From the NCBI GenBank assembly GCA_030433255.1, contig JAUIMI010000001.1, positions 311,362 through 375,361 on the forward strand: 64,000 nucleotides of DNA. The letters are read 5' to 3'. The notes under the pieces were generated by a model that saw only the letters and a list, made by a program, of their open reading frames with translations, was not told where the DNA came from and ran no database searches. The position numbers and the translations under genes are program-made. The DNA is from a bacterium (GTDB lineage: Bacteria > Patescibacteriota > Minisyncoccia > Phycocordibacterales > UBA1006). Shown here piece after piece: positions 1-64,000 of the stretch. How positions within the stretch are numbered: position 1 is the first letter of the stretch; every line of letters begins with the position of its first letter.

Positions 1-43
1 AAGTATTTCGTATGATAAATAAACTCATGATATAATCATATTT

Positions 44-1384
44 ATGAAAAGAATTTCATTAAAATTCTTTATACTTTTATTTATAACAATATTTTCAGGT
101 ATTGGTTTTTTATCATTTACTTATGCGCAAAGTGTTTCAGAGCTTGAACAACAAATAAAAGACCGTGAGCAGGAACGTGCTGAATTAGAAAAAGAAGCAG
201 AGCGTATACAACAAGAGCTCAGTACTACTCAAGGTGAAAAATCAGCACTAACAGCAGAACTTAATCGAATTAATGGTGAACGTAAAAGTCTAGAAAATAC
301 AATTAAAAAAACCGAAAATCAAATTGCAAGTTTAGATTTAAAAATTGATAAATCTCAAAAGGAAATTTCTCGTTATTCTTCAGAAATTCAAAGCCATGTG
401 GGGAAAATTGCTGGATTATTGCGAGGTATTGATAGGTACAACTCACTTTCTATATTAGAAGTATTAGCTTCTTCGGGTGATTTTTCTGATGTTTTTCTTG
501 CTCGTGATTCATATACTCGATTACAAAATCCTTTGGTTAGTCTTACTCATGAACTTGAACTTAAAAAAATAGATTTAAGAAAAGAAAATGAATTACTAGC
601 ATTGGAACAATCAGAATTAGAAGAGGAAAAAAATATTCTTGGGGATCAACGATCAATAATTAAAACAAAAGAAGAAGAGAAAAATAAGGTATTATCTGAA
701 ACAACAAAAAAGGAATCTTCATACCAACAATCTCTCTCTCAAACACTTGCAACAATTGATGCTCTCGATAAAGAAATTCGTGATTTTGAGTCAAAATTAG
801 AGTTTGCATTAAACCCAAATTCAATACCACAAAAGGGATCAGCAGTACTTGATTGGCCACTACAATCGGTTTTGATTACACAGCGTTTTGGAAAAACTGT
901 TTCCTCTGAACGTTTATATGTTTCAGGTTCACATAGTGGTATGGATTTTCGTGCAGCTGTTGGAACTCCGGTATATGCGGTAGCAGACGGTATTGTAAAA
1001 GGTGTTGGAGATACAGATACTATTTGCCCAAATGCGTCGTTTGGTAAGTGGGTATTTATTGAACATAATGTAGGATTATCGACCACATCAGGTCATTTAT
1101 CAAAATATATTGTAAAAGAAGGCCAGGCTGTAAAGAAAGGTGATGTTATTGCATACTCAGGAAATACTGGTCGTAGTACTGCTCCACACTTGCATTTAAC
1201 GGTTTATGCAACAAAAGGGGTCAATGGTGAAACAGGAGCTCGTGTTACTGATAGGCCAAGTGCAGCGTGTGCAGGTAAAACGTACCGTATGCCGTTGGCA
1301 CCTACGAGTGCATATTTAGATCCAATTGATTATTTACCAAAAACAGATACCTCTTATTTTAAACACCCATCATTGGTAATTTAA
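44..1384 (+). CDS. M23 family peptidoglycan metalloendopeptidase with a long N-terminal coiled coil (EnvC-like)
   Basis: The N-terminus is a signal/TM segment followed by about 250 aa of E/K/L-rich heptad sequence. The C-terminal domain carries the LytM/M23 motifs GSHSGMDF and APHLHL. A TATAAT at 31..36 sits only 7 nt upstream of the ATG. Confidence 0.8.
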   Translation: MKRISLKFFILLFITIFSGIGFLSFTYAQSVSELEQQIKDREQERAELEKEAERIQQELSTTQGEKSALTAELNRINGERKSLENTIKKTENQIASLDLKIDKSQKEISRYSSEIQSHVGKIAGLLRGIDRYNSLSILEVLASSGDFSDVFLARDSYTRLQNPLVSLTHELELKKIDLRKENELLALEQSELEEEKNILGDQRSIIKTKEEEKNKVLSETTKKESSYQQSLSQTLATIDALDKEIRDFESKLEFALNPNSIPQKGSAVLDWPLQSVLITQRFGKTVSSERLYVSGSHSGMDFRAAVGTPVYAVADGIVKGVGDTDTICPNASFGKWVFIEHNVGLSTTSGHLSKYIVKEGQAVKKGDVIAYSGNTGRSTAPHLHLTVYATKGVNGETGARVTDRPSAACAGKTYRMPLAPTSAYLDPIDYLPKTDTSYFKHPSLVI

Positions 1385-1392
1385 TTTATTTA

Positions 1393-1737
1393 TTGTATAG
1401 TTTTTTTATGATATATACTCAGAACATGGCGGGGAATAGAGGTTCTATAAAATGGATTATTCTTATTATTCTTGGAATTATTATTGCATCTTATTTTTTT
1501 GATTTTAGTGTACAAGATGCAGTAGAAGATGAACAGACTCAAGAAAATTTCTCATATATTAAATCCCATTTTCTCAATTTCTATAATCTTTATTTACAAA
1601 ATTTTACAGAGCCAATAATTAATTTTTTTAATGAATATATTTGGTCAGTGTTCATTGAAAATATGGAGAATGTTCAAAACGGAGAAACAACCGTGTTTGA
1701 TGAAGCTGCAGCAAACGTAACTATTAATTATAATTAA
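1393..1737 (+). CDS. hypothetical small membrane protein
   Basis: The ORF has a single hydrophobic helix (WIILIILGIIIASYFF) and no recognisable domain. The true start may be an internal Met. Confidence 0.35.
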   Translation: MYSFFMIYTQNMAGNRGSIKWIILIILGIIIASYFFDFSVQDAVEDEQTQENFSYIKSHFLNFYNLYLQNFTEPIINFFNEYIWSVFIENMENVQNGETTVFDEAAANVTINYN

Positions 1738-1799
1738 GGAACCTTATATGTTAGGTTTTTTAATTTACTTTTTAATTAAAGAACCTTAAGATACTAGTT

Positions 1800-2396
1800 A
1801 TGAACATACATTCGGCACAATTTATAAAAGGAGTAGTAGGTGAAGATGGAATTATGTACGACGGAACACCGCACGTTGCTTTTATCGGTAGATCTAATGT
1901 CGGAAAATCCAGTACACTTAATGCAATATTGGAACGAAAGAAATTAGTTAAAACTGGAAGAACTCCAGGGAAAACTCGAGAGATTAACTTCTTTAAGTTA
2001 ATTACAGATAAGCAACAGGTATCGTATTTTGTTGATTTACCAGGATATGGATATGCAAAGCTATCAAAAAAACAGCGTGAAGAGCTTGCAGATTTAATTA
2101 GATGGTATATTACTCATCCTGAGGCCGATACGGCTCTTATTTGCTTAATTATTGATTCAAAGGTAGGTTTATCGGCCATAGATAAGGAATTCATTCATTT
2201 AATGGATATCGCAGGTAAAGACTATATTATAGCCGCAAACAAAATCGATAAAATAAATCAAAAATCTCAAAATAAACTTAAAAAAGAATTATTAGCTGAA
2301 ATTAAACCAGGTACAAAGATTTTTTATTACTCGGCACATAAAGGCAAAAATATTAATCTACTGCGTGAATATTTATTTAGTGGTAGTAGAGAATAA
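1800..2396 (+). CDS. engB: ribosome biogenesis GTP-binding protein EngB/YihA
   Basis: The G1 motif GRSNVGKSS, a DLPGYG G3 motif and an NKIDK G4 motif are present. The size of about 198 aa is typical of EngB. Confidence 0.85.
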   Translation: MNIHSAQFIKGVVGEDGIMYDGTPHVAFIGRSNVGKSSTLNAILERKKLVKTGRTPGKTREINFFKLITDKQQVSYFVDLPGYGYAKLSKKQREELADLIRWYITHPEADTALICLIIDSKVGLSAIDKEFIHLMDIAGKDYIIAANKIDKINQKSQNKLKKELLAEIKPGTKIFYYSAHKGKNINLLREYLFSGSRE

Positions 2397-2402
2397 CCAG
2401 AA

Positions 2403-2437
2403 ATACCTTGAATTCTTTGAAACAAGGTATTTTTTAT
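2403..2437 (+). terminator. rho-independent terminator downstream of engB
   Basis: A 10-bp stem (AAATACCTTG ... CAAGGTATTT) is followed by a T-run. Confidence 0.6.
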
Positions 2438-2478
2438 TGATATACCTGTTATTATATAATATAACGTCGTAAAATATA

Positions 2479-2493
2479 TGTTGTGCGACGTTA
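2479..2493. repeat. left copy (attL-like) of a perfect 15-bp direct repeat TGTTGTGCGACGTTA
   Basis: The 15-mer is identical to the one at 19203..19217. It lies inside a short imperfect palindrome (TAACGTCG ... CGACGTTA) and sits 180 bp from an integrase pseudogene. Confidence 0.55.
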
Positions 2494-2675
2494 ATACAAG
2501 ATGTTTTTATGCCCTTTTAAGGGCATTTGACGTACATGCTTATTGAAACGGTGGTAACCTAAACATAAAGCATTATACTTTATAAAGATATTTCCGCTTT
2601 TGAGATATATTCATAGTTAAAAGTACATTTTGAATTATATCGCAATCCAACAAAAAAACAACCCTAAGGTCACTT

Positions 2676-3170
2676 TTACGAAGCCTGAAGTAGAACATCC
2701 CTCAATTTTAAGGCTTCCAATAATGAAGAGTCCAAGGTTAATGTTGGTTTGTTTTGGTTCAAATTGGATACTTCAGACTGTTGCCCTCCTTTTCTAGACA
2801 TATACTTTCCTGCCAATTCCTGATGACGGTTCGCACATAAATGTGTATAAGTAAATGAAGATTCAGGTTTTACATGTCTCAGAATCACCGAGACGTCTCT
2901 CATATTACCTCCCTGTTCTAAAATGCTATTCGCCTTGCCATGCCTAAAGCTGTGCGGTGTATAATTCTTGTCGATATTGGCATCTTCACACAGTAATTTC
3001 ATCCAACGTTGTACACTTCGCTGCGTGAATGGTTTCTTCGTTTTTGGATTAATCAAAAGTTCATCATGGTCAGTATCGAACCCTAGCCGTATCCCTAAAT
3101 AAATATTGAGCAAGAGAAGAGTAAATACAGCGATAGCTTCGAATTTGAAATAATTAAAGCCTATAACGAA
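2676..3170 (-). pseudogene. tyrosine recombinase / phage-type integrase, N-terminally disrupted
   Basis: The C-terminal catalytic region contains HSFRHG (the HxxR box) and a tyrosine in FTYTHL. A box I-like LNIYLGIRLG is present. The frame begins with TTG and an in-frame stop lies about 20 codons upstream. No core-binding domain can be recovered upstream. Confidence 0.6.
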
Positions 3171-3347
3171 TTATAGGCTAAACAATCAGTAGTGTTGGGA
3201 TATAGAATTCAACACCTTGTTTTTTGAATTAAGGTACTCGTACCCGTTTGGAGTTAGCTGATTAAGCTTTATTGTCTAACGTATTAAATATACTTGGTAA
3301 GCTTCTTCATTAGATCGTTTCATAACAGAACATTTAAAAAAGGAAAG

Positions 3348-3545
3348 TTATTTTACAAAAAGAAAATGAATAAAATAATTTGTCAAAAATTTCACTTCTT
3401 GTTTGGTCGGTCTTATAATACCAACATTGAATCCTATTTGGTTCAAGCGTGCTTGTAGAATTTTTACCTCAGTTGCCACATCTTTGGTATAGAAATGGTA
3501 ACGACCATCTCTGGCACCTGCTTTGACGTTTTGAGGCACTAACAT
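3348..3545 (-). pseudogene. orphan fragment of a peptidoglycan-binding (PG_binding_1-like) domain
   Basis: The segment TEVKILQARLNQIGF closely matches TEVKILQAHMNRLGF in the C-terminal PG-binding domain of the neighbouring 1020-aa protein. It is only 65 aa and has no signal peptide. Confidence 0.4.
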
Positions 3546-3679
3546 TGATCAGCGTAAGTATTACGTATTCGGACACTACCTTGAATTCTGCGAATACTAG
3601 TTTAAGTAATATAGGCTCTGTTTCAAAATGTTAACTTTCAATTTATATTAAAAAACACCATTTGGTGTTTTTTAAGTAA

Positions 3680-6600
3680 CTAATTCAATGATGTAACTCC
3701 ATCTAATGCCACTCCAGAAAGAGCATTTAAATGCCCTGCGGTTTCAGGTCCAATAATTCCATCAAGGATTAAGTTATTAGCTTGTTGGTATGAACGAATA
3801 CCTGCGTAGGTAAGCCCTCCGTAAATACCATCAAATGGTCCAATGGAATGGCCAAGTGAAGCAATACATTCTTGTGCTTGACGTATGTCATTTCCTGTCA
3901 TTCCTCGTTTGATTAATCGTCTGTAATTGATGAAACATTTGGCATCTTCTACAACAGGAGTTGATTCTACTTCTATTACTTCTTTCCCACAACTATTGTT
4001 AATCAATGATCTTGTAATTGGTCCAACATATCCGTCCTGAGTTGTACCTAGATATGCTTGCATACGTTTAATAGCTCCGTCAGTAATTGGTCCCAAGATC
4101 CCATCTACTTTCCCTGATGCAAACCCTAATCTATTCATATGTGCTTGAAGAATTTTAACTTCCGTTATGGTTTCATTTTCCCATGATGAGAAGCTTCCGT
4201 TGCGGTCTCCTACTTTCATGTTTTGATTTAGTATTTGAGATGATGGACATTGTTCCCCTTTTCCAAGCTCTTCAGAAACAGGAGTTCCAAAAATTTCTGC
4301 TAACTTTTCTTTTGATACACGCCTTGAACTTCCTTTTGAAGTTGAAGTCGTAGCATCATCATCCGTTAGCGTTACGATATGTGCTTGGTCAGCAACCGCA
4401 TCATACTCATCAGCACTTGCAGCAGCATTGATGCTAGCGGTGATACTTGCGGTGTCGGTTTGCACAAGGTCATCGTCAACACCTGTGACGGTAACCGTTT
4501 GAGGTGTATCCCAGTTTGCTGGTGTAAAGGTCAGTGAGCTTGGTGATACCGTTGCTTCGTTGGTGTCACTTGAACTCAGGTCGATGACAACATCTGAGGT
4601 TGGTTCAGCATCAAGCACAATGGTGTAGCTTGCTGTTCCTGCGTTTTCTGAAGCTGTTGATGTGTTTGATGATTGAGTGAAATCAGCCATATCATCATCA
4701 GTGATGATAATTGAAGCGGTTGCATCTGCTACCCCATCATAGGTATCATCAGAGGCAGCATCATTTACCGAAATCGTAAGTGTAGCTGAGTCATCACGGT
4801 CAAGATCATCGTTAACTGCTGTTACGGTGATGGTTTGGTTGACGTTCCAGTTACCTGTAGTAAAAGTCAGTGAACTTGGCGAGACGGTGGCTTCCCCAGT
4901 GTCACTTGAACTCAGGTCGATGACAACATCAGTAAGTGGCTGTGAACCCAACCGAACATTGAAACTCCCAGTTCCTGCATTTTCAAGAATGGTTAATCCA
5001 GTTGTGGTAATTCCACTTGGGTCGATGATAATAGAAGCGGCATCATCATCCGTTAGCGTTACGATATGTGCTTGGTCAGCAACCGCATCATACTCATCAG
5101 CACTTGCAGCAGCATTGATGCTAGCGGTGATACTTGCGGTGTCGGTTTGCACAAGGTCATCGTCAACACCTGTGACGGTAACCGTTTGAGGTGTATCCCA
5201 GTTTGCTGGTGTAAAGGTCAGTGAGCTTGGTGATACCGTTGCTTCGTTGGTGTCACTTGAACTCAGGTCGATGACAACATCTGAGGTTGGTTCAGCATCA
5301 AGCACAATGGTGTAGCTTGCTGTTCCTGCGTTTTCTGAAGCTGTTGATGTGTTTGATGATTGAGTGAAAGAAGTAACCACATTTACAATACGTGTTACTT
5401 CGATAGCATCATTTCCAGCCGCATCAGCTACATTATATGTGATAGTGTAACTACCAAGAGTGGATGTATCTACTGGATTTACAGTTACAATATTTACTGT
5501 GATATCTCCATCAAGATTATCTGTTGCAGCCGCTCCAGCATCTGAATATGGAGTATTTACAGGGACTGTTACAGGGTCACTCCCTGTAAGTGTTATAACA
5601 GGGGGTGTTGTATCTTGTAACCATAGTCTATTTTGAAAATCACCATTATCCCCATTGACTACGTAAACATCAATTTCCCCATCATTGTTTACGTCCCCAG
5701 TTGTAACCCCAAATGATTCCCCAGTATCTCCTGTAATGTTGTTTTGTGTAAAGTTTCCAGATCCATCATTTTCCCAAATAATATTCTGAAAACCAAAATA
5801 CATTGCAATAAGGATATCCAAATCACCATCACCATCAAAATCAACAATTTCTGAATCTTGAGCAGTACCTCCATAGTCATTAGCGATATTTTGAGAGGCA
5901 AATGTCCCATCATTATTATTTATCCAAAACCGATTTAGATTAACAGGTTGGTCATCATAGTATGAGGTTAGGTATAAATCAATATCATTATCACCATCTA
6001 TGTCACCGACAACTACTGAACGACCTGGGCAACCATTATTTTGATCCGTACATATATCACCAGTTATGTTACCACTTACAAAAGTTCCATCCCCATTTCC
6101 GAGCCATAATTTGTTCTGGTTATTATACGCTGCTCGTGAAGCGTAAATGTCTAGGTTTCCATCGTTATTAAAATCAGCCATTGCTACATCATCAGCAATA
6201 CCATCTCCTGAAATACTTCCATCAATGAAATTCCCAGTCCCATCATTTATCCAAAGAACATTGGTTCCGCCACTAAATGCTCCTACATAAATATCTAAAT
6301 CGCCATCATTATCAACATCGCCAATAACAACCGAACTAGACCGAGAAGTTGTTGAGTCAGCTGGAATATCGGCATTTGTAAATGTACCATCTCCATTTCC
6401 AAGCCATAGTTTATTTTTACTAAAACTATTGGTGACATAGATATCCAAATTCCCATCACCGTTAAGGTCTGCCATAGCTGCATCGGTAGTGTTTCCTTGG
6501 TCATCACCTAGAATATCAGAATTGGTAAAAGTTCCATCCCTATTTCCGATCCATAATTTATTTTGCTCTAATCGAGCACCTACATATATGTCTAAGTTTC

Positions 6601-6742
6601 CATCGTTGTTAACGTCACCCATTATGGCTGAACGTGAATTTCCTAAATCATTAGGAATATCTTGTGAAACGAATTCGGCATAAGCGCCTTGAGCACTAAA
6701 AGCAAGCGCAAGTAATAAAATAATCTTTGTATAATACTTCAT
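3680..6742 (-). CDS. large secreted FG-GAP/VCBS beta-propeller adhesin-like protein with Ig-like repeats and two C-terminal peptidoglycan-binding domains
   Basis: A signal peptide is present. There are seven or more D-x-N-x-D-G-x-L-D-I-Y-V calcium-binding FG-GAP repeats, a HYR/Ig-like segment, three beta-sandwich repeats of about 110 aa (two identical) and two PG_binding_1-like modules at the C-terminus. Confidence 0.8.
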   Translation of the reverse strand: MKYYTKIILLLALAFSAQGAYAEFVSQDIPNDLGNSRSAIMGDVNNDGNLDIYVGARLEQNKLWIGNRDGTFTNSDILGDDQGNTTDAAMADLNGDGNLDIYVTNSFSKNKLWLGNGDGTFTNADIPADSTTSRSSSVVIGDVDNDGDLDIYVGAFSGGTNVLWINDGTGNFIDGSISGDGIADDVAMADFNNDGNLDIYASRAAYNNQNKLWLGNGDGTFVSGNITGDICTDQNNGCPGRSVVVGDIDGDNDIDLYLTSYYDDQPVNLNRFWINNNDGTFASQNIANDYGGTAQDSEIVDFDGDGDLDILIAMYFGFQNIIWENDGSGNFTQNNITGDTGESFGVTTGDVNNDGEIDVYVVNGDNGDFQNRLWLQDTTPPVITLTGSDPVTVPVNTPYSDAGAAATDNLDGDITVNIVTVNPVDTSTLGSYTITYNVADAAGNDAIEVTRIVNVVTSFTQSSNTSTASENAGTASYTIVLDAEPTSDVVIDLSSSDTNEATVSPSSLTFTPANWDTPQTVTVTGVDDDLVQTDTASITASINAAASADEYDAVADQAHIVTLTDDDAASIIIDPSGITTTGLTILENAGTGSFNVRLGSQPLTDVVIDLSSSDTGEATVSPSSLTFTTGNWNVNQTITVTAVNDDLDRDDSATLTISVNDAASDDTYDGVADATASIIITDDDMADFTQSSNTSTASENAGTASYTIVLDAEPTSDVVIDLSSSDTNEATVSPSSLTFTPANWDTPQTVTVTGVDDDLVQTDTASITASINAAASADEYDAVADQAHIVTLTDDDATTSTSKGSSRRVSKEKLAEIFGTPVSEELGKGEQCPSSQILNQNMKVGDRNGSFSSWENETITEVKILQAHMNRLGFASGKVDGILGPITDGAIKRMQAYLGTTQDGYVGPITRSLINNSCGKEVIEVESTPVVEDAKCFINYRRLIKRGMTGNDIRQAQECIASLGHSIGPFDGIYGGLTYAGIRSYQQANNLILDGIIGPETAGHLNALSGVALDGVTSLN
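4354..4682. repeat. intragenic direct repeat, copy 1 (about 329 bp, identical to 5041..5369)
   Basis: Read by eye, the nucleotide sequence is identical to copy 2, offset by 687 bp (229 codons), inside the 3680..6742 CDS. Confidence 0.85.
5041..5369. repeat. intragenic direct repeat, copy 2 (about 329 bp, identical to 4354..4682)
   Basis: Same evidence as copy 1. The domain copy between the two (about 4700..5040) is diverged. Confidence 0.85.
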
Positions 6743-6857
6743 ATCAATTTAAATATTAACCTAAGTCATTATTATTTACAATATCCTTGAACGAAAATTT
6801 GACTTGCAAAAATTGCTTATTGAAGTATAGTTGTATTAAATTTTAAACAAGTAAATT

Positions 6858-7352
6858 ATGAAACAATTATTTCTTCTAGTATTGGTATTTTTCTCTATTA
6901 CAGTGCAAGCTCAAGTTGGGCTAGGTACCAACACCCCAGACCCTAATTCTATATTGGATTTAACAAGTAACAATAAGGGATTGCTTATCCCTCGAATGCT
7001 AACTAGTGATCGTTTAGCTATTACATCACCACCAAACGGGTTAATCGTATTTGATGTTGATACCAATGGCATATGCTATTTTTCCTCTACTTTGGATTGG
7101 GTTTGCATTGATGCAGAGTCTACTAATGGATGGGTGCAATCTGTTGATGGCACAACACCAGCAAGTGATGCAACTCAATCCATTGAGCGTTCTGGTGACC
7201 TAGAAATTTCAACCACAAGTTTTCAGATTAGTATCTCTGAGTCAGGTGGGATTACACTCAAAAACACCTCAAGTAATTCAAGTATAGAAATACAAAGCGA
7301 CGGTAAGATAAAGATGACCGGAGCAAGTGGAAGTTTTGTATACATTAATTAG
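6858..7352 (+). CDS. secreted hypothetical protein
   Basis: A signal peptide (MKQLFLLVLVFFSITVQAQ) is present. A conserved N-terminal block VGLGTNTPDPNSILDL..GLLIPRM..DRLAI..P.NGLIVFDVDTN resembles a motif I recall from Bacteroidetes surface proteins, but the family identity is uncertain. Confidence 0.5.
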   Translation: MKQLFLLVLVFFSITVQAQVGLGTNTPDPNSILDLTSNNKGLLIPRMLTSDRLAITSPPNGLIVFDVDTNGICYFSSTLDWVCIDAESTNGWVQSVDGTTPASDATQSIERSGDLEISTTSFQISISESGGITLKNTSSNSSIEIQSDGKIKMTGASGSFVYIN

Positions 7353-7450
7353 TTGAAAATTGAATTTAGAAAAGCCCTTACACTCGTATAGGCTTTTTTT
7401 TAAATTACTTAAAGGACATTTAATACAAGGATTACAATATCTAAAGGACA

Positions 7451-7490
7451 TTTAAAAACAGGCTATTTTTAAGTAGCCTGTTTGTTATTT
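7451..7490. terminator. bidirectional terminator between the convergent genes 6858..7352 and 7493..8863
   Basis: The hairpin ACAGGCTA-tttttaag-TAGCCTGT is flanked by an A-run and a T-rich run. A second, weaker hairpin lies at about 7371..7402. Confidence 0.5.
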
Positions 7491-7492
7491 AG

Positions 7493-8863
7493 TTAACGTA
7501 TAATTAATTTTTTAGATATTATCTTGTTGCTTGTAAGTATACTCACATGATACATTCCAGATGATAGATTAGGTAATTGTAAGCTTGTATTATCCGCCAA
7601 TAAACTACTATCATAATAAGCCATGGTTTTACCCAATGGATTATAGATAGTCACCTCTTGTATTGTAATAGCTTCGGGTAAGATAAAATGTATCTCTGTT
7701 GTTGCAGGATTTGGATATAAACGAATACTGTCAGTGGAGTCCTCAATATCTGAAACTCCCAAAGTAGCTTCATTTATGACATACATCTCAGTGATTAATT
7801 CATTTTCATATTGACCAACACCAATGTTGCCAGAAGTTAAGAGAACATTTGAAACTATCCCTTGATAAGGCATCTTTACAATAACGGATGAACCATATGC
7901 TCTATCAGCCGGAATAAAATTAGGATCTAGCGTCAAATTTGAGCCAGTATCGATGTAAATTCCTGCACTGGGATTCGGTTGTGATTGAAAACCAGCTACA
8001 TAATAGTCAAAACTTCCATCACTATTAAAATCATGTTCAAGAATATTAGCCTGTATATGATTAGGAATTACACTCGAACTTAACTCCGTAACACCATCTG
8101 AATCCACAAAATAAATATCAGATGTGTTGTTGTTAGTTTTAAGAATATACCTTCCAAATTCATTAAACACCAAAATGGTATCTGAACCCAATAAGCCTCT
8201 TGTACCTCTCAAGACATTATACGTGCCATTGTTGTTGCTAACCATAACATAACAATTATTATTCACATCATTGTTTGGTGTTGAGTTAAGAGAACTGGTA
8301 TCATCTACTATTTTTGTAAAGAATCCATTGGAATTTTCATAAATAATAGAACGTAAACGAAAACTTGCATCACGACCACTTGTTCGTAAATCAAGATCGC
8401 CATCATTATCAACATCGAAAAAATCAGCTATAACATCGTAAAGTCCAATGAGGTTTTGGGATACATTGTACCCTCCATTCCCGTCATCCATACGAATTTC
8501 TGCAAAAGGATTTGAATTGGGCAAATTAAGATTTGGCGTACCGATAATAAGAATATCTGGACCATACAGCCCATCAAGATCAGCCTGAAGTATTTTTCCA
8601 TACCCCACATCTGGCAATGTTCCCGTCTGAGCAAACATGTCATTTGTGTCATCAAAGTCGTAAATGCGAGTCCCAAGAATAGAATTATCCTCTATTCCAT
8701 ATCCGATTAATCGATTATGTAAACCATCTCCGTTAGTGTCGATAGGTAGAAATTCTCCTTTGACAGGAACGAGATTGTGCTGAATAGTTCCATAATTTAG
8801 TTGAGCACACACATTGAAAATAGGTGCAATTGCCATCATCAAAAACAAAATAATTTTTTTCAT
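7493..8863 (-). CDS. secreted FG-GAP-like repeat protein with a T9SS (Por) C-terminal sorting domain
   Basis: A signal peptide is present. Calcium-binding D-x-D-x-D-G repeats occur (FDVDNDGDLDL). The C-terminal 75 aa (LYPNPATTEIHF ... GMYHVSILTSNKIISKKLIIR) matches the type IX secretion CTD pattern. Confidence 0.7.
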   Translation of the reverse strand: MKKIILFLMMAIAPIFNVCAQLNYGTIQHNLVPVKGEFLPIDTNGDGLHNRLIGYGIEDNSILGTRIYDFDDTNDMFAQTGTLPDVGYGKILQADLDGLYGPDILIIGTPNLNLPNSNPFAEIRMDDGNGGYNVSQNLIGLYDVIADFFDVDNDGDLDLRTSGRDASFRLRSIIYENSNGFFTKIVDDTSSLNSTPNNDVNNNCYVMVSNNNGTYNVLRGTRGLLGSDTILVFNEFGRYILKTNNNTSDIYFVDSDGVTELSSSVIPNHIQANILEHDFNSDGSFDYYVAGFQSQPNPSAGIYIDTGSNLTLDPNFIPADRAYGSSVIVKMPYQGIVSNVLLTSGNIGVGQYENELITEMYVINEATLGVSDIEDSTDSIRLYPNPATTEIHFILPEAITIQEVTIYNPLGKTMAYYDSSLLADNTSLQLPNLSSGMYHVSILTSNKIISKKLIIR

Positions 8864-9037
8864 CTTTTTAAATTTTAAGGTTTATTTGATTTGATATTAC
8901 CATGAACTCTTTCTTTTTACTATAAACTGAAAAAGCCTAACACTATATGATTATATATTTACAGGATAACTGTATATTCCCTTGCTTTGTTCAAACACTT
9001 GTTTTAGTTTAGCTTTCATCCATAAAACAAAGAATAC

Positions 9038-10978
9038 ATGAAAAAGCGAGTTGGCGTGTGGATACGAGTTTCCACAAAATTACAGCAGAATTCAGATAGC
9101 CCTGAACATCATTTGCAAAAAGCAAAAATGTACGCAGAGCTAAAAGATTGGGATATTGTAGAAGAGTACCACTTAGAAGCTGTTAGCGGCAAAAGCGTGA
9201 TGGAACACCATGAAGCCCAGCGTATGATGCGAGATATTCAAAGTGGTCATATTGAAGGTTTGATCTTCTCGAAGATTGCCCGCTTTGCTCGTAACGTAAA
9301 AGAACTTTTGGAATTCTCAAAACACTTTCAAAAGTATAAGGGAGATATGATTTCCTTGAGTGAATCTATAGATACCAGTACACCTTCTGGTCGCTTTTTC
9401 TTCACCATGATTTCTGCTATGGGTCAGTGGGAACGTGAAAATATTGTTGAACGTATTAAATCATCTGTAGAAGTCAGAGCCAAAATGGGAAAAATAATGG
9501 GTGGTATTCCATTTGGGTATAAACGAGTAGGTAAAGATGATATGGCACTTGATGAACACGAAGCTCCAATTCGTAAAATGATGTTTGACTTGTTTTTGGA
9601 GCATGAACGGCATGCAACCGTAGCCAACATTCTTAACGAAAAAGGATATCGCACCAAACGAAAAAGTAAATTCACCGGTACTACGGTTAAACGACTATTA
9701 CAAGACCCAACTGCAAAAGGTATTAGACGTTCTCATTGCACTAAGATAGATGAAAATGGAAAAACCGTAATGAGGGATAAGTCGGAATGGTACATCCACG
9801 AAGCACCACGAATCGTATCAGACGAAGTATGGGACACCGTAAATGATATTATCCGTAAACAGGAAAAAGAAAAGGTACAACCATTAAATAAAAAGGTGCA
9901 TTTGTTTACAAGCTATTTATTTTGTGAATGCGGTGGCGGTATGTATGTGCCATCGTCAAACCCAAAATACACTTGTAAGAAGTGTAAACGCAAAATCCAT
10001 GTCGAAGATATTGAAGCGATCTTTAAAGAACAGCTCACCGAGTTCATCATTTCAGAAGAAGAAGTAAAACGTTACTTTAATGGCACACACACCATCATCA
10101 GAGAAAAGCAACAAGAGATTGAAAATGTGAAATCAGAAATACTAAAACTTGAAGATAAGATTGAAAAGCTATTTGAACTTCACGAAAAAGGGCAAATTGA
10201 GACTGATAGATTTAAAGATTTCTACGATAAACCAAACAACCAAGTGCAACAATTAAAACTCAGAATCCCACGAATTGAAGGCGAAATCTATGCCTTGAAA
10301 GACCAATTTAAATCAAGTGGATATATTATTGAAGAAGCTCGTTCGTTATATGAAAACTGGCATAAACTCACCAAAAGGCAAAAACGTAACATCATAGAAA
10401 TCATTACCGAAAAGATAGTGGTATCAGAGCAGGAAGTGAACATCACACTTAACTATATTCTTCCAAAGACACCATCTTTGAAAACGACTGCAAATGGTAC
10501 TCATGGACTATACTCAATGAGTACCATTTGCAGTTTTAAACTGAAACCAAAGTTACGCAAAATACCTAAAGCAAAACCCTTTACCCACTCACTTGGAGAG
10601 TACATCCGACACGAAAGGCTAAAAAAGCACATTTCACAAGAAGCATTAGCAAAACAGTTTGGTGTTAATGGAGTTGCTTTATCTATGTGGGAACTAAAAC
10701 GTAAGCCAGTACATCCAAAACGTTTTCAATCGGTGATTGATTTTCTTGATTACGTTCCTAAAAAGTCATCGAAGTTTGATAAGCTAGGAACACGCACTCA
10801 ATTATGGCGATTACAAAATGAGGTGAGCCTCCAAGAGTTTTCAGAATTGGTACATGTTCCCATAGAAGAAATTACACGAATAGAAACAGCTAGATATTGT
10901 AAAATTGACAGTAAGGTATCTGAAATCATCAACGCATTCATCAAACACTCTATTTCTTCCCACGAAGTGCTTTCATAA
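9038..10978 (+). CDS. large serine recombinase (resolvase/invertase N-terminal domain, recombinase domain and zinc ribbon) with a C-terminal HTH extension
   Basis: The N-terminal VGVWIRVSTKLQ carries the serine nucleophile context. A Cys4 zinc ribbon (CECGGG ... CKKCKRK) and coiled-coil segments follow. One or two XRE-like HTH motifs sit at the C-terminus (ISQEALAKQFGVNGVALSMWE). Confidence 0.85.
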   Translation: MKKRVGVWIRVSTKLQQNSDSPEHHLQKAKMYAELKDWDIVEEYHLEAVSGKSVMEHHEAQRMMRDIQSGHIEGLIFSKIARFARNVKELLEFSKHFQKYKGDMISLSESIDTSTPSGRFFFTMISAMGQWERENIVERIKSSVEVRAKMGKIMGGIPFGYKRVGKDDMALDEHEAPIRKMMFDLFLEHERHATVANILNEKGYRTKRKSKFTGTTVKRLLQDPTAKGIRRSHCTKIDENGKTVMRDKSEWYIHEAPRIVSDEVWDTVNDIIRKQEKEKVQPLNKKVHLFTSYLFCECGGGMYVPSSNPKYTCKKCKRKIHVEDIEAIFKEQLTEFIISEEEVKRYFNGTHTIIREKQQEIENVKSEILKLEDKIEKLFELHEKGQIETDRFKDFYDKPNNQVQQLKLRIPRIEGEIYALKDQFKSSGYIIEEARSLYENWHKLTKRQKRNIIEIITEKIVVSEQEVNITLNYILPKTPSLKTTANGTHGLYSMSTICSFKLKPKLRKIPKAKPFTHSLGEYIRHERLKKHISQEALAKQFGVNGVALSMWELKRKPVHPKRFQSVIDFLDYVPKKSSKFDKLGTRTQLWRLQNEVSLQEFSELVHVPIEEITRIETARYCKIDSKVSEIINAFIKHSISSHEVLS

Positions 10979-13900
10979 TAATATTAGTTATCGAAGCCTG
11001 CTTATTGGTGTCATTGTCTGTTTTGTAATCCACGTTTACACGGTAGCCACGTACACGCTTTACTTTGGTTTTTGGTTGAATTAAGGCATCAAGATACAGC
11101 AGTAATTCTTCAGATTTGAAGAAGTGGATTTTTAAGTGTTGTTTTTTAGAAATATTCTTTAAGGCTTGTTCCTTGATATTCTTAAGATGCTTTTCGTCCT
11201 CTGAAATCATATATACCAAAGAGTAGTTATCATCCAAGCACTTTTGAATATTTTGTACTTCATAATCTACTCTATTAGTTACTGAAATTTCAATGGCAAT
11301 ACGAATATCATCTTTTAACAGCGATACATCAACTTTGCCACCATTTAATGTTGAATCTTCAAGTGTTGCCTTAAACCCTCGCTGGAGAGCCATAGAACGA
11401 ATGTAATTTTGAATTGAACGATGCTGACGGACAATCTCCTGTTCTTCGGCTTGTTGTAAGTATTTTTCTTTACGAGCTTCTAAATCATCAGTCTTTTCTA
11501 AATTTTCAGTTTTTGGAGATGGTTTTGTTTCAGTAATGGGCTTTTCAACTTCACTTTTCTTATCTTCAACAATTACGGGTTCAACAGATTTTTCAATTTT
11601 GGGTTCTGTTGTTTTAGTTTTGAGTTTAGTCTTTTGGGGTGTTTGCTTAGGAAGCAAGGAAGCTAACAACTCATCAAGTTCTGCTTTAGATTTGCTGTAG
11701 CTTTTTCTTGTATGAGCAACAATACTATCTCTATTTACTTCGGCATTAGTTTCAGCTATAGACAATGGAAAGGTTGAAATATTAAAATCATCACTTGAAG
11801 AACCTACGCGCATAATGGCTTGTCCGATACCGAGACTCTGTAAATCATCTTGCTCAAAATATGAAAAACCAGACTCCAATCGTTTCGCATCGCTATCGCC
11901 TAGACGAAAACAAATCCGTGTTTTTGGATTTGATAAAACAGAGTTCAACAATTTTGCATCTTCAATTTGAGCCAATTCTTGATGAGCAATGGTAATACCT
12001 AAACCATATTTTCTAGCACCACTTAATATACGTTCAATACTTGGTGTGATGAAATTTTGGAACTCATCTAGGTATAACATAAAAGGTTTACGGCTATCCT
12101 TACCTTTAGATTGCCTTGCCAATGCCGATTGATTAAATTTTGCCAAGAACAATGAGCCTAATAAATAGGAATTCTGTTCTCCAATAAGGCCTTGCGATAA
12201 TTTCAGTAAAACAATTTTGTTGGTATTAAGGCAATTTGCTACATCAACACCTTTGTTTTGAGCTAACATATAGCGCACCAATTTTGGACGTAAAAATGTA
12301 TCTATACGAGTAAGTAGTGGTGCAATACCTTTTCGTACCAAAGGATATTCATTATTCCAATAGTAATGTAACGAAGGGTCGTTGACCGTTTTTAAGTATT
12401 GAACTCTATAAGGTTCTTCAAGTAGAAAACGCTTTAATTCAATAAGCGTTCCACCTTGAGTGCTCTCTAACATGGTATTTACAGCGTTTTGCAATACCGC
12501 AGTCATATTATCTCCCCAAGCAGTGGCATGACGTTTAAATGCCGAAACTAAATCTGATGAGAGTACAATTTTTTCAGCATCGGTATGCGCTTCTAATAGA
12601 TTGAATCCAATAGGGAAGTCAGCATCGGAAGGGTCTATTAAAACTACATCATTAATCCTGTTTTCTGGAATACGCTCTAAAATATCATCAATGATGTCGC
12701 CATGTGGATCGAACATAGCACAACCCATTCCATTTTCAATATCGGCAAGCATCATATTTGCCAGTAGAGTACTTTTACCAACGCCTGTGGCTCCTATTAC
12801 GTGTGTATGGGACAAACGTGTTTCATAGCTTAATTGAACAGGAATATCTTCTTGATTATGGGTATTGACTCCAATTAGGATGCCTTGATTGTCCTTTTGG
12901 TGTATACGTTTGGTTTTACCAACTTGCCATTGTAGTTTTTTAGAAACCACCGTTTTATTGGGATAGTGCAAAAAGGTATTCAGTTCCTTGGAATTCAATA
13001 CAAAGCCCAATCGGTTACTGAGGCGATGATGTAGATTGTATTTATGGAAATCATAATCATACCCTTCATTGGATAAAGGGATGAGTTTGTTATGCTGAGA
13101 GGTTGAAACTGCCGAAATACTTCGTGCTAACTCTTGTGCCAGATACTGACTCCTGTAATTGTCCTTGCCTTGAGTAGCTATACGCATCACCACTGAAAAT
13201 AGTGGATGTGCTATTTTTTCTTTGGCACACTGTGGCATTTCAGGAGCATCCGAAAAAAAAGAACCGCCAGCACCATCATTTACCGAATACATTGTATCCT
13301 TTGCTAAAGGAGAACTAATACCTTTAAACAGAATTTGAAAAACAGCAACATCATCATCCTGCAAAGCTTCCATAGTTGCGATGACTGAAGTTAATGGGTC
13401 TATGTTAAAAGAATCAGACGTAACTATGCTTCGCATATATTCACTATTAAGCCCAAAGTCTGCAATAGCGATATCATTTTTGTTTGAAAATCCAAAATCA
13501 TCAACTTCAATAGTTTTAATTATAACCATTGGAAAGTATGCCGATAATTGCGATTTCAATCTGCCTCTATCCTGTTTACTACATACCATTTGAATTTGGA
13601 TAGTATCTGAATTACCAATAATTTCAAAGGACAGTAAATGTTCTGTAAAGGATAGTAGATTGAGAAGTTCGATATTCCTGCTTGGATTGATTTCAGTCCC
13701 ATACGGAAAGGAAATTGAGAGACCAACAAGTTGAGGCTTTTCTGAAACTTCAAGAAAACGAGGTTTAACCTCTATTAAATCTTCTTCTGGTTCTTCTTCT
13801 TTAGGAGGAGCAAGTAATTTGGTTACTTGTTTGAATAATGAAGGTGCTCTACCATCATCTTGTATTGAAGGTCGGTTTTGGCTTACATGCTGAAAGGGAA

Positions 13901-14009
13901 CATAGGGAACCTCAATATCAATAGGAGTATCGAAATTGTAATACCCACGAAATCGATACTCCCAATTATAGAAATTAAGGGTTGCTTGTTCACTTCTTGT
14001 TAAACCCAT
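10950..14009 (-). CDS. FtsK/HerA/TrwB-superfamily P-loop ATPase (DUF87 or type IV coupling-protein-like) with an unknown 400-aa N-terminal domain, a K/E/P-rich linker and a C-terminal possible nuclease-like domain
   Basis: Walker A GATGVGKST is present, then FDPHGD, Walker B LYLDEFQNF and an AHQ motif. No TM helices are evident. The C-terminal roughly 120 aa show a D...E-I-S pattern weakly reminiscent of PD-(D/E)xK folds. Confidence 0.65.
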   Translation of the reverse strand: MGLTRSEQATLNFYNWEYRFRGYYNFDTPIDIEVPYVPFQHVSQNRPSIQDDGRAPSLFKQVTKLLAPPKEEEPEEDLIEVKPRFLEVSEKPQLVGLSISFPYGTEINPSRNIELLNLLSFTEHLLSFEIIGNSDTIQIQMVCSKQDRGRLKSQLSAYFPMVIIKTIEVDDFGFSNKNDIAIADFGLNSEYMRSIVTSDSFNIDPLTSVIATMEALQDDDVAVFQILFKGISSPLAKDTMYSVNDGAGGSFFSDAPEMPQCAKEKIAHPLFSVVMRIATQGKDNYRSQYLAQELARSISAVSTSQHNKLIPLSNEGYDYDFHKYNLHHRLSNRLGFVLNSKELNTFLHYPNKTVVSKKLQWQVGKTKRIHQKDNQGILIGVNTHNQEDIPVQLSYETRLSHTHVIGATGVGKSTLLANMMLADIENGMGCAMFDPHGDIIDDILERIPENRINDVVLIDPSDADFPIGFNLLEAHTDAEKIVLSSDLVSAFKRHATAWGDNMTAVLQNAVNTMLESTQGGTLIELKRFLLEEPYRVQYLKTVNDPSLHYYWNNEYPLVRKGIAPLLTRIDTFLRPKLVRYMLAQNKGVDVANCLNTNKIVLLKLSQGLIGEQNSYLLGSLFLAKFNQSALARQSKGKDSRKPFMLYLDEFQNFITPSIERILSGARKYGLGITIAHQELAQIEDAKLLNSVLSNPKTRICFRLGDSDAKRLESGFSYFEQDDLQSLGIGQAIMRVGSSSDDFNISTFPLSIAETNAEVNRDSIVAHTRKSYSKSKAELDELLASLLPKQTPQKTKLKTKTTEPKIEKSVEPVIVEDKKSEVEKPITETKPSPKTENLEKTDDLEARKEKYLQQAEEQEIVRQHRSIQNYIRSMALQRGFKATLEDSTLNGGKVDVSLLKDDIRIAIEISVTNRVDYEVQNIQKCLDDNYSLVYMISEDEKHLKNIKEQALKNISKKQHLKIHFFKSEELLLYLDALIQPKTKVKRVRGYRVNVDYKTDNDTNKQASITNIIMKALRGKK

Positions 14010-14014
14010 GTCAT

Positions 14015-14599
14015 CTATCTGATAAATACATCATTTAACATAGGCTTACGCTCTGCCTCACTGATAGAGCGGATTCCTTTATCGTTGGTAATGTCATCAA
14101 TGACTTTTAACACCGAAGATTGAGCGTAGCTCATAAACATACTGGCAGTATCTATCCTGTAATAGGTTACTGGATACAATTTTCTTGCAAGCCAACCACC
14201 TATAAATGGAATTTTAGCAACCAATATCTTGCCAATGGAATCTTTATACAATAACCACCAAGACACGAAAAAGCCATGACCAAACTTGGCTCCACAAATA
14301 TCATATTGGTAATCTTTCCATATAGCTCGTAAATAGATGCGAGAATGAGACATCGCTCCTCCTTCTTTAATGAATTTTTCTTTGATATTGATTTTTGTAA
14401 TGCCGTGAGATTCCAGTTCGGTTTTTAATAAGGCATAAAACTCTTTAGGTGAGTATTCAAAGTTATCAATAAGGGTACTCCACCGTGAGTGATAGTTTTT
14501 TCTGGTTTTACTGAAAATAAATCTTAAAACTAGAAAAGCAACAATTCCAGCTAGGACATACATCCCATATTTTGTTAGATAAAAAGTGAATTCATTCAT
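14015..14599 (-). CDS. hypothetical membrane-anchored protein
   Basis: It has a single N-terminal TM helix. It lies 5 bp upstream of the ATPase gene and 26 bp downstream of the AlaX-like gene on the same strand. Confidence 0.45.
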   Translation of the reverse strand: MNEFTFYLTKYGMYVLAGIVAFLVLRFIFSKTRKNYHSRWSTLIDNFEYSPKEFYALLKTELESHGITKINIKEKFIKEGGAMSHSRIYLRAIWKDYQYDICGAKFGHGFFVSWWLLYKDSIGKILVAKIPFIGGWLARKLYPVTYYRIDTASMFMSYAQSSVLKVIDDITNDKGIRSISEAERKPMLNDVFIR

Positions 14600-14625
14600 A
14601 GGGTTTCAAGTTTTAGTTGTTAGAC

Positions 14626-15534
14626 TTATATTAATTGTGTCTTTATTGATAAGGTTTTTTCCTCTTCATTATAGAAGCAGTCTACAGTAACTTTAGGTAA
14701 TTGGGACAAAGAGCTAACATGAGTTCCTCCACAAGGGATAGTAACAAATCTATCATTTATTTTTACTTTAAAATTTCGTTTAGCCCCTAATTGAATATTA
14801 TCTCCGAACATACTTACTTTAGAAGATTTATTGATATCTATAAGTTTGTTTAAACTACTCGACAACTCAATAGAAAACTTTTTAAAATCTAAGCTTTTGA
14901 ATTTAACTAAGTCAAACCCTTTCTTTGATAAACTTTTACCAATACGATATACATCAGTAGCATAATAAGTGTAGATTTTTGATTTCTGTATTGCTAAGGC
15001 ATCAAAATTTGGATTATTAAGATCATCTTTAAAATCCACCTCTTTTTTCCAAAATGAAGCTAGTTCTTCATTAAGAATTATTGACATCAAATGAACGGTA
15101 GTGTGTGTTTTAGAGAGATTTTCTCTAAATTTTTCGTCTACATATAACTCGCAATCTAAATCAATTAATGAGTTTTCATTTAATGAGTTTAAATCGTCAA
15201 TAATAAAATGCCCTATCATGGCAATATATATACCTTCTTGAAGCCCTTTATAAAAAGCACTTTTACTTTTGGGAAATACATTCTTTCTAGTATTTATGTC
15301 TATAATTATAATACGAGAGTCTTCAACCTTATATGTTTTTCCTTGAATGACTATTTTTCCTTTATCTCCTGGTTGATCTCCACCTAGATAATCTTCAGGG
15401 TGAAATGGACTCATGTCTGTACAAACATATAGACCCTCAGGAAAAGAAAAGACACCTTTTATTTTAGCTTTAGAATAGGTTGAATTTTCATAATATAATG
15501 CTTGGCTAGTTGTTGTTCTATTTGAGATTTTCAT
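14626..15534 (-). CDS. AlaX-M-type alanyl-tRNA synthetase-like trans-editing domain protein
   Basis: The N-domain signature is ALYYENS ... FSFPEGLYVCTDMSPFHPEDYLGGDQPGDKG, of the LYY ... FYP.GGGQP.D.G type. The editing-site zinc motifs HTTVHLM (HxxxH) and CGGTHV (CxxxH) are separated by about 115 aa, as in AlaRS/AlaX editing domains. Confidence 0.7.
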   Translation of the reverse strand: MKISNRTTTSQALYYENSTYSKAKIKGVFSFPEGLYVCTDMSPFHPEDYLGGDQPGDKGKIVIQGKTYKVEDSRIIIIDINTRKNVFPKSKSAFYKGLQEGIYIAMIGHFIIDDLNSLNENSLIDLDCELYVDEKFRENLSKTHTTVHLMSIILNEELASFWKKEVDFKDDLNNPNFDALAIQKSKIYTYYATDVYRIGKSLSKKGFDLVKFKSLDFKKFSIELSSSLNKLIDINKSSKVSMFGDNIQLGAKRNFKVKINDRFVTIPCGGTHVSSLSQLPKVTVDCFYNEEEKTLSIKTQLI

Positions 15535-16553
15535 AAGTTAATTATATAAGGATTAGTACTTTTTACAAACTGCATCTTCACTTTTGACCTAAGAGTCACT
15601 ATTCTTTGAAGCCAACGATCGTGTCCATCAAATTTTGCGGGGAACAATGATCTACCATGGACTGCTTTATCATTATCTATAATTAATAAATCGCCTGGTT
15701 TAAGAGCTATCTTTATAGCGCTTTCATGTATAAGTAATTTTAATTCTTTAAATGCTGTTTCTGCTTTTTTTGTTAAGAACTTGGTAGTATATAATGGATC
15801 ATACCTCAAGGTAAGTGTCTTTTTAAATTCTAATATTGACACCTTAACTTCTTTTTGAACACCATGGGCTTCGTCTGAAGAAATAATAAAATTGGGCATT
15901 AGTAATTGTTCAATTGTTTGTGGTTTTAACTTATAAAAGTCTATTTTAGAAATTAACGTATAAGCTTCTGGTGTTCCTCTTAAACATAATAATAGTATAT
16001 GATTGCACCTAAGGTTGTGAAATGCATCTTCTGTATGCCAATCTAAATAGACTCTCCCCGTTCCTAATTGTTTATTTTGGTCTTTTATTTTGGGAAAAAG
16101 ATTTTGTATTACAAGTCCTTTTCTTTGCGAAAAATAGCCATAAGGATATCCTATTAAATTAGCTATAGCAATAAGAATGATTTCACTGTAAGATGTCATT
16201 TTTAAATCTAAATTTCCAGTTGGCCCAAGATGTTGGTCTAGCAATAAATTTTCAATTAAAAAAGCACCTATAGTATTAGATTTATTTGCAAACTCAACAA
16301 TAGAATCTTCTAATTCATTAGGAAGCACATCTGAAACATCATCACTCGCCCTAGAAATATTGAAGTAATTTTTTTGATTAAACTTTTTTTCCGCTTTGAT
16401 GGAAACTTTATTTTTTATGAACTTATTTTCATCAGATGACAGTCTATAAAAAGATTCAAATTTTGTTAGCTGAATTTTTTCATGAATTTTTCTTAAGTCT
16501 TTCACTATATCTCTTTTTTTAGTAAAATTAGATTTATAACTATTTGTAACCAA
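15531..16553 (-). CDS. Fe(II)/2-oxoglutarate-dependent oxygenase of the TauD/TfdA/clavaminate-synthase-like family (putative amino-acid hydroxylase)
   Basis: WHTEDAFH (an HxE/D facial-triad motif) is followed by LLLCLR. The C-terminal GDLLIIDNDKAVHGRS ... RWLQR supplies the second His and an Arg, as in TauD/CAS-like enzymes. A 4-bp ATGA overlap links it to the downstream AlaX-like gene. Confidence 0.6.
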   Translation of the reverse strand: MVTNSYKSNFTKKRDIVKDLRKIHEKIQLTKFESFYRLSSDENKFIKNKVSIKAEKKFNQKNYFNISRASDDVSDVLPNELEDSIVEFANKSNTIGAFLIENLLLDQHLGPTGNLDLKMTSYSEIILIAIANLIGYPYGYFSQRKGLVIQNLFPKIKDQNKQLGTGRVYLDWHTEDAFHNLRCNHILLLCLRGTPEAYTLISKIDFYKLKPQTIEQLLMPNFIISSDEAHGVQKEVKVSILEFKKTLTLRYDPLYTTKFLTKKAETAFKELKLLIHESAIKIALKPGDLLIIDNDKAVHGRSLFPAKFDGHDRWLQRIVTLRSKVKMQFVKSTNPYIINL

Positions 16554-16630
16554 TACGGATTTTCCCTTAATTTTTAATGCTGATTATCTGAAAGACAATA
16601 ATTTCAAGTAGATTTACTTCATTATTCGAA

Positions 16631-17320
16631 ATGATGAACATCAGATTATTAATATTCGTAATCTTTCTTGCTCTTGGAATTGGATGCCATGCGGGCTCTT
16701 ATGCCTTCAATAATGAAAAACTTTTAGAACTATTATCGCAGGCTGAAAAACTGGAACAGAACAAGGAGTATTCAACCGCATTGAATGTATATAATGAGGC
16801 TCTGAAAATTGCATCCAAAGAAGAGCGTATTGAAGACGCCAGTTACATTTACAATAAAATAGGATTAGTCTATTACAGACAAAAGCAATACGAAACAGCA
16901 AAATCCAATTTTAAGACCAGCATCCTAAAATCCAATATTTCTAATAGTGCTGCAGATTCTTATTTCAATCTCTCGCTGATTTACAGAAAACAAAACTCAA
17001 AGGATAGCCTTCTATGGTCATTGAATAGGTCTTTGGAAATTTATGGTGGTTTGGAAGATAGCAACAGTAAATTTTCAACCTATTCCAAAGCTGGAATTCT
17101 CTATAAACAGCTGGGTATGTATGACAAAGCCATTGAATATTTGCTTTTGGCTTATGACGGATTAGATAATAAAGAAAATGAGTCCCAAAAAACTTCGGTT
17201 TGCTACACCATTGGTGAGACGCAACGCCTTTTGGGAAATTTAGACATTGCTAAAACTTATCTAAAAGAAAGCCTTCAGATTAGAAATAGACTTAATGATT
17301 CTCTTAAAACGTCTTCATAG
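16631..17320 (+). CDS. TPR-repeat lipoprotein
   Basis: A lipobox (LALGIGC) is present. Several 34-aa TPR-like repeats with an A/Y/L pattern follow. Confidence 0.6.
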   Translation: MMNIRLLIFVIFLALGIGCHAGSYAFNNEKLLELLSQAEKLEQNKEYSTALNVYNEALKIASKEERIEDASYIYNKIGLVYYRQKQYETAKSNFKTSILKSNISNSAADSYFNLSLIYRKQNSKDSLLWSLNRSLEIYGGLEDSNSKFSTYSKAGILYKQLGMYDKAIEYLLLAYDGLDNKENESQKTSVCYTIGETQRLLGNLDIAKTYLKESLQIRNRLNDSLKTSS

Positions 17321-17622
17321 TTAGCAGTGTTTTCGGCTATGGCTAATGCTTGACCACTATGAACTATATCATTATCCTTTACGAGAAGATTGCTAATTTC
17401 ACCACTCATTCTTGCATATTCCTTTTGAGGTGGAATTGTAGTAGTTATTATTACCTGTGACTGAATAATATCAGGATACTTAATATACCATGTTGCTAAA
17501 AACAATAAAAATATAACTACAAAAATTACCGTTATCCCCCATTTTAAAAAAACATTTGGTTGCTTTTCTAAAATTTCTCTAATTTGCTCACTGTGATTAT
17601 CGATTTCGTCAATTTTCATCAT
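17275..17622 (-). pseudogene. N-terminal fragment of an HlyD-family bacteriocin or peptide secretion accessory protein
   Basis: A TM helix is followed by IIQSQVIITTT-PPQKEYARMSGEISNLLVKDNDIVHSGQALA, typical of the first 110 aa of LcnD/ComB-type HlyD proteins. The ORF ends after 115 aa and overlaps the convergent TPR gene. Confidence 0.5.
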
Positions 17623-17876
17623 TAACTTCCTAATTCTAATTGATCTTTAACTAACTTATAATAGACTCCTTTATTATTTACTAACTTTTGATGATCACCT
17701 TCCTCAATTATTTCTCCTTTTTCTAAACAGCTCCCTAAATAATCTTTAATCTTAGCCCATGTACCATCACACCCATGACAATCAGACCAGTCACCTCCTT
17801 GAACTTTTTCAAGTACATCACTAGTGTTTACGTTTTCTGCTTTTGCTTTAAAAGCTTCAAGACTTAATCTCTTCAT
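17622..17876 (-). CDS. double-glycine-leader peptide-like ORF fused in frame to the C-terminal tail of a bacteriocin-type ABC exporter (remnant)
   Basis: The N-terminus MKRLSLEAFKAKAENVNTSDVLEKVQGG resembles a GG-type leader. The Cys-rich DWSDCHGCDGTWAKIKDYLGSC follows. The last 34 aa (LEKGEIIEEGDHQKLVNNKGVYYKLVKDQLELGS) match the conserved C-terminus of C39-peptidase ABC exporters. Confidence 0.45.
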   Translation of the reverse strand: MKRLSLEAFKAKAENVNTSDVLEKVQGGDWSDCHGCDGTWAKIKDYLGSCLEKGEIIEEGDHQKLVNNKGVYYKLVKDQLELGS

Positions 17877-17962
17877 AATAAAAAGTTTTATATAGTTTAC
17901 TTGCCTACTCTTTTAGCTTTTCGGCTCCCGCTATTATTATTTTCTAAATAAACGAAAAATAT

Positions 17963-17979
17963 TGGTCATTATTGACCAA
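17963..17979. promoter_or_regulatory. palindromic operator-like site TTGGTCA-tta-TTGACCAA overlapping a putative -35 element
   Basis: This is a near-perfect inverted repeat in the divergent intergenic region between the GG-leader ORF and the XRE regulator gene. TTGACC is followed about 15-17 nt later by TATATT. Confidence 0.4.
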
Positions 17980-18044
17980 ATAATTAAAAATTTATATTGT
18001 TAACTGTTTTTTGAGTTTCTCATAGAGTTTTTTCAGGTAATAAC

Positions 18045-18350
18045 ATGTTATGTTTTATCTTGCAATTGCTATTAATCATGTTTCCTATGAACTCATTACC
18101 CTTTGAGATTCTCTTTGAAGTTCTCGGCAATCGTATTCGTGATCTTCGACAATCAAAAAAGCTTTCACAAATTGAAGTAGCAGCAAGATGTGGACTGGAC
18201 GTTTCTAACTATAATAAAATTGAATTTAACAAAAGGCCACCATCACTACGTACGCTATTTAAAATTGCCATTGCTCTAGATGAACCTATCTCTAATTTCT
18301 TTAATGATGAAGTGTTTCTCTCATTTATCGAAGAACATGTGAAAGCTTAA
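18045..18350 (+). CDS. XRE-family helix-turn-helix transcriptional regulator
   Basis: HTH_3 signature LSQIEVAARCGLDVSNYNKIE is present. The likely true start is an internal Met at about 18087 (MNSLPFEIL). Confidence 0.7.
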   Translation: MLCFILQLLLIMFPMNSLPFEILFEVLGNRIRDLRQSKKLSQIEVAARCGLDVSNYNKIEFNKRPPSLRTLFKIAIALDEPISNFFNDEVFLSFIEEHVKA

Positions 18351-18572
18351 TAAAAATGTTGTTTTTAATAAATCAGTCTATCAAGTCTAAAGTTGTAATC
18401 TCATTAAATAGCTTTTAAATATGCTTGCTTTTTGGTTCTAGCAGTATTGTGTAGCAATGGCATTAAGTAAGTATTAGGCTAATGTCCACAGATATACTTT
18501 AAATTCTATTTTTTTAATTACGAAACCAAAAAAAAGCGTTAGCTTTTTAAAACAGCCAAACCAAAGAGATAG

Positions 18573-18899
18573 CTATAACCAGCTATCTCTTTGTAATTGC
18601 TTTCGTTCTTGTTCCTGTTTTATTTGTTCTATTCGGATATGGTCTGGAATGCGTTCATTTGCGTTGTACTTTGGTAAAGAAATTTCTTTTGTAGAACGCA
18701 TTTTTTGCGTTTCGAATTGTGAATGAGATATCCAGTCCCGTCGCTTAACCTTTCCAAACTCATCTCGCCATCCCAAAAGATTCCTCACAATCTTAAGATA
18801 CACACGCACCGCAGATCCACTCATACTTCCAATATGCTTATCAAAAAAAGCATTAGGCACTGGAGTCGTATTATTCAGTCGCATGAGCTTCAAAATCAA
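18573..18899 (-). CDS. truncated phage/plasmid replisome-organiser-like protein (N-terminal winged-helix domain only)
   Basis: VPNAFFDKHIGSMSGSAVRVYLKIVRNLLGW resembles Phage_rep_org_N/DnaD-like N-domains. It is only 108 aa. A 12-bp stem hairpin (AAAGAGATAGCT ... AGCTATCTCTTT) overlaps its 3' end. Confidence 0.35.
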   Translation of the reverse strand: MILKLMRLNNTTPVPNAFFDKHIGSMSGSAVRVYLKIVRNLLGWRDEFGKVKRRDWISHSQFETQKMRSTKEISLPKYNANERIPDHIRIEQIKQEQERKQLQRDSWL

Positions 18900-19197
18900 T
18901 TACTGGTAAATTATCATTATGATTTGGAAAGATCATAAAATTAGTATCTGGTTGATGATACAACTGTAAAAACCAACCGCCGTTGTTGGTTACTTTTACA
19001 ACACCTACTTTATGATAAATATGTTTGTCGTTATCAACCTTATTAACAGTTTTACGAGTAACAACGTTATAAAATTTAGTCATACTAAAATTCAATTTTA
19101 TGTACGTTTTAACCTTAGGGAAAACCCAATACAAATCAAAATCGAAAATATTTTGTTTCAATAGAAAGTCGCAAAACCCTTGACTTTTGTCGGACAA
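18871..19197 (-). CDS. hypothetical protein
   Basis: The ORF shows no similarity I can recognise. It is adjacent to the right-hand repeat. Confidence 0.3.
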   Translation of the reverse strand: MSDKSQGFCDFLLKQNIFDFDLYWVFPKVKTYIKLNFSMTKFYNVVTRKTVNKVDNDKHIYHKVGVVKVTNNGGWFLQLYHQPDTNFMIFPNHNDNLPVIDFEAHATE

Positions 19198-19202
19198 GTA
19201 GT

Positions 19203-19217
19203 GTTGTGCGACGTTAT
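19203..19217. repeat. right copy (attR-like) of the 15-bp direct repeat TGTTGTGCGACGTTA
   Basis: The 15-mer is identical to the one at 2479..2493. Confidence 0.55.
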
Positions 19218-19271
19218 ATTAAAATGACATATTTTATAAAAACCACCCTATTTACATACTTTTCCTAAAAT

Positions 19272-19305
19272 AAAAACCACCTAGTTTCTAAGGTGATGGT
19301 TTTTA
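19272..19305. terminator. bidirectional terminator downstream of rplI
   Basis: The hairpin AAACCACCT-agtttcta-AGGTGATGGTTT is flanked by A- and T-runs. Confidence 0.55.
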
Positions 19306-19435
19306 TCCCTCACAAGAAATACAAACATTCATTTCTTGTTCTTTTTGTTTACCTGCTACCTCTTCACTGGTAAATGGATCAATATAGGTATCTTTCATAA
19401 TTTTAATTATATTAAACGTGTATACAATAATTATA

Positions 19436-19879
19436 CTATTTTTTCTCTATTACTAAAAATAGCTGGCTCTTTGTGTTGTATGCTTCGAGGGTTAAGGTAT
19501 ACTTGCCTGCCTCTTTGAATGCGTACTTCTCTTTATATAAGGTGTTGGGTGTATTTAAGTGTAACTGCTCGTGTACAGCTCTTATAATTTCTTTTAAACC
19601 TAGCGCATGATATAGAGAACCTTTTTCATTTAATTTCTCTCTTATGGTTATGGTTTTACCATTAATCAGGGATAGTGTTGTTTCTATTTTTTCCTGTTCC
19701 TTTTCTGCCTTATTAAGAGCAGCTGTTTTTGCTTGTTTGATTTTATTTAATGCTGTATTGGTAGCAACCTTTGCCAAACCTTTCGGGATAAGAGAGTTTT
19801 GAGCGTATCCATCTGAAACTTCAACAACCTCTCCTTTTTTACCAATACCTTTTATATGCTGTGTTAAAATAATTTTCAT
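19436..19879 (-). CDS. rplI: 50S ribosomal protein L9
   Basis: MKIILTQHIKGIGKKGEVVEVSDGYAQNSLIPKGLA is the canonical L9 N-domain. The length of 147 aa fits. Confidence 0.85.
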   Translation of the reverse strand: MKIILTQHIKGIGKKGEVVEVSDGYAQNSLIPKGLAKVATNTALNKIKQAKTAALNKAEKEQEKIETTLSLINGKTITIREKLNEKGSLYHALGLKEIIRAVHEQLHLNTPNTLYKEKYAFKEAGKYTLTLEAYNTKSQLFLVIEKK

Positions 19880-19881
19880 AC

Positions 19882-21063
19882 TTACTTTTCTTTAAACATA
19901 GTAATTGCTTCTTGTAATTGAATATCTGTATCAAATGATTGATTTGATTCAATATATACATCAGGTTCAATGCCTATTTCTGATATGTGTTCTTTGTTTG
20001 GTGTTAACCAACGTGCCACTGTTACCTTTAGTGATGTTTTATTTGGTAAATTAATTAATTCTTGTACTGAACCCTTCCCGTAACTCGTCTCCCCTACTAT
20101 TGTTGCAACATTATTGTCTCTGAGTGCCCCAGCGACGATTTCTGATGCTGAAGCAGAGCCTTGGTTAATAAGGACTACAGTTTCATACTCGTGATCGTTT
20201 AATAAGTCATATCCAAAACTTCGATAGATAGTTTCTTCTTCTAAGTCTATACCAAATTGTTCACGTAAAACAACTGTTCCTTGCGGCAAGAAATAGCTTG
20301 CTAGTGTAACAGATGATGACAAGAATCCTCCTGGGTTATTTCTTAAATCAATAAGAAGTTTTGAGTAACCACCTTCTTTGAATTCAGTGAGTGCGTCTTT
20401 AAAACGATTATCTACTGTTTCATTAAAATTATATGAATGGATAATAAACACACCATCAATTACTTCCGTATCAAGTACTGGGATAGTGACAACATCTCTT
20501 GTTATATCTATATCCTGCGCTTCCGCTTCATCAAAACGAACAATCGTAAGAGTGACTTCTGTATTAATTTCACCTCTGATATAGCTAATAGCTTCATCAA
20601 GAGTTTTACCTGTTATATCTAGTCCATCAACGTGGGTAATAATATCGCCAGATTCTAATCCTGATAATTCTGCTGGAGAATCTTTGAGTGGGCTAATTAC
20701 GGTTAAATAGCCGTTACGTATTCCTATTTCAGCTCCGATACCTCCAAATTCACCTGAAATGGTTTCATCAAAGAATTGACTTGTAACAGGTGGAAGAAAT
20801 GCTGAGTAATCATCATGGTAAGAGTTTACGAGTCCTTCAATAGCTCCATAAATTTTTTCTTGATCTGTTGGTTCTTCAAAAGGATATTTTTTTTCTATTG
20901 TTGACCAAACCTCCCAAAATAAATCAAAATTCTCTTGGGAAGGTCGCTCATGTTTTATGGATTGAATATGGTTATATGAAAAATATCCAATTATAAAAAA
21001 AACAACTGCTAATAGAACATTATGAAAGGAAAATTTATTTTTTTGTGAATTATTATTATCCAT
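19882..21063 (-). CDS. S41 family C-terminal processing peptidase (CtpA-like) with a PDZ domain
   Basis: An N-terminal TM helix is present. The PDZ segment is GDIITHVDGLDITGK and the catalytic region reads NQGSASASEIVAGAL. Confidence 0.85.
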   Translation of the reverse strand: MDNNNSQKNKFSFHNVLLAVVFFIIGYFSYNHIQSIKHERPSQENFDLFWEVWSTIEKKYPFEEPTDQEKIYGAIEGLVNSYHDDYSAFLPPVTSQFFDETISGEFGGIGAEIGIRNGYLTVISPLKDSPAELSGLESGDIITHVDGLDITGKTLDEAISYIRGEINTEVTLTIVRFDEAEAQDIDITRDVVTIPVLDTEVIDGVFIIHSYNFNETVDNRFKDALTEFKEGGYSKLLIDLRNNPGGFLSSSVTLASYFLPQGTVVLREQFGIDLEEETIYRSFGYDLLNDHEYETVVLINQGSASASEIVAGALRDNNVATIVGETSYGKGSVQELINLPNKTSLKVTVARWLTPNKEHISEIGIEPDVYIESNQSFDTDIQLQEAITMFKEK

Positions 21064-21068
21064 AATTA

Positions 21069-22247
21069 TTATTTGTACGCCTCTTTAGTATACCTGTTTT
21101 TTGGATCCCATGACATATATGAGTCTAAACTAATATCGTAAGTAGCATTTATTTGAGCTTTAACTTCATTAATTCCATATGTAGGAGTACCAAGATTAAA
21201 ATCTTGAATCCATGTACGTAGTTTATCTGGATCTTCATCTATTGAATGAGCTTTATCTATAGCTCCCTGCATTGCTGCACGTACAACTTCGTATGGATGT
21301 GCATTTGGGTTAGTATATCCAAAGAATCCAGAGCTGTAATGTGATGGATATACCATAGGTGCAATAGCATCAAAGTGCGGATAGATATCTTCAAAAACCT
21401 GACCAATACCAATGTCATCTTGAGCTGTTGTAACGAGCCCAAAAATATCTGCTGAAATAGGTATTCCTTTTGAGCGTAAACGATTGTCTATGTATTCATA
21501 GAAAGATTTCATTGTTGTTGCCCTGCTCTCCCCTTCAGCAATTTCATAATTAATATTATGAATAGATCCATCAGATGGGTATCTGATATAGTCAAAATTA
21601 ATTTCATCAAATCCTATTGCGTATGAATATTCTGCAATATCAGCTATGTAATCCCACGCAGCCTCCTTGTTTGGGTTTATAAATGCAAGACCTTTTCTAT
21701 CAGTCCATACCTCGTTATTATCAATTCTTTTAAAAGACCAGTCAGGATTTTTCTTTGATAAAAGAGGATCTTGAAATGTTGTTAGTCTTCCTATGACGTA
21801 AATATTATTATCATGAAGTCTTTCTATAAGGCTATTGATGTCACGAATACGTGTCGAATCAGTAGAATACTTTTGGACCAAAGGGATATCAGTTGGGAAT
21901 GAAATTACTCCAGTTGAGTCCTTAATATCGATTACTACGGCATTAATATCTGACTCTGTTACAAAGTCAATTAACTTATTAATAAGTGATGGTGTTCCAG
22001 CAACCCAGCTTGAGATATAAATTGCTCGTACAGAGTCTGGTGTTGCTATGTGGCCTGCATTAGTACGTGTTCTGTATTCTTCTACTTTTTTAATAAAAGA
22101 ATAATTTCTATGTGTTGTTTCGAGAAAGGTGTTTTCATACGTATTAACTATATTGTATTGTTCTGCATTATACTCAACAAAAACAACTAGCGAAATGATA
22201 GTTGTCATAACAAAGAGTGGTGTTGTAAAATATGACCTTTTAGTCAT
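21069..22247 (-). CDS. putative TIM-barrel glycoside-hydrolase-like protein (GHL/DUF4015-like)
   Basis: An N-terminal TM helix is present. The soluble domain has motifs of the putative glycosyl hydrolase-like family (VVIDIKD ... GFDEINFDYIRYP). The family assignment is from memory. Confidence 0.4.
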   Translation of the reverse strand: MTKRSYFTTPLFVMTTIISLVVFVEYNAEQYNIVNTYENTFLETTHRNYSFIKKVEEYRTRTNAGHIATPDSVRAIYISSWVAGTPSLINKLIDFVTESDINAVVIDIKDSTGVISFPTDIPLVQKYSTDSTRIRDINSLIERLHDNNIYVIGRLTTFQDPLLSKKNPDWSFKRIDNNEVWTDRKGLAFINPNKEAAWDYIADIAEYSYAIGFDEINFDYIRYPSDGSIHNINYEIAEGESRATTMKSFYEYIDNRLRSKGIPISADIFGLVTTAQDDIGIGQVFEDIYPHFDAIAPMVYPSHYSSGFFGYTNPNAHPYEVVRAAMQGAIDKAHSIDEDPDKLRTWIQDFNLGTPTYGINEVKAQINATYDISLDSYMSWDPKNRYTKEAYK

Positions 22248-22533
22248 GATTATTTATGACCACATCAGAAATACGTGATTGTTTTGAGGATTCTTCTGTT
22301 TTATTTTGCTCTTTGAATCGTTCTTGTAGTTCTTTTACATAGTCTTGAAGAGATGTTTCCTCATCGACATCTTGAATGATCCCTGATTTGTGACGGAGAA
22401 AAAGTGTAGCGCTTCCAATAATGAATGCTAAAACGATTACATATAAATTCTCCCACAATTCAGGAAACCCTAAAAAGGGAAATATAAGTAGGAGTAAACT
22501 GGAAATAAGTATAATACGGGTATATTTTTTCAT
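22240..22533 (-). CDS. small membrane protein
   Basis: Two hydrophobic helices are present. It overlaps the upstream gene by 8 bp. Confidence 0.4.
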   Translation of the reverse strand: MKKYTRIILISSLLLLIFPFLGFPELWENLYVIVLAFIIGSATLFLRHKSGIIQDVDEETSLQDYVKELQERFKEQNKTEESSKQSRISDVVINNHD

Positions 22534-22585
22534 ACAAAGATTATATCAAAAAAGACAAAATGATTCATCTTGTCTTATATCTAAA

Positions 22586-23275
22586 TTATTTATCAATAAT
22601 AATTACACATTCACCACGAACATGTTCAGGATTTTCTTTAAAAAAAAGATATACCTCTTGTGCAGTACCTCGTACTGTTTCCTCAAATAGCTTTGTTAAT
22701 TCTCTTCCTACGGCAATATTTCTATTATCACCAAAACGATTATTCAGTTCTAATAGAGTTTTTAACAAACGATGTGGCGATTCATAAAATACACTCATTC
22801 TTGAAGATTGTTCAATTTCATTAAATATTTTATTCCGCCCTTTTTTATGAGGGAGGAAGCCATAAAAGGTAAATTGATTTCCGATAAACCCAGTTGTGGT
22901 AATTGCTGTGATGAGTGCAGATGCTCCAGGTATTGAAGTAATCTTTGTGCTAGGACATTCTTCCCATAAACGATGTATTAAACGAACACCAGGATCAGAG
23001 ATGGTTGGTGTCCCTGCATCAGAAACAAGTCCAAAAGTCATTCCGTTGTTAATACGTTCAATAATAGAGTTTTCTTTATTCTCGCTTGCTTGTGCGTGAT
23101 AGCTTTCCGTGGGTGTTGTAATCGAATAATGTTGCAAAAGTTTTCGGGTAACACGAGTATCTTCACATAAAATAGTATCTACTTCAGTAAGAATTTTCAG
23201 TGCTCTGTGAGTAATATCCTCTAGATTCCCTATTGGCGTTGCTATGATATAAAATTCGTTTTTGTGTTCTTTCAT
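22586..23275 (-). CDS. rsmI: 16S rRNA (cytidine1402-2'-O)-methyltransferase RsmI
   Basis: The tetrapyrrole-methylase fold begins YIIATPIGNLEDITHRALKIL, with DTRVT further on. Confidence 0.85.
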   Translation of the reverse strand: MKEHKNEFYIIATPIGNLEDITHRALKILTEVDTILCEDTRVTRKLLQHYSITTPTESYHAQASENKENSIIERINNGMTFGLVSDAGTPTISDPGVRLIHRLWEECPSTKITSIPGASALITAITTTGFIGNQFTFYGFLPHKKGRNKIFNEIEQSSRMSVFYESPHRLLKTLLELNNRFGDNRNIAVGRELTKLFEETVRGTAQEVYLFFKENPEHVRGECVIIIDK

Positions 23276-23280
23276 ATAAT

Positions 23281-23631
23281 CTATAATTCTCTTCCCTCAA
23301 CGTCTATCGTTGATGATGTATTGATACGATTTTTAACGGTATCAGTTATTTGCTTACTTAATTTTTCTGTTATTTTTTTTAAAAAACGAAAAAGAATAAT
23401 ATCAAAAACTAAAATTACAAGCAGTATAAACCCGAATATTTTAAAAAATAAGTACCCATAGTGAAAACCCACAAATAATGATCCACCCGAGAGAACACCT
23501 AAAGCAATGAAACTTATAACAAAAAAACCTTCAATAAAACCAAATGAGGTATCAGCAAGAAGTTCATCAGGAGCATTATACCCTTGTCGTGCTTTTAATG
23601 CGTAGTCAATATATTTAAAAAACCCAAACAT
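23281..23631 (-). CDS. hypothetical membrane protein
   Basis: Three hydrophobic helices are present and no recognisable domain. Confidence 0.35.
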   Translation of the reverse strand: MFGFFKYIDYALKARQGYNAPDELLADTSFGFIEGFFVISFIALGVLSGGSLFVGFHYGYLFFKIFGFILLVILVFDIILFRFLKKITEKLSKQITDTVKNRINTSSTIDVEGREL

Positions 23632-23689
23632 ACAAAAAGTATAACAAAGACTCTGTTTTTTTCATATTTTCATGTTATCATCTCTGTAT

Positions 23690-23771
23690 GCCCAGATGGT
23701 GGAATTGGTATACACACATGGTTGAGGGCCATGGCTCATTGAGCATGCGGGTTCGAGCCCCGCTTTGGGCA
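23690..23771 (+). tRNA. tRNA-Leu (anticodon GAG)
   Basis: The cloverleaf was folded by hand. The acceptor stem is GCCCAGA/TTTGGGC. The anticodon arm is CATGG-TTGAGGG-CCATG. A long variable arm (GCTCA-TT-TGAGC) is present. The T-arm is GCGGG-TTCGAGC-CCCGC and the discriminator is A. No CCA is encoded. Confidence 0.85.
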
Positions 23772-23778
23772 CAAAACA

Positions 23779-23808
23779 AAAAAGACATATTCGATATGTC
23801 TTTTTTTT
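23779..23808. terminator. bidirectional rho-independent terminator
   Basis: The hairpin AGACATAT-tcg-ATATGTCT is flanked by an A-run and a T-run. It lies between tRNA-Leu (+) and the Excalibur gene (-). Confidence 0.6.
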
Positions 23809-23810
23809 GC

Positions 23811-24251
23811 TTAAGCTTCTTGTGGTAGATGTTCACAAACAATACCATCTTTATCTCCATCTAATCTATTAACATCAGTTCCACACTGTTCGTATACTCG
23901 TTGTGCCTCTGGTTGAGTTGCAAAATCATCACAATTATAATCATAATAATCTGCATTCTGAGCATCACAAATCATTCCAATATTAATTAAATTTCCATCT
24001 TCATCACGTTCGAGAAGTGCTTCTTTTAATGATCCAGTTTTCCATAGTGTTTGAAGATCAAAATCCTTGTCGGCTACTTCTAGTCCAGTAGCTAAACCAG
24101 CGACACCTCCAACAACTGCTGCGCCAGTCTGAAGTGTTTTATTTTCAGTCTTATCTCCATGCCACCACATTACAGCAGCAATAGCGATAATAATTAATAA
24201 TACAATTAATCGAGTGTTTTTATTTCCTCGAGATTTTTGAAATTTACTCAT
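23811..24251 (-). CDS. membrane-anchored protein with a C-terminal Excalibur calcium-binding domain
   Basis: An N-terminal TM helix is present. The C-terminal segment [35 protein letters not shown] matches the Excalibur DxDxDGxxCE motif. Confidence 0.7.
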
Positions 24252-24307
24252 ACTTACCTATTATACAAATAATTTAATATTTTTGTCATTTGTTAAAGTA
24301 AAAATAT

Positions 24308-24718
24308 TTGGTAAAATTAATAAAAAAAATAAACACTATGACGTTAAAAATTGAATCTTCTGATCTTGATATTGGTACCTGTTATTGTGTGTTGCATAAG
24401 CTACTAAAACCTATTATTAAACCAAAAAATAAAGACATTTTTTTAAAAATTAATAGGGTTATTGATATTTCTGAGAGAAATCCAGAAACATTGAGAAAGT
24501 TTATATCTTATATTCTTGGTGGTTTTAATTACCAAACACAACCAAGAAAACCATTTGTTAATCATTTACTCAAACAAATAGAGGGGAATAAGGCGTTTAT
24601 TGCTGGAGGAACACACGAAGAGGGAATGTTTTTATTTTTGTATATTGAAAATAAAGATTACATAACCTGCAAAATATCAACTCCAGACCTTTTTTTAAAA
24701 AAATATCTAATTAATTAA
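24308..24718 (+). CDS. hypothetical protein
   Basis: The ORF has no recognisable domain. Confidence 0.3.
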   Translation: MVKLIKKINTMTLKIESSDLDIGTCYCVLHKLLKPIIKPKNKDIFLKINRVIDISERNPETLRKFISYILGGFNYQTQPRKPFVNHLLKQIEGNKAFIAGGTHEEGMFLFLYIENKDYITCKISTPDLFLKKYLIN

Positions 24719-24742
24719 CAAAAAGCACTCTTTCTGAGTGCT

Positions 24743-25321
24743 TTATTTTTTAAAGAAATTTGCTGCCATTCCAAGAATATCATCAACAACACTTCCGTCA
24801 TTATCTTTATCAAGAAGGGATGTGGCAATGTTTGATAGCATTCCTGAATCCTTAAGTGTTTGTTTTTCACTCTGGAGGAGGTCAAAAATACCACCTGCAT
24901 CTAGGTTAGATGAGCTTTTTTTAGAGCCAATTTGACCAAGAATAAGAGGAGCTGCCATTTCTAATAATTTAGAGGTGGAACCTGAATCAGTATTGTTATT
25001 CTTAGCTAAAACAGTTGTTAAATCTTCAGCACTTGAACCAAAGATGTGCCCGAGTATTTTACCACCCTTTGTATCTACTTCGGGGTTAACTAAATCATCA
25101 ATATTATCTAGAATTGAACCATCATGGCTATCAAGAGCTGTATTTAATGATGATAATCCTTCTTTCGATTTTGTATTATCTGCAATTTTAGTAAGAATAA
25201 TTGGACCAGCCTGAGAGAGGATTGATTGTGCAGTAGAGCTATCAACTCCTGCTGACTGTGCTATTTTTTCTATCCCTTGATCCCCAACTTTTGATAGTAT
25301 TCCTGTTAGTAATGATTCCAT
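24743..25321 (-). CDS. DUF937-like hypothetical protein
   Basis: The composition is low-complexity and Ser/Gly/Asp-rich. The C-terminal LLDKDNDGSVVDDILGMAANFF resembles DUF937-family proteins, recalled from memory. Confidence 0.4.
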   Translation of the reverse strand: MESLLTGILSKVGDQGIEKIAQSAGVDSSTAQSILSQAGPIILTKIADNTKSKEGLSSLNTALDSHDGSILDNIDDLVNPEVDTKGGKILGHIFGSSAEDLTTVLAKNNNTDSGSTSKLLEMAAPLILGQIGSKKSSSNLDAGGIFDLLQSEKQTLKDSGMLSNIATSLLDKDNDGSVVDDILGMAANFFKK

Positions 25322-25323
25322 AT

Positions 25324-26697
25324 TTATATTTGTTCGTTAATTTCTTTAATAATTTTTTGCGCTAATGAATCAGCCTTATCTTGAGAGGTTGCTTCTGTGT
25401 ATATTCTCATGATAGGTTCTGTGTTTGATTTACGCAAGTGGACCCATGATTCTTCAAAATCAATTTTAACCCCATCAATGTTTGAAATTTTTTCGGATTG
25501 ATAAGTGCTCAAAAAATGATCTAAAATATCATCAACGTTGATATTTGGACCTAATACAACTTTTTCTTTTGCCATAAAATAATCAACATAACGTGAACGT
25601 AATTCACTTGTTGATGTTTTTTCTTCACTCATGAATGTTAAAAACAAGGCTATTCCAACCAGTGCATCGCGCCCATAGTGAAGCGGAGGGTAAATAACAC
25701 CACCACTTCCCTCACCTCCAAATACTGCACTTACCTCTTTCATTTTTTCTACAACATTTTTTTCACCTACAGCTGAAGCAAAATATGGTTGATTATGTTT
25801 TTTTGCGATATCCGATAATGCTCGTGATGATGAAAGATTCGATACTGTTGGTCCTGGTGTTTTTGATAAAATATAATCAGCAATAGCAACGATAGTGTAC
25901 TCTTCTCCAAACATCTTCCCTTTTTCATCAACAAGAACAAGGCGATCAACATCAGGGTCGACAGCAATCCCTAAGTCTGATTCCGTTTGAAGTACCAGAG
26001 ACCTTAAATCACTTAGATTTTCTTTGAGTGGTTCTGGTGTATGTTTAAATTCTCCATTACATTCACAGTTAAGTCCGACTACTTCAACGCCAAGTTTTTC
26101 AAGAAGCATTGGAACAGCAATACCTCCTACTGAGTTAATAGCATCAACTGAAATTTTCAATTTTTGCGATTGAATTAATTCAACATTTACAAGATCAAGT
26201 GCACATATTTTTTCGATGTGTTCTTTAGTATGGTTGTAATACTTTGTTTCAGTACCCAGAGCATCAACACCAGCAAAGCTTATTTCTTTTGATTGTGAAA
26301 TAGTTAATATTGCCTCACCTTCTTCTGCTGATAAAAATTCACCATGTTCATTTAACATTTTTAAGCCATTATACTCTTTTGGATTATGACTTGCTGTGAT
26401 AATAATTGCTCCATCTGCCTTATGTTGAATAACCTGCATCTCGACGGTTGGTGTTGTTGCATAATCTAAATTAATAACGTTAACACCAAGCCCAATAAGT
26501 GTTTGAACCGTAATATCTAGTATCATTTTTCCTGATACCCTTCCGTCACGCCCAACTACAACAGTAGGGGTTGATTCTTTGTTTAATACCCATGTCCCGT
26601 AAGCTGACACAAAAGAAGTAATGTCGATAGGGGTTAGGTTTTCTTTTGGAATCCCGCCAATTGTTCCACGGATTCCTGAAATAGATGTAATTAACAT
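25324..26697 (-). CDS. glmM: phosphoglucosamine mutase / phosphohexomutase family
   Basis: The active-site loop reads TASHNPKEYNGLK. The metal-binding segment is DPDVDR. Four alpha-D-phosphohexomutase domains are present in about 457 aa. Confidence 0.8.
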   Translation of the reverse strand: MLITSISGIRGTIGGIPKENLTPIDITSFVSAYGTWVLNKESTPTVVVGRDGRVSGKMILDITVQTLIGLGVNVINLDYATTPTVEMQVIQHKADGAIIITASHNPKEYNGLKMLNEHGEFLSAEEGEAILTISQSKEISFAGVDALGTETKYYNHTKEHIEKICALDLVNVELIQSQKLKISVDAINSVGGIAVPMLLEKLGVEVVGLNCECNGEFKHTPEPLKENLSDLRSLVLQTESDLGIAVDPDVDRLVLVDEKGKMFGEEYTIVAIADYILSKTPGPTVSNLSSSRALSDIAKKHNQPYFASAVGEKNVVEKMKEVSAVFGGEGSGGVIYPPLHYGRDALVGIALFLTFMSEEKTSTSELRSRYVDYFMAKEKVVLGPNINVDDILDHFLSTYQSEKISNIDGVKIDFEESWVHLRKSNTEPIMRIYTEATSQDKADSLAQKIIKEINEQI

Positions 26698-26699
26698 AT

Positions 26700-26960
26700 T
26701 TATGTTCGCTTAAACCATCCGGTAATATTAATATTAAAATACTGAAGTACGGAAATAAATAATCCAGTCATAAGTGCTTCATCAATATTCCCTAAAAATG
26801 GGAGTGTGTCAGGCAAAATCTCAATGAAACCAAAGGTAAAATTAAGCAGGTAAACTATTGATACTATTCCTAATACAAGCATTCCGTAATCTTTTGGTTG
26901 AGTAAAGAAGTTTTTCTTTTTTTTATTAATTTTGATATCTGGTTGTTGTTGAGTATTCAT
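26700..26960 (-). CDS. small membrane protein (YkvA/DUF1232-like)
   Basis: Two TM helices are present. It is tightly coupled to glmM. Confidence 0.4.
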   Translation of the reverse strand: MNTQQQPDIKINKKKKNFFTQPKDYGMLVLGIVSIVYLLNFTFGFIEILPDTLPFLGNIDEALMTGLFISVLQYFNINITGWFKRT

Positions 26961-26977
26961 GATACTAAGTATACCAA

Positions 26978-27667
26978 TTATTTTCGTTCTGAAATACGTT
27001 TTGGAAGTGGTGGTAACTTAAATGATGCTTTTGGGTAAATTGCAGTAAGCTCATCGTGTACCTCTTTTGCGTGTGCTGGTGCGTAATAGCGTCCATAGAG
27101 TACGAGATAGTGGTTCATATTTCCCCATTCTGATTGAGGTACCAACTCCATTAAATCACGTTCAATTGAAACAGGTGTGTATGGTGCATCTACTAAATCA
27201 AATTTTCGTGCGATACGTATTGCATGGGTATCAATGGCAATACCTTCATGTATTCCATAGAGATTAGAAAGAACAACACAGGCAGTTTTATGACCTGCGC
27301 CAGGAATCATTTCTAATTCTCGTAATGTTCTTGGCAACTCTCCATCCCATTTTTCTAATACCATATTTGCAGCAGCAATGATATTTTTAGCCTTGTTTCT
27401 GTAAAAACCTGTAGAATAAATATCTTGTTCAAATTCTTTAATCTGCGCATCGGCATAGGATTGAATAGTTGGATATTTTTTAAATAATTTTCTTGTGACA
27501 ATATTTACTCGTTTGTCAGTGCATTGTGCAGATAAAATTACTGCAACAAGAAATTCAAAATCAGTTGTGTACTGTAAGTCGGAAACAGGATCAGGAAATT
27601 TTCTTCGAAAAATTTCAAGCATCTTATTCATTCGTTCTTTTCGTATTTTTTTCTTGTAAGGAGTCAT
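26978..27667 (-). CDS. nth: HhH-GPD superfamily DNA glycosylase, endonuclease III-like
   Basis: The HhH-GPD segment reads ELEMIPGAGHKTACVVL, with a catalytic Lys/Asp context. The C-terminal Cys4 Fe-S cluster motif is not evident. Confidence 0.7.
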   Translation of the reverse strand: MTPYKKKIRKERMNKMLEIFRRKFPDPVSDLQYTTDFEFLVAVILSAQCTDKRVNIVTRKLFKKYPTIQSYADAQIKEFEQDIYSTGFYRNKAKNIIAAANMVLEKWDGELPRTLRELEMIPGAGHKTACVVLSNLYGIHEGIAIDTHAIRIARKFDLVDAPYTPVSIERDLMELVPQSEWGNMNHYLVLYGRYYAPAHAKEVHDELTAIYPKASFKLPPLPKRISERK

Positions 27668-27735
27668 ACTACTAGTCTAGAATTGATTCAAAAAAGCGCA
27701 AGAAAAGAGTGCCTAAAAACACTCTTTTTGATTCA

Positions 27736-28263
27736 TTAATTTTGAATTGTAATTTCATCACCATCAAACAACAACGAATTTCCTATAGATTGAGTAAATA
27801 ATTCACTTCTTTCTTTTGAAATAATTTGAGAATTATATAAAAAATTTAAAAAATTTATTGCTTCATATTTATATTTAAACACATGACTCAGGGTAATATG
27901 CTCCCCTTCTTCTTCAAGAGTAAACGCATACTCTCGCGTTTTCTTTGAAAAAGCAAAGAAAATATTATTTTCATCCCTATCTTTATTAGATACGTTAATT
28001 TGTAAATCAGGTAATAAGCTGTAGATAGTAAAATATACGCTAAATATACCAGGTAATTTTGATATTAATTTAGGACTTGATAAAAAATATTGAACATGAA
28101 TCTGAACTTCTTCTAATGATATTAGATTATCATTATAAAATTCTGCAATTTGTTGAATAAACTTCTCAGCCAAGGTAAATGGTCCACAAGAAGCGCCCTC
28201 TCCAATTTTCATACATACCTGTAAATTGTCTTTAGAGTAAACAACAGTAAGTCTTTTGCTCAT
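27736..28263 (-). CDS. hypothetical protein
   Basis: The ORF has no recognisable domain. Confidence 0.35.
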   Translation of the reverse strand: MSKRLTVVYSKDNLQVCMKIGEGASCGPFTLAEKFIQQIAEFYNDNLISLEEVQIHVQYFLSSPKLISKLPGIFSVYFTIYSLLPDLQINVSNKDRDENNIFFAFSKKTREYAFTLEEEGEHITLSHVFKYKYEAINFLNFLYNSQIISKERSELFTQSIGNSLLFDGDEITIQN

Positions 28264-28356
28264 AATGTTTTTATTTTTTGTATTTATTTAATTAAAACAT
28301 AATTTTATTAAATAACAAAATTAAATAAAATAACTTCCATATTGGAAGTTATTTTA

Positions 28357-29034
28357 TTAAACTTTGTAATCATAGTTAGTTATTTTTCCATCTTCAAGAT
28401 AAATAATTCTATCACAGTATTTTGTATACTCTGGTTCGTGTGTCACCATTACAATAGTCTGACCTTTTTTATGTAATTCATGAAGTAATTCTATGACTTG
28501 TTTTGATGATGTTGAATCCAAGTTAGCAGTTGGTTCATCAGCAAATAAAATTTCTGGTTGTTGTACAATTGCACGAGCCACTGAAACTCGTTGTTGTTGG
28601 CCACCAGAAAGTTGGTTTGGCCTATTAGAATATTTCCCTTTCATGTCGATTGAATCAATTATGGTACGAGCTTTTTCTTTAGCTTTCTCATATGGTACAC
28701 CTTGCATAATTAATGGAATTGCAACATTTTCTTCTGCTGTTAATTCCGGAACAAGCGCGTAATCTTGAAAAATATATCCTAACTTACGTAAACGAAAATC
28801 TGTCCGTTCTGTTTCTGATAATTTTAAAATATCAATTTCATTAACGGCTATTGCACCAGTTGTTGGTTTATCTAATAAACTTATCTGATACAGTAACGTT
28901 GATTTCCCGGCTCCAGATTTACCCATAATAGCGATAAATTCTCCTGTATTAATTTCTAAATCAATACCCTTGAGTACTGGTGTTACTATTTCACCATTTA
29001 TATATGTTTTTGTGAGATTTTTTACAGTAATCAT
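28357..29034 (-). CDS. ABC transporter ATP-binding protein (MacB/LolD-like)
   Basis: Walker [10 protein letters not shown], the signature LSGGQQQRV and Walker B ILFADEPT are present. Confidence 0.85.
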
Positions 29035-29039
29035 AATGT

Positions 29040-30371
29040 TTATCGTTGAAGAATACTATCTAAGGTATTTTGCCTAACAATTATTCGTGCGGGTAGGAAT
29101 CCAGCAATCATAGTAACAAGTATTAATATAAAGGCTCGAATAAGAGTTGGCCCAACCTTAGCAACAAGTATTCCATCCGAAAATGGAAAATCTATTGGAT
29201 TTTGAATGAAAAACGGAACTAAAAATCCATAAAGAATAATTAATCCAAAACCAATCCCTAGTAATGCATAAAAAATTGATTGCATTACATAAGCAAATTC
29301 AATGGCACCTTCTGAAATCCCGATACCCTTAAGAATTCCAATGAATTTACGACGGGTAAGTGCATTAATATAAATAACAATAAAAATAGTAATTGATGAA
29401 ACGACTATACCGATAGCACCAATCATATTACCCAGCAAACCAAATGTCTCCTGAACATCAGAAAGAAATTTAGGAATAGCTTCAGTTGCTGTTTGGACTT
29501 TTGCATAAGTATCAAAACCATAAAAAAGTGCTAATTCCTTAAATTGTTCATCGGTAATAGTATCTGTGTGTTTAATTGCTATCTGTTGAGCTTGAAGACT
29601 TGTTTTTCGTGCTATACGTCTATAATCTTGCTCATTCATAAAAATTGCAGTTGATAATTCTCCAACCTTTGAATCAAGAATCCCCTTAACAATAAATTCA
29701 GAGGTTTGACCTGGTCTACTATCACCTTCTAAGAAGGCTTGATCTCGCTCAAGACCTTGAAGAGCATTACCTTGCAATGTTATACGAACAGGTTCCCCAA
29801 CTTCTACATTTTTCAATGGCTCAAATAAATCAGAGAATGCAGAATATTTTTCGAGAAGTGTCGCTCCGACGAGAACGTATCCTGATTCATTACTTTTTAA
29901 CATCTCACCCTCAACAATAAAATTTGAAATATTTGTAGTCTCTTCTTCTTGTTCTGGATGAATAGCATATGCAGAAATACTTAAATTCTCTGCATCTTTA
30001 GTAAAATCATCTCTTTTTATGTAACCAGCTTCAACGGTTGAACCTATTTGATAACGAACGGAGTAACTTTGAACCTCTGGTAGTGTATCTAGAACACGAA
30101 TAATATCCTGCGTATTGATAATACTTTCCTTATCACTTAGCGTTGTTAAATAGAGGTCACCAGTTAAGTGCTCTCTATTTTGTTCAAAGCTACCTTCTGT
30201 TAAACCAATCAGAATCCCAGGAATAACAACAAGAGAAAGAAATGTTAGGGTCATTATAGATATAATAAGAAGGTTAATCCAAATACTTCCATGTTTAATC
30301 TGACGTATCCCTAAAAAAGAACCTACTTTTGAAAAACGAAGATATTTTTTAATCAATGAAAGTGCTGCCAT
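29040..30371 (-). CDS. ABC transporter permease, FtsX/MacB-like
   Basis: An N-terminal TM helix is followed by a large periplasmic domain and three C-terminal TM helices, typical of MacB_PCD + FtsX. It is operonic with the ATPase. Confidence 0.8.
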   Translation of the reverse strand: MAALSLIKKYLRFSKVGSFLGIRQIKHGSIWINLLIISIMTLTFLSLVVIPGILIGLTEGSFEQNREHLTGDLYLTTLSDKESIINTQDIIRVLDTLPEVQSYSVRYQIGSTVEAGYIKRDDFTKDAENLSISAYAIHPEQEEETTNISNFIVEGEMLKSNESGYVLVGATLLEKYSAFSDLFEPLKNVEVGEPVRITLQGNALQGLERDQAFLEGDSRPGQTSEFIVKGILDSKVGELSTAIFMNEQDYRRIARKTSLQAQQIAIKHTDTITDEQFKELALFYGFDTYAKVQTATEAIPKFLSDVQETFGLLGNMIGAIGIVVSSITIFIVIYINALTRRKFIGILKGIGISEGAIEFAYVMQSIFYALLGIGFGLIILYGFLVPFFIQNPIDFPFSDGILVAKVGPTLIRAFILILVTMIAGFLPARIIVRQNTLDSILQR

Positions 30372-30372
30372 A

Positions 30373-31824
30373 TTAATTATTCTCTAATACAACAATATCA
30401 CCGGTTGTTAAACCATCTACAATTTCGACAAGCCCTTCATTCCCTTGTAATCCAATAGTTACCTTTCGTTTCTCAAATTTATATGGCGTATCGCTTGTCT
30501 TAATAAGAACTGAAGAACTATCTGATTCATTTGTAATATAGTGTACTGGAATAGCAAGAACATCATTTCGTTCTTCAGATATAATTTCTGCTTTAGCGTT
30601 CATTCCTACTCGTATTCGTGGGTCGTCCCCAGAAATTGTTATCTCAGTTTCATATACAGGGATACCATCGACTTCAGTATCTATAAAATCAATAAAAGAA
30701 ACTTCACCATCAAATATGATATCTTCATATGCATCAAGTGTTATTGAAACAGTATCACCAACTTGAATTTTATTAATATAAATTTCTGGAGTTTTTAGGT
30801 TTAATTCTTTGGTCTCGTCTTTAAACATAACAATCTGTGGTGTAAATGCACTAACAATTTCTCCTTGGATAAGTTCATTTTTTGCAATAATTCCATCAAA
30901 AGGAGCACGAATCTTCCCGTCTCCAAGTTGTGCAGCAACAGCATTTACTTGCGCACGAGCCTGAGCTTGCCGTGCCTCATCGCGTGTTACGAGGGTTTGA
31001 TTATCGGTTCCTGTTATTCGATCTACATTATTTTTTGCATCATTAATAAGACGTTCCCTAGTTGCAACAGCTGATTGATAGGCATTTTTACGTGTTGTGT
31101 ATGTTGTTGAACGTGTATTAGGTACTGGTACAATCCATTCTGTATTCGAGTATGAGGTATCAGGATCAATTTGAATATATAACCCTAGTTCACCTAATTT
31201 ACCTGCTTGAAACTCTTCAGCTGTATATGTTCCCGATTCTAAGCCAGACAGTTTAAATGAATATCCAGATGGTGCAGATGATTTATACATTTCAATAATA
31301 TATTCACCTTCTACTTCACCAAGGTATGAACCACTGATAGTTGGTGCGATTTTATTTGTTGGATTTTCATCTAAATCGTAGGCTTGCAAATCACCTGAAA
31401 GATATTGAGTGTATAGACCACTGACAATAGTGTTTTGTTCTTGGGTCAAAGTCTCAAGGCTTGTTTGTGCTGAAATTATATCAGAAGAAGTATCAACACG
31501 CGTAAGTGAATAATTAGCTTGAGCTTGTGAAAGATCTGCGGTTAATCTATTTTGTTCAATTTCAGCAATAATTTGACCTTCTTTTACATAATCGCCAACA
31601 TTATAATTAACATTTTTAACTCGGCCGGATGAAGCAAACCCGAGATCAACACGTTTTGTAGCATCAATAGTTCCAGCTAAAAGCAAGGTATCAGATACCG
31701 TAGTTTTTTTAACATAGTATTCTGTATAGTTATTATTATTTTTTTTTGCAAAAACAATTAATCCAAGAACAACGAGTAAAATAATTACCAAGATAATATA
31801 TCGTTTTTTTATTTTTTTTATCAT
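30373..31824 (-). CDS. HlyD/MacA-like periplasmic adaptor (efflux membrane fusion protein)
   Basis: An N-terminal TM helix is present. Coiled-coil segments (LTADLSQAQANYSL) and a C-terminal beta-barrel follow. It is the first gene of the three-gene efflux operon. Confidence 0.75.
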   Translation of the reverse strand: MIKKIKKRYIILVIILLVVLGLIVFAKKNNNNYTEYYVKKTTVSDTLLLAGTIDATKRVDLGFASSGRVKNVNYNVGDYVKEGQIIAEIEQNRLTADLSQAQANYSLTRVDTSSDIISAQTSLETLTQEQNTIVSGLYTQYLSGDLQAYDLDENPTNKIAPTISGSYLGEVEGEYIIEMYKSSAPSGYSFKLSGLESGTYTAEEFQAGKLGELGLYIQIDPDTSYSNTEWIVPVPNTRSTTYTTRKNAYQSAVATRERLINDAKNNVDRITGTDNQTLVTRDEARQAQARAQVNAVAAQLGDGKIRAPFDGIIAKNELIQGEIVSAFTPQIVMFKDETKELNLKTPEIYINKIQVGDTVSITLDAYEDIIFDGEVSFIDFIDTEVDGIPVYETEITISGDDPRIRVGMNAKAEIISEERNDVLAIPVHYITNESDSSSVLIKTSDTPYKFEKRKVTIGLQGNEGLVEIVDGLTTGDIVVLENN

Positions 31825-31829
31825 ATTTT

Positions 31830-32123
31830 TTAATTTAAATAGGTATTAAGACCAAGCCACGCAACTACAGTATTTAACCACTCTGCGTCTGATGTTTTTA
31901 TTAAATAACTAAACAATGCAATAAATACAGCGAAAATGATAGTTGCCCCAATAGTTCTTCCTAGTCCTGAGATAATACCATTCCAAAAAATTCGTATTTG
32001 TGAATTTTGTTTGTGAACCTCTTTGTTTAACTCCTCTACTTCATGACTTAACTCTTCAGCAAGTTCAACAGTATGTTCCATATTGAGTTTTTTAGAAATT
32101 TCTACATCCTTATCCATGTACAC
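31830..32123 (-). CDS. small membrane protein
   Basis: A coiled-coil N-terminus and a C-terminal TM helix are present. Confidence 0.35.
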   Translation of the reverse strand: MYMDKDVEISKKLNMEHTVELAEELSHEVEELNKEVHKQNSQIRIFWNGIISGLGRTIGATIIFAVFIALFSYLIKTSDAEWLNTVVAWLGLNTYLN

Positions 32124-32404
32124 TATTATATCAAAATTATTATTTTGTGGATAAATTATTAGACAATAGAGATTATTTAATTAATATAATACATAGATTA
32201 CTTCATAAAACGATGTCAGGTATGAAGTATCCTTCAATTTAATATTTTGTTAAGGCACCTTTTTCTGTAAGATTAAGTATTATTCAAATTATTTTTTAAG
32301 TGTTAGTAAGTTTAATTCGAAAACTTAGTTGGATACCAAAAAAGACCTTAACCTTATAAACCTCTTACTCTTTGTTCTAAAGAATAAGAGGTTTTTTCTT
32401 TATT

Positions 32405-32437
32405 ATAAAAAAACACCATAAGGTGTTTTTTTAATTG
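32405..32437. terminator. terminator overlapping the stop of 32431..33105
   Basis: The hairpin AAACACC-ataa-GGTGTTT is flanked by A/T runs. A second hairpin with a 12-14-bp stem lies at about 32359..32392. Confidence 0.5.
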
Positions 32438-33105
32438 AGAAGGTATCGTAATGTTGAAACAACTCGGATTTTTTTATACTCTGGTGAACCTGGGTCTTTG
32501 TCGGTAATACTAAACACGCCTTGGTTTGCTCGAGCAATATCACCAACACGAACCCCTGAATCATTTGCAAATTGCTCTGCTGAATCTCGAGCATTTGCAA
32601 TTGCCTCTGCTAACATTTCTGGTTTTATTGAATTTAAATCAGAGAATTCAAAATTGATATATGAACCGCTCATAACAATCCCTTTTTGAACTAGACTGAG
32701 GGTGTTTTGAGATGTTGTTCGTACTAAATCAACCTTATCGGTGTAAATAGACATAGAAACCCGAGCATTATATCGATACTGTGCTCCTTGGTAGGTGTCC
32801 TGGTAGGTATCAACTGGTGCTACAGAAATTTCTGAATCTTCAAATCCTGCCTCTTTCAGAAATTGCTCTACGTTATTAATATTTTTTTCAATTTGATTAA
32901 ATAAATCACTACTATCATTTGATTTAACTTCAAAATTAATTGGCCAAATAGCACGATCTGCCTTAACAATTCGTTCCGAGAGACCTTTTACCTCTACATA
33001 TTTTCCTTGATTTGAGAAACGTTTTGCCGAAATTGAGAATATCAAACTGGCAATGATAATTGCCCCTGCAATTATTCCTATAATTATTTTAGTATTTTTG
33101 TTCAT
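32431..33105 (-). CDS. SIMPL/DUF541-domain periplasmic protein
   Basis: An N-terminal TM/signal segment is present. The central beta-rich region (ISVAPVDTYQD ... ARVSMSIYTDKVDL) resembles SIMPL-family proteins. Confidence 0.5.
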   Translation of the reverse strand: MNKNTKIIIGIIAGAIIIASLIFSISAKRFSNQGKYVEVKGLSERIVKADRAIWPINFEVKSNDSSDLFNQIEKNINNVEQFLKEAGFEDSEISVAPVDTYQDTYQGAQYRYNARVSMSIYTDKVDLVRTTSQNTLSLVQKGIVMSGSYINFEFSDLNSIKPEMLAEAIANARDSAEQFANDSGVRVGDIARANQGVFSITDKDPGSPEYKKIRVVSTLRYLLN

Positions 33106-33157
33106 ATATCGTGATTATATCACTAGAAAAAACAAAAACCAGAAATAAATCTGATTT

Positions 33158-33583
33158 TTATCTTCGTTGATTTTTTTCGGTAAGCTTTACTCGATTTAAC
33201 TCCTTAGCAATATCGCGCTCTAGTTTATTATAATCAACGTTATCAACATCTGATGAATTGTTTTTAATATCCTCTGCACGTTTTAGAGCTTCTTTTGCAC
33301 GCTCGATATCAATTTCACTTGCGTTCTCACTTCTGTCAGAGAGAATAACAACCTTGTTATCGTGACGTACCTCTAGAATTCCTCCATCAATTGCATAGTA
33401 TACTTCATGACCATCATTTTTTACCATTACTTGACCTATTTCTAGTGTCGTAATTAATGGAATATGGTCAGGAAGAATAGTTAATTCACCAACTGATGTA
33501 GTGACCGTTAATTGATCAATATCGTTAGTGTAAACCGTTCTCAGTGGAGTTGTAATCGTAAGGTGTAGTTTTTTATCTGACAT
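33158..33583 (-). CDS. atpC: ATP synthase F1 epsilon subunit
   Basis: LHLTITTPLRTVYTNDIDQLTVTTSVGELTILPDHIPLITTL is the epsilon beta-sandwich. It sits directly downstream of atpD. Confidence 0.8.
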   Translation of the reverse strand: MSDKKLHLTITTPLRTVYTNDIDQLTVTTSVGELTILPDHIPLITTLEIGQVMVKNDGHEVYYAIDGGILEVRHDNKVVILSDRSENASEIDIERAKEALKRAEDIKNNSSDVDNVDYNKLERDIAKELNRVKLTEKNQRR

Positions 33584-33595
33584 ACTCCTCGTTGA

Positions 33596-35008
<1,413 letters not shown>

Positions 35009-35023
35009 TTAATGTTTCCGAGA

Positions 35024-35905
35024 TTATGACACTGCCGCAGATCCTCCAACAATTTCTGAGATTTCTTGGGTAATTGCAGCTTGTCGTGCTCGGTTATAGT
35101 TCAGTTTGAGTTCATCTAGCATTTCAACAGCATTATCTGAGGCATTTCTCATTGCCATAACACGAGAGCTATGCTCTGAGGCTAGTGACTCAAGTAGTAA
35201 TTGATAGATAACAGTCATAAGAACTGCAGGTACTGCCTTATTGAGTACTTCTTGTTCATTTGGTTCAAAACTATATAAAGCAAACTTTCGTTTTGCGTTT
35301 GTAGTATTTTCAATATGAGCTAATTTTTCTGCAGTATCAACATTAAGTGGAATAAATGGTGTTATCTGGGCTTCAAAAGCAAGCGATGATACAAATTTTG
35401 TATACGCAATAACAACCTCTCGATAATTATCATTATCATATTGTTGTGTTATGGAGTGAAGGAATGAACGTACTTCACTAGCAGTGTAATAATCAGAAAA
35501 TTCAGTAAAGCTTGCAACAATATTGATATTATTTCGTTTCGCTATTTTTTCTGATTGTTTACCTACCACAATTGCATCAATTGTTACTTCGCTATTTGTA
35601 TCGATAAAACGAGTAACTTGTTTTGATACGTTCATATTGTATCCACCACAGAGTCCTTTGTTTGAAGCAATAATTACCATTAATACCTTATTTCCATCTC
35701 GGGATTCGAGGTATGGATGTGATAACTTTTTATGAACATGTAAATTTTCAAGTAGTTCGAATGAACGTTCAGCAAACACATCAGATGCTAATCGTTTTTG
35801 AACTGATTTTTTCATTTTTGATACTGAAATCATTTCCATTGCTTTGGTAATTTTTCCAATGTTTTGAACTGATTTCATTTTTTGTTTAATCGTTTTTGTT
35901 TGCAT
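35024..35905 (-). CDS. atpG: ATP synthase F1 gamma subunit
   Basis: The N-terminal KTIKQKMKSVQNIGKITKAMEMISVSKMKK and the C-terminal EISEIVGGSAA are canonical gamma sequence. Confidence 0.9.
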   Translation of the reverse strand: MQTKTIKQKMKSVQNIGKITKAMEMISVSKMKKSVQKRLASDVFAERSFELLENLHVHKKLSHPYLESRDGNKVLMVIIASNKGLCGGYNMNVSKQVTRFIDTNSEVTIDAIVVGKQSEKIAKRNNINIVASFTEFSDYYTASEVRSFLHSITQQYDNDNYREVVIAYTKFVSSLAFEAQITPFIPLNVDTAEKLAHIENTTNAKRKFALYSFEPNEQEVLNKAVPAVLMTVIYQLLLESLASEHSSRVMAMRNASDNAVEMLDELKLNYNRARQAAITQEISEIVGGSAAVS

Positions 35906-35930
35906 AGCCTTGTATTATGGCGTAAGCCGA

Positions 35931-37427
35931 TTAAGCATTAAATGTATCGTTAAATTCCTTGATTGCTTGCTGTAATTCTGATTGAACGTCATCCGTCCAA
36001 CCTGAAGCAATTCCATCAAGTAGTGATGATTTTGATGCGTCTAAAAATGAATAAAATCCTTCTTCCCACTTTTGAACTTCTTCTTTTTTAACAGAATCCA
36101 ATAACCCATTATTAAGTGCATAAATTGATGCTACTTGCTTTGACATAATGATTGGACTGTATTGTTTTTGCTTCAGTAGTTCTACAGATTTTGCTCCATG
36201 ATCAAGAGTTTTCTTGGTTTGTGGATCAAGATCAGAACCAAATTGAGCAAATGACTCTAATTCTCGATATTGAGCAAGTCCTAGCTTCATTGGACCAGCT
36301 GTTTTTTTCATTGCTTTAGCTTGGGCAGAACCTCCAACACGAGATACTGATAATCCTACATTAATCGCAGGTCGAATACCTTTGTTAAATAGTCCAGCTT
36401 CCAAGAAAATTTGACCGTCAGTAATAGAAATCACATTGGTTGGAATATAAGCTGAAACATCTCCTCCTTGTGTCTCAATAACTGGTAATGCAGTAATTGA
36501 ACCACCTCCATTTTCGTTATTTAAACGACATGCTCGTTCTAGTAAACGTGAGTGAAGATAGAAAACATCTCCCGGGTATGCTTCACGCCCTGGTGGACGT
36601 CGTAATAATAGTGAAATTTCACGATATGCTGCAGCGTGTTTGGTTAAATCATCATAAATAACCAATACATCTTCTCCTTTGTCTAAAAAGTATTCTGCAA
36701 TAGCAACTCCTGCGTATGGTGCAATATACTGTAACGATGACGGATCAGAAGCTCCAGCTAACACTACCGTGGTGTAGTCCATTGCTCCAGCCTCTTCAAG
36801 CTTTTGAACAACACGCATTACTTTTGATTTCTTTTGACCAATAGCAACATATACACATTTCATATTTTGCCCTTTTTGATTGATAATTGTATCAATTGCA
36901 AGTGCAGTTTTACCAGTTTGACGATCTCCAATGATTAATTCACGTTGACCTCTCCCAACTGGAACCAATGCGTCAATTACCTTGATACCTGTTTGCATAG
37001 GAACTGAAACTGGTTCACGTGTCATAACTCCTGGCGCAACACGTTCAATCAATTGCTCCGTATCAGTAGCAATGTCACCTTTTCCATCGATAGCTTTTGC
37101 TAGTGGGTTAACCACACGACCAATAATTGCATCTCCTACTGGAATTGAAAGGATTTTTCCTGTTCGTTTTGCTGTATCACCTTCTTTCACTGAAAGATAA
37201 TCACCAAGAACAATAATACCAACCGTATCTTCTTCCAGGTTCAGAGCAACACCTATTGTTCCATTCTGAAACTCAATCATTTCCGAAGCCTTACATTGTG
37301 AAAGCCCTGATACACGCGCAATACCATCTCCGATAGCTTGTACGATACCGTATTCCGTAACATCAACATCAGGTTGAAAATTTGAGATTTCTTTTTCTAG
37401 TTTTTTTACAAGTGTTTCTGTATTCAT
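35931..37427 (-). CDS. atpA: ATP synthase F1 alpha subunit
   Basis: Walker A is GDRQTGKTA. Conserved alpha-subunit blocks are present. The length is 498 aa. Confidence 0.95.
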
Positions 37428-37433
37428 AATAAA

Positions 37434-37811
37434 TTATTTTGTTAACACATTTTTAAATTGAGTTAATTGATTGTCTAAACTACCATCATAAAGAAATCCT
37501 TTATAAGTTGCAGAAAAACCTCCAATAACTGATTCATCAATGTGTTGCTCTATGTGTGCAGATTCTGCACCTGTTAGAGTTTGAATATGCTGTATATCAG
37601 CTTCTGATAGTTCAAATTTACTACGAATTCGTAATACGTTTGATTCAGCTGATTGTTTAGTTATTCGCTCTACATGAGCAATAACTTGTGGTAAGAGACC
37701 TCGTAAATTGTTTTTTTCAAGGTACTCTATAAATTTTTTGATGCGCTCATCTGCATCTGGCTTGGTAGCAAGCTCAAGCACAGTACGTGCAAGGGTTCGT
37801 GAATCTACCAT
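37434..37811 (-). CDS. atpH: ATP synthase F1 delta (OSCP) subunit
   Basis: Position (between atpF and atpA) and size support the call. It is a short 125-aa form. Confidence 0.7.
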   Translation of the reverse strand: MVDSRTLARTVLELATKPDADERIKKFIEYLEKNNLRGLLPQVIAHVERITKQSAESNVLRIRSKFELSEADIQHIQTLTGAESAHIEQHIDESVIGGFSATYKGFLYDGSLDNQLTQFKNVLTK

Positions 37812-37814
37812 AGA

Positions 37815-38318
37815 TTATTTTTGATTAAGTAAATCAAGTGCTCGTTTTGATAATTCAGCGTTCTTTGATTCAGTAACATCTTCACCAAGAATCTTTTGAA
37901 CACCAAGAGCAACTAAACCAGCTGTTTTCTCAAACAACTCTTTTTCCATAGCTGTTTTATTTTTATCAATTTGTGCTTGAGCCTTATCTAAAATAGCTTG
38001 TGCTTCATTGGTAGCTGTATCTTGTGCATGGGCTACCTGATCATCAGCTGTTTCTTTGGCTTTCGCTACAATTTGATTTGCTTCGTTTCGTGCTGATTTA
38101 ATTAATTCTTCTGCTTTTTGTTTTGCAACAAGAAGCTCTGTTTCTGATTGTTGTGCTTGATCGATTCCAGCTTGGATTTTTTCTGTTCGAGCTGCAATAG
38201 TTTTACGTACTGGCCCAAATACCCACTTTTTGAGAATCCAAAAAATAATCAGAAAATTAATAAAATTTACAAGCGCAATTTGCCAATCAAAACCAATATT
38301 ATTTAATACTTCCATCAT
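37815..38318 (-). CDS. atpF: ATP synthase Fo subunit b
   Basis: An N-terminal TM helix is followed by a long Ala/Glu/Lys-rich helix. Confidence 0.8.
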   Translation of the reverse strand: MMEVLNNIGFDWQIALVNFINFLIIFWILKKWVFGPVRKTIAARTEKIQAGIDQAQQSETELLVAKQKAEELIKSARNEANQIVAKAKETADDQVAHAQDTATNEAQAILDKAQAQIDKNKTAMEKELFEKTAGLVALGVQKILGEDVTESKNAELSKRALDLLNQK

Positions 38319-38350
38319 AGTGGTTTAGTTTGTTATGCGTGTAATTATCC

Positions 38351-38566
38351 CTAGATAAGGAAGAATGCTACTAATGCGTAAATAGCTGCTGACTCAACAA
38401 GAGCTACTCCAACAATCATTTTAGTAAAGATATCTCCAGCTGCTTCTGGGTTTCGACCCATTGCTTCTAATGCTTTTCCTACTAAGTACCCTTCCCCAAT
38501 CGCTGAACCAAACATTGATAATGTTGCCATTCCTTTTGCGATGTATTTTGCTGCTTCTGCTTCCAT
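38351..38566 (-). CDS. atpE: ATP synthase Fo subunit c
   Basis: It is a 71-aa hairpin with the conserved carboxylate in VALVESAAIYALV. Confidence 0.85.
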   Translation of the reverse strand: MEAEAAKYIAKGMATLSMFGSAIGEGYLVGKALEAMGRNPEAAGDIFTKMIVGVALVESAAIYALVAFFLI

Positions 38567-38647
38567 AATATGTTTTAAAAAATAAATTAAATAAATTAAA
38601 TAAATGTTATTTGTTATTCAAATTAATATACGATTTTGAATAACAAA

Positions 38648-39448
38648 TTAATTGTTTTTTTTGCTTAACTCTTCTATTGGTTTTAAAGAAAGAGTGTAGT
38701 ATACCGCTACCAGCGATGCAAACACCATTCCTTGAAGAATTCCTGTAAAGCCACTCATAATTGTCCATACTGCAGGTAATACATATGCAAATGAACCAAT
38801 GATGATAATAGCGAGTACCTGACCTGCATAGACATTACCAAATAAACGAAATGATAATGAAACAATCTTTGCTAATTCTCCAATGATATCCAAAAGTCCA
38901 ACAAAAAATTTAATAAAACCAACAAACCCTTCCATTAATCCTTGCTTAAACCCTTTAATAATTTCTTTAAAATTAAAGAAATTACCTAGGTACCCAAGGA
39001 AACCATACTCTTGCAAAGAAATATAGTTCAATGCAATAACTGATGCCAATGAAACACCAAGAGCTGTATTAAAATCAGATGTTGGTGTTCTAAAGATAGC
39101 AATACCATTATATGTAATATCAGTAAGACCAGGTATAATAGCAATTACATTTGCAACTGCAAAATATACAAGTATGGTCGCTATAACAGGAAAAATCCTT
39201 TCTGCGTGATAGCGGTTACCGGTAATTTGTTCAACAAGACCAACGATTGATTCATATATCATTTCAATAATTGATTGAAATGATCCAGGAATAAGGGTAA
39301 ATTTACGTACAACAAATATTCCAAGTGCTAAAAATAATAAAGCAATAAAAATAATCATTAAGGTTGAATTTGCAATTCCGAAATTACCAATAGAAAATAC
39401 AATGTCAGGTTGGATTGGAGTTAATGCTCTTTCAAATCCTAAACTCAT
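38648..39448 (-). CDS. atpB: ATP synthase Fo subunit a
   Basis: There are five or six TM helices. The conserved Arg context reads LSFRLFGNVYAGQ. Confidence 0.85.
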   Translation of the reverse strand: MSLGFERALTPIQPDIVFSIGNFGIANSTLMIIFIALLFLALGIFVVRKFTLIPGSFQSIIEMIYESIVGLVEQITGNRYHAERIFPVIATILVYFAVANVIAIIPGLTDITYNGIAIFRTPTSDFNTALGVSLASVIALNYISLQEYGFLGYLGNFFNFKEIIKGFKQGLMEGFVGFIKFFVGLLDIIGELAKIVSLSFRLFGNVYAGQVLAIIIIGSFAYVLPAVWTIMSGFTGILQGMVFASLVAVYYTLSLKPIEELSKKNN

Positions 39449-39454
39449 AAATAA

Positions 39455-39769
39455 CTATTTGTTTTCAAGGAGGCTATTGCTCTCCTCTGATTTACTTTCT
39501 TGTTCACGTAGCTCTTTAATCTTGTTATCAAGCTCACGTACCTCTTTTGAAATTTTTCTATAAAGAATAATAACGCCAGTCCAAGAAATAATAAAAGCCA
39601 GAGGAAATAAATAAAAATACGATATGTCTAGATACCAGTGTATTACTATAGCTAACACTATTGGTACGAGAAATATAGCTGCTATTTGTATACCTAAATG
39701 TAAAATTTTACCAGCATACGCATCACGTTTTTTTATAAGTTTCTCTAGCTCCATAATAAAATATGACAT
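39455..39769 (-). CDS. AtpI/AtpZ-like small membrane protein upstream of atpB
   Basis: Two TM helices are present. Its position at the head of the atp operon supports the call. Confidence 0.5.
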   Translation of the reverse strand: MSYFIMELEKLIKKRDAYAGKILHLGIQIAAIFLVPIVLAIVIHWYLDISYFYLFPLAFIISWTGVIILYRKISKEVRELDNKIKELREQESKSEESNSLLENK

Positions 39770-39840
39770 CGCGTCTAAACAATGTCGCGCTCAGTATAGC
39801 ATGAGAGTTGATATGGGCAAGAAAAAACCCATATATTAAA

Positions 39841-40218
39841 TTAATATGGGTTCTCATTTGGTTTTAATGAAATTGGTTCAAAAATTAATGATACATTTTG
39901 TTCATAATGAACTTGTTGTTTGTTTTTAAAAGATATAAAACTATCTTTTAAATCTAAAAATTTAACTTTTTTAACCTCAACCAGATAAATCTTATTATAA
40001 ATTACATAACCAAAAATTTTTCTCTGAATTTTGCGTTTTTTATAAATAGATTTAAACCTTCTTAATACCTCTGTCTTGGTAATTTCACGCATTGGTGAAC
40101 CTTCTCTTACAAGACATTCATCATCCACATCAACATACACATATGCAGTGGATTCATCTAGTAACTCATCTTGTTCTTTTCCAAAAACAAAATAAAAGAA
40201 TTTCAAAAATCTGTTCAT
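39841..40218 (-). CDS. hypothetical protein
   Basis: The ORF has no recognisable domain. Confidence 0.3.
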   Translation of the reverse strand: MNRFLKFFYFVFGKEQDELLDESTAYVYVDVDDECLVREGSPMREITKTEVLRRFKSIYKKRKIQRKIFGYVIYNKIYLVEVKKVKFLDLKDSFISFKNKQQVHYEQNVSLIFEPISLKPNENPY

Positions 40219-40271
40219 ATTATTTAATTTTAGGGAGTAAAAATTATTTATCTAAATTATAACAAACAAAA

Positions 40272-40300
40272 AACAACATAACAAAATTATGTTGTTTTTT
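40272..40300. terminator. hairpin terminator adjacent to tRNA-Ile
   Basis: A 10-bp stem AACAACATAA-caaaat-TTATGTTGTT is followed by a T-run on the plus strand and TTTGTTTGTT on the minus strand. Confidence 0.45.
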
Positions 40301-40302
40301 TG

Positions 40303-40376
40303 TGCGCATGCTAGGACTTGAACCTAGGACCTCGTCATTATCAGTGACGCGCTCTAACCACCTGAGCTACACGCGC
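40303..40376 (-). tRNA. tRNA-Ile (anticodon GAU)
   Basis: The reverse complement folds as acceptor GCGCGTG/CATGCGC and D-arm GCTC-AGGTGGTTA-GAGC. The anticodon arm is CGTCA-CTGATAA-TGACG and the T-arm CTAGG-TTCAAGT-CCTAG. No CCA is encoded. Confidence 0.85.
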
Positions 40377-40454
40377 AAATTCAATTAACTGAAACCTCAG
40401 TCGATTGAAATAGTATATCAAAAATATGATTTTTGCAAATACAAAATATTATGA

Positions 40455-41069
40455 CTATTTGGTAATATTCTCAAATAATTCTGGAAACGTTTCATCAAGA
40501 AAATGAAAACGATTACTAAATACATGTAATTGTGATTTTGGTAAATGTTCGTGATATTTTTTAGACTCCGAAAAAGGAACAATGGTGTCGTCTGTGGAAT
40601 GGTAAATATGAATATTTTCAATATTATTCTCAAAAAAATTTTTTGGAAATTCTTGTATTTTAAAATCAGCTAATTGCTCTATGTCATCTTCATAATCATA
40701 GACTGCCGCAACTAGATGTAATTGTTTAATATTAATAGGTAATTTGTTTTCAGATAAATATTTTCCTAAAAAGGTACCACCCAAAGAGTGGCCAATCAAA
40801 ATTACATTTTCATTAAGAAATGGGATTAATTTTTCAAACCATATTTTCCATTCTATATATTTAGCATTATTTTTACTTGGCATTATTGGTGCATAGACTT
40901 CATATAAATTAGTATCTAAATACCGATAGTAATTTTTACTCCAGCGACTTTGATCTTGGGGATGCTCAAAAGAAATATCAAGTTCATTTTTTAAAATAGA
41001 CAAATATCTTTCATACGAATTAAAGGCCATTCCACCATGTATATGTACTATCTGTTGTTTTTGACTCAT
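40455..41069 (-). CDS. alpha/beta hydrolase fold protein (lipase/esterase-like)
   Basis: The nucleophile elbow is LIGHSLGG. Its size of about 200 aa fits. Confidence 0.6.
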   Translation of the reverse strand: MSQKQQIVHIHGGMAFNSYERYLSILKNELDISFEHPQDQSRWSKNYYRYLDTNLYEVYAPIMPSKNNAKYIEWKIWFEKLIPFLNENVILIGHSLGGTFLGKYLSENKLPINIKQLHLVAAVYDYEDDIEQLADFKIQEFPKNFFENNIENIHIYHSTDDTIVPFSESKKYHEHLPKSQLHVFSNRFHFLDETFPELFENITK

Positions 41070-41098
41070 TGAATTAAGTATAACAAAAAAAACAAAGA

Positions 41099-42100
41099 TT
41101 ACTCTTCGTTTTCTAATTCATCTTGTTTTTCTAAGATAACGTCTATAACCTTTGCTAACGAACCTGTCATAATACCATTGATATTTGACCATGATTCTTT
41201 AATCCGATGGTCGGTAATGCGATCTTGTGGAAAATTATACGTTCGAATTTTTTCAGACCTATCTCCTGTTCCAATTTGTTTACGTCTCATTCCATCTTGT
41301 TTTGCTCGGTCTTCTTCATCTTTGATGGCTTGTAATTTAGATTTTAAAATTGAAAGCGCAGCTTCTTTGTTTTTTAACTGTGTTCTATGTGCTGTTGATC
41401 GAACATCTAAACCAGATGGTTTATGGATAACCCGTACTGCTGTTTCTACCTTATTAACGTTTTGTCCACCAGCTCCACCTGAACGCGAAGTTTCAAATTC
41501 CAAATCTCCTGGGTTAAGTTCAATAGTGGTTCTTTTAAACAATGGCATAACCGCAACAGAAACAGTTGAGGTGTGAATGCGGCCTTGTTTTTCAGTTGCC
41601 GGAATACGTTGTACTCGATGCACTCCTGTTTCCCATTGTAGGTATTTATAGACATCTTCACCTTTAATTTCAAATGAGGCTTCTTTGTATCCACCTAATT
41701 CATTCAAGGATGTATCAATGAGTGACCATGACCACGGCATTGTTTCTGCATACCGTTCATACATTTCTGCTATTTCTTTTGCAAACAATGATGCCTCATC
41801 GCCACCAGCTCCAGCACGAATTTCCAAAATAATTTCACGTGGAGATTCTTTATCTGCTTCTTCTTCTTTTGCGATGATGTCATTGGCCTGAGTAATAAAT
41901 CCATTAATTTGTTTAACAAGCGTATTAATTTCTTCCTTAACAAGGTCTTCCATTCCTGGTTCTTTTGCCATGTTTTTTGTTTCGTCTAATTTCCAACCAA
42001 GTTCTATAATTTGAGTTGCAAAATAATTTGTACTTGGACTAGATTTAATTTTTTCAATATCGTGTTCAATAATTTCCATAGATACCATACAGCATAGCAA
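41099..42100 (-). CDS. prfA: peptide chain release factor 1
   Basis: The GGQ motif (RSGGAGGQNVNKVETAVR) is present. The tripeptide anticodon PAT (PxT) is of the RF1 type. The true start may be the internal Met at MEIIEHD. Confidence 0.85.
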   Translation of the reverse strand: MLCCMVSMEIIEHDIEKIKSSPSTNYFATQIIELGWKLDETKNMAKEPGMEDLVKEEINTLVKQINGFITQANDIIAKEEEADKESPREIILEIRAGAGGDEASLFAKEIAEMYERYAETMPWSWSLIDTSLNELGGYKEASFEIKGEDVYKYLQWETGVHRVQRIPATEKQGRIHTSTVSVAVMPLFKRTTIELNPGDLEFETSRSGGAGGQNVNKVETAVRVIHKPSGLDVRSTAHRTQLKNKEAALSILKSKLQAIKDEEDRAKQDGMRRKQIGTGDRSEKIRTYNFPQDRITDHRIKESWSNINGIMTGSLAKVIDVILEKQDELENEE

Positions 42101-42151
42101 AAATAGGCAAATAAAAAACCCAATACCTGGTAGGTATTGGGTTTTTTCTAA

Positions 42152-42655
42152 TTAGATTTTCTTAGAAACAAGTTCTTTATTATTTTTTGATTTTTCTTTT
42201 TTAATTTCCTTAGCTAAAAGTAAAAAGTTTCTGATTTTTTTCTCATACAAGTTTAACTGCTCAAGATACTCGATTTTATACTTAATTTCTCCTGTTCCAA
42301 AATCAGGTAACAACATACCAGATTGAATGAATCCATAATATTCCTTAACAAAAACACCTTTATCTTCTATTGATATTTCTCTTAAATTATAATAATCATA
42401 ACGATCCAAGGAATTTTCAAAAAATAGTAGAGTTGTTTCTGATTTTTTTTGAACACCTATAATAAATAGATTGTTATTATAATCACGCGCACTCACAAAC
42501 ATCATTTTCTCATCGCCAAGAAAATCAAAAACAGTATCAAAACTGTTTTCAAAACCTGCTTTTAAATATTGTTCCGATACTTTTGTTTGTGAAAAAGCAA
42601 ATATCGGAAAGTATAAGATCAAAAGAAATAATTTAAGAATGATTATTTTTTTCAT
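42152..42655 (-). CDS. secreted hypothetical protein
   Basis: A signal peptide is present and no recognisable domain. Confidence 0.35.
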   Translation of the reverse strand: MKKIIILKLFLLILYFPIFAFSQTKVSEQYLKAGFENSFDTVFDFLGDEKMMFVSARDYNNNLFIIGVQKKSETTLLFFENSLDRYDYYNLREISIEDKGVFVKEYYGFIQSGMLLPDFGTGEIKYKIEYLEQLNLYEKKIRNFLLLAKEIKKEKSKNNKELVSKKI

Positions 42656-42708
42656 AACATCTCATTGTTAAGACTTTATTTGATTAAATCATATAAATAA
42701 AAAACCAC

Positions 42709-43038
42709 CTAGTCTTTTTTCTGGTAGTTTTCTAGAAGAACTTCAAAATTAGGAATTTCAATCTCAGCATCATAATTATCTTGAACATGTTTTGCAGCGT
42801 GCACAACACGACGTTTACATTGTTCAACATCAAATGACAATTGATTGTGAAGTTCGAAATCATATTTATCACTCTTAAAATTTTTATGCTCAACCTGTTC
42901 TAAATATTGATCATATAAGTCATACATTCTGTGCACTTCTTCAACAACAATTTCACGATAATTTTCAACAGCTTGTTCTTTTTCTCTATTACTGTATTGA
43001 TGATCTGTTTTTTTAGATTTTTTAATATCTACACTCAT
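42709..43038 (-). CDS. hypothetical protein
   Basis: The protein is charged and helical with no recognisable domain. Confidence 0.35.
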   Translation of the reverse strand: MSVDIKKSKKTDHQYSNREKEQAVENYREIVVEEVHRMYDLYDQYLEQVEHKNFKSDKYDFELHNQLSFDVEQCKRRVVHAAKHVQDNYDAEIEIPNFEVLLENYQKKD

Positions 43039-43110
43039 TACGTACGTTATTATATCATTTTATAAAAAATAAAAAAATCAAACCATACAAATATATGGTT
43101 TGATTTTTTA

Positions 43111-43374
43111 TTATTTTTTTGATGCTTCCATTCGTTTTCGGAATTTCTCTGCTCGTCCTGCAGTATCAAGACGTTTTTCTGTTCCTGTATAAAAAGGATG
43201 AGAAGCAGAAGAAATTTCAACTTTTACTAATGGGTACTCATTTCCATCTTCCCATTTTACCATCTCTTCAGATGGCATTGTTGATGAGATAAGAAATTGT
43301 TCTCCACTTGCATTATCATGGAATACTACCTTTCGGTAATCTTGTGGGTGAATATCATTCTTCATAATGCCCAA
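43111..43374 (-). CDS. rpmE: 50S ribosomal protein L31 (type B, non-zinc form)
   Basis: [15 protein letters not shown] ... HPFYTG ... RFRKR is the L31 pattern. The Cys-x-x-Cys pairs are absent. Confidence 0.8.
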
Positions 43375-43412
43375 ATACTATCATATTGTTTGAATTATAC
43401 AAGTAATTAATA

Positions 43413-44774
43413 TTATTTGATTAAATCAATATTAGATTGGATTTTAATGGCACGATTCATTACCCCATTTCCGTAAAATGCATTTTGAACACTTGGATCA
43501 GAACAACTTCTTCCTGAATAATATTTACATGCAGCGTCTTTCTCAGCACTGTATGTCTGTGCTCCTGCACCTAAATCAGCCACATAAAGTGCTGTTGCAT
43601 GGATTGCGTGACGTGCATTCCATGGATCTGCAGTTGTTGCACCAACAGAACGAGCAATTCTACTTTCATAGCTTGTCCATGTTGCTGGAATAAATTGCGA
43701 AGGTCCCATGGCTCCACCCCAACCTGAATAACTACCATTGATTTTAATAGGACATGACAGTGGTGTCCCAATAAGTGGTCTACCTAATTTTTTCATAAGT
43801 GCCTTATAAATAGTTTGGTCATCTCGCCACGAACCACTATTAGGACCAGGCATTATGTCGCTCCAAATTGGTTCACTCGTATTTCGGTTACAGGTTCCTA
43901 CATTTTTTCCAAGGTTTGATTCTTGCTCTAGAATTGCCAAAATAAATGCTGGACGTACACCTGTTTTATCACCTGCTTCTTTTGCATATTGATACGCAGT
44001 ACCAAATTCAATTCCACCACCAGCAAGATCTCTCAATTCAAATAATTTACTTGCAATCTCAGCAGCCTCTGCTTCTCGAAGTTTTTGTAGTTCAGCTAAG
44101 GATGCTTCTTTTTGCTCACTAACAGCAAGTGCTTGGTCACGTTGTTTTTTTTGATCTTCAATTTTTTTCTGTTCTACCTGCAAACTATACTTTGCTGCTG
44201 CTTCATCTTCTCGTTTTTGTTCAAGTGCAGATTTTTGTCCGTAAATATCAACCTTAAGTTGATCAATAATCTGAAATGAGTCTGAAAGCGAGCTTTGCAC
44301 GTATGAAAAAGCTGGAGCGTCTTCATAAAAATCAGAAACCTGTTCTGAACTTAAAATAAGCTCAAAGAGTGTTGCGTCATCTAATTCATAACGTTTCCTT
44401 AGAATCTTTTCAAGTGATTCTTTTTCTCGCCGTAATTTAGCATTTAAATCGTCTAGACTTTTTTCTTTGTCGACAATATCGTCCTTGATATTGTTAATAA
44501 GGCTATTTTTTTTATTAATTTCTGAAGAAGTTTTTTGTATTTCCCCTGTTAATTTATTGATTTCTGTTCCAAGTTCTTGCTGGATTTCAACTTCTACCTG
44601 TTTACCTGCTTGAATAATAACGATTTCCTTACTAATTTCTTGAATACGTTTTCGACAATCTTCTTCATTTTCTTCTTGATTACATTTACTTGTATCAAAC
44701 TGTGCATCTACCGGTAAGGTAGATAACAAAGCAAAAAAAAGCAGTACGCTCAGTATTTGATAATATTTGTTCAT
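43413..44774 (-). CDS. secreted coiled-coil protein with a C-terminal MltB-like lytic transglycosylase (SLT_2) domain
   Basis: A signal peptide and about 250 aa of coiled coil are present. The C-terminal domain has LAILEQESNLG (catalytic Glu-Ser) and GWGGAMGPSQFIPATW. Confidence 0.65.
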   Translation of the reverse strand: MNKYYQILSVLLFFALLSTLPVDAQFDTSKCNQEENEEDCRKRIQEISKEIVIIQAGKQVEVEIQQELGTEINKLTGEIQKTSSEINKKNSLINNIKDDIVDKEKSLDDLNAKLRREKESLEKILRKRYELDDATLFELILSSEQVSDFYEDAPAFSYVQSSLSDSFQIIDQLKVDIYGQKSALEQKREDEAAAKYSLQVEQKKIEDQKKQRDQALAVSEQKEASLAELQKLREAEAAEIASKLFELRDLAGGGIEFGTAYQYAKEAGDKTGVRPAFILAILEQESNLGKNVGTCNRNTSEPIWSDIMPGPNSGSWRDDQTIYKALMKKLGRPLIGTPLSCPIKINGSYSGWGGAMGPSQFIPATWTSYESRIARSVGATTADPWNARHAIHATALYVADLGAGAQTYSAEKDAACKYYSGRSCSDPSVQNAFYGNGVMNRAIKIQSNIDLIK

Positions 44775-44819
44775 AGCAATATTATATCAAAAATAAAAAA
44801 CATACCTACTTGGTATGTT

Positions 44820-45098
44820 TTATGCTTGTACTAAAAAATCAATATGTAATATTTTTCCTGAAACAACATGAACTTGCATGTCTTTCATGATAACTGTTTT
44901 TGTAGTACCTTCGATATTTAACGTAAATGGTTCTGTATCGCGAACGTCTCGCCAAACTGAACGAACTTCATTTTCCATAACTGATACTGGAATATTTTCA
45001 ATCCCTTTTCCGTATACAATTGCTGGAACTGCACCTTCTGATCGAATTGCATCTAATGATACGCTTACATCTCGTTTTTTTGCTTCCAAAGTTTTCAT
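44820..45098 (-). CDS. rplY: 50S ribosomal protein L25 (short form)
   Basis: LEAKKRDVSVSLDAIRSEGAVPAIVYGKG is the L25/Ctc N-domain pattern. The length is 92 aa. Confidence 0.7.
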   Translation of the reverse strand: MKTLEAKKRDVSVSLDAIRSEGAVPAIVYGKGIENIPVSVMENEVRSVWRDVRDTEPFTLNIEGTTKTVIMKDMQVHVVSGKILHIDFLVQA

Positions 45099-45156
45099 AT
45101 GCTGAGCATTATAGATAGATTGTCATAAATTGCAAGAATAAATCATTCTAAAGATT

Positions 45157-47076
45157 TTATCTTATTTCTGCACCAATTTTTTCTAATTCAGAAATAACAT
45201 TATTCATATCATTATCAACCTCATCATCCGTAAGTGTTTTTTCGTTTGATTGAAATACAAGTGAAAATGCAAATGAAGTCTTTCCTTCCTTTTCAAAGGT
45301 GTCAAATAAGAATACTTTTTGCAAGAAATTTGTCTTTGTACTTAATATAAGAGATTGTAACCCTTCTTCTGAATATCCTTCGGGAGACCAAAATGAAACA
45401 TCACGCGTAATAAAAGGATAGATTGATATACTGTGGAACACATCTGATTCGGTGTAACTTTTATTATTAAATAGTTCATCATATTCATCAGGAGTAGTTA
45501 ATTTCTCTGCAACCTCTGAAAGATTAATATTTAAGGTATTTCCATGAAATTCAGTAATTACATCAAAAGCAAATAGTTCTTTAATTTCCTTCAGTAATAT
45601 CTCTAACTGAACATGTTCTAATCCGTATTTTTTATTGGCTGATTTTCCATTATTTTGAATACCAATACTACATATAGCTTGCTCTTCCTCCTTTGTATAC
45701 ACTCGTCCAATTTCAAAAATTTTAATTTGGTTGGTACCAAAATAATCGACATTACGTATATTTTTTTCTAGAGACTCGTTTATCTGTTTATGTAGTGTTT
45801 TACGTAACGATTTTTTATCGCTTGCTATTGGATTAAACATTTCGATATCACCTTTTTTAACAAAAGAATAGGTCATAACATCAGAAAAACCTTTCTGAAT
45901 TAAAAAATTACGTAATTGCTGTTCAACAAAAATATTTTTATTAATTTTTGGGGTAAATATATAATTATCTAGTGATTTCGCTTTAATATTATGATATCCA
46001 TAAATACGACCAATTTCTTCGATAATATCTTCAGTAATAGTTATATCCAAACGATTATACGGAACATGTACTGTATATACTCCATCATGGTAATGATTTT
46101 GATAATTTAAACGCTCTAAAATAGCATCAACATCTGATTGATTAATTGAAACACCAAGTAGTGATTGAATTTGAGTTAGACTAACCATTACAGTCGTTTG
46201 TGGCTCTTGCTTAGGATAGATATCATTTAGTTCACCTAATACTAACTCATCAGTATGCGCACAATCAGAAACAAGACGAGACACTGATTCCATAGCAATA
46301 GGAGCTAATTCTGAACTTATCCCATTCTCAAAACGCTTTGATGCATCAGTTAATATTTTCACACGTCGTGCTGTTGTTCTGGTCGTTGTTGGATTAAAGT
46401 TAGCCACCTCAAGAACAATGTTTTTTGTATTTTCGTCCACTTCTGCTTTTGTTCCACCTTTTACCCCAGCAAGTGCCAAAATACCTTCATCATCAGCAAC
46501 AACCAAATCAGTCTCTAACAACTCAATAGTTTCCCCCGACAAGGTATCCATAGTTTCTCCTGCGTGAGCATTTCGAATAGTAATGTCTCCAGTAACTTTA
46601 TCAGCATCAAAAGCATGCATTGGGTTTCCAGTATCGAACATTACATAATTAGTTGCATCAACAATATTATTAATAGAACGTTGACCTATTGATGCTATGC
46701 GTTCCTGTAACCACCTTGGTGAATCATGGACTGATATATTATTGATAGTCCGTGCAATATATCTATAACACTGTTCAGTGTTTGTAATGGTTACCGAAAT
46801 ACTATCATGAGCGTGCGAAACAGAATTATGATAATGATAACGCTCTTTTTTTAGTTCATACCCGGTAAGAGCCTTGTACTCATGTGCTATCCCGGAATAC
46901 GACAAACAATCATGTGCACGATTTGGAAGTACATCAATGTCAATAACTGCATCATTATCAGTATATTCAATTCCCTCTATCTCAAAAGAATGCAGCATTA
47001 AGGTATCTGCAATAGATTGTGCGTCAGGTAATTCAGTTTCAAAATAGCTTTGCAGCCAGTTTCGTGAAATAAGCAT
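45157..47076 (-). CDS. pheT: phenylalanine--tRNA ligase beta subunit (short form lacking the N-terminal tRNA-binding domain)
   Basis: The B3/B4 and B5 domains are present. The C-terminal FDX-ACB domain reads FLFDTFEKEGKTSFAFSLVFQS. The length is 639 aa against a typical figure of about 800. It is tightly coupled to pheS. Confidence 0.9.
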   Translation of the reverse strand: MLISRNWLQSYFETELPDAQSIADTLMLHSFEIEGIEYTDNDAVIDIDVLPNRAHDCLSYSGIAHEYKALTGYELKKERYHYHNSVSHAHDSISVTITNTEQCYRYIARTINNISVHDSPRWLQERIASIGQRSINNIVDATNYVMFDTGNPMHAFDADKVTGDITIRNAHAGETMDTLSGETIELLETDLVVADDEGILALAGVKGGTKAEVDENTKNIVLEVANFNPTTTRTTARRVKILTDASKRFENGISSELAPIAMESVSRLVSDCAHTDELVLGELNDIYPKQEPQTTVMVSLTQIQSLLGVSINQSDVDAILERLNYQNHYHDGVYTVHVPYNRLDITITEDIIEEIGRIYGYHNIKAKSLDNYIFTPKINKNIFVEQQLRNFLIQKGFSDVMTYSFVKKGDIEMFNPIASDKKSLRKTLHKQINESLEKNIRNVDYFGTNQIKIFEIGRVYTKEEEQAICSIGIQNNGKSANKKYGLEHVQLEILLKEIKELFAFDVITEFHGNTLNINLSEVAEKLTTPDEYDELFNNKSYTESDVFHSISIYPFITRDVSFWSPEGYSEEGLQSLILSTKTNFLQKVFLFDTFEKEGKTSFAFSLVFQSNEKTLTDDEVDNDMNNVISELEKIGAEIR

Positions 47077-47077
47077 A

Positions 47078-47806
47078 TTATTTATTATCGTTTACATCTG
47101 AGTAAATAGCATCATGAAGTTTTAAATCTCCTTGGTACATAAGTCGAATATCTTCTACATTATATTTCATCATGGTTAATCTATCGATGCCAACACCAAA
47201 AGCGAAACCAGAATATTTTTCAGGATCGATACCAACATTACGTAATACATTCGGGTGTACCATTCCTGCCCCTAAGACCTCCATCCAGGTATCACCAAAT
47301 TTCAAATCAATCTCAATACCTGGCTCAACAAAAGGAAAATATCCTGGCCTGAAACGAAATTCAATAGGTCGACCATAGTAATTATGCAAAAACGTCTCTA
47401 GTGTGCCTTTCAGGTGAGCCAACGAGATTCCTTCCCCCACAACGAGACCTTCAACTTGATAAAATTGCACTTCATGTGTTTTATCAGTCGCTTCTTGTCT
47501 AAAAACTTTCCCAGGAGCAATAATTTTTAAAGGAAGTTCTCGTCCTGACTTAATAAATTCTTCCATAAAACGAATTTGTACAGAAGATGTATGCGTACGC
47601 AAAACTTTTTTTTCTTTACCTCGAACAAAAAATGTATCCTGCATATCACGTGCTGGGTGATTTTTTGGAACGTTGAGTGCGTCAAAATTATGCCACTCAT
47701 CTTCAATATGTGGACCGTCCGCAATCTCAAACCCCATATCAACAAAAATATTGCTAATAGTTCTAATTGTTTGTGAAAGTGGATGTAATTTTCCTGTATT
47801 TTTCAT
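47078..47806 (-). CDS. pheS: phenylalanine--tRNA ligase alpha subunit (catalytic core only)
   Basis: Class II motifs are present (FRPGYFPFVEPGIEIDL, GAGMVHP, GFAFGVGIDRL). The length is 242 aa, so the usual N-terminal extension is absent. Confidence 0.9.
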   Translation of the reverse strand: MKNTGKLHPLSQTIRTISNIFVDMGFEIADGPHIEDEWHNFDALNVPKNHPARDMQDTFFVRGKEKKVLRTHTSSVQIRFMEEFIKSGRELPLKIIAPGKVFRQEATDKTHEVQFYQVEGLVVGEGISLAHLKGTLETFLHNYYGRPIEFRFRPGYFPFVEPGIEIDLKFGDTWMEVLGAGMVHPNVLRNVGIDPEKYSGFAFGVGIDRLTMMKYNVEDIRLMYQGDLKLHDAIYSDVNDNK

Positions 47807-47902
47807 ACTATCGAGTGTACCTGAAATAGAACTATTTATAAATATATTGACATAAATATTTATACGTGATATAAAATTAAAAACACATTAAAATTAACCA
47901 TT

Positions 47903-48178
47903 ATGAAAAAATCTGATTTTATAACAATAGGACATTGTTTTTTTATGCTTATTCTTCTTTTGTGGTTTGTAACAGGTGCGAGTGCTGTAGTTAGCACAGA
48001 TCCAAACAATTGGAGTGCTGAAATATATTTAGGCACATGCCTTCTTACAATTTATATTTATAAAAAAATATTTAATAAAAAAATAAAAAAAATATTTAAT
48101 GCCATAGAGCGAGCAGGAGACAAATTCGATGAAGACATAGAAACAATTACTAATTTTTTTGAGACAAAAAACAAATAA
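47903..48178 (+). CDS. hypothetical small membrane protein
   Basis: Two hydrophobic helices are present. Confidence 0.3.
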   Translation: MKKSDFITIGHCFFMLILLLWFVTGASAVVSTDPNNWSAEIYLGTCLLTIYIYKKIFNKKIKKIFNAIERAGDKFDEDIETITNFFETKNK

Positions 48179-48225
48179 GAAGATTAAATTCACAATAAAA
48201 ACCCTTAGAGATTCTTAAGGGTTTT

Positions 48226-49662
48226 TTATTTCAATAATTCAGTAAATAGTTCGGTAAGAATTTTAGGATTTCCTGCCCCTTTTGTTTCCTTCATTCCCAT
48301 TCCTACAAAGAATTTCATTAAGGTCTCCTTTCCTGCTTTATAATCTGCAACTTGATTAGGATTTGATTCAATAATCGATTGTACAACAGCTTTTAATACC
48401 TCAGGATCATTATCTTGAATAAGCCCTTTTTCGTTTGCAATAGTTTCTGGATCTCCACCGTCTTTAATTAAGATGGCCAAAATATCTTTACCACCACGGG
48501 AATTCAAATCCCCACCGTCAACCATAGTGATAAGTTTTGCGAACATTTTAGAATCTAATGTTTTCCATATATTCTTATTGAAATCCTTGAAATCATCTGA
48601 TTTTAAAATCCCAATAATATCAGACGTAATGTAGTTTGAAGCAGTCTTAATTAATTCTTTATCTTCATTAAAGTGAGATACAACTGACTCAAAGAACTGT
48701 GCCATCTCTTCATTTTGAATATACGATTCGATATCTTCTGCCTTAATTCTATATTCATTTTCATATCGAATACGTTTTGCTGGTGCTAATTCAGGTAATT
48801 CTGATTTCATTTTTTCTAAATCAAAAATTTCATGAAGATACAATTTTGGTAAATCTGGCTCTGGAAAATAACGATAATCTTTGGCGTTTTCTTTTGATCG
48901 TTGAGAGAAGGTAATTTGTTTTTGGTCATCCCACCCACGTGTTTCTTGAACTAACTCTTCTCCGTTTTCTAGTGCTTCAATCTGACGTCTAATTTCAAAT
49001 TCCGTTGCTTTACCAGCAGAGGCAATTGAACCAATATTCTTAACTTCAACTTTTGTTCCCAGTGTATCTGTTTTTGAAACAGATAAATTTACCTCAATAC
49101 GCATCTCCCCTTTTTCAATATTTGCATCTCCAGCATCAAGGTATCGTAATAGTAACTGTAATTCACGAGCAAAATTCATTACGTCATCACTGGTATGTAG
49201 TACTGGTTCAGTAACTAATTCCATTAGTGGCGCTCCTGCACGATTAAAATCAACCAATGAATAATCATCAAAGTGTTTTGAGGTTGCGGTATCTTCTTCT
49301 AGATGAATACGAGTTAACTCAAACCCAGCCAAGGAACCTCCAGAAACAATAGGATATTTATACTGTGATATTTGATACCCTTTTGGTATATCTGGATAAA
49401 AATAATTTTTTCTATCAAATTCAGTAAAGTTTGCAATAGTTCCATCAACAGCCAACCCAATACGGACCATATGTTCAACAGCCTTTTTATTAATAGTTGG
49501 TAGTGTTCCTGGGTGAGCTAGGTCAACAGGAGATATATTTTGATTTGGCCCTGCATGATGTGGATCATTTAATGACATTGAAAACATTTTTGTTTTTGTT
49601 TTTAAATGAGCGTGGATTTCTAATCCAATAGTTGCAGTATAACCTTTCATTTCTATATTCAT
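48226..49662 (-). CDS. gatB: Asp/Glu-tRNA amidotransferase subunit B
   Basis: The N-terminal GLEIHAHLKTKTKMF and the C-terminal GatB_YqeY domain are present. The length is 478 aa. Confidence 0.9.
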   Translation of the reverse strand: MNIEMKGYTATIGLEIHAHLKTKTKMFSMSLNDPHHAGPNQNISPVDLAHPGTLPTINKKAVEHMVRIGLAVDGTIANFTEFDRKNYFYPDIPKGYQISQYKYPIVSGGSLAGFELTRIHLEEDTATSKHFDDYSLVDFNRAGAPLMELVTEPVLHTSDDVMNFARELQLLLRYLDAGDANIEKGEMRIEVNLSVSKTDTLGTKVEVKNIGSIASAGKATEFEIRRQIEALENGEELVQETRGWDDQKQITFSQRSKENAKDYRYFPEPDLPKLYLHEIFDLEKMKSELPELAPAKRIRYENEYRIKAEDIESYIQNEEMAQFFESVVSHFNEDKELIKTASNYITSDIIGILKSDDFKDFNKNIWKTLDSKMFAKLITMVDGGDLNSRGGKDILAILIKDGGDPETIANEKGLIQDNDPEVLKAVVQSIIESNPNQVADYKAGKETLMKFFVGMGMKETKGAGNPKILTELFTELLK

Positions 49663-49754
49663 GTTTTCTATTCTAAAGGATGAGTAAGAAAATACAATGT
49701 TATTTGATTTTAATAAAAAAAGTGGTATTTTGAGTAAAAAATAAATAAATAATT

Positions 49755-50129
49755 ATGATATTGTATGCACCACAAGATTGGAAGAAAAAAAATACTCACT
49801 TTCCTATTTTGATTACCTATGAAACAGGGATACTTATAGAGAGAGAAGTGGCTAAGCAACTGCTTGAAATGTATCCTGACATTAATGACCTTTCGCAATT
49901 ACACAAAGAAAAAATTTCTGCTGATCGTTATCAAATAAATCTCAGATTTGATAAGTTAGATGTAATAGCTGGTTTTTCAACTAATATCTTCATTGTTAAA
50001 AATAGTATAACCAAAGAAAAATTATATGAATTTCTTAATTGGGATATATGTCAGAAAGAAAAAAATAAACGAATACGAAAAAAACTTTCTGGAAACATAT
50101 TCTTAAAACTGTTACGTACTTCCGCCTAA
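49755..50129 (+). CDS. hypothetical protein
   Basis: The ORF has no recognisable domain. Confidence 0.3.
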   Translation: MILYAPQDWKKKNTHFPILITYETGILIEREVAKQLLEMYPDINDLSQLHKEKISADRYQINLRFDKLDVIAGFSTNIFIVKNSITKEKLYEFLNWDICQKEKNKRIRKKLSGNIFLKLLRTSA

Positions 50130-50159
50130 AGAAAAACCCAACGAGAGTTGGGTTTTAAA

Positions 50160-51137
50160 TTATTTATTATCTAGGTATTGAGTCAGTATTGATTTAAATT
50201 CTTTTATTGAATCATCATCATATGCGGTCATAGTGTAAATATGATTGTGTCCAGTAGTCTTTTTAAAATCATCTATTATTTTTTCAAGATCATTTTTTTC
50301 AACAAGATCATTTTTGGATAACAAGATAATTTCATCTTTCTGGGTAAGAGATAGATCGTAATCTTCAAGTTCTTTTCGAATTGTCGTGTAATCATCCAGT
50401 GGGTTTTCAGAATCAAGTCCTACAACATGTACCAAAGCTTTTGTTCGCTTAATATGTCGTAAAAATTTATAACCAAGCCCTTTTCCTTCTGAAGCTCCTT
50501 TAATAATACCAGGAATATCAGCAAGAATATAACCATGCATATCACCAAGATGTGGATCAAGTGTTGTAAAATGGTACGCTGCAACTTTTGATTTTGCATT
50601 AGTGAGGGCGTTTAATAACGTTGATTTTCCGGCACTTGGCAAACCAACAAAACCAATATCAGCAAACAATCGGAGTTCTACGTTAAAATTACCTTCTTGT
50701 CCTGGTGTTCCGGGTGTCCATTCATAAGGTGTTGTGTTTGTTGAAGATTTAAAGTGAGTATTTCCTAAACCTCCACGTCCACCCTCTAAGATGAGAACCT
50801 TCTCTCCAATTTCAGCAACTTCAAATTCTTGTCCTGTTTCAGTATTAGTGAGAACCGTTCCTCGTGGAAATTTCAAAGTTAAATCATCACCATTTCGACC
50901 TTCTTTTTCATTATTACCTCCAGGTACACCATCTTCTGCTGCAAAATGTTTTTTATGAAGATAGTAGTCAAGGTAACCTAAATCAGGAACGGCTTCTATG
51001 TAAACATTTCCACCAGCACCACCATTTCCTCCTCCTGGACCTCCTTTTGGACGAAATTTTTCTTGTTTCCAGCGAACAACACCATCACCTCCATCGCCAG
51101 CTTTAATATCTAATTGTACTTCATCTATAAAAGCCAT
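50160..51137 (-). CDS. obg: GTPase Obg (short form lacking the C-terminal OCT domain)
   Basis: The N-terminal glycine-rich Obg fold begins MAFIDEVQLDIKAGDGGDGVV. G1 is GLPSAGKST and G4 is NKID. The protein ends at 325 aa, immediately after the G domain. Confidence 0.9.
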   Translation of the reverse strand: MAFIDEVQLDIKAGDGGDGVVRWKQEKFRPKGGPGGGNGGAGGNVYIEAVPDLGYLDYYLHKKHFAAEDGVPGGNNEKEGRNGDDLTLKFPRGTVLTNTETGQEFEVAEIGEKVLILEGGRGGLGNTHFKSSTNTTPYEWTPGTPGQEGNFNVELRLFADIGFVGLPSAGKSTLLNALTNAKSKVAAYHFTTLDPHLGDMHGYILADIPGIIKGASEGKGLGYKFLRHIKRTKALVHVVGLDSENPLDDYTTIRKELEDYDLSLTQKDEIILLSKNDLVEKNDLEKIIDDFKKTTGHNHIYTMTAYDDDSIKEFKSILTQYLDNK

Positions 51138-51358
51138 ATCTACACATATAGTATTGTTTTAAGAGTATTTTGCAAGATATCTAAAATAATGTATAACTAT
51201 CCTAAATATTACGTTTAATTAATTACATATGTTTTCTTATTTTAATTACCGAAACCAAACTCCAGAATTTTCTTATGCGGAAATTGAAGCCATAGATATG
51301 GCATTTAAAAATTTAACAAACTCTTAAAAACAAAAAACTCTCATCATAATGAGAGTTT

Positions 51359-52282
51359 TTATTTTTCAGCAAGTGCAAGTTCTGCAAGTTTCCAAGCACC
51401 TTCCTTCGATTCTGCAACTGCCATCCATACAGCATTGTGACAAAAAAGTGCATCTGAAACACCAGTAATTTCAGCAAGTTCTTCTCCTCTTTTTCCAGCC
51501 CATGCATCCGGAAGCGACTTCCTGTTTTCAAATGAACAAGCTTCTTTTCTCATGGCAAGAGCTTTCCAATTTTTATTACTCCTACATACAATAAACATAA
51601 CTTCTTTATGTTTATGGAGAACCTGAATAAGCGCGCTCACTGTTACATGGTATGGGATTTCTAGAATTACTTTATTTTCTGCAGTGTCATAGATTTCTTG
51701 GATGGTATCAATCATCTCAAGACGATGAAAAGATCTATCTATCTCGCGAGATAATAATTGTTTGAAAAAGTTAACTAAATACAGAAAATTTGATAACTGC
51801 ATTGAATCTTCACCGGCTTCTTTCCATGTGTTTTGATAAGCACCAATGATTCCATACATACCATAATCACACAAACCAGTATCTGATGGTTCTGTGATGC
51901 TAATACCGTTATCAATAGCATCAATTGGTTGAACAATACGTCTATCGATATCTTCAATTATGGTTTCATTATTACACAATAATGGACCATATTTTTCCCA
52001 AATAAGTCCAAATGATGCATATGGAATTCCATTAGTACGTTTTCCTGCACCACCTGGTTGATGATGATCATAACGCTCTAAATCAGAGTCGTACACACCA
52101 CCCACATCAATAACATAATCTGCTGATGAAATAATTTCTTCATCTCGCGTTCGGATAATTGTATACGGTTGTTTTTTTCTGTCTAAATACAAACTTAATG
52201 TAGCACATGCAAAAATATCATCAGCATGAAATGAACCATTATGGGTTACAATAGTTTTTTTATTTTTTAAAAATCGAAACAT
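51359..52282 (-). CDS. MYG1/UPF0160 family metal-dependent hydrolase
   Basis: THNGSFHADDIFA ... DVGG ... YDHHQ are hallmark MYG1 motifs. Confidence 0.75.
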   Translation of the reverse strand: MFRFLKNKKTIVTHNGSFHADDIFACATLSLYLDRKKQPYTIIRTRDEEIISSADYVIDVGGVYDSDLERYDHHQPGGAGKRTNGIPYASFGLIWEKYGPLLCNNETIIEDIDRRIVQPIDAIDNGISITEPSDTGLCDYGMYGIIGAYQNTWKEAGEDSMQLSNFLYLVNFFKQLLSREIDRSFHRLEMIDTIQEIYDTAENKVILEIPYHVTVSALIQVLHKHKEVMFIVCRSNKNWKALAMRKEACSFENRKSLPDAWAGKRGEELAEITGVSDALFCHNAVWMAVAESKEGAWKLAELALAEK

Positions 52283-52325
52283 ACTTATAGTATATAGGAA
52301 AAAACACTAAATAAAAAAACAAGTA

Positions 52326-52667
52326 TTAACTTGTTAATTTATCAAGAAGCCAATTTGCCACCGTTAGAGCTAATGCTCCCCAGAATGCAGCTATAAATGT
52401 AGATACGGTAAATCCTGTAATAAGAGATGCTACAAACCAAAACAAGAGTACATTAACCAATAAACCAAACAATCCAAAAGATAAAATGTTTAATGGTAAG
52501 GTGATAATTTTTAAAATTGGTTTAACAGCAAAATTAATTACAGCAAAGAGTACTGCTGCAATAATTGCTGCTTGTGGTTCACTAATACTAATACCCGTAA
52601 TAATAGATGGGAGTACGTAATACACCACTAATCCAAGCCCAATAACTTGTAAAATAAATTTTTTCAT
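52326..52667 (-). CDS. small four-helix membrane protein (phage holin 4_2 / YvlD-like)
   Basis: Its size and TM pattern fit. Similarity to the family is recalled from memory. Confidence 0.45.
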   Translation of the reverse strand: MKKFILQVIGLGLVVYYVLPSIITGISISEPQAAIIAAVLFAVINFAVKPILKIITLPLNILSFGLFGLLVNVLLFWFVASLITGFTVSTFIAAFWGALALTVANWLLDKLTS

Positions 52668-52727
52668 ACTTTTTAATTGTAAGACTATTAAAATTCTATT
52701 GCAAGTTTAAAATAAAAAACTTGCAAA

Positions 52728-53213
52728 TTATGCAAGTAATTCATCAACAATAGTTTTTACATCGTTTCCATCAGCCTTTCCTTTTAATTCACCCATTAAC
52801 ATACCCATTACTTGCCCCTTATTTACATCTGCTCCAAGCTCTGCAATCTTTGTAGATACCATAGATCGGATTTCATCTAAGGACATCATTTCTGGTAGAA
52901 ATGATTCAATAATAGCAAGCTCTGTCTTCTCGTCTTCTGCTAACTCAGGACGTCCAGCATCTTCGTATTGTTTAATTGAATCTTTTCGTTTTTTTGATTC
53001 TTTTGTTAAAACATCCATTGCCATAGTATCATCTACTGGTGTATCAGGAGATTTCCCAGCCGCAACAACAGCATTTGTCATAGCTGACATGAGTCCACGA
53101 TAGGTCGTAACTGCCGCCATGTTTCGTTCTTTCATAGCTGCTTTCATATTTTCTTTCATTTGTTCTTGTAGTGTCATATGTTTCAAGTATAGATGAAATA
53201 GTTTTAGATTCAA
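52728..53213 (-). CDS. GatB/YqeY domain-containing protein
   Basis: LKEQMKENMKAAMKERN ... E.EL.IIESFLPEMMS is the YqeY pattern. Confidence 0.75.
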   Translation of the reverse strand: MNLKLFHLYLKHMTLQEQMKENMKAAMKERNMAAVTTYRGLMSAMTNAVVAAGKSPDTPVDDTMAMDVLTKESKKRKDSIKQYEDAGRPELAEDEKTELAIIESFLPEMMSLDEIRSMVSTKIAELGADVNKGQVMGMLMGELKGKADGNDVKTIVDELLA

Positions 53214-53857
53214 GCTTATTTCGCTATAATGAAATCATGATGCATTCAAAACTACATATCAATCAATTTTATAGACAAACAAAGCGTGGTCATGTTTTAC
53301 GTGCACTCGCTCTTGATGATGTTTCGTTCTGGGGGGCAGATCGATTAATTAGTGTAATTTTTGCCCTCTTTATTGTTTCCAATATTACTGGAGGATCAGC
53401 AACACATGTTGGAATTGCCTTAATGATACGACAACTCGTAATTGCTTTTTTGAGTGTACCTGTTGGGCGGTTGCTAGATAAACATAAGGGATACATAGAT
53501 GAGGTTTATTTTTTAGCACTTTCTGGAATCCTCGCTGGAGTTGCCTATATATTCCTTGGATTCTCTACTCAGCTGTGGCAAGTATATATATTAATGGCAT
53601 GTATTGGTGTTGCTCATACCTTCAACCTAGATACATGGCGAGTACTATTTTATGGACTTATTAAAAAAGGAGAGCAAGGAGAAACAACAGGGATCTACCA
53701 AACAATTATGTCAGTCACAGGTGCTCTTATTTTAGTTATTGGAGGTATCGTAGCTGATAAATACGGATATTCAACAATTATGTGGATTGGTGCAGTGATG
53801 ACAATTATTGCAGGTATCATCCCATTATCTATTAAACATCTAGTCCCGAAAAAGTAA
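53171..53857 (+). CDS. six-helix membrane protein resembling the C-terminal half of an MFS transporter
   Basis: Six predicted TM helices follow a QTKRGH cytoplasmic-loop-like N-terminus. The annotated start overlaps the divergent YqeY gene, so the real start is probably an internal Met (about 53237 or later). The N-terminal half is absent. Confidence 0.45.
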   Translation: MSYVSSIDEIVLDSSLFRYNEIMMHSKLHINQFYRQTKRGHVLRALALDDVSFWGADRLISVIFALFIVSNITGGSATHVGIALMIRQLVIAFLSVPVGRLLDKHKGYIDEVYFLALSGILAGVAYIFLGFSTQLWQVYILMACIGVAHTFNLDTWRVLFYGLIKKGEQGETTGIYQTIMSVTGALILVIGGIVADKYGYSTIMWIGAVMTIIAGIIPLSIKHLVPKK

Positions 53858-53858
53858 C

Positions 53859-54581
53859 ATGAAACATACTCTTATTTTTATAGATACCGAAACCACAGGA
53901 ACAGGCTCTAACGATAGGCTGATTCAGGTAGGATATCGTACAACTGATGGAAATGATGTGAATGAATTTTATAGCACTAATAAGAAGATTGAAATTGGAG
54001 CTATGGCAACACATCATATCACCGAGAAAATGATTGCTAATAAGCCAAAATTTAAAGATAGTCCGATCTATTTCGAATTAAAAGAACGATTCAAAAAAAA
54101 CCATGTATTTGTTGCTCATAATGCAAAATTTGATGTTGCAATGATTGAACGTGAAGGATTACATGTTGGCCCTGTTATTGATACCTTAAAAATTGCACGT
54201 ATTCTTGATCCAAATGAAAAGATTGAATCATACGCACTACAATATCTACGTTATTTATTAGGAATTGAAGTTGAAGCGGTTGCGCATGACGCATGGGGAG
54301 ATATTCTTGTTTTGGAACAATTATTCTATCGACTATTAAAAAAAATAATGGACGAAAAAAATATTTCACAAGATGAAGCTATTGATTGGATGATAGATGA
54401 ATCAAAAAAACCAACATTATTCCGAAGTATTCGTTTTGGTAAACATGCAGGTAAAAAGTTTACAGATATAGCAAATGAAGATCCTGGGTACCTACGTTGG
54501 TTATTAGGACAAAAGGAACAAGAAGAAGAAATTGATGAGGATTGGGTATACACTTTGAAACATTATTTGCATCTCAATTAA
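53859..54581 (+). CDS. DnaQ-like 3'-5' exonuclease (DEDDh) with a C-terminal DUF3820-like domain
   Basis: Exo I is IFIDTETTG and Exo III is HDAWGD. The C-terminal FGKHAGKKFTDIANEDPGYLRWLL resembles DUF3820. Confidence 0.75.
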   Translation: MKHTLIFIDTETTGTGSNDRLIQVGYRTTDGNDVNEFYSTNKKIEIGAMATHHITEKMIANKPKFKDSPIYFELKERFKKNHVFVAHNAKFDVAMIEREGLHVGPVIDTLKIARILDPNEKIESYALQYLRYLLGIEVEAVAHDAWGDILVLEQLFYRLLKKIMDEKNISQDEAIDWMIDESKKPTLFRSIRFGKHAGKKFTDIANEDPGYLRWLLGQKEQEEEIDEDWVYTLKHYLHLN

Positions 54582-54645
54582 AATTTAATATACCTGTCAT
54601 TGTGAGACACGAAGCAATCTTTATAAATAAACCTTATGTAGGTTT

Positions 54646-54680
54646 GGAAAAGGACGGTCACGAAGCGACTGTCCTTTTCC
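54646..54680 (+). terminator. hairpin downstream of the exonuclease gene
   Basis: A 14-bp stem GGAAAAGGACGGTC-acgaagc-GACTGTCCTTTTCC has one mismatch. The trailing T-run is weak. Confidence 0.4.
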
Positions 54681-54701
54681 ATTTAAACTTCATTTAAAAA
54701 C

Positions 54702-54730
54702 TTGACAATGTAATAATAATTTGCTATTAT
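54702..54730 (+). promoter_or_regulatory. sigma70-type promoter (TTGACA-17-TATTAT)
   Basis: A consensus -35 TTGACA is followed by an exact 17-nt spacer and the -10 TATTAT. It lies about 75 nt upstream of the 54808 start. Confidence 0.5.
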
Positions 54731-54743
54731 ATATTCAAATCTG

Positions 54744-54797
54744 TTTTTAAGGTTAGTTTTGTTTAGAATTTTTTATAAATAAAACTAACCTTAAAAA
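54744..54797 (+). promoter_or_regulatory. 5'-UTR stem-loop with a perfect 17-bp inverted repeat
   Basis: TTTTTAAGGTTAGTTTT (54744..54760) and AAAACTAACCTTAAAAA (54781..54797) are separated by a 20-nt loop. The structure ends 10 nt before the ATG at 54808. Confidence 0.45.
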
Positions 54798-54807
54798 CAA
54801 TCAAAAA

Positions 54808-55146
54808 ATGAAAAATTTAATAAAATTAGTACTTGCTTGTATTTTTATCTCTTTTATTTCTTGTAAAGAAAAACCTGGACATAATCCGAATTCTGGAATA
54901 GAACCACAAACAATTTATATTTATGGTTTAGGTGAAGACGGTGAAATCACTATATTTAAACATGGTTGGAATGATAGTATTTGTAAAAAAAACGCGGATT
55001 TACTTTTTAATGAAATTTTAAAAAATTATCAAGAAAAAGAATTTAATCATAATCCACCAAGTGATTCAATAATTAAGGTTGATATTGATGGTGATAGTGA
55101 TTTAGATATTATTGAAATAGGAATATCTCATAACCTACAGGATTAA
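54808..55146 (+). CDS. hypothetical lipoprotein
   Basis: A lipobox (FISFISC) is present. An Asp-rich calcium-binding-like segment (VDIDGDSDLDI) occurs near the C-terminus. Confidence 0.4.
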   Translation: MKNLIKLVLACIFISFISCKEKPGHNPNSGIEPQTIYIYGLGEDGEITIFKHGWNDSICKKNADLLFNEILKNYQEKEFNHNPPSDSIIKVDIDGDSDLDIIEIGISHNLQD

Positions 55147-55226
55147 TAGTAAAAAACTAAATAGATTGCCTTGAATATTTATTCAAGGTTTTTCTTTTAC
55201 AAAAATCTCCATGTTATAATAACTTC

Positions 55227-56309
55227 ATGACAACTATGTTACTTATTTTAGGGATTGCTATTGTTGGTTTGTTGATTTTTCTTATTATCGAAACACGAAA
55301 AAATCGCAAACCAACAGAAGATTCAAACGCAATGCAAATGTTATTACAGCAGATGAATGATTTACGTTCAAATATGGATGAAAAAATTTCTGGATCAAAC
55401 CGTGATATGTCACGTGCGGTACAAAATCAATTTTCAGAGTCACAAAAACTCATTCAAAATATCAACAAACAAATGTCTGAAAATTTATTACATGTAGCGC
55501 GCGAAATAACCGAGACCAAGGAAACAAACAAACAAGTTTTTGAATTAGCAGGTCAATTGTCTGATTTGGAAAAAGTTCTTAAAAATCAAAAAACACGCGG
55601 TAATCTAGGCGAAATGGGATTAGAACTGATTCTTTCAAACATTCTAGCACCAACAAATTACCAGATGCAATATCTCTTTGCTGATGGGAAACAAGTCGAT
55701 GCAATTATTAAAACTGAGCAAGATAAGTTTATTCCTGTTGATGCTAAATTCTCGCTAGATAATTATCGTAGACTCGTTGACGAAACTGATGATGAAAAAC
55801 GTACTGAATTAGAAAAAGCATTCAAAACAGACTTGAAAAAACGTATTGATGAAACGGCTCAATACATTCGCCCTGATGAAGGAACACTTCCCTTTGCATT
55901 TATGTTTATTCCTGCGGAAGGAATCTATTATGATTTGTTAGTAAACGAAGTTGGGGCAGTCAAGGCAAATACGCGAAACCTTATTGATTACGCCTACCAC
56001 GATAAAAAAGTTATTATTGTTTCACCAACAACTTTTTCTGCATATTTACAGTCAGTACTCTATGGATTCAAGGCATTCCAGATTGAAAAATCTGCAGTAG
56101 AAATTCAAAAGAATGTCCAAAAATTAGGACGGCATTTATCTGCATACAACGAAGTATTCAACAAAATAGGAAACACCCTCGGAACAACGGTTAATCATTA
56201 CAACCGAGCAACCAAAGAATTAGGAAAAATTGATAAAGATATAACTAAAATAACAGGAGAATCTCCAGAACTAGAAACAAACCTATTAGACAAACCAAGT
56301 AAAGAATAG
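55227..56309 (+). CDS. rmuC: DNA recombination protein RmuC
   Basis: An N-terminal TM helix and a long coiled coil are followed by the RmuC C-terminal nuclease-like domain (FAFMFIPAEGIYYD ... IIVSPTTFSAYLQ). Confidence 0.8.
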   Translation: MTTMLLILGIAIVGLLIFLIIETRKNRKPTEDSNAMQMLLQQMNDLRSNMDEKISGSNRDMSRAVQNQFSESQKLIQNINKQMSENLLHVAREITETKETNKQVFELAGQLSDLEKVLKNQKTRGNLGEMGLELILSNILAPTNYQMQYLFADGKQVDAIIKTEQDKFIPVDAKFSLDNYRRLVDETDDEKRTELEKAFKTDLKKRIDETAQYIRPDEGTLPFAFMFIPAEGIYYDLLVNEVGAVKANTRNLIDYAYHDKKVIIVSPTTFSAYLQSVLYGFKAFQIEKSAVEIQKNVQKLGRHLSAYNEVFNKIGNTLGTTVNHYNRATKELGKIDKDITKITGESPELETNLLDKPSKE

Positions 56310-56401
56310 AAAACACCTCATTAAAGGTGTTTTTGACTTATTAAATAAAAAATGTTACTATAATCATTAAGTAACATATAACAATTTAAAAACTAACCTT
56401 T

Positions 56402-56698
56402 ATGATGACAACAACAGTATCCCTTGTCGCTCTTTTTATTATTTTATCTCTTCCTGTGTCTATTTTAATTAGAAAAAAAATTCAGCTGAAAAATGAAAAA
56501 TATCTGGAAAAACTTCCAGACTTACGAGATATTCGACACACCATTGATGGTGAATGGGATTTAATTAAGGAAAAAAAGATTAATGGTTGGCATGTTTATA
56601 CAATAGAAATAGACTTGCAAAAACCTGGCTCATTAATCGTTTCTGAAACAAAAACATTTAAAACAAAACAAAGGCTCATACCAGAAGTTTTGTACTAA
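56402..56698 (+). CDS. hypothetical small membrane protein
   Basis: An N-terminal TM helix is present. Confidence 0.3.
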   Translation: MMTTTVSLVALFIILSLPVSILIRKKIQLKNEKYLEKLPDLRDIRHTIDGEWDLIKEKKINGWHVYTIEIDLQKPGSLIVSETKTFKTKQRLIPEVLY

Positions 56699-56732
56699 CA
56701 TTAAAAACCACTCCATAAAGGAGTGGCATTTT

Positions 56733-58244
56733 TTATATATTAAGTAATTGTTCAAGGTAATCACGTTTATTTGATAATCGTGGAACCTTATGTTGTCCAC
56801 CTAATTTACCTCTTTGCTCCATCCATTTTATAAATGTTCCTTTTGGTACAAAATTCAGTTTTAATTCCTGTAGCGCAATATCTCCTTGTCGTTTTGCTGC
56901 GTAATCAGAATTTATTGTTTGTAACTCCTTATCAAGAGCAGCTGTAAAACTTACTATATCAATGGGCTCTTTACCAAATTCAACAACCCATTCATGTCCT
57001 CCCTTCCCTTTATCGTTCATGAATATTGGTCCAGCTGTATAGTGATCAATAATACAATCAAATGTATTTGAAACTTTAGCTATGGCTTCGTCCGTATTTC
57101 CCACCATAAGCTCTTCTCCAAAAACATTAATGAAATGTTTTGTTCTTCCGGAAATTTTAATACGATAGGGATCAACACTCGTGAATTGAATAGTATCTCC
57201 AATATCATACCGCCACAATCCTGCATTTGTTGTGATTATCATCGCATAATCAATACCTACAGTAACATCTTTTAGAGTTATGGCTTGTGCGTTATTTTTT
57301 CCGTATTCATCCATTGGAATAAATTCATAGAAAATCCCATGATCAGTTAATAACACCATTTCTCCTTTTTTATGCATATCGTCTTGAATAGCAAAAAAAC
57401 CTTCTGATGCATTGTATACTTCTAAATATTTCATATCAGAAAAAGGTAATAATTTTTTAAAGATAGCCTGATACGGACCAAAAGCGACAGCTCCATGGAT
57501 AAATAATTCTATATTCGGCCAGATATCTCGTAGAGTAGTATAAGGATGTTGTTTTTGCATTTCATCAAAAAGACTTACAAACCACGTTGGAACACCAGAT
57601 AAATGTGTTATGTTTTTCCCAATAGTATCTTGTATCATTGCTGGTATTTTATGTTTCCATTCTGACATAAGAGCAACATCTATTGATGGTTCACGATATT
57701 TTTCAGCCCACGAAGGTAATTCAGATGTAATAATAGCTGAAATATCTCCAATTTTTGAACCGTATTCATTTTTTATAAAACTCCCAGAAAGAGAAAAAAC
57801 AGCACCATTATTTTTAAATAAATCACTTTCAGGATAATTATCAAAAAAAATAGTATAAATATCTCTTCCTGCCTTATAATTCCCTTTGTATAAAGAATCA
57901 TGAGATACAGGAATGTATTTACTAGTATCACCTGTAGTTCCTGATGATTTTGAAAAAGAAGAGATAACTCCTGGCCATAAAACATCAGGCTTTCCTTCTA
58001 TCATTTCTTGAATGTATTTCTTAATATCATTGTATTCAAATATTGGAACCATATTTTGATAATCTTCAAAAGAATTAATAGCAGAAAAATTATACATGCT
58101 ACCAAATTTTGTATGTTGAGCCTTATTAAGTAAGTCAAAAAAAATAAATTCTTGCGAGGCACAAGCATTTTTTTTCCAAGAATCAACCTTATATTTTCTA
58201 ATTTGAAAATATTTTTTCATTGATGTTTCAATGATAGTATTCAT
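56733..58244 (-). CDS. GH3 family (acyl-acid amido synthetase-like) protein
   Basis: FSKSSGTTGDTSKYIPV is the GH3/ANL adenylation P-loop analogue. The 503-aa length is typical of bacterial GH3 proteins. Confidence 0.75.
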   Translation of the reverse strand: MNTIIETSMKKYFQIRKYKVDSWKKNACASQEFIFFDLLNKAQHTKFGSMYNFSAINSFEDYQNMVPIFEYNDIKKYIQEMIEGKPDVLWPGVISSFSKSSGTTGDTSKYIPVSHDSLYKGNYKAGRDIYTIFFDNYPESDLFKNNGAVFSLSGSFIKNEYGSKIGDISAIITSELPSWAEKYREPSIDVALMSEWKHKIPAMIQDTIGKNITHLSGVPTWFVSLFDEMQKQHPYTTLRDIWPNIELFIHGAVAFGPYQAIFKKLLPFSDMKYLEVYNASEGFFAIQDDMHKKGEMVLLTDHGIFYEFIPMDEYGKNNAQAITLKDVTVGIDYAMIITTNAGLWRYDIGDTIQFTSVDPYRIKISGRTKHFINVFGEELMVGNTDEAIAKVSNTFDCIIDHYTAGPIFMNDKGKGGHEWVVEFGKEPIDIVSFTAALDKELQTINSDYAAKRQGDIALQELKLNFVPKGTFIKWMEQRGKLGGQHKVPRLSNKRDYLEQLLNI

Positions 58245-58339
58245 AGTTCTATCCTATCATGTAGTTATTCATACTCAAGATACTTGATTTATTTTAAAAA
58301 TATGTGAAAATAAATACAAATCAATAAATCTTAAAGATT

Positions 58340-58873
58340 ATGAAAAAATTAATATTACTATTATTTTCTTTCTTGTTTCTTGTCTCTTGTGGTAGAAATA
58401 CCTATGAAGTAATCAATAGAACAAGTGCTGTTTTAGACGCTACGACATATGCCTTAAATGGTAACAGATACTATACTGGATACTACAGAACAAGCGGATA
58501 TTATAGACCTACGATACAGAGGAGATATCCATACAATCAATATTACAATAGAGTGCCTCAACATGTTAGGTATACGTCACTACATGATGGGAATGTCTAT
58601 TGCAGGTCGTACTGTCCAGGTATCACTGCTCATTTTTTTGAACCAGTACAGATACACCAAGAACAAAACTTTTTTGTAGAGTATGTTTATAATAATCGAT
58701 CTTATTTCTACCCAACATATTGGGATGGTCATACGTATAAAACAAATTTTTCAAGAATAGCTAGAATAGAAAATAGAAGCCAAGTGAGTGTTCAAGCAAC
58801 CCACTACCACAAACCATTCTTCTATAGAAGAAGTAGACAGATACAGAACTCCTGTAATCACTACTGTAGATAA
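58340..58873 (+). CDS. Tyr/Arg-rich hypothetical lipoprotein
   Basis: A lipobox (LFLVSC) is present. The mature part is strongly biased, rich in Tyr, Arg and Asn, with YY and RR runs and four Cys. Confidence 0.45.
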   Translation: MKKLILLLFSFLFLVSCGRNTYEVINRTSAVLDATTYALNGNRYYTGYYRTSGYYRPTIQRRYPYNQYYNRVPQHVRYTSLHDGNVYCRSYCPGITAHFFEPVQIHQEQNFFVEYVYNNRSYFYPTYWDGHTYKTNFSRIARIENRSQVSVQATHYHKPFFYRRSRQIQNSCNHYCR

Positions 58874-58905
58874 TAATAAAAACGACTTAATAAACTTAAG
58901 TCGTT

Positions 58906-60699
58906 TTATTTTTTCATCATTTTTAAAAATACATCATGAGAAATATTAACTTTCCCCATAGCTGCCATTTTCTTTTTTCCCTTCTTTTGTTTTTCTCGTA
59001 ATTTCATTTTTCGTGTGATATCTCCACCATATAATTTTGCTGTTACATCTTTTTTCATAGCCGAGAGTTTACGCGAAGCAACAATTTTCCCGAGAACTTT
59101 TGCTTGAATTTTTACCACAAACATTTGACGTGGCAGTGCCTTATAGAGTTTTTCTACTGTTTCATCTGCTTCTTGATCAGCCCGTCTTGTTGAAACAATA
59201 CGAGAGAATGCAGCTACTGGTTCTTCGGCAACAAGCACATCTAACCGTGTAACATCAGCGCTGCGCATTTCATTTATTTCGTAGGAAATAGATGCATAAC
59301 CAGATGATACTGATTTAAGTGCATCAAAAAAATTCCGCATAAGTTCTCGGAGTGGCATATGGACAATAATTTGCGTTCGACCATCTCCAAAAGTGATAGT
59401 CTCTCCTGTTTCTCCTTCATGTTCATAGAGTAACTGCATAATATTACCTAAATATTCTGAAGGAGAAATAATTTTCATTTCAACCCATGGTTCTTCTATC
59501 ATTGCCACGTCACCATGATCTGGAAATAGTGCAGCAGAATAAACAGTAACCATATCTCCATTTTTCTTCATCACTTCATAAGTAACTGATGGAGACGTAA
59601 CGATGAGATCTAAGTTAAATTCCCTACGCAACCTTTCTGAAATAATTTCTAAATGGAGCATACCAAGACACCCAACACGAAAACCACGACCTAGTGTCCC
59701 AGACACCTCTTCTTCAAAAGATAAAGATGAATCAGATAATTGCAATCTACCAAGTGCTGTTTTTAATAGTTCAAAATCATCAGTCGATTCTGGGTATACT
59801 GAAGCCCACACGACAGGTGTTGGTTCCATGTACCCAGACAGTGTTTCCAGTTGATTTTTAAAGAGTGTTACCGTATCACCAACCTGTGCCACTTTTGCCT
59901 CTTTGATTCCGGTAACAACATACCCAATTTCTCCAGCAGAAATACAATCGGTTGACTGTGCGTCAGGTTTAAATACCCCAACATCGAGTGCAAAGAATTT
60001 CTTTTTTGAGGTTCCAAAAATCATCTGATCGCCTTTTTTTATTTGACCATCCATGAGACGTACATAGATAATGACACCCTTGTGGTTTGAATATTCAAAA
60101 TCAAACACGAGACCACGAGAACTTGTTGTGTCTGCAATAATCTCTGTTGGCGGTTCAACTTGCTCTATAATCCTTTCGATAAGTTCTGGAACACCTTCAC
60201 CTGTTTTACCTGAAACGAGCAGTATGTCATCAGGATCAATATCAAGTAAGTTCATTACTTCTTCTTTAATTTCTTCAACGCGAGCAAGTGGAGAATCAAC
60301 CTTTGAAAGAGCTGGAATAATTTTTAATCCAGCTTTTTTTGCCATTTCTAAGGTTGTAAATGTTTGTGCTTGCACTCCTTGAGTTGCATCAACAAGAAGA
60401 ATTGAGCCTTCTACCGCTTTGAGTGCACGAGAAACTTCATATGAAAAATCAATATGACCAGGAGTATCAATAAGGTTAAGAATATAGTTTTGATTATTAT
60501 ACCCATATTCCATACGGACTGGTTGCATTTTAATGGTGATACCGCGCTCTTGTTCTAATTCCATCGTATCAAGCATTTGATCACGCATTTTACGTTCTGG
60601 AATTGTATGAGTCACTTCCAACATGCGATCAGCAAGTGTTGATTTACCATGATCAATATGAGCAATAATAGAAAAATTTCTAATGTGAGATAAATTCAT
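58906..60699 (-). CDS. lepA: translation elongation factor 4 (LepA)
   Basis: NFSIIAHIDHGKSTLADR is the G1 motif. DTPGHIDF and NKVD are present. The LepA-specific C-terminal domain is present. The length is 597 aa. Confidence 0.95.
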   Translation of the reverse strand: MNLSHIRNFSIIAHIDHGKSTLADRMLEVTHTIPERKMRDQMLDTMELEQERGITIKMQPVRMEYGYNNQNYILNLIDTPGHIDFSYEVSRALKAVEGSILLVDATQGVQAQTFTTLEMAKKAGLKIIPALSKVDSPLARVEEIKEEVMNLLDIDPDDILLVSGKTGEGVPELIERIIEQVEPPTEIIADTTSSRGLVFDFEYSNHKGVIIYVRLMDGQIKKGDQMIFGTSKKKFFALDVGVFKPDAQSTDCISAGEIGYVVTGIKEAKVAQVGDTVTLFKNQLETLSGYMEPTPVVWASVYPESTDDFELLKTALGRLQLSDSSLSFEEEVSGTLGRGFRVGCLGMLHLEIISERLRREFNLDLIVTSPSVTYEVMKKNGDMVTVYSAALFPDHGDVAMIEEPWVEMKIISPSEYLGNIMQLLYEHEGETGETITFGDGRTQIIVHMPLRELMRNFFDALKSVSSGYASISYEINEMRSADVTRLDVLVAEEPVAAFSRIVSTRRADQEADETVEKLYKALPRQMFVVKIQAKVLGKIVASRKLSAMKKDVTAKLYGGDITRKMKLREKQKKGKKKMAAMGKVNISHDVFLKMMKK

Positions 60700-60752
60700 G
60701 ATTTGTATTCTAACAGAAAGGTAAAAAGTATAAAGAAAATATATAAAATATA

Positions 60753-60776
60753 AAACGTCGAATATTCGACGTTTTA
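60753..60776. terminator. perfect palindrome / bidirectional terminator
   Basis: AAAACGTCGAATATTCGACGTTTT lies between a 45-codon ORF (60786..60923, minus) and the lepA start. Confidence 0.45.
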
Positions 60777-61028
60777 TTTCTTATCCTAAAATAGGACAAT
60801 TCTTAAATTTTTCATCAACCTCTAAACTAATAAGATTACCAATTGCTTGTAAAACTTGTTTTTGTTCAAATCCAGAAGTATTCTCTAAAATTTCTGAAAT
60901 TTCTTTTTGAGTGTAGTTCATACTTTATAAAATTTTATTTGTAAAATATTTTAATACAAAGTAAACAAAATGCAATTTTCTAAATAGATAACTTTACAAT
61001 TTTATTAAAATCAGTATATTAAAATAAT

Positions 61029-61604
61029 ATGAAATGGTTTACTGAAACAATTATTACACTTACACCACTATCACTTGCAATACTTCTGGTAGCAGCAATG
61101 TGTTTAGGTTGGGTGATTTATGGACTACGAGGTTATAAATATTGGTGGCGACGATTCCATCGATACAAAACAGTTCCATCACGTAAGCAATTAAAACGAA
61201 ATTATGGATATGTAGAGTATGTTCCTGAAGTAATAAATCATGTAGTACCTGTTGCACCACAACCAGTAAAACGTGCACCACAGATTATTACAAAACAACC
61301 AGTTACGTATAATACTGAACAAGTACCAATGGAGAAACCATCAACATATTCAACAAAAGATGATTTACAAGTCATTGAAGGAATTGGTCCTAAAATTGAA
61401 GATATTCTTAATATGAATGGAATCTATACATGGCAAGAATTATCACAAACACCAGTTGATAATATAAAGGTTATGCTAGAGCGTTCAGGGAAACAATTTC
61501 AAATGCACGAACCAAAAACGTGGCCAGAGCAAGCACATATGGCATATACCGGACAATGGGATGAACTAAAGGCTTATCAAGACTTTCTTCATAAGGGAAA
61601 ATAA
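61029..61604 (+). CDS. membrane-anchored protein with a C-terminal helix-hairpin-helix (DUF4332-like) domain
   Basis: An N-terminal TM helix is present. The C-terminal DLQVIEGIGPKIEDILNMNGIYTWQEL is an HhH motif. Confidence 0.45.
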   Translation: MKWFTETIITLTPLSLAILLVAAMCLGWVIYGLRGYKYWWRRFHRYKTVPSRKQLKRNYGYVEYVPEVINHVVPVAPQPVKRAPQIITKQPVTYNTEQVPMEKPSTYSTKDDLQVIEGIGPKIEDILNMNGIYTWQELSQTPVDNIKVMLERSGKQFQMHEPKTWPEQAHMAYTGQWDELKAYQDFLHKGK

Positions 61605-61628
61605 AAACAGCATTATTGCTGTTTTTTA
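61603..61628. terminator. bidirectional terminator between 61029..61604 (+) and murJ (-)
   Basis: AAAAACAGCA-ttat-TGCTGTTTTTT is a hairpin flanked by A- and T-runs. Confidence 0.55.
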
Positions 61629-63338
61629 CATATCTTCATATGAACTAATTGATGTCTTCCATATTTTTTTACGAAGTGCACGAATTAACAGTCGTATTTC
61701 TTCATTCCTTATAAAATAAAGAACAAAAAAACCAATAATAAGGGCAACACAACCCGATACAAATCCATGACCAAATACTCCAAACACTGTCTCTTGGCTA
61801 AAGAGTGGATCGGTTAACTGTAACATACTATAGGCAATGACACCCATTAATATGGATGTAGAAAAAGATTGCCAAAAAGATTTTTTAATTCCATATCCAC
61901 CAACATATTTGAAGTCTTTTTTGAAAACAAATAGTAGAAGTCCTAAGTTAATAAACATACCAACAGAATACGCCAGAGAGAGCATAATCACATTTGAACC
62001 AGAAACACCCTTAATTCTCAAAAGACTTTCAAAGAAATCTTGTATTCCAGGAATATCAGCATACAAATATATAAACAAATACGCACAACCTATAGTTACA
62101 GCTGATGAACCTAATGTAATCCAAAGAGGTTTCCACGTCCTTCCTGAAGCATAATATGCACGGATAAGTAGTAGAATAATACTTTGAGCTATTACGGAAA
62201 TAATAAATAGAGCAAGTGAAGCAGCTGTCAAACGAGTATCTGACCAATCAAAGTTTCCTGTACCGAGAATAACACGAACAATTTGTGCTCTTAATACAAC
62301 AAAAAGTGAAATAACTGGTAGTGACCAAAATACAATCTGACGAATAGGGACCATAACATGTGCCATAAACTCTTCAAAATTTTCTTTATTAAAATACTCA
62401 ACAAGTACGGGAAAAGCAGCAACTGAATATGATACCCCTATGATAGCTAAGGGTACAGATTGTAAGTTGTAAGAGAGATTAAATACAGAGATAGTTCCCG
62501 AAGCTAAGGTAGAGGCAATTGATACAAAAACAAGGAATACAATTTTAGACATTGAAAGTGTTATTGTTCGTGGTAATGAATGACCAACAACAACCCCAAC
62601 ATGAGACCAATCAATATTTCTTGTCAAAGAAGGTCGTAACCCTTGGCCTATTACAACAGGTAGTTGAATACCCATGTGCATCAATGCCCCTAGAATAACA
62701 CCATACCCTAACCCTTCAATTCCAAATATAGGATATAAAACCACGATACCTAAAATAATTCCAATATTATAAAAAACAGGTGCAATTGCATATACAAAAA
62801 ATTTCTTAAATGACTGAGTGATAGTTGCAAAAAGATTCGAAACTCCAAGAATAATTGGAGACAACAACATAATACGAGAAAGTATAATAGTCTGATCTAA
62901 TTCTTCTGAAGAAAAACCAGAAAAAAGCTGTACAACGATATGAGGCATCAATATCCATGCAAGTAACGCAAGTATACTAATACTCAAAAAAAAGACAGTA
63001 AATATTTCGTTCAAAAAACGCTTTCCTTCTTTGTGGGATTTTCCTAGTTGCGTTTTTAAAAAAGGCATAAGTATTGATACTGATACCAAAGCCGCTCCAA
63101 AGGTAAATAAAAGATCGGGAATACGAAACGCAGCATAATAAATATCAAGCGTTGTTCCAGCACCAATATGTCCAGCTAAAAATCTATCACGAAAAATACC
63201 CAAAACCTGTGAAAGTAAGGTAAAAAAACCAAGCACCAAAGCGGCTTCAGAAATTTTAGAAAATTCCCGATTAAAGAGTTTCATAATACGTTCCATATAA
63301 ACTGTACCTAGTGTACACGAAGCTTGTTCGTAAATCAA
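61626..63338 (-). CDS. murJ: lipid II flippase MurJ
   Basis: There are 14 predicted TM helices. The MurJ N-terminal pattern is EAALVLGFFTLLSQVLGIFRDRFLAGHIG. The real start is probably the internal Met (MKLFNRE, about 63284). Confidence 0.85.
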   Translation of the reverse strand: MIYEQASCTLGTVYMERIMKLFNREFSKISEAALVLGFFTLLSQVLGIFRDRFLAGHIGAGTTLDIYYAAFRIPDLLFTFGAALVSVSILMPFLKTQLGKSHKEGKRFLNEIFTVFFLSISILALLAWILMPHIVVQLFSGFSSEELDQTIILSRIMLLSPIILGVSNLFATITQSFKKFFVYAIAPVFYNIGIILGIVVLYPIFGIEGLGYGVILGALMHMGIQLPVVIGQGLRPSLTRNIDWSHVGVVVGHSLPRTITLSMSKIVFLVFVSIASTLASGTISVFNLSYNLQSVPLAIIGVSYSVAAFPVLVEYFNKENFEEFMAHVMVPIRQIVFWSLPVISLFVVLRAQIVRVILGTGNFDWSDTRLTAASLALFIISVIAQSIILLLIRAYYASGRTWKPLWITLGSSAVTIGCAYLFIYLYADIPGIQDFFESLLRIKGVSGSNVIMLSLAYSVGMFINLGLLLFVFKKDFKYVGGYGIKKSFWQSFSTSILMGVIAYSMLQLTDPLFSQETVFGVFGHGFVSGCVALIIGFFVLYFIRNEEIRLLIRALRKKIWKTSISSYEDM

Positions 63339-63368
63339 AAAAACCAGAAATTTCTGGTTTTTAGCATA

Positions 63369-63995
63369 CTATTGGTAGTATGTTTGTGTTATTGGATGTG
63401 GTTTATCAATACCGAATTCACCAACACCAAGAATAAATACTGCTGAGAGTATACCAAAGAGTGTTACGTGTGATGTAACATCTTCCCCAAAATAGAAAAA
63501 TGACATTGAGAGAATAAAGAGCGCTACAACTGAAGCTAAACGTGTTTTCCAACCGAGAATAAGTACGATACCGACAATCAATTCAATAATACCAGCTGAG
63601 AAAGCCCACATCATAGAAGAAACAGGAATCACATTAACGAGCCCAGTATTTTCAGCAACGAGAGCAGCAAGTTCAGGAGTGAGTATTTTTTCTACTATTG
63701 CTAAGTATGCCATCCCAATTCCAATTCCAACACGCAAAATAGTTGGTAAATACTTTCGCAACTTTTTGATATGAATGTGAAGAATATTAGGAATACCCAC
63801 AATATCATCAACTCCTGGTCTTCTACTGTCTAGTACAAAAATTGATAAGATGAGTGCCAAAATATCAAATGAACCAATGAGGTAAATATCTTGAGTAAGT
63901 GCAAAAATAAACAACAAGAGTGCAACCAGTGCAGAAAGACTTGTTAAGAATCCAGCCATTAAAAAGAAACCAATAACAAGCTGAAGAAGATTCAT
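63369..63995 (-). CDS. DoxX-family membrane protein
   Basis: A four-helix DoxX-like topology is present. The gene ends near the window edge. Confidence 0.55.
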   Translation of the reverse strand: MNLLQLVIGFFLMAGFLTSLSALVALLLFIFALTQDIYLIGSFDILALILSIFVLDSRRPGVDDIVGIPNILHIHIKKLRKYLPTILRVGIGIGMAYLAIVEKILTPELAALVAENTGLVNVIPVSSMMWAFSAGIIELIVGIVLILGWKTRLASVVALFILSMSFFYFGEDVTSHVTLFGILSAVFILGVGEFGIDKPHPITQTYYQ

Positions 63996-64000
63996 CCATT

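Follow-up and report, generated by a model that had tools for sequence, protein, structure and literature searches.

In recent years the stand-alone relatives of the alanyl-tRNA synthetase editing domain have been connected with the biosynthesis of non-proteinogenic amino acids. A class of gene clusters that join an Fe/2OG amino-acid beta-hydroxylase to a cognate AlaX-family tRNA deacylase, for self-protection, was published in 2026 (Millar et al., Nat Chem, PMC13149037). AlfC is an Fe/2OG Met beta-hydroxylase and its partner AlfB is an AlaX-family deacylase that prefers 3R-hydroxy-Met-tRNAMet, while FuzA, an Arg 3R-hydroxylase, has the deacylase FuzB and ATP-grasp ligases as partners (PMC13149037). 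Around 11% of the stand-alone AlaX genes mark clusters of this kind and the remaining 89% serve primary metabolism (PMC13149037).

The window analysed here, a stretch of 64,000 nucleotides, contains four successive ORFs on the minus strand (Table 1) encoding an Fe(II)/2-oxoglutarate oxygenase, an AlaX-like protein, a small membrane protein (TM194) and a large ATPase. The earlier note on this DNA had presented them as one tight system located on a mobile element. Their coordinates, strand and spacings (-4, 26 and 5 bp, the first being a 4-nt ATGA overlap between the oxygenase and AlaX-like genes) are reproduced by the ORF list of the window, the four domain calls (oxygenase, AlaX-like, small membrane protein and HerA/TrwB-like ATPase) hold in profile searches, Foldseek and hydropathy analysis, and the mobile-element setting is supported by the gene of a large serine recombinase immediately next to the locus. 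A search for terminator-like sites between the four genes found none. An independent Tara/ENA contig (L001/L036) carries this gene quartet in unchanged order, at 47-62% amino acid identity, so that the arrangement is more than a chance one and does co-occur outside this genome.

Nevertheless, the gene-order statistics do not sustain the idea of a single system. In a backbone sample of 25 related loci (23 of them from a genome collection; there are about 970 ATPase homologs in all), TM194 and the ATPase stand together every time, and 23 of the 25 loci lack the oxygenase and AlaX-like genes, which appear in two of the 25 and in none of the 23 genome-collection loci. With moderate confidence, the locus is regarded here as a composite, made of an ncAA two-gene cassette as cargo and a mobile-element backbone (TM194, ATPase and recombinase). 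The four genes would resemble one operon because transcription of the cassette probably continues into the backbone genes.

Table 1. Features of the integrative element and its cargo, in window positions.
Feature	Position	Strand	Length	Remarks
Integrative element, roughly 10 kb	8992..19135			minimum extent; homology to L014 from 8992 and to L015/L021 until 19135
Large serine recombinase (Resolvase, Recombinase, Zn ribbon) with C-terminal XRE-type HTH domains	9038..10978	+	646 aa	
VirB4/TrwB/HerA-clade P-loop ATPase	10950..14009	-	1019 aa	backbone gene; profiles and Foldseek
C-terminal domain of ATPase	11085..11486	-	aa 842-975	alpha-beta-beta-beta-alpha-beta; model and homolog alignment
N-terminal alpha/beta domain of ATPase	12975..13742	-	aa ~90-345	modelled, pLDDT 80-95
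TM194, one N-terminal transmembrane helix (hydropathy)	14015..14599	-	194 aa	backbone gene, invariant upstream partner of ATPase
Cargo slot of this element copy	14601..18531			nucleotide homology breaks and domains
AlaX-like and oxygenase genes in cargo slot	14626..16553	-		GC 0.289
AlaX-M-like stand-alone tRNA-editing (deacylase) homolog	14626..15534	-	302 aa	N-terminal beta-barrel, Zn site, basic insertion
Fe(II)/2-oxoglutarate oxygenase, clavaminate-synthase-like / VioC-OrfP-AsnO-KDO clade	15531..16553	-	340 aa	TTG start; profile and PDB matches
TPR gene, truncated kinase N-terminus, in cargo slot	16631-17320	+		domain search
HlyD N-terminal fragment in cargo slot	17275-17622	-		
Chimeric ORF in cargo slot	17622-17876	-	84 aa	
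XRE HTH gene in cargo slot	18045-18350	+		
RepO-like remnant	18573-19197			profile match

The oxygenase matches Pfam TauD and the NCBIfam GntD/VioC/CS1-like profiles (E 2e-53 to 3e-30). Its substrate specificity cannot be taken over from these families because it scores below their curated equivalog cut-offs (182 vs 345 bits for GntD, 136 vs 419 for VioC and 106 vs 450 for CS1). Among PDB entries it matches OrfP (4m23, E 6.5e-30) and 2og5 (E 2.3e-24 over residues 78-338). The iron triad H173-x-E175...H299 is present together with R301 and R313, and all these residues are invariant in five AlaX-linked homologs. To our knowledge, every member of the VioC/OrfP/AsnO/KDO clade characterised so far takes a free amino acid as its substrate. 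The protein is predicted from its sequence to be a free L-amino-acid (beta-)hydroxylase and, by family, it would most likely act on the C-beta of a polar or basic residue; no substrate can be transferred to it from VioC, OrfP, AsnO, KDO1 or clavaminate synthase because no alignment is obtained for the loop that recognises the substrate side chain. An exhaustive HMMER search at E<=1e-30 gave 57 cluster representatives among 1.84 billion, the nearest with 48% identity. The lineage is sparsely populated, and this compact and testable pair may make a new hydroxy-amino acid.

The family profile of the AlaX-like protein matches AlaX-M in the PDB (2e1b, E 1.4e-15). Foldseek relates its AF2 model (pLDDT 95.2) to the AlaRS editing region (2zze, E 1.6e-15) and to AlaX-M (2e1b/9iuw, TM 0.78-0.79), and the modelled protein has the architecture of AlaX-M, with an editing core plus an N-terminal beta-barrel. 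The zinc motifs H144-TTV-H148 (HxxxH) and C268-GGT-H272 (CxxxH) are invariant across 52 homologs, and a basic insertion (Y196-RIGKSLRKKGF, within residues ~160-210) is conserved in the family. The score against NCBIfam AlaXM (NF040865) is 32.9 bits, the cut-off being 300, and only the N-terminal 60 residues are covered; judged by these matches, the protein is best described as a divergent subfamily, other than canonical AlaX-M. Neither AlfB/AlfC nor FuzA/FuzB are among the 90 AlaX-like matches, so that the pair may belong to another AlaX subfamily. In about 75 of 80 metagenome loci of this 290-300-aa family, mostly of high GC, the gene stands alone without an oxygenase, and the hydroxylase adjacency is therefore limited to the closest relatives.

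The oxygenase/AlaX-like pair is a module of its own. At least four further lineages have it in the absence of the ATPase, its neighbours there being MFS or EamA exporters, ATP-grasp ligases or an extra ArgRS, and the adjacent homologs are 28-38% (oxygenase) and 30-42% (AlaX-like) identical to those of the window. The two genes adjoin in Hyphomicrobiales (L003); in a gammaproteobacterial MAG (L117) they are accompanied by an ATP-grasp gene, a 120-aa gene and an MFS gene, all of them overlapping or tightly spaced; in L119/L120 an EamA exporter gene lies between them, and L125 carries an extra ArgRS. An ATP-grasp ligase is also found in L122, another relative of the pair, and one family member is placed within an NRPS cluster on an Azospirillum plasmid. 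Conserved adjacency of an AlaX-type gene and a hydroxylase gene, the mark of deacylase-containing clusters, is found in the window, L001/L036, L003, L117, L119/L120 and L125. No transporter was found near the pair in the window and L001, and no intact dedicated regulator either. By gene content and description, and by its recurrent adjacency, the pair matches by analogy the class of Millar et al.; as far as the pair is concerned, the statement in the earlier note that no system with this combination had been described is outdated, since the class has been shown (PMC13149037). Of the three functions proposed there, the one with the best support is production of a hydroxylated amino-acid antimetabolite by a cell that its own built-in proofreading protects, and it corresponds to that experimental class. 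The oxygenase would hydroxylate a free L-amino acid, the host synthetase could charge the product onto tRNA, and the AlaX-like Zn hydrolase would deacylate the mischarged tRNA, by which the producer would be spared mistranslation.

The backbone genes belong to an integrative element of roughly 10 kb that is found widely among Flavobacteriaceae and is common in marine Flavobacteria; no description of this family was found. In the window the element is flanked by the gene of a T9SS-sorted protein and the rplI terminator. The recombinase, which would integrate and excise the element, matches PF00239 (E 1e-28), PF07508 (E 2e-18), weakly Zn_ribbon_recom, and the PHROG 95 integrase (E 2e-104). Its gene is convergent with that of the ATPase, with 29 bp of overlap at the 3' end of the latter. 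In 20 of the 23 genome-collection loci the ATPase is immediately followed by the recombinase or its HTH part. TM194 gave no match to any family or structure in family profiles, PADLOC, PHROG and the PDB, and copies with at least 90% identity are present in Mesoflavibacter, Yeosuana, Winogradskyella and Xanthomarina.

The ATPase matches TrwB_AAD_bind, DUF87, TraG-D_C and PHROG 5156 (E 2e-67), and its Walker A (G406ATGVGKS413) and Walker B (D648-E649) motifs are invariant among homologs. Foldseek retrieves VirB4/TrwK, HerA and TrwB (7o42, E 2.6e-16; TrwB, TM 0.63-0.67), structural comparison aligns the protein full-length to VirB4 (7o42/8rtd) over about 840-870 columns, and the model suggests that the N-terminal domain, without a match in Pfam, is VirB4-NTD-like. 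In the C-terminal domain E884, D894, E907 and K923 are invariant; the topology and these residues would fit a putative PD-(D/E)xK nuclease-like domain. Mrr_cat matches this tail weakly (E 0.011, in 2 of 14 homologs) and a PDB sequence search with the domain gave no match. On a Bacillus plasmid, a remote homolog of the ATPase adjoins a relaxase-like gene and stands first in a Tcp-like conjugation operon. The window element was found to have neither a T4SS nor a relaxase or oriT, and none of these is a conserved neighbour within the 10-kb flanks of related loci; a DNA-transfer role is therefore an analogy. The protein could be a DNA translocase of the VirB4/T4CP type, which TM194 would perhaps hold at the membrane. 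Related to this, the suggestion of a DNA-transfer ATPase carrying metabolic cargo described the relation between the two halves of the locus correctly, but its transfer component stands by analogy.

The cassette occupies a swappable cargo slot directly upstream of TM194. The 92-93% identity of the backbone DNA to Mesoflavibacter ends at window position 14600, 1 bp before the TM194 start codon; homology to L013/L016 ends there, and homology to L015/L021 resumes at 18532, a point that in those loci lies 88 bp from TM194. GC content changes in a step at the TM194 boundary, from 0.35-0.37 in the backbone to 0.289 in the pair. Elsewhere the slot contains three ThsB-like TIR genes and a caspase, RHS toxins, or nothing, usually beside a TPR-histidine kinase and a response regulator. 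The element family can be summarised as a membrane protein, a VirB4-like ATPase with a putative nuclease-like domain and a serine recombinase, with a defined slot that collects conflict genes. The four-gene order is kept at ~50% identity in L001, so some functional link between pair and backbone is conceivable.

The tight spacing and the order of the four genes preserved at about 50% identity in L001, the TIR/caspase genes in the same slot of sister elements and the match of the ATPase core to PADLOC mad8 (E 7e-21; it also matches mad3, E 0.0014) could be read, as one proposal of the earlier note had it, as a single tRNA- or aminoacyl-tRNA-directed defence or abortive-infection unit, in which the ATPase senses or processes invading DNA and the pair stops translation. 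This is very improbable, considering that the pair is missing from 23 of the 25 backbones, and the backbone from at least four of the pairs. A MADS system would need other mad genes, none of which is present, the neighbours having no mad matches; PADLOC returned nothing for TM194 or for either protein of the pair, and nothing but generic HTH matches for the neighbours; a search of 2.9 million IMG/VR contigs found no member of the ATPase family, and nothing ties the family to phage sensing; and homologous pairs sit beside exporters and ligases, in contexts of biosynthetic and not of defence logic. A different idea is that the AlaX-like protein is an ordinary housekeeping-type Ser/Gly-tRNAAla trans-editing factor with an unrelated oxygenase as neighbour by chance. 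The predominance of primary metabolism among stand-alone AlaX proteins (89%; PMC13149037) and the many family members without an oxygenase neighbour would fit it, but homologous oxygenases adjoin the gene in five lineages, with both genes diverging in parallel, start/stop overlaps occur in the window and in L117, and the gene lies in mobile cargo with the same GC content as the oxygenase. We consider it very unlikely.

Another possibility is that the AlaX-like protein is biosynthetic, either freeing a product from a tRNA carrier on which the amino acid has been hydroxylated or otherwise modified, or hydrolysing a small-molecule aminoacyl ester and leaving tRNA untouched. The closest relatives are also paired with radical SAM/SPASM enzymes (L005-7, L086, L129) and one with an ArgRS paralog, both of which fit a tRNA-dependent route; moreover, the conserved basic insertion YRIGKSLRKKGF is absent from canonical AlaX-M, and 'metal-dependent hydrolase' is the sole annotation of many family members. 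On the other hand, an extra aaRS copy is a classic self-resistance marker, and the free amino acids used by every characterised member of the oxygenase clade also count against this role. In the two tested precedents the substrate of the dioxygenase is the amino acid in its free form, and mischarged tRNA is what the AlaX-type enzyme edits (PMC13149037). A biosynthetic AlaX-like protein is considered rather unlikely.

Returning to the composite of ncAA cassette and mobile-element backbone, the recently described hydroxylase/deacylase pairing would extend to marine Bacteroidota, and also to a stripped-down two-gene form that is exchangeable cargo of a small integrative element. As cargo, the pair could be passed on by horizontal transfer, weapon and immunity together in one ready-made unit. 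It is conceivable, although on the whole doubtful, that it serves the element as a metabolic toxin-antidote, the translatable amino-acid analogue poisoning neighbours, or daughter cells from which the element has been lost, while only carriers of the cognate deacylase are immune. If so, the pair would be the functional counterpart of the RHS toxins and TIR/caspase sets in the same slot of sister elements, and it would be the first mistranslation-based addiction or allelopathy module.

With regard to known systems, the ATPase shares with TrwB, TrwK and the TcpA-like 'DUF87' protein of Bacillus plasmids the P-loop fold, the full-length VirB4 structural match and the residence on mobile elements, and a small membrane protein gene lies immediately upstream, TM194 in this case and VirB3 in that of VirB4. 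It differs from T4CP/VirB4 proteins in the extra, putatively PD-(D/E)xK-like C-terminal domain after a Lys/Glu-rich linker, in its large serine recombinase companion and in having no T4SS, relaxase or oriT nearby. The oxygenase has in common with VioC, OrfP, AsnO, KDO1 and clavaminate synthase the HxE...H facial triad, the C-terminal DRWL-R arginine and the sequence family, at ~30% identity and with every equivalog cut-off missed. The AlaX-like protein shares the two-domain fold and the HxxxH/CxxxH zinc site with AlaX-M (PH0108, PDB 2e1b; P. furiosus 9iuw) and the AlaRS editing domain, whereas identity is 16-19%, the window protein is ~85 residues longer, including the insertion, and its N-terminal motif is FHPxDxxxxDQPxDxG instead of FYPxGGGQPxDxG.

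Regarding the proposed function, CtdA, a canavanyl-tRNAArg deacylase, is likewise a stand-alone editing protein guarding translation from a non-proteinogenic amino acid, but it has a B3/B4, PheRS-editing-like fold and guards a consumer and not a producer (PMC10018355). The fuscazine cluster of Microbispora fusca (FuzA/FuzB with ATP-grasp FuzC/FuzH) combines a VioC-like hydroxylase with an AlaX-type deacylase, as in the window, where its ligase and hydrazine-forming genes are missing and the expected end product would be a free hydroxy-amino acid and no peptide. The AlfC/AlfB cluster of Alcaligenes faecalis has four genes, including a transporter and a transcriptional regulator, neither of which is intact in the window. 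AlfC is a Met hydroxylase whereas the window oxygenase is closest to Arg/Asn/Lys hydroxylases, and in the window the pair forms the cargo of a mobile element of Flavobacteriaceae, the main text of PMC13149037 naming neither that phylum nor mobile elements. Both are minimal clusters in which an Fe(II)/2OG amino-acid hydroxylase adjoins a stand-alone AlaX-family tRNA deacylase, and the logic of AlfC/AlfB, by which a translatable ncAA is made and then edited off tRNA, is the one proposed for the window pair.

The four minus-strand ORFs that the earlier note had proposed as one operon (10950-16553) match its coordinates exactly, and they belong to two modules: a backbone, formed by the gene of the 194-aa membrane protein (TM194), the ATPase gene and a serine recombinase gene, and a pair composed of an oxygenase gene and an AlaX-like gene. 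The two genes of the pair overlap via ATGA and are followed by gaps of 26 nt (AlaX-like/TM194) and 5 nt (TM194/ATPase), and no terminator-like hairpin was found between the four genes. The recombinase gene is convergent with the ATPase gene, which it overlaps by 29 bp. A sigma-70 promoter scan was uninformative: it yielded 32 sites vs 46 expected, and promoters of Bacteroidota differ.

Features of the locus and of its surroundings (positions in the window)
Feature	Position	Strand	Remarks
Tyrosine integrase, C-terminal fragment	2676-3113	-	
FG-GAP/peptidoglycan-binding protein	3680-6742	-	1020 aa; GC 0.42 patch vs host 0.33
Large serine recombinase	9038-10978	+	646 aa
ATPase	10950-14009	-	1019 aa
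TM194	14015-14599	-	194 aa
AlaX-like	14626-15534	-	302 aa
Oxygenase	15531-16553	-	340 aa
TPR protein, signal-peptide-like N-terminus	16631-17320	+	229 aa; 52% identity to sister-element locus L031
HlyD-family N-terminal fragment, then 84-aa ORF	17275-17876	-	fragment of 115 aa
Replication-initiator-O-like gene	18573-19197	-	two overlapping 108-aa ORFs; 88-90% identical to the L015/L021 copy

The division into modules comes from the comparison of 25 backbone loci (23 from a species-representative genome collection, the window and one Tara contig). In all 25, TM194 directly precedes the ATPase, and in 20 of the 23 genome-collection loci the ATPase is followed by a serine recombinase or by the HTH part of one, whereas the oxygenase and the AlaX-like gene are absent from every one of these 23; the reading of the four genes as one system is therefore not supported. 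The position upstream of TM194 is occupied by three ThsB-like TIR genes and a caspase in L013, L022 and L025, by 1330-aa RHS toxins with T9SS/SusE-like partners in L023, L026, L028-30 and L035, and by no cargo in L016, L019, L020 and L027. The genes of this variable slot usually lie between the gene of a TPR-HisKA_3 kinase and that of a response regulator of the LuxR or LytTR type.

In the window, the DNA is 92-93% identical to that of Mesoflavibacter zeaxanthinifaciens over the ATPase and TM194, and this identity stops at 14600, a single base pair short of the start codon of TM194. Homology with L015/L021 restarts only at 18532, in a stretch that lies 88 bp from TM194 in those two loci; therefore, 14601-18531 is the cargo slot. 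It is a mosaic, in which the pair is accompanied by the truncated N-terminus of a TPR kinase, an HlyD fragment, a small chimeric ORF and an XRE gene. Both cargo genes have a GC content of 0.289, vs 0.35-0.37 for the backbone and 0.333 for the host. TM194 copies at least 90% identical are found in four genera, so the backbone moves. The element extends at least from 8992 to 19135, between the gene of a T9SS-sorted protein and the rplI terminator, and no att sites were recognised by eye in its flanks. Together with L013-L035, it belongs to a family of Flavobacteriaceae integrative elements whose core comprises TM194, a large serine recombinase and a VirB4-like ATPase of ~1000 aa that has a nuclease-like tail, and in which conflict-type cargo (TIR/caspase, RHS or the oxygenase/AlaX-like pair) gathers in one slot. 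A literature search for a Flavobacteriaceae serine-recombinase/DUF87 element found no description of it.

The TPR protein corresponds, in truncated form, to the N-terminal part of the TPR-HisKA_3 kinases (~550-700 aa) of the sister elements. The 84-aa ORF starts like a double-glycine bacteriocin leader, whilst its C-terminus resembles that of an ABC transporter, and it is probably, as the HlyD fragment, a scar of a deleted bacteriocin-export locus. The replication-initiator-O-like gene is a single 175-aa ORF in L015/L021, and its split form points to a frameshift in, or decay of, the replication gene of the element. On the left side of the element, the region resembles an island that is older and has decayed. 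L014 (JALEGN010000004.1, 19 kb), a contig assigned by binning to Candidatus Paceibacterota, contains the same element in the same convergent layout, with amino-acid identities of 92% (recombinase) and 73% (ATPase), which reflects either mis-binning or cross-phylum transfer. A further gene set recurs upstream of the core in L015, L019, L021, L024 and L033: RadC, a Dam-type methyltransferase, three small genes of unknown function and a 390-aa TrwB-like ATPase, which shares 29-35% identity with the core of the 1019-aa ATPase.

TM194 has a single N-terminal transmembrane helix, and no family was detected for it in Pfam, NCBIfam, PHROGs, the PDB profile search or profile-profile comparison. The P-loop core of the ATPase is of the TrwB/DUF87/TraG-D_C type, and its AF2 model (pLDDT 76.5) aligns over ~850 columns to VirB4/TrwK, with further matches to HerA and TrwB. 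The C-terminal end consists of a disordered Lys/Glu-rich linker and an alpha-beta-beta-beta-alpha-beta domain with invariant E884, D894, E907 and K923, which looks PD-(D/E)xK-like, the sequence evidence being weak; neither the N- nor the C-terminal domain had a convincing match in Pfam or the PDB profile search. PF26449 appears as a precomputed annotation on some homologs. Flavobacteriaceae are rich in members of the ATPase family (970 matches at E<1e-10, the best 120 of the 970 being 55-78% identical), and a remote homolog on a Bacillus plasmid heads a Tcp-like conjugation operon and adjoins a relaxase-like gene. A phage or satellite origin was dropped because no ATPase match was found in IMG/VR, scanned with the single sequence and with the alignment. 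Since TM194 and the ATPase resemble VirB3/VirB4 or a membrane-anchored coupling-protein pair, and in view of the plasmid homolog, they would most simply be the DNA-handling machinery of the element, working with the serine recombinase; no relaxase or T4SS lies near them, so this role is proposed by analogy.

With regard to the pair, both folds predicted by the earlier note were borne out. The oxygenase is a clavaminate-synthase-like Fe(II)/2OG enzyme that matches Pfam TauD and NCBIfam GntD (E 2e-53), VioC and CS1, the NCBIfam matches all far under the equivalog cut-offs, and keeps H173, E175, H299 and R313 intact. Among solved structures it comes nearest to two L-Arg hydroxylases (OrfP and VioC), the Asn oxygenase AsnO and the Lys hydroxylase KDO1. 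When 1.84 billion representatives were searched exhaustively with HMMER, only 57 reached E<=1e-30, the nearest with 48% identity. A substrate readout from its "DPD"-like loop was dropped, because Lys hydroxylase and clavaminate synthase align equally well with this motif, which is therefore not diagnostic. The AlaX-like protein is a homolog of AlaX-M-type editing domains: the profile of its 52-sequence family matches PDB 2e1b (E 1.4e-15), its AF2 model (pLDDT 95.2) gives TM 0.78-0.79 to AlaRS editing regions and AlaX-M, and the zinc motifs HxxxH and CxxxH are invariant in the family. It represents a divergent subfamily, ~85 residues longer than AlaX-M, in which a basic insertion, YRIGKSLRKKGF, is conserved.

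The relatives closest to the AlaX-like protein are repeatedly encoded next to a homologous oxygenase, without the ATPase. L003 (Hyphomicrobiales) contains only the pair, with a frameshifted oxygenase; this gene (L003/L004, 8883-9990) is split over two frames in the NCBI assembly of the MAG as well as in the Logan assembly, and it is either a pseudogene or an assembly error common to both. In L117, a gammaproteobacterial MAG, oxygenase, AlaX-like, ATP-grasp, 120-aa and MFS genes overlap or are closely spaced, whilst L119/L120 hold oxygenase, EamA exporter and AlaX-like genes amid integrase, IS605 and HepT/MNT genes. L122/L123 comprise ATP-grasp, p120-like, AlaX-like and PLP-enzyme genes. In L125 (1198-6360) the AlaX-like gene is directly upstream of an ArgRS paralog, followed by a 184-aa gene, with a 597-aa TauD-fusion oxygenase gene on the opposite strand and an ArdC-like gene nearby, an arrangement that resembles a twofold self-protection at the tRNA level, carried by a mobile element and directed against an arginine analogue. 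The paired oxygenases are 28-38% identical to that of the window and among themselves, and the AlaX-like proteins 30-42%; both genes diverged in parallel. Other relatives adjoin radical SAM/SPASM enzymes (L005-7, L086, L129), one lies within an NRPS cluster on an Azospirillum plasmid, and more distant members, mostly actinobacterial, stand alone. The pairing with a radical SAM/SPASM maturase-like gene, the second that is conserved, occurs in three lineages (L005, 7790-10912; L086; L129, 367-2504), one being an IMG/VR contig, and in L005 it comes after the gene of a 370-aa protein that weakly matches a CAP12/Pycsar-type TIR (E 8e-5). High-GC metagenome loci, whose ORF maps are noisy with spurious antisense ORFs, were used through tblastn only.

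Taking these features together, the oxygenase would hydroxylate a free L-amino acid, a host synthetase could mischarge the product onto tRNA, and the AlaX-like zinc hydrolase would strip it off again. Transcription of the pair presumably runs on into TM194 and the ATPase, because the pair is inserted between the backbone genes and their driver. There is a small but real chance that the element uses the pair as a toxin-antidote based on mistranslation. The distribution of pair vs backbone speaks against the assumption that the four genes are a single defence system, as does the lack of a defence-model match for three of the four proteins: PADLOC, run on all four and their neighbours, reported no system, only a mad8-like match to the ATPase core and generic HTH matches, and the tRNA-directed defence put forward in the earlier note is left unsupported. 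A biosynthetic AlaX-like protein, with tRNA as carrier, has a low but appreciable probability, and a purely housekeeping one is unlikely because the adjacency to the oxygenase is recurrent.

A literature search for AlaX and clavaminate synthase gave nothing relevant. Millar et al. (Nat Chem 2026, PMC13149037) have described that ~11% of stand-alone AlaX genes mark clusters for non-canonical amino acids. Among them, AlfC is an Fe/2OG enzyme for methionine beta-hydroxylation, adjoined by the AlaX-type AlfB, which preferentially removes hydroxymethionine from tRNAMet; FuzA, which shares 35% identity with VioC, is an arginine 3R-hydroxylase that has the deacylase FuzB and ATP-grasp ligases as neighbours; radical-SAM neighbourhoods are listed too (PMC13149037). 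The pair of the window, which has neither an exporter nor an intact regulator beside it, fits this class, the Alf and Fuz clusters being compared by description. Therefore, the second of the three functions envisaged at the outset, a hydroxylated amino-acid antimetabolite with proofreading as self-protection, is essentially right, and the combination of oxygenase and AlaX can no longer be considered undescribed. The main text of PMC13149037 makes no mention of mobile elements or Bacteroidota, and what is new for the pair is its mobile setting.

What the first reader, a model, noticed from the sequence alone, without database searches (positions are those of the whole stretch)
10950..14009. Large soluble FtsK/HerA/TrwB-like ATPase with an unknown 400-aa N-domain, a K/E/P-rich linker and a C-terminal nuclease-like module
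Walker A GATGVGKST is present. The motif FDPHGD is HerA- and coupling-protein-like. The Walker B LYLDEFQNF, with DEF, is typical of VirD4/TrwB. Downstream lies ITIAHQ. Unlike VirD4/TraG there is no N-terminal membrane anchor. The last roughly 120 aa (GGKVDVSLLKDD ... IAIEISVT) follow a low-complexity linker and weakly resemble a PD-(D/E)xK-type fold. With the serine recombinase it could form a minimal dsDNA translocation module, as TraB does in actinomycete integrative elements. Alternatively it could be the effector ATPase of a defence system.
Basis: partly seen in the sequence, partly recalled or inferred. Interest (0 to 1): 0.6.

Follow-up and report, generated by a model that had tools for sequence, protein, structure and literature searches.

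The report
Membrane-tethered DNA motor–nuclease of mobile islands
The gene encodes a large, widespread but unstudied protein that joins a conjugation-type DNA-pumping ATPase to a restriction-enzyme-like nuclease domain, is always paired with a small membrane protein, and sits next to the integration site of mobile "weapon islands" in Bacteroidota, so it most likely processes or moves island DNA, although a defence role is not excluded.

Summary
ORF 10950-14009 (-) encodes a 1019-aa soluble P-loop protein carrying every quoted motif. It belongs to a large family of about 1000-aa proteins.

The pair lies beside the large serine recombinase and its attP in two different gene orders. In the window a 48-bp palindrome inside the recombinase-HTH ORF looks like an intact attP.

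Distant homologues in Bacillus plasmids and phages form the set membrane protein + ATPase + separate PD-(D/E)xK relaxase (Replic_Relax/MobC).

Best reading (about 0.4): a fused version of that module, nicking and pumping island DNA at the inner membrane for transfer. Main rival (about 0.3): a cargo defence effector, because a sister island lacks the pair.

Rated a new variant of a known kind, of moderate interest.

The parts
14015..14599 (-). Gene for a 194-aa partner protein with one N-terminal transmembrane helix (aa about 10-32). It ends 5 nt before the ATPase start codon.
   Evidence: ORF. 58% identical to the Tenacibaculum counterpart. Present immediately upstream (median gap -5 bp, same strand) in 56 of 57 full-length loci. 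Hydropathy analysis shows mostly one or two overlapping N-terminal hydrophobic segments per member. No Pfam, NCBIfam, PADLOC or PHROG hit.
10950..14009 (-). 1019-aa soluble protein: conserved N-terminal peptide, VirB4-NTD-like domain, T4SS-type ATPase, K/E/P linker and PD-(D/E)xK-like domain.
13839..14009 (-). aa 1-57: highly conserved N-terminal peptide (T10 F13 Y14 W16 R21 G22 ... D51 G53), followed by a variable acidic linker (aa about 58-85).
   Evidence: Invariant columns in A1 and A3. Helix plus strand in the model, then a low-confidence linker.
12840..13754 (-). aa about 86-390: alpha/beta N-domain (DUF8128 in relatives) with a VirB4/TrwK N-terminal-domain-like fold.
11730..12839 (-). 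aa about 391-760: P-loop ATPase domain with Walker A GATGVGKST, FDPHGD, Walker B LYLDEFQNF and ITIAHQ.
   Evidence: Pfam TrwB_AAD_bind 6e-11, TraG-D_C 1.3e-6, DUF87 1.9e-5. NCBIfam partial hits to TraD, VirB4 and CedD, all far below their cut-offs. PDB profile hits to HerA, DotL, TrwB and DptH. The motif residues are invariant in 44 homologues.
11460..11657 (-). aa about 785-850: low-complexity K/E/P/T-rich linker.
   Evidence: Sequence. Not conserved in A1.
10953..11459 (-). aa 851-1019: PD-(D/E)xK (restriction-endonuclease-like) domain with invariant H863, E884, D894, E907, E917, N920, K923 and C924, plus a conserved beta-hairpin (G988, R990) and a lysine-rich tail.
9038..10978 (+). 646-aa large serine recombinase (core aa 1-487) fused in frame to an XRE-type HTH module (aa about 494-646). 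It is convergent with the ATPase gene, and the 3' ends overlap by 29 bp.
   Evidence: Pfam Resolvase, Recombinase and HTH_3. 44% identical to the 503-aa recombinase that follows the ATPase in Tenacibaculum. The HTH part is a separate convergent gene in 14 other loci. Similar 638-652-aa fusions exist in the database.
10487..10534 (.). 48-bp near-perfect palindrome (24-nt arms, 92% complementary, no spacer) at the recombinase-core/HTH junction. Interpreted as an intact attP-like site of the serine recombinase.
   Evidence: I3. The 18-nt half-site occurs only here in the window, once on each strand, against 0.05 expected. The right arm equals the conserved 5' end of the stand-alone HTH gene, with the breakpoint just before TATACTCAATG. 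A left-arm-like sequence sits at the recombinase 3' end in L041. The integrated layout 'comM-C | HTH ... ATPase ... rec | comM-N' is verified in an Odoribacter contig.
2479..2493 (+). Left copy of a 15-bp exact direct repeat, TGTTGTGCGACGTTA: candidate att site bounding the 16.7-kb island.
   Evidence: 2 matches; no shuffle gave 2. It lies between the host engB and a truncated tyrosine integrase.
19202..19216 (+). Right copy of the 15-bp direct repeat, next to the host rplI (19436-19879).
2676..3113 (-). C-terminal fragment (145 aa) of a tyrosine integrase, homologous to the integrase found upstream of the module in L006 and L014.
   Evidence: Pfam Phage_integrase 3.7e-11, profile positions 85-169 only. 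DNA similarity to L006 and L014.
18045..18350 (+). XRE-family HTH gene, an island backbone gene shared with 4 other loci.
   Evidence: NCBIfam RstR-like. Cluster C22.
18573..19197 (-). Two 108-aa ORFs corresponding to backbone genes C26 and (frameshifted) C14, a Rep_O-like winged-helix protein. 88-90% DNA identity to the region just upstream of the 194-aa gene in L006 and L014.

Best explanation
The 194-aa membrane protein and the 1019-aa protein form a two-gene DNA-handling machine carried by integrative islands of Bacteroidota.

Shown:
- The large protein combines a VirB4-like N-domain, a T4SS coupling-type ATPase and a PD-(D/E)xK nuclease-fold domain.
- It has no membrane segment of its own.
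- It is always encoded just after a single-pass membrane protein.
- It lies beside the island's serine recombinase and attP.

Inferred:
- The membrane protein tethers a ring of the ATPase to the inner membrane, through the N-domain, as VirB3 does for VirB4.
- The C-terminal nuclease cuts or nicks the excised circular island. It would be the fused counterpart of the separate Replic_Relax/MobC-type PD-(D/E)xK relaxase that follows the homologous ATPase in Bacillus plasmids and phages.
- The motor feeds that DNA to an export route.
- Because these are diderm cells and no mating-pore genes accompany the module, export would depend on the T4SS of a co-resident conjugative element. The module would then be a self-supplied coupling protein plus relaxase of a mobilisable island.
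For: The partner gene is present in 56 of 57 loci at a median gap of -5 bp, with a conserved N-terminal TM helix.

Distant homologues share the N-domain plus ATPase, not only the P-loop: 24% identity over aa 121-707. They sit at the coupling-protein position in a B. subtilis plasmid conjugation operon, directly before a Replic_Relax gene and TcpE/VirB4-like genes. They also occur in Sulfolobus conjugative plasmids. In Bacillus phage 0305phi8-36, orf201 is followed by orf200, a MobC/Replic_Relax relaxase homologue, and was published as a predicted 'DNA translocation operon' with membrane anchors. In phage TP-84 the homologue is preceded by a small membrane protein with a weak VirB2/TrbC pilin match.

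Replic_Relax is a PD-(D/E)xK family, so the flavobacterial C-domain occupies the place of that gene as a fusion.

The module is adjacent to recombinase/attP in two different gene orders: ATPase->rec in 33-36 loci, and rec-attP-HTH<-ATPase in the window and L005.

The islands carry genes typical of conjugatively transferred DNA: ArdC, RadC, an orphan D12 methylase, SSB remnants, and a second small coupling-type ATPase.

The PADLOC mad8 hit is generic to the clade.
Against: No relaxase-family sequence signal was found in the C-domain: hhalign against orf200 gave probability 0.2%, and no Replic_Relax hit appeared in hmmscan.

No oriT was identified. The only strong palindrome is better explained as attP, and no conserved non-coding motif was found upstream of the module.

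No T4SS genes are seen near the module in any Bacteroidota locus inspected.

The pair is dispensable for the element family. Three outgroup comM islands and a sister Lutibacter island with the same recombinase (71% aa identity) and backbone lack it. This is the pattern expected of cargo.

Many islands already have another small coupling-type ATPase.

The canonical Lys of (D/E)xK is replaced by Ser/Ala/Gly.

The phage 'translocation operon' itself is only an informatic prediction with no laboratory phenotype.
Confidence: 0.4

Rival explanations
1. A two-gene anti-phage or anti-plasmid defence (conflict) system carried as cargo. The membrane protein would place a hexameric DNA-translocating ATPase at the site of DNA entry. 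The motor would load on invading DNA, and the fused nuclease would degrade it, in the manner of HerA-nuclease defence pairs.
For: The islands are packed with defence and toxin genes: GAPS4b, OLD/AAA_15, type I RM, SIR2, Shedu, TIR, caspase, RHS and CBASS. The pair is optional between closely related islands and occupies a variable slot next to the recombinase. Outgroup islands of the same recombinase family carry other defence genes in that position. ATPases of this clade have been recruited to defence systems, as the mad8, DndH/DptH and SspH matches show. ATPase-plus-nuclease is a common defence architecture (general knowledge).
Against: No PADLOC model covers the pair beyond the generic ATPase hit, which equally matches a conjugation-operon protein. 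The whole three-part arrangement (membrane protein, N-domain plus ATPase, PD-(D/E)xK) is shared with conjugative plasmids. No self/non-self component such as a methylase is consistently linked. The family is well conserved (55-76% identity across genera) rather than rapidly diversifying. No member was found in IMG/VR viral contigs; this is neutral.
Confidence: 0.3
2. One reading: an autonomous, T4SS-independent double-stranded DNA transfer machine that moves the excised island between cells using only the membrane protein, the motor and the recombinase.
For: The set is small and self-contained and lies next to recombinase/attP. No mating-pore genes are nearby. Single-motor DNA transfer has precedents in Streptomyces TraB and Thermus TdtA (general knowledge).
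Against: Bacteroidota have an outer membrane, and nothing in the module could span it. FtsK_SpoIIIE scores below the Pfam cut-off (19.3 vs 24 bits). No TraB-type winged-helix DNA-recognition domain and no clt-like repeat array were found. The recombinase family works without the pair.
Confidence: 0.08
3. An intracellular maintenance or control factor of the island. The motor-nuclease would act on the excised circle or on the att sites, for example controlling direction of serine-recombinase recombination, resolving multimers, or initiating replication by nicking. This would be loosely analogous to FtsK activating XerCD or to XisH/XisI assisting XisF.
Against: The XisH match is no better than matches to many other PD-(D/E)xK proteins. 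A membrane tether is hard to explain for a purely intracellular recombination factor. Related recombinases function in islands without it.
Confidence: 0.1

Closest known systems
Type IV coupling proteins (TrwB/TraD/VirD4/DotL)
   Same: The nucleotide-binding domain matches at sequence level: Pfam TrwB_AAD_bind and TraG-D_C above their cut-offs, and PDB profile hits to TrwB and DotL. Walker A and B and the DEF box are present. It is associated with mobile DNA.
   Different: It has no N-terminal transmembrane domain; a separate membrane protein is encoded instead. It carries an extra 390-aa VirB4-like N-domain and a C-terminal nuclease-fold domain. It is not next to a canonical relaxase or T4SS genes. 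It scores far below the NCBIfam family cut-offs (45.7 vs 366 bits).
VirB4/TrwK with its small membrane partner VirB3
   Different: No sequence-level VirB4 membership (TIGR00929 35.7 vs 643 bits). The 194-aa protein has no detectable similarity to VirB3. No other mating-pore genes are present. The nuclease fusion is unknown in VirB4.
Firmicute plasmid/phage 'DNA translocation operon': DUF87 ATPase (phrog_5156), Replic_Relax/MobC-type relaxase and membrane proteins (Pathria et al. 2012, PMC3357382; B. subtilis plasmid NZ_CP032854)
   Same: The N-domain plus ATPase are homologous (phrog_5156 2e-67; 24% identity over about 590 aa). A small membrane protein lies upstream. A PD-(D/E)xK-superfamily protein lies immediately downstream, in the position the C-domain occupies here. 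Proximity to recombination genes was noted for temperate phages.
   Different: Here the nuclease-fold module is fused to the ATPase and lacks the HTH of Replic_Relax. No sequence similarity to Replic_Relax was detectable. The host is a diderm phylum, and T4SS genes are absent from the island.
CloDF13 MobB (own coupling protein) plus MobC (restriction-endonuclease-like MOB_C relaxase)
   Same: A mobilisable element that supplies both its own coupling-type ATPase and a PD-(D/E)xK-type relaxase. This rests on general knowledge and on its citation in PMC3357382.
   Different: These are separate proteins on a plasmid. Homology to the present C-domain was not demonstrated.
HerA-nuclease defence pairs and the T4CP-like ATPases of MADS (mad8), Dnd (DptH) and Ssp (SspH)
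   Same: They have an ATPase of the same superfamily, combine a ring ATPase with a nuclease, and reside in defence islands.
   Different: Only the P-loop core matches. The mad8 model matches conjugation proteins equally well. None of the partner genes of those systems is present.
Streptomyces TraB of actinomycete integrative elements
   Same: A single DNA motor on an integrative element, conceptually a minimal transfer function.
   Different: TraB is an FtsK-type protein with a winged-helix clt-recognition domain and works in monoderm mycelia. Here FtsK_SpoIIIE is below the cut-off, no such domain was found, and the host is diderm.

Membership tests
Type IV coupling protein (VirD4/TraD/TrwB) | Nucleotide-binding domain of the TrwB type with Walker A and B | tested here: met
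   Pfam TrwB_AAD_bind 42.3 bits (cut-off 20.5) and TraG-D_C 28.8 bits (cut-off 22). The motifs are invariant in 44 homologues.
Type IV coupling protein (VirD4/TraD/TrwB) | N-terminal transmembrane domain in the same polypeptide | tested here: not met
   No hydrophobic segment in the window protein, and none in 55 of 58 family members.
Type IV coupling protein (VirD4/TraD/TrwB) | Genetic linkage to a relaxase and mating-pore (T4SS) genes | tested here: not met
   None were found among called genes or recurrent gene clusters within about 10 kb in the Bacteroidota loci. The exception is an unrelated TraG/DUF5712 pair beyond the recombinase in L003.
Type IV coupling protein (VirD4/TraD/TrwB) | Score above curated family thresholds (NCBIfam TraD models) | tested here: not met
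   TIGR03743 45.7 vs 366 bits; TIGR03754 34.4 vs 647 bits.
VirB4 ATPase | VirB4-type N-terminal domain preceding the ATPase domain | tested here: met
VirB4 ATPase | Sequence membership (TIGR00929) | tested here: not met
   35.7 vs 643.1 bits, covering only aa 622-716.
VirB4 ATPase | VirB3-like small membrane partner encoded upstream | tested here: inconclusive
   A single-pass 194-aa membrane protein lies upstream in 56 of 57 loci. It has no similarity to any Pfam or NCBIfam family.
PD-(D/E)xK nuclease superfamily | alpha-beta-beta-beta-alpha-beta core fold | tested here: met
PD-(D/E)xK nuclease superfamily | Catalytic D ... (D/E)xK signature | tested here: inconclusive
   D894 on strand 2 and E907 on strand 3 are invariant. 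The +2 position is S/A/G instead of K. An invariant K923 sits on the next helix. Active-site geometry and activity were not tested.
MOB_C / Replic_Relax relaxases | Sequence or profile similarity to Replic_Relax (PF13814) or MobC | tested here: not met
   hhalign of the A2 profile against phage orf200 gave probability 0.2%. No Replic_Relax hit among 31 members at E<=10.
MOB_C / Replic_Relax relaxases | N-terminal HTH plus a cognate oriT nicked by the protein | tested here: not met
   Pfam detects no HTH in the large protein. No oriT candidate was found other than the attP-like palindrome. Nicking cannot be tested with these tools.
MADS defence system (mad1-8) | mad8-type ATPase together with the other mad genes | tested here: not met
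   mad8 matches at 6.9e-21, but no other mad component appears in 9 neighbours. The mad8 model also hits conjugation and phage homologues.
HerA-type helicase with nuclease partner | HerA-specific domains beyond the P-loop | tested here: not met
   The PADLOC HerA and PDB HerA matches cover only about 55-80 residues around Walker A.
FtsK/SpoIIIE/TraB translocases | FtsK_SpoIIIE domain above threshold, and a winged-helix DNA-recognition domain | tested here: not met
   19.3 bits vs the 24-bit cut-off, covering aa 381-422 only.

The most novel reading that the evidence does not exclude
The membrane protein and the motor-nuclease together form a self-sufficient, T4SS-independent device that moves double-stranded island DNA across the inner membrane of a diderm bacterium. 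The DNA could go, for example, into the periplasm or vesicles, or to a competent neighbour. The device would be coupled to a serine recombinase whose C-terminus is rewritten by excision (rec-HTH fusion across attP). This would be a new minimal route of horizontal transfer for the defence islands of marine Bacteroidota.
Probability: 0.08. Interest if true: 0.85.

Novelty: new variant of a known kind. Interest (0 to 1): 0.55.

Why it matters
How the many 'defence islands' that lack conjugation genes move between bacteria is an open question. This family is large: hundreds of 50%-identity clusters are full-length. It is conserved across Bacteroidota and has never been studied.

It combines three activities in one module: membrane tether, T4SS-type motor and nuclease. 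Elsewhere these are split between a coupling protein, a relaxase and anchor proteins. The module sits at the attachment-site end of islands that carry GAPS4, CBASS, RM, TIR, caspase and RHS cargo.

If it is a mobilisation device, it explains how these islands spread and gives a marker for finding them. If it is a defence system, it is a new one derived from conjugation machinery. Either outcome can be tested directly with a two-gene construct.

Tried and rejected
- A word-index search with the C-terminal 176 aa alone returned only 7 close fragments and no other architectures.
- tblastn of the C-domain against plasmids found nothing.
- An IMG/VR scan with the family alignment found no relative.
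- hhalign of the C-domain profile against phage orf200 (Replic_Relax) was negative. hmmscan of all 31 C-domain sequences at E<=10 gave only noise, with weak Mrr_cat in 3 members. The PDB profile search was also negative.
- The AFDB50 fold library was unavailable. The BFVD search gave only generic endonuclease-like hits.
- The N-domain profile had no sequence-level PDB hit.
- The oriT search found a single strong palindrome, reinterpreted as attP. A k-mer search of 350 bp upstream of the 194-aa gene in 55 loci found no conserved non-coding motif. The recurrent motif downstream of the ATPase is simply the recombinase start region.
- The other half of the putative attB (TACTGTTGSCAACANSGTG) is absent from the window.
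- MADS membership was rejected.
- The idea that the recombinase and ATPase are an obligate pair was rejected after sampling recombinase homologues from other phyla and a sister island.
- The look-up of P0104 failed.
- No paper mentions DUF8128.
Full report
OBSERVATION

The minus-strand ORF 10950-14009 is real and encodes 1019 aa. It contains the quoted Walker A (GATGVGKST), FDPHGD, Walker B (LYLDEFQNF) and ITIAHQ strings. It also has a K/E/P-rich linker (aa about 786-850) and the C-terminal GGKVDVSLLKDD...IAIEISVT segment. Hydropathy analysis finds no membrane segment.

The reading frame is not a chance ORF. 970 proteins match at E<=1e-5, and the best 120 are about 1000 aa long and 55-76% identical over the full length. 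An exhaustive search of a 50%-clustered library returns more than 150 further full-length representatives at 35-50% identity, and 4420 matches below 1e-30. In a 44-sequence alignment the motif residues and many others in all three regions are invariant.

WHAT THE PROTEIN IS MADE OF

1. ATPase core (aa about 391-760).
   - Pfam TrwB_AAD_bind (42.3 bits), TraG-D_C (28.8 bits) and DUF87 (25.3 bits) pass their cut-offs. FtsK_SpoIIIE does not.
   - NCBIfam gives partial hits to TraD, VirB4, a CD1115-type VirD4 and archaeal CedD, all far below the family thresholds.
   - A family profile finds HerA, DotL, TrwB and DptH in the PDB, only around the P-loop or Walker B.
   - The core is therefore a T4SS-type (VirD4/VirB4 clade) member of the FtsK/HerA superfamily. 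It is not a member of any curated equivalog.

2. N-domain (aa 1-390).
   - Relatives carry Pfam PF26449/DUF8128. No paper mentions it.
   - There is no sequence-level signal.
   - The first 57 residues are a separate, very conserved peptide followed by a variable acidic linker.

3. C-domain (aa 846-1019).
   - The model (pLDDT 85.6) has the alpha-beta-beta-beta-alpha-beta topology.
   - D894 (strand 2) and E907 (strand 3) are invariant. The usual lysine two residues later is S/A/G, but K923 on the next helix is invariant, together with H863, E884, E917 and N920.
   - No sequence family is detectable.
Catalytic competence is plausible but untested.

A 194-aa ORF (14015-14599) ends 5 nt before the ATPase start. 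It is 58% identical to its Tenacibaculum counterpart. In 63 loci fetched from one-genome-per-species contigs I called and clustered ORFs.
- The 194-aa family lies directly upstream on the same strand in 56 of 57 full-length loci (median gap -5 bp).
- Nearly every member has one N-terminal transmembrane helix.
- The ATPase thus has its anchor in trans, an arrangement that recalls VirB3-VirB4.

The loci come from Flavobacteriaceae, Saprospiraceae, Cytophagaceae, Crocinitomicaceae, Prolixibacteraceae and Bacteroidales. A few MAGs are labelled as Patescibacteria.

A large serine recombinase of about 503 aa follows the ATPase on the same strand in 33-36 loci, at a median gap of 65 bp. In 14 loci a convergent XRE-type HTH gene of about 153 aa follows instead.

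In the window and in L005 the recombinase is convergent. It is 44% identical to the co-directional type, and it is fused in frame to that HTH module.

Exactly at the fusion point lies a 48-bp palindrome, 10487-10534, with 24-nt arms that are 92% complementary. Its half-site is unique in the window.
- The right arm, together with TATACTCAATG, is the conserved 5' end of the stand-alone HTH gene in L006, L017, L046 and L051. Similarity stops just upstream of it.
- A sequence like the left arm ends the recombinase gene in L041.

In an Odoribacter contig both ends of an island could be placed: comM C-terminal half | HTH -> ... <- ATPase ... recombinase -> | comM N-terminal half, about 31.4 kb in all. 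Circularising that island would join the recombinase to the HTH. The window's palindrome is therefore best read as an intact attP. The window's rec-HTH ORF is then the junction form, and it recurs as 638-652-aa proteins in the database.

In the excised form, with either gene order, the ATPase module lies next to recombinase/attP.

The window's island itself appears to be held in the chromosome by another route. An exact 15-bp direct repeat (2479-2493 and 19202-19216; no shuffle gave two hits) brackets 16.7 kb between the host genes engB and rplI. Just inside it lie a truncated tyrosine integrase and remnants of backbone genes.

IS THE RECOMBINASE-ATPASE LINK OBLIGATE? NO.

The recombinase family is broad. 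In three homologues from Planctomycetota, a deltaproteobacterium and Chitinophagales, the recombinase abuts a split comM and carries CBASS, BrxR or other cargo. It has no large ATPase; one locus has a small coupling-type ATPase.

A Lutibacter island has the same comM target, a 71%-identical recombinase and the same ATPase(C4)-RadC-methylase block as L014. It lacks the 194-aa/ATPase pair and has three small genes in that slot.

The pair is therefore an accessory module of a family of comM- or HTH-targeting serine-recombinase islands. Their cargo is dominated by conflict genes: GAPS4b, OLD/AAA_15, type I RM, SIR2, Shedu, TIR, caspase and RHS. Their backbone includes ArdC, RadC, an orphan D12 methylase, a Rep_O-like protein, XRE regulators, tyrosine integrases and a second coupling-type ATPase of about 390 aa.

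RELATIVES ELSEWHERE

PHROG phrog_5156 (unknown function) matches aa 263-782 at 2e-67. tblastn finds distant homologues covering the N-domain plus ATPase in several places:
- Bacillus and Geobacillus phages
- Bacillus plasmids
- haloarchaeal plasmids
- the Sulfolobus conjugative plasmids

In a 24.7-kb B. subtilis plasmid the homologue is 886 aa, has no TM and no nuclease, and is 24% identical over aa 121-707. It opens a conjugation operon and is followed directly by a Replic_Relax protein, then by TcpE- and VirB4-like genes.

In phage 0305phi8-36 the homologue orf201 is followed by orf200, a Replic_Relax/MobC-like protein. Pathria et al. (PMC3357382) predicted these, with membrane anchors, to be a 'DNA translocation operon'. 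They found its deletion harmless in the laboratory and noted recombination genes next to the homologous operons of temperate phages.

In phage TP-84 the homologue is preceded by a small membrane protein with a weak VirB2/TrbC match.

Replic_Relax belongs to the PD-(D/E)xK superfamily (PMC3424549). The flavobacterial protein therefore looks like the same three-part set, with the nuclease-fold component fused to the motor. Direct homology between the C-domain and Replic_Relax could not be shown.

HOW IT MOST LIKELY WORKS

Shown:
- the domain composition
- the trans-encoded membrane partner
- the position beside recombinase/attP
- residence in mobile islands
- homology of the N-domain plus ATPase to proteins of conjugation operons

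Inferred:
- The membrane protein tethers an ATPase ring through the VirB4-like N-domain.
- The C-domain nicks or cuts the excised island.
- The motor delivers the DNA to an export route supplied by a helper T4SS.

I give this 0.4. The main rival (0.3) is a cargo defence effector. Its support is the optional presence of the pair, the defence-rich neighbourhood, and precedents of this ATPase clade in MADS, Dnd and Ssp. However, the PADLOC mad8 hit (6.9e-21) is equally strong for the Bacillus conjugation protein and for the small island ATPases, so it carries no functional weight. A TraB-like autonomous transfer (0.08) and an intracellular recombination or replication role (0.1) are less likely. 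The remainder is unknown.

COMPARISON AND NOVELTY

The protein works like, and is related to, T4SS ATPases, but it fails the membership tests of T4CP (no TMD, no relaxase or T4SS linkage, sub-threshold scores), VirB4 (fold only), HerA, FtsK/TraB and MADS. The closest described thing is the informatically predicted phage/plasmid translocation operon.

I found no description of three features: the fused architecture, the obligatory membrane partner, and the att-proximal position in Bacteroidota weapon islands. I rate it a new variant of a known kind, with interest 0.55.

Noticed in passing
window 2479-2493 and 19202-19216: An exact 15-bp direct repeat, TGTTGTGCGACGTTA, brackets about 16.7 kb between the host genes engB and rplI. 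Inside one end is a truncated tyrosine integrase (2676-3113). These are candidate att sites of a composite island that also carries the serine recombinase with an unrecombined attP.
   Followed up: partly
window 10487-10534, inside ORF 9038-10978: The attP-like palindrome is read through in frame, so the recombinase gains an XRE HTH domain only when the two island ends are joined. In integrated islands the recombinase and the HTH are separate genes at opposite ends. This could be a built-in switch between integrated and excised states. Fusion proteins of 638-652 aa recur in the database (P0360, P0362, P0363, P0368).
   Followed up: partly
L002, L013, L014, L021, L027, L070-L072, L074, L075: This serine-recombinase family inserts into comM in Bacteroidota, Planctomycetota, a deltaproteobacterium and Chitinophagales. 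The recombinase ORF runs across the junction into comM antisense sequence. The cargo includes CBASS, BrxR, GAPS4b and RM.
   Followed up: partly
window 17275-17876: Remnants of a bacteriocin-type exporter: the last 84 aa of an ABC transporter followed by the first 115 aa of a HlyD-type adaptor. Both are truncated. Together with the frameshifted Rep_O-like gene (18573-19197) and the truncated integrase, this suggests the island is decaying.
   Followed up: no
window 14626-16553: An overlapping gene pair directly upstream of the module: an AlaX-like (alanyl-tRNA editing domain) protein and a VioC/GntD-like Fe(II)/2-oxoglutarate arginine-type hydroxylase. The pair is shared with L050. It is possible small-molecule or toxin-related cargo.
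   Followed up: no
L006 5723-6895, L047, L049, L053, L056, L057, L070, L075 and others: A second coupling-type ATPase of about 390 aa (19 loci) usually sits beside RadC and often ArdC or an orphan D12 methylase. This block looks like the leading region of conjugative DNA. It may be the islands' real mobilisation function.
   Followed up: partly
config-A loci, about 20-35 nt upstream of the recombinase ATG (e.g. L001 13004-13067): A conserved element, roughly TTAG-N4-6-TAAAAC(A/C)nTG, lies between the ATPase stop and the recombinase start across divergent subfamilies. It is a possible promoter or operator for the recombinase.
   Followed up: no
L047 (Candidatus Nomurabacteria MAG, 704-kb contig) and L005 (Paceibacterota MAG): Full-length family members with Bacteroidota-like neighbours occur in contigs labelled as Patescibacteria. 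This is either mis-binning or cross-phylum transfer.
   Followed up: no
window 3680-8863: Inside the putative island lie a 1020-aa FG-GAP/Ig-like/peptidoglycan-binding protein and a 456-aa protein with a T9SS C-terminal sorting domain. These would be secreted cargo of the island.
   Followed up: no

What the first reader, a model, noticed from the sequence alone, without database searches (positions are those of the whole stretch)
9038..10978. Intact large serine recombinase carrying an unusual C-terminal extension with one or two XRE-like HTH motifs
Canonical large serine recombinases end with the zinc-ribbon and coiled-coil domain. This 646-aa protein has a further roughly 150 aa after that module. 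The extension contains ISQEALAKQFGVNGVALSMWELKR and a second HTH-like stretch (VSLQEFSELVHVPIEEITRIE). A built-in regulatory or DNA-binding tail could couple recombination directionality or autoregulation to the recombinase itself. The gene converges on the ATPase operon with a 29-bp overlap, and the recombinase is intact whereas the tyrosine integrase at the island edge is dead.
Basis: partly seen in the sequence, partly recalled or inferred. Interest (0 to 1): 0.5.

Follow-up and report, generated by a model that had tools for sequence, protein, structure and literature searches.

The report
Serine integrase gene spanning its attP
The 646-aa "recombinase with an HTH tail" is real, but it is the unrecombined form of an integrase whose DNA attachment site probably lies inside its own gene, so integration would split off the double-HTH tail as a separate protein and excision would re-fuse it.

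Summary
The ORF (9038-10978, 646 aa), its 29-bp convergent overlap with the ATPase gene and its tail are confirmed. The tail holds two XRE-type HTH domains.

The tail is not a fixed oddity of this protein. The nearest recombinase relatives (79-92% identity) stop at residue 491. The nearest tail relatives (64-90%) are free-standing proteins of about 150 aa.

The two homology tracts meet at a 48-bp near-perfect palindrome (10487-10534) inside the ORF and overlap only in TATA. Elsewhere the recombinase half abuts at least 8 different outside sequences, and the HTH half at least 6. In one 393-kb MAG contig the two halves lie about 48 kb apart, in the orientation expected of an integrated element. 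Long and short forms interleave on the recombinase tree and diverge at this same codon in other clades.

Best reading: attP lies in a flexible linker of the integrase ORF. Integration would split the gene into a 491-aa integrase and a 153-aa HTH protein. The window keeps the fused state because its 16.7-kb island entered through a tyrosine-integrase site (15-bp repeats).

I found no published precedent for serine integrases. What the toggling does functionally is untested.

The parts
8971..9037 (+). Conserved upstream region of the recombinase gene, probably its promoter and 5' UTR. This is the left limit of homology with all recombinase-only loci.
   Evidence: BLASTN homology with L001, L005, L006, L018, L019 and L020 starts at window 8971-9003. 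Sequences further upstream differ in every locus.
9038..10978 (+). The 646-aa fused ORF: serine integrase core, linker, and two XRE-type HTH domains. I read this as the form made in the attP (unrecombined) state.
   Evidence: A second, independent fused locus (L019) is 92% identical over residues 1-646, with continuous 77.6% nucleotide homology across recombinase, HTH gene and ATPase.
9038..10510 (+). Canonical large-serine-recombinase core, residues 1-491: catalytic domain 8-152, recombinase domain 173-274, four-Cys zinc ribbon around 289-331, coiled coil around 340-439.
   Evidence: Pfam. Invariant R10, S12, R82, R85 and C296/C298/C313/C316. AF2 secondary structure. Relatives at 79-92% identity end at residue 491.
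10487..10534 (.). 48-bp near-perfect palindrome, ACTGCAAATGGTACTCATGGACTA|TACTCAATGAGTACCATTTGCAGT. This is the inferred attP (P and P' arms). It encodes residues 484-499 (TANGTHGL|YSMSTICS).
   Evidence: The arms are 22/24 complementary with no spacer. It is the only zero-spacer palindrome of that strength in the 64-kb window and the only one inside an ORF. The half-site occurs nowhere else in the window. The same palindrome is present in L019, and analogous palindromes sit at the same codon in the long-form genes of L027 and L028. It lies in an AF2 segment with pLDDT below 50 (residues 473-514).
10509..10512 (.). TATA, the only bases shared by the recombinase-side and HTH-side homology tracts. 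This is the inferred crossover region. The stop codon of the short recombinases is TA plus A or G from the target; here it reads TAC (Tyr492).
   Evidence: Alignments. Junction tables.
10517..10978 (+). The double-HTH module. In relatives it is a free-standing 143-153-aa gene that starts at this ATG (MSTICSFKLKPK...). HTH unit 1 is about residues 519-570 and unit 2 about 583-645 of the fused protein.
   Evidence: 30 free-standing homologs at 58-90% identity and about 99% coverage. Fold evidence.
10950..14009 (-). 1019-aa TrwB/TraD/HerA-type ATPase, convergent with the HTH module. It travels with the HTH gene, and with recombinases of this family.
   Evidence: Pfam TrwB_AAD_bind, TraG-D_C and DUF87. 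PADLOC mad8-like, E 6.9e-21. The same 25-29-bp convergent overlap is seen in L008-L017 and L019. A homologous ATPase sits next to related recombinases in L021-L025 and L027.
14015..14599 (-). 194-aa protein of unknown function, the third member of the conserved HTH / ATPase / ~190-aa module.
   Evidence: A 182-213-aa ORF follows the ATPase in L007, L008 and L010-L017. No Pfam or PADLOC hit.
2479..2493 (.). Left copy of the 15-bp direct repeat TGTTGTGCGACGTTA. It marks the left border of the 16.7-kb island (tyrosine-integrase-type att).
   Evidence: (family D7). It lies between the EngB-type GTPase gene (1800-2396) and the integrase remnant.
19202..19216 (.). Right copy of the 15-bp direct repeat. 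It marks the right border of the island, just before rplI (19436-19879).
2676..3113 (-). Decayed tyrosine integrase (145-aa remnant) at the island edge.
   Evidence: PF00589 positions 85-169 of 172 only. It is 69% identical at nucleotide level to the intact 314-aa integrase of the JAUICK element.

Best explanation
The ORF is the unrecombined (attP-state) form of a large serine integrase whose attachment site lies inside its own reading frame.

The site is a 48-bp palindrome. It sits in a flexible linker between a complete integrase core (residues 1 to about 475) and a C-terminal module of two XRE-type HTH domains.

Inferred cycle:
1. The integrase recombines this attP with a target. The targets share a loose TA-N4-AT half-site.
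2. The gene is cut within TATA.
3. The core stays at one end of the integrated element and acquires a stop codon: TA from the core plus A or G from the target.
4. The HTH module lands at the opposite end as a free-standing 153-aa gene. It starts at an ATG that is itself part of the half-site motif, and it no longer has the integrase promoter in front of it.
5. Excision re-creates the 646-aa fusion.

In this window the site was never used. The 16.7-kb island entered the chromosome by a separate tyrosine-integrase route, marked by the 15-bp direct repeats. That integrase has since decayed, so the serine integrase stays fused.

What is shown directly:
- The junction anatomy.
- The separate occurrence of the two halves in close relatives.
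- One contig that carries both ends.
- Recurrence of the pattern across the family.

What is inferred:
- That the split and re-fusion cycle actually occurs.
- That the covalent link matters. My preferred guess is that the tail is a DNA-binding or regulatory module delivered 1:1 with the integrase only while the element is unintegrated. On this view integration switches both the integrase's make-up and the regulator's expression, giving an integration-dependent switch that could bias directionality.
For: 1. Recombinase-only loci (L001-L006, L018, L020, L029-L031, L035; 79-93% aa identity) match the window only from about 8971 up to ...CATGGACTATA at about 10512. HTH-only loci (L007-L017) match only from TATACTCAATG... 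onward. The overlap is TATA.

2. The junction is the centre of a 22/24 palindrome with no spacer. It is unique of its kind in the window.

3. The P arm is joined to at least 8 different outside arms and the P' arm to at least 6. An identical HTH protein (P0140) occurs with two different flanks. All 14 outside arms keep T1, A2 and T8, and 11 of 14 keep A7, as the P arms do.

4. Contig JAUICK010000002.1 has the HTH gene with its P' arm at about 322.7 kb and the recombinase with its P arm at about 370.9 kb. They are on the same strand, with the HTH gene reading inward and the recombinase reading outward. Housekeeping-type genes lie outside both junctions. Mobile-type genes (ParE, tyrosine integrase, RadC, Dam methylase, T9SS cargo) lie inside.

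5. Of the 120 best homologs, 31 are long and HTH-tailed and 89 are short. 42 of the short ones stop aligning exactly at residue 491. Long and short forms interleave on the core tree, for example P0049-long with P0077-short at 88% identity. They diverge at the predicted crossover in other clades.

6. The best palindrome in the whole L027 gene, and a strong one in L028 (third-ranked in that gene), lie at codon ~490-491.

7. The ATPase that accompanies the HTH gene also accompanies related recombinases in other arrangements. This points to one element rather than two neighbours.

8. The att-encoded peptide lies in an AF2 linker with pLDDT below 50, residues 473-514.

9. The window island is bounded by 15-bp direct repeats and is a circular permutation of the JAUICK element, opened next to the tyrosine integrase. 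This explains why attP is intact here.
Against: - Only one contig shows both ends together, and I could not read its middle 26 kb.
- I found no empty target site (attB) and no sequence from a circular form.
- Every dinucleotide within TATA is palindromic. In characterised serine integrases a palindromic crossover would not fix orientation.
- Long-form genes also occur on large contigs (L027 is 183 kb). I did not establish whether those are unrecombined for a similar reason, or whether those lineages use a different att site.
- Long forms are detected only when they are in frame, so 'always in frame' is partly an ascertainment effect.
- AF2 gives no confident contact between tail and core (pTM 0.38), so there is no structural hint of regulation.
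- The 15-mer itself is absent from the JAUICK element. Only an analogous, diverged site is present there.
Confidence: 0.75

Rival explanations
1. Fixed domain architecture. This is simply a serine-recombinase subfamily with a permanent C-terminal double-HTH domain. On this view the short relatives and the free-standing HTH genes arose by repeated deletion or gene fission, and the palindrome is an mRNA or DNA hairpin with some other role (attenuator or terminator remnant).
For: 31 long forms exist with collinear, homologous tails. The palindrome would fold strongly as a single strand (-19.6 kcal/mol, z = -9.3). Some long forms sit on large contigs.
Against: Simple fission would leave the two genes adjacent. 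Instead the two halves have unrelated flanks that begin exactly at the palindrome centre, in at least 14 different contexts. Long and short forms interleave at up to 92% core identity, which would require many independent, identically placed losses. The outside arms share the half-site motif.
Confidence: 0.1
2. Accidental read-through. A recombinase-carrying element inserted just upstream of a resident HTH-ATPase module. The junction would then be a hybrid attL/attR site, and the in-frame fusion a meaningless by-product.
For: The stop codon is changed by one base from the neighbouring DNA (TAA to TAC), and the HTH gene keeps its own ATG five bases further on.
Against: A hybrid site should not be a 22/24 palindrome over 24-nt arms. 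HTH-only loci with no recombinase also have unrelated upstream DNA that starts at the same TATAC, so that point is an element end there too. The same fusion exists in L019 and, with about 22% tail identity, throughout a distant part of the family, in frame and collinear. Recombinase and ATPase co-occur in other arrangements. The JAUICK configuration is unexplained by this reading.
Confidence: 0.08
3. Assembly or sequencing artefact: two contigs joined at a short repeat, or a missed stop codon.
For: Metagenome assemblies break repeatedly about 110-180 nt outside the junction.
Against: An independent assembly (L019) carries the same junction within 5 kb of continuous homology. 31 independent long proteins exist. 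The junction sequence is a clean palindrome with no ambiguity.
Confidence: 0.02

Closest known systems
Large serine recombinases / serine integrases (phiC31, Bxb1, A118, SPbeta SprA; CcrB/CcrC and XisF are the nearest NCBIfam models)
   Same: The core has the catalytic domain, recombinase domain, four-Cys zinc ribbon and long coiled coil. The att-like site is about 48 bp with dyad symmetry. The recombinase gene sits at the edge of the element.
   Different: The att site lies inside the recombinase ORF rather than beside it. The protein carries about 150 extra C-terminal residues forming two XRE-type HTH domains. NCBIfam scores are far below the equivalog cut-offs (CcrB 161.7 against 900; XisF 118.5 against 375), so it is not a Ccr or XisF orthologue. 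The inferred crossover lies in a palindromic TATA. There are many target sites with a loose consensus.
SSV-type ('suicidal') tyrosine integrases of archaeal viruses and plasmids
   Same: The recombination site lies within the integrase ORF, so integration partitions the gene and excision reconstitutes it (abstract of PMC7253208; PMC8371274).
   Different: Those are tyrosine recombinases in archaea, and integration destroys the enzyme, leaving two inactive pseudogenes. Here the catalytic and DNA-binding core stays whole and only an accessory HTH module is detached. That module keeps its own start codon.
Integration-dependent immunity of mycobacteriophages (BPs, Brujita, Charlie)
   Same: attP lies inside a regulatory gene, so the protein made differs between the integrated and free states. 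The state of the DNA sets the regulator's form (PMC4557955 and PMC3694055, abstracts).
   Different: There, attP is in the repressor gene, the integrase is a tyrosine recombinase, and integration removes a C-terminal part of the repressor. I recall from memory that this part is a degradation tag; I did not check it here. In the present case the split is between the integrase itself and an HTH protein, and no tag has been examined.
Engineered integrase-RDF fusion proteins (Olorunniji et al. 2017)
   Same: An accessory protein is joined to the C-terminus of a serine integrase through a flexible linker, which changes which att pairs are recombined (PMC5737554).
   Different: Those fusions are man-made. 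In them, fusion favours attL x attR and reduces attP x attB recombination. If the natural tail behaved as an RDF, the fused form would appear in the 'wrong' state. There is no evidence here that the tail is an RDF.
Tn4451 / TnpX (large serine recombinase transposon)
   Same: That would be another case where the joint of the circular form alters the recombinase gene's output.
   Different: There the joint creates a promoter, not a coding fusion, and TnpX has no HTH tail.

Membership tests
Large serine recombinase (LSR) family | N-terminal resolvase-type catalytic domain with the serine nucleophile and conserved arginines | tested here: met
   PF00239 at residues 8-152, E 9.8e-29. R10, S12, R82 and R85 are invariant across 17-65 homologs.
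Large serine recombinase (LSR) family | Recombinase domain (PF07508) followed by a zinc-ribbon domain with an embedded coiled coil | tested here: met
   PF07508 at residues 173-274, E 2.1e-18. PF13408 is only weak (E 0.022, below its cut-off), but the four Cys C296/C298/C313/C316 are invariant. AF2 gives helices 340-383 and 389-439 flanked by beta-strands.
Large serine recombinase (LSR) family | Short (~40-50 bp) att sites with imperfect dyad symmetry and a central 2-bp crossover; attL and attR are hybrids of P and B arms | tested here: met
   48-bp palindrome. 14 hybrid junctions share a half-site motif. The exact dinucleotide is not resolved; it lies within TATA.
Large serine recombinase (LSR) family | Catalyses attP x attB recombination | not testable with these tools
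   This needs an in vivo or in vitro recombination assay.
CcrB / CcrC / XisF equivalogs (NCBIfam) | Whole-protein score above the curated equivalog cut-off | tested here: not met
   CcrB 161.7 bits against 900; CcrC 125.2 against 900; XisF 118.5 against 375.
XRE / Cro-C1 HTH domain (PF01381 and relatives) | Helical HTH fold of the Cro/C1 type with sequence-profile membership (unit 1) | tested here: met
   HTH_3 scores 30.5 bits against a gathering score of 23. P22 C2 repressor at E 3e-7. Foldseek TM 0.77 normalised to the target.
XRE / Cro-C1 HTH domain (PF01381 and relatives) | The same for the second unit (residues ~583-645) | tested here: met
   Pfam is below threshold for the single sequence (HTH_25, E 0.076). 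The family profile hits SinR at 5.6e-5 and CylR2 at 2e-4 over tail positions 88-146. AF2 gives a second four-helix unit with block-mean pLDDT of roughly 84-95 over tail positions 81-140.
SSV-type 'suicidal' integrases | attP within the integrase ORF, so that integration partitions the gene | tested here: met
   This is inferred from comparative junctions, not observed directly.
SSV-type 'suicidal' integrases | Tyrosine recombinase whose catalytic integrity is destroyed by integration | tested here: not met
   The enzyme is a serine recombinase. The 491-aa product retains all core domains.
Recombination directionality factor (the tail acting as an RDF) | Binds the integrase zinc-domain / coiled-coil region and switches the preferred att pair | tested here: inconclusive
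   The monomer AF2 model shows no confident docking (pTM 0.38, linker pLDDT below 50). No multimer prediction or assay was possible.

The most novel reading that the evidence does not exclude
A natural serine integrase family that encodes its recombination state in its own protein. While the element is free, the integrase is covalently tethered to a double-HTH module. After integration the two become separate proteins with separate expression. This fusion and fission would set directionality or timing of integration and excision, and would switch the element's gene programme, without a conventional separately regulated RDF.
Probability: 0.3. Interest if true: 0.85.

Novelty: new variant of a known kind. 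Interest (0 to 1): 0.7.

Why it matters
Directionality control is the central open problem for serine integrases and the main limit on their use as genome-engineering tools. Known systems rely on a separate RDF protein.

A family in which recombination itself adds or removes a C-terminal DNA-binding module from the integrase would be a different, self-contained solution. It would also be the first bacterial, serine-recombinase counterpart of the archaeal 'attP-inside-int' design.

There is a practical consequence as well. Catalogues built from integrated copies (short ORFs) would miss about 150 residues of the protein that actually performs integration. That could matter when such enzymes are tested heterologously.

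The prediction can be tested directly with plasmid recombination assays, using sequences given in this report.

Tried and rejected
- **Recombinase-only mobile cassette.** I asked whether the recombinase gene alone (8971-10512) is a minimal IS-like element. I rejected this. Its left boundary has no P'-like arm, and the half-site occurs only at 10496-10525.
- **Simple stop-codon mutation between adjacent genes.** Rejected, because downstream DNA in the recombinase-only loci is unrelated to the HTH gene.
- **Mixed alignment of fused, core-only and tail-only sequences (A7).** MAFFT misaligned the tail-only rows. I replaced it with artificial core+tail concatenations (A8), used purely to derive search patterns.
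- **Metagenome scan.** It used only two core-derived peptide patterns, so it returned no HTH-side loci and no further contig with both ends.
- **L037.** It looked like a compact element with both ends but has a different architecture.
- **Kordia and Psychroserpens loci.** They have the ATPase next to the recombinase but no tail gene within 10 kb.
- **The 15-mer in JAUICK.** TGTTGTGCGACGTTA is not present in the JAUICK element. Only an analogous, diverged site lies beside its tyrosine integrase.
- **Viral collection scan with the tail profile.** Only two weak generic HTH hits, so there is no sign that the element is a phage.
- **Rfam on the flanks.** Nothing found.
- **Exhaustive search with the tail profile.** The two-HTH unit is widespread, with 1204 representatives at E <= 1e-3, but this did not discriminate between the models.
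- **Literature searches.** Six full-text searches and a term search of Durrant et al. 2022 found no description of a serine integrase with attP inside its ORF. The library covers open-access papers only, so absence is not proof.
Full report

Yes. The ORF at 9038..10978 (+) encodes 646 aa. It overlaps the convergent 1019-aa ORF at 10950..14009 (-) by 29 bp.

Pfam places Resolvase at residues 8-152, Recombinase at 173-274, a weak zinc ribbon at 289-331, and HTH_3 at 523-571 with 30.5 bits against a gathering score of 23. NCBIfam gives only sub-threshold similarity to CcrB, CcrC and XisF.

A second HTH unit is supported by three results:
- A family profile hits SinR and CylR2 with tail positions 88-146, alongside P22 C2 repressor for positions 23-68.
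- An AlphaFold2 model of the tail (mean pLDDT 87.6, pTM 0.73) shows two four-helix units.
- Foldseek's best matches are Cro/C1-type repressors.

The neighbour is a TrwB/TraD/HerA-type ATPase. The tyrosine integrase at 2676..3113 is a 145-aa remnant.

**2. The two halves are separate genes in the closest relatives.**

A search with the whole protein returned two kinds of homolog:
- The closest (50-92% identity) are 491-499 aa and cover only the first 76% of the query.
- A more distant set (41-45% identity) is 631-657 aa and carries a collinear, homologous double-HTH tail.

A search with the tail alone returned 30 proteins. Most are free-standing, 143-155 aa, at 58-90% identity and about 99% coverage, and most begin MSTICSFKLKPK....

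At DNA level, the recombinase-only loci match the window from about 8971 to 10512-10519 and no further. The HTH-only loci match from 10509 onward and continue through the ATPase, with the same convergent overlap.

The short recombinases read GGA CTA TAA (stop). The window reads GGA CTA TAC TCA ATG AGT, which runs in frame into the start codon of the free-standing gene.

**3. The junction is an att-like palindrome.**

Window 10487-10534 is ACTGCAAATGGTACTCATGGACTA|TACTCAATGAGTACCATTTGCAGT. The arms are 22/24 complementary with no spacer, and the centre is exactly where the two homology tracts overlap, at TATA.

The half-site occurs nowhere else in the window. Only two other palindromes in the 64 kb reach 22/24. 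Both are intergenic with 3-4-nt spacers, so they look like terminators.

Across the fetched loci:
- The recombinase-side arm is joined to at least 8 different outside sequences.
- The HTH-side arm is joined to at least 6.
- An identical HTH protein (P0140) occurs with two different flanks.
- Several diverged elements share a homologous outside flank, which points to preferred targets.

All 14 outside arms keep T1, A2 and T8, and 11 of 14 keep A7. This is the same inner motif as the P arms, TA(C/G)TC(A/C)AT. This is the pattern expected for attL and attR junctions of a serine integrase with relaxed target choice. The ATG of the free-standing HTH gene is part of that half-site motif.

**4. Both ends on one contig.**

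In MAG contig JAUICK010000002.1 (393 kb):
- The HTH gene, preceded by the P' arm, lies at about 322.7 kb.
- A recombinase 89-92% identical to the window's, ending in the P arm plus TAA, lies at about 369.4-370.9 kb.
- Both are on the same strand, with the HTH gene reading inward and the recombinase outward.

Outside both junctions are ordinary chromosomal-looking genes. On the left are an ABC transporter, HxlR and a 222-aa gene. On the right are a MATCAP-like gene, a rhodanese-type gene and an ATP-grasp-type gene; the last two I named from their translations only, without a domain search.

Inside are ParE, the ATPase, an intact tyrosine integrase, a second TrwB-like ATPase, RadC, a Dam methylase, T9SS cargo and a TPR regulator.

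That is what an attP x attB product of about 48 kb should look like. Circularising it would recreate the window's fused gene.

**5. The pattern runs through the family.**

- Of the 120 best homologs, 31 are long and 89 short. 42 of the short ones stop aligning at residue 491 exactly. The read-through variants diverge there too.
- On a core-only comparison, long and short forms interleave. Nearest-neighbour pairs include window-long with P0001-short at 92%, P0049-long with P0077-short at 88%, and P0063-long with P0113-short at 80%.
- In those other clades the pairs diverge at the corresponding codon...NETM|KFHSPSV against ...NGTM|SVWLLQPPK*, and ...GQRNL|IPALPFC against ...GQRDF|RGSLNR*.
- In the long-form gene of L027 the best palindrome of the whole gene falls at codon 491. 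In L028 a 16/24 palindrome falls at codon 490, though it ranks third in that gene.
- L019 is a second, independent fused locus with the same 48-bp palindrome.
- The ATPase that accompanies the HTH gene also accompanies related recombinases in other layouts: directly upstream in Kordia and Psychroserpens, and 8 kb away in L027. So recombinase and HTH-ATPase module belong to one element type.

**6. Why the window holds the fused state.**

The recombinase lies in a 16.7-kb island bounded by the 15-bp direct repeat TGTTGTGCGACGTTA (2479-2493 and 19202-19216). The island sits between an EngB-type GTPase gene and rplI, with the decayed tyrosine integrase at its left edge.

Gene order in the island is a circular permutation of the JAUICK element, opened between block X (window 18532-19135) and the tyrosine integrase. 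JAUICK has one analogous but diverged site at that position.

The simplest reading is that this copy integrated through the tyrosine-integrase site. That would leave the serine integrase's attP unrecombined, and hence its ORF fused.

**7. Structure of the fusion.**

The full-length AlphaFold2 model (mean pLDDT 79.7) shows a canonical core whose last strands are at residues 457-471. This is followed by a segment with pLDDT below 50 at residues 473-514, and then the two HTH units.

pTM is 0.38, so no confident contact between tail and core is predicted.

The palindrome encodes residues 484-499, so it lies inside the predicted flexible linker. A linker is a place where a DNA-level constraint can be tolerated in a protein.

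**8. Mechanism, and how far it is supported.**

Shown:
- The junction anatomy.
- The hybrid junctions.
- One example with both ends on one contig.
- Recurrence across the family.

Inferred (confidence about 0.75): attP lies in the ORF, and integration and excision split and re-fuse the gene.

Inferred more weakly (about 0.3): the toggling has a function. In the free state the HTH module would be made 1:1 with, and tethered to, the integrase from the integrase promoter. After integration the integrase would lack the tail, and the HTH gene would depend on outside transcription.

This could bias directionality, or switch the element's gene programme as in integration-dependent immunity.

The engineered integrase-RDF fusions favour attL x attR (PMC5737554). 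That argues against the tail being a conventional RDF, because the fusion here appears in the attP state. A recent paper speculates that C-terminal extensions may replace RDF control (PMC12286644).

**9. Comparison with known systems and novelty.**

- The core is an ordinary large serine recombinase.
- Having attP inside the integrase ORF is known for archaeal SSV-type tyrosine integrases, where integration kills the enzyme (PMC7253208).
- Having attP inside a regulator gene is known for mycobacteriophage integration-dependent immunity (PMC4557955).
- I found no report of either design for serine integrases. That search covered an open-access library only.

I therefore class this as a new variant of a known kind.

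**Caveats:** there is only one contig with both ends, no empty site and no circular joint, the inferred crossover is palindromic, and the status of long forms on large contigs is unresolved.

Noticed in passing
window 10950-14599; L007-L017, L019: The HTH gene, the convergent ~1019-aa TrwB/DUF87 ATPase (mad8-like in PADLOC, E 6.9e-21; from its sequence the C-terminal region looks nuclease-like, which I did not test) and a ~190-aa unknown protein form a conserved three-gene module. Variable cargo follows it. In L014 the cargo is TIR-STING, CD-NTase, ThsB-TIR and a caspase-like protease (CBASS-type defence genes). In L010-L017 it is TPR-HisKA_2 kinases and response regulators.
   Followed up: partly
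L008, L009, L011-L017 (HTH side); L006, L029 (recombinase side): Independent metagenome and genome assemblies end only about 110-180 nt outside the inferred att junction. This suggests population-level polymorphism at these sites (occupied, empty or alternative) that breaks assembly graphs.
   Followed up: partly
L021-L025 (Kordia, Psychroserpens), ATPase 6887-9928 then recombinase from 10001: In these genomes a 50-56%-identical ATPase lies directly upstream of a 43%-identical short recombinase on the same strand. This is a different layout of the same gene pair. The recombinase C-termini again vary right after ...NGQHxG.
   Followed up: partly
L020 10001-11540 (Tenacibaculum ovolyticum DSM 18103, NZ_KE387166.1): The 85%-identical recombinase is split into two ORFs (10001-10705 and 10731-11540), so it is probably a frameshifted pseudogene.
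   Followed up: no
L019 (JALEGN010000004.1, labelled Candidatus Paceibacterota MAG): This contig is 77.6% identical at DNA level to the window across 5 kb and carries Flavobacteriia-type genes. The Paceibacterota label is probably a binning error.
   Followed up: no
window 18045-18350 (+): A second, separate XRE-family gene (101 aa, HTH_3 E 3e-14; resembles C-proteins, CapH and RmrA in PADLOC) lies near the right end of the island.
   Followed up: no
window 3680-6742 (-), repeats 4353-5339: A 1020-aa FG-GAP / peptidoglycan-binding surface protein contains an exact 300-nt internal duplication (4353-4652 and 5040-5339). It lies in a stretch of raised G+C (0.40-0.44, against about 0.33 elsewhere). 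Together with the T9SS-tailed 456-aa protein (7493-8863), it is cargo next to the recombinase. Similar T9SS cargo sits upstream of the recombinase in L005 and L018.
   Followed up: no
window ~28315-28366 and ~54744-54796: Two intergenic 22/24 palindromes with 3-4-nt spacers (centres near 28339 and 54768). They look like strong bidirectional terminators.
   Followed up: no
proteins P0157, P0159, P0170 and others: The tail's HTH unit type also occurs as arrays of 5-11 repeats in proteins of 390-1315 aa, an unusual multi-HTH architecture.
   Followed up: no
L005/L006/L030/L035 right flanks; L008/L011/L014 left flanks: Diverged elements abut homologous outside sequences, each containing a terminator-like hairpin (for example AAAATCCGCGAGGATTTT and GCCAAATCAAAAGATTTGGC). 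These look like preferred integration targets just after terminators. No Rfam family matches them.
   Followed up: partly
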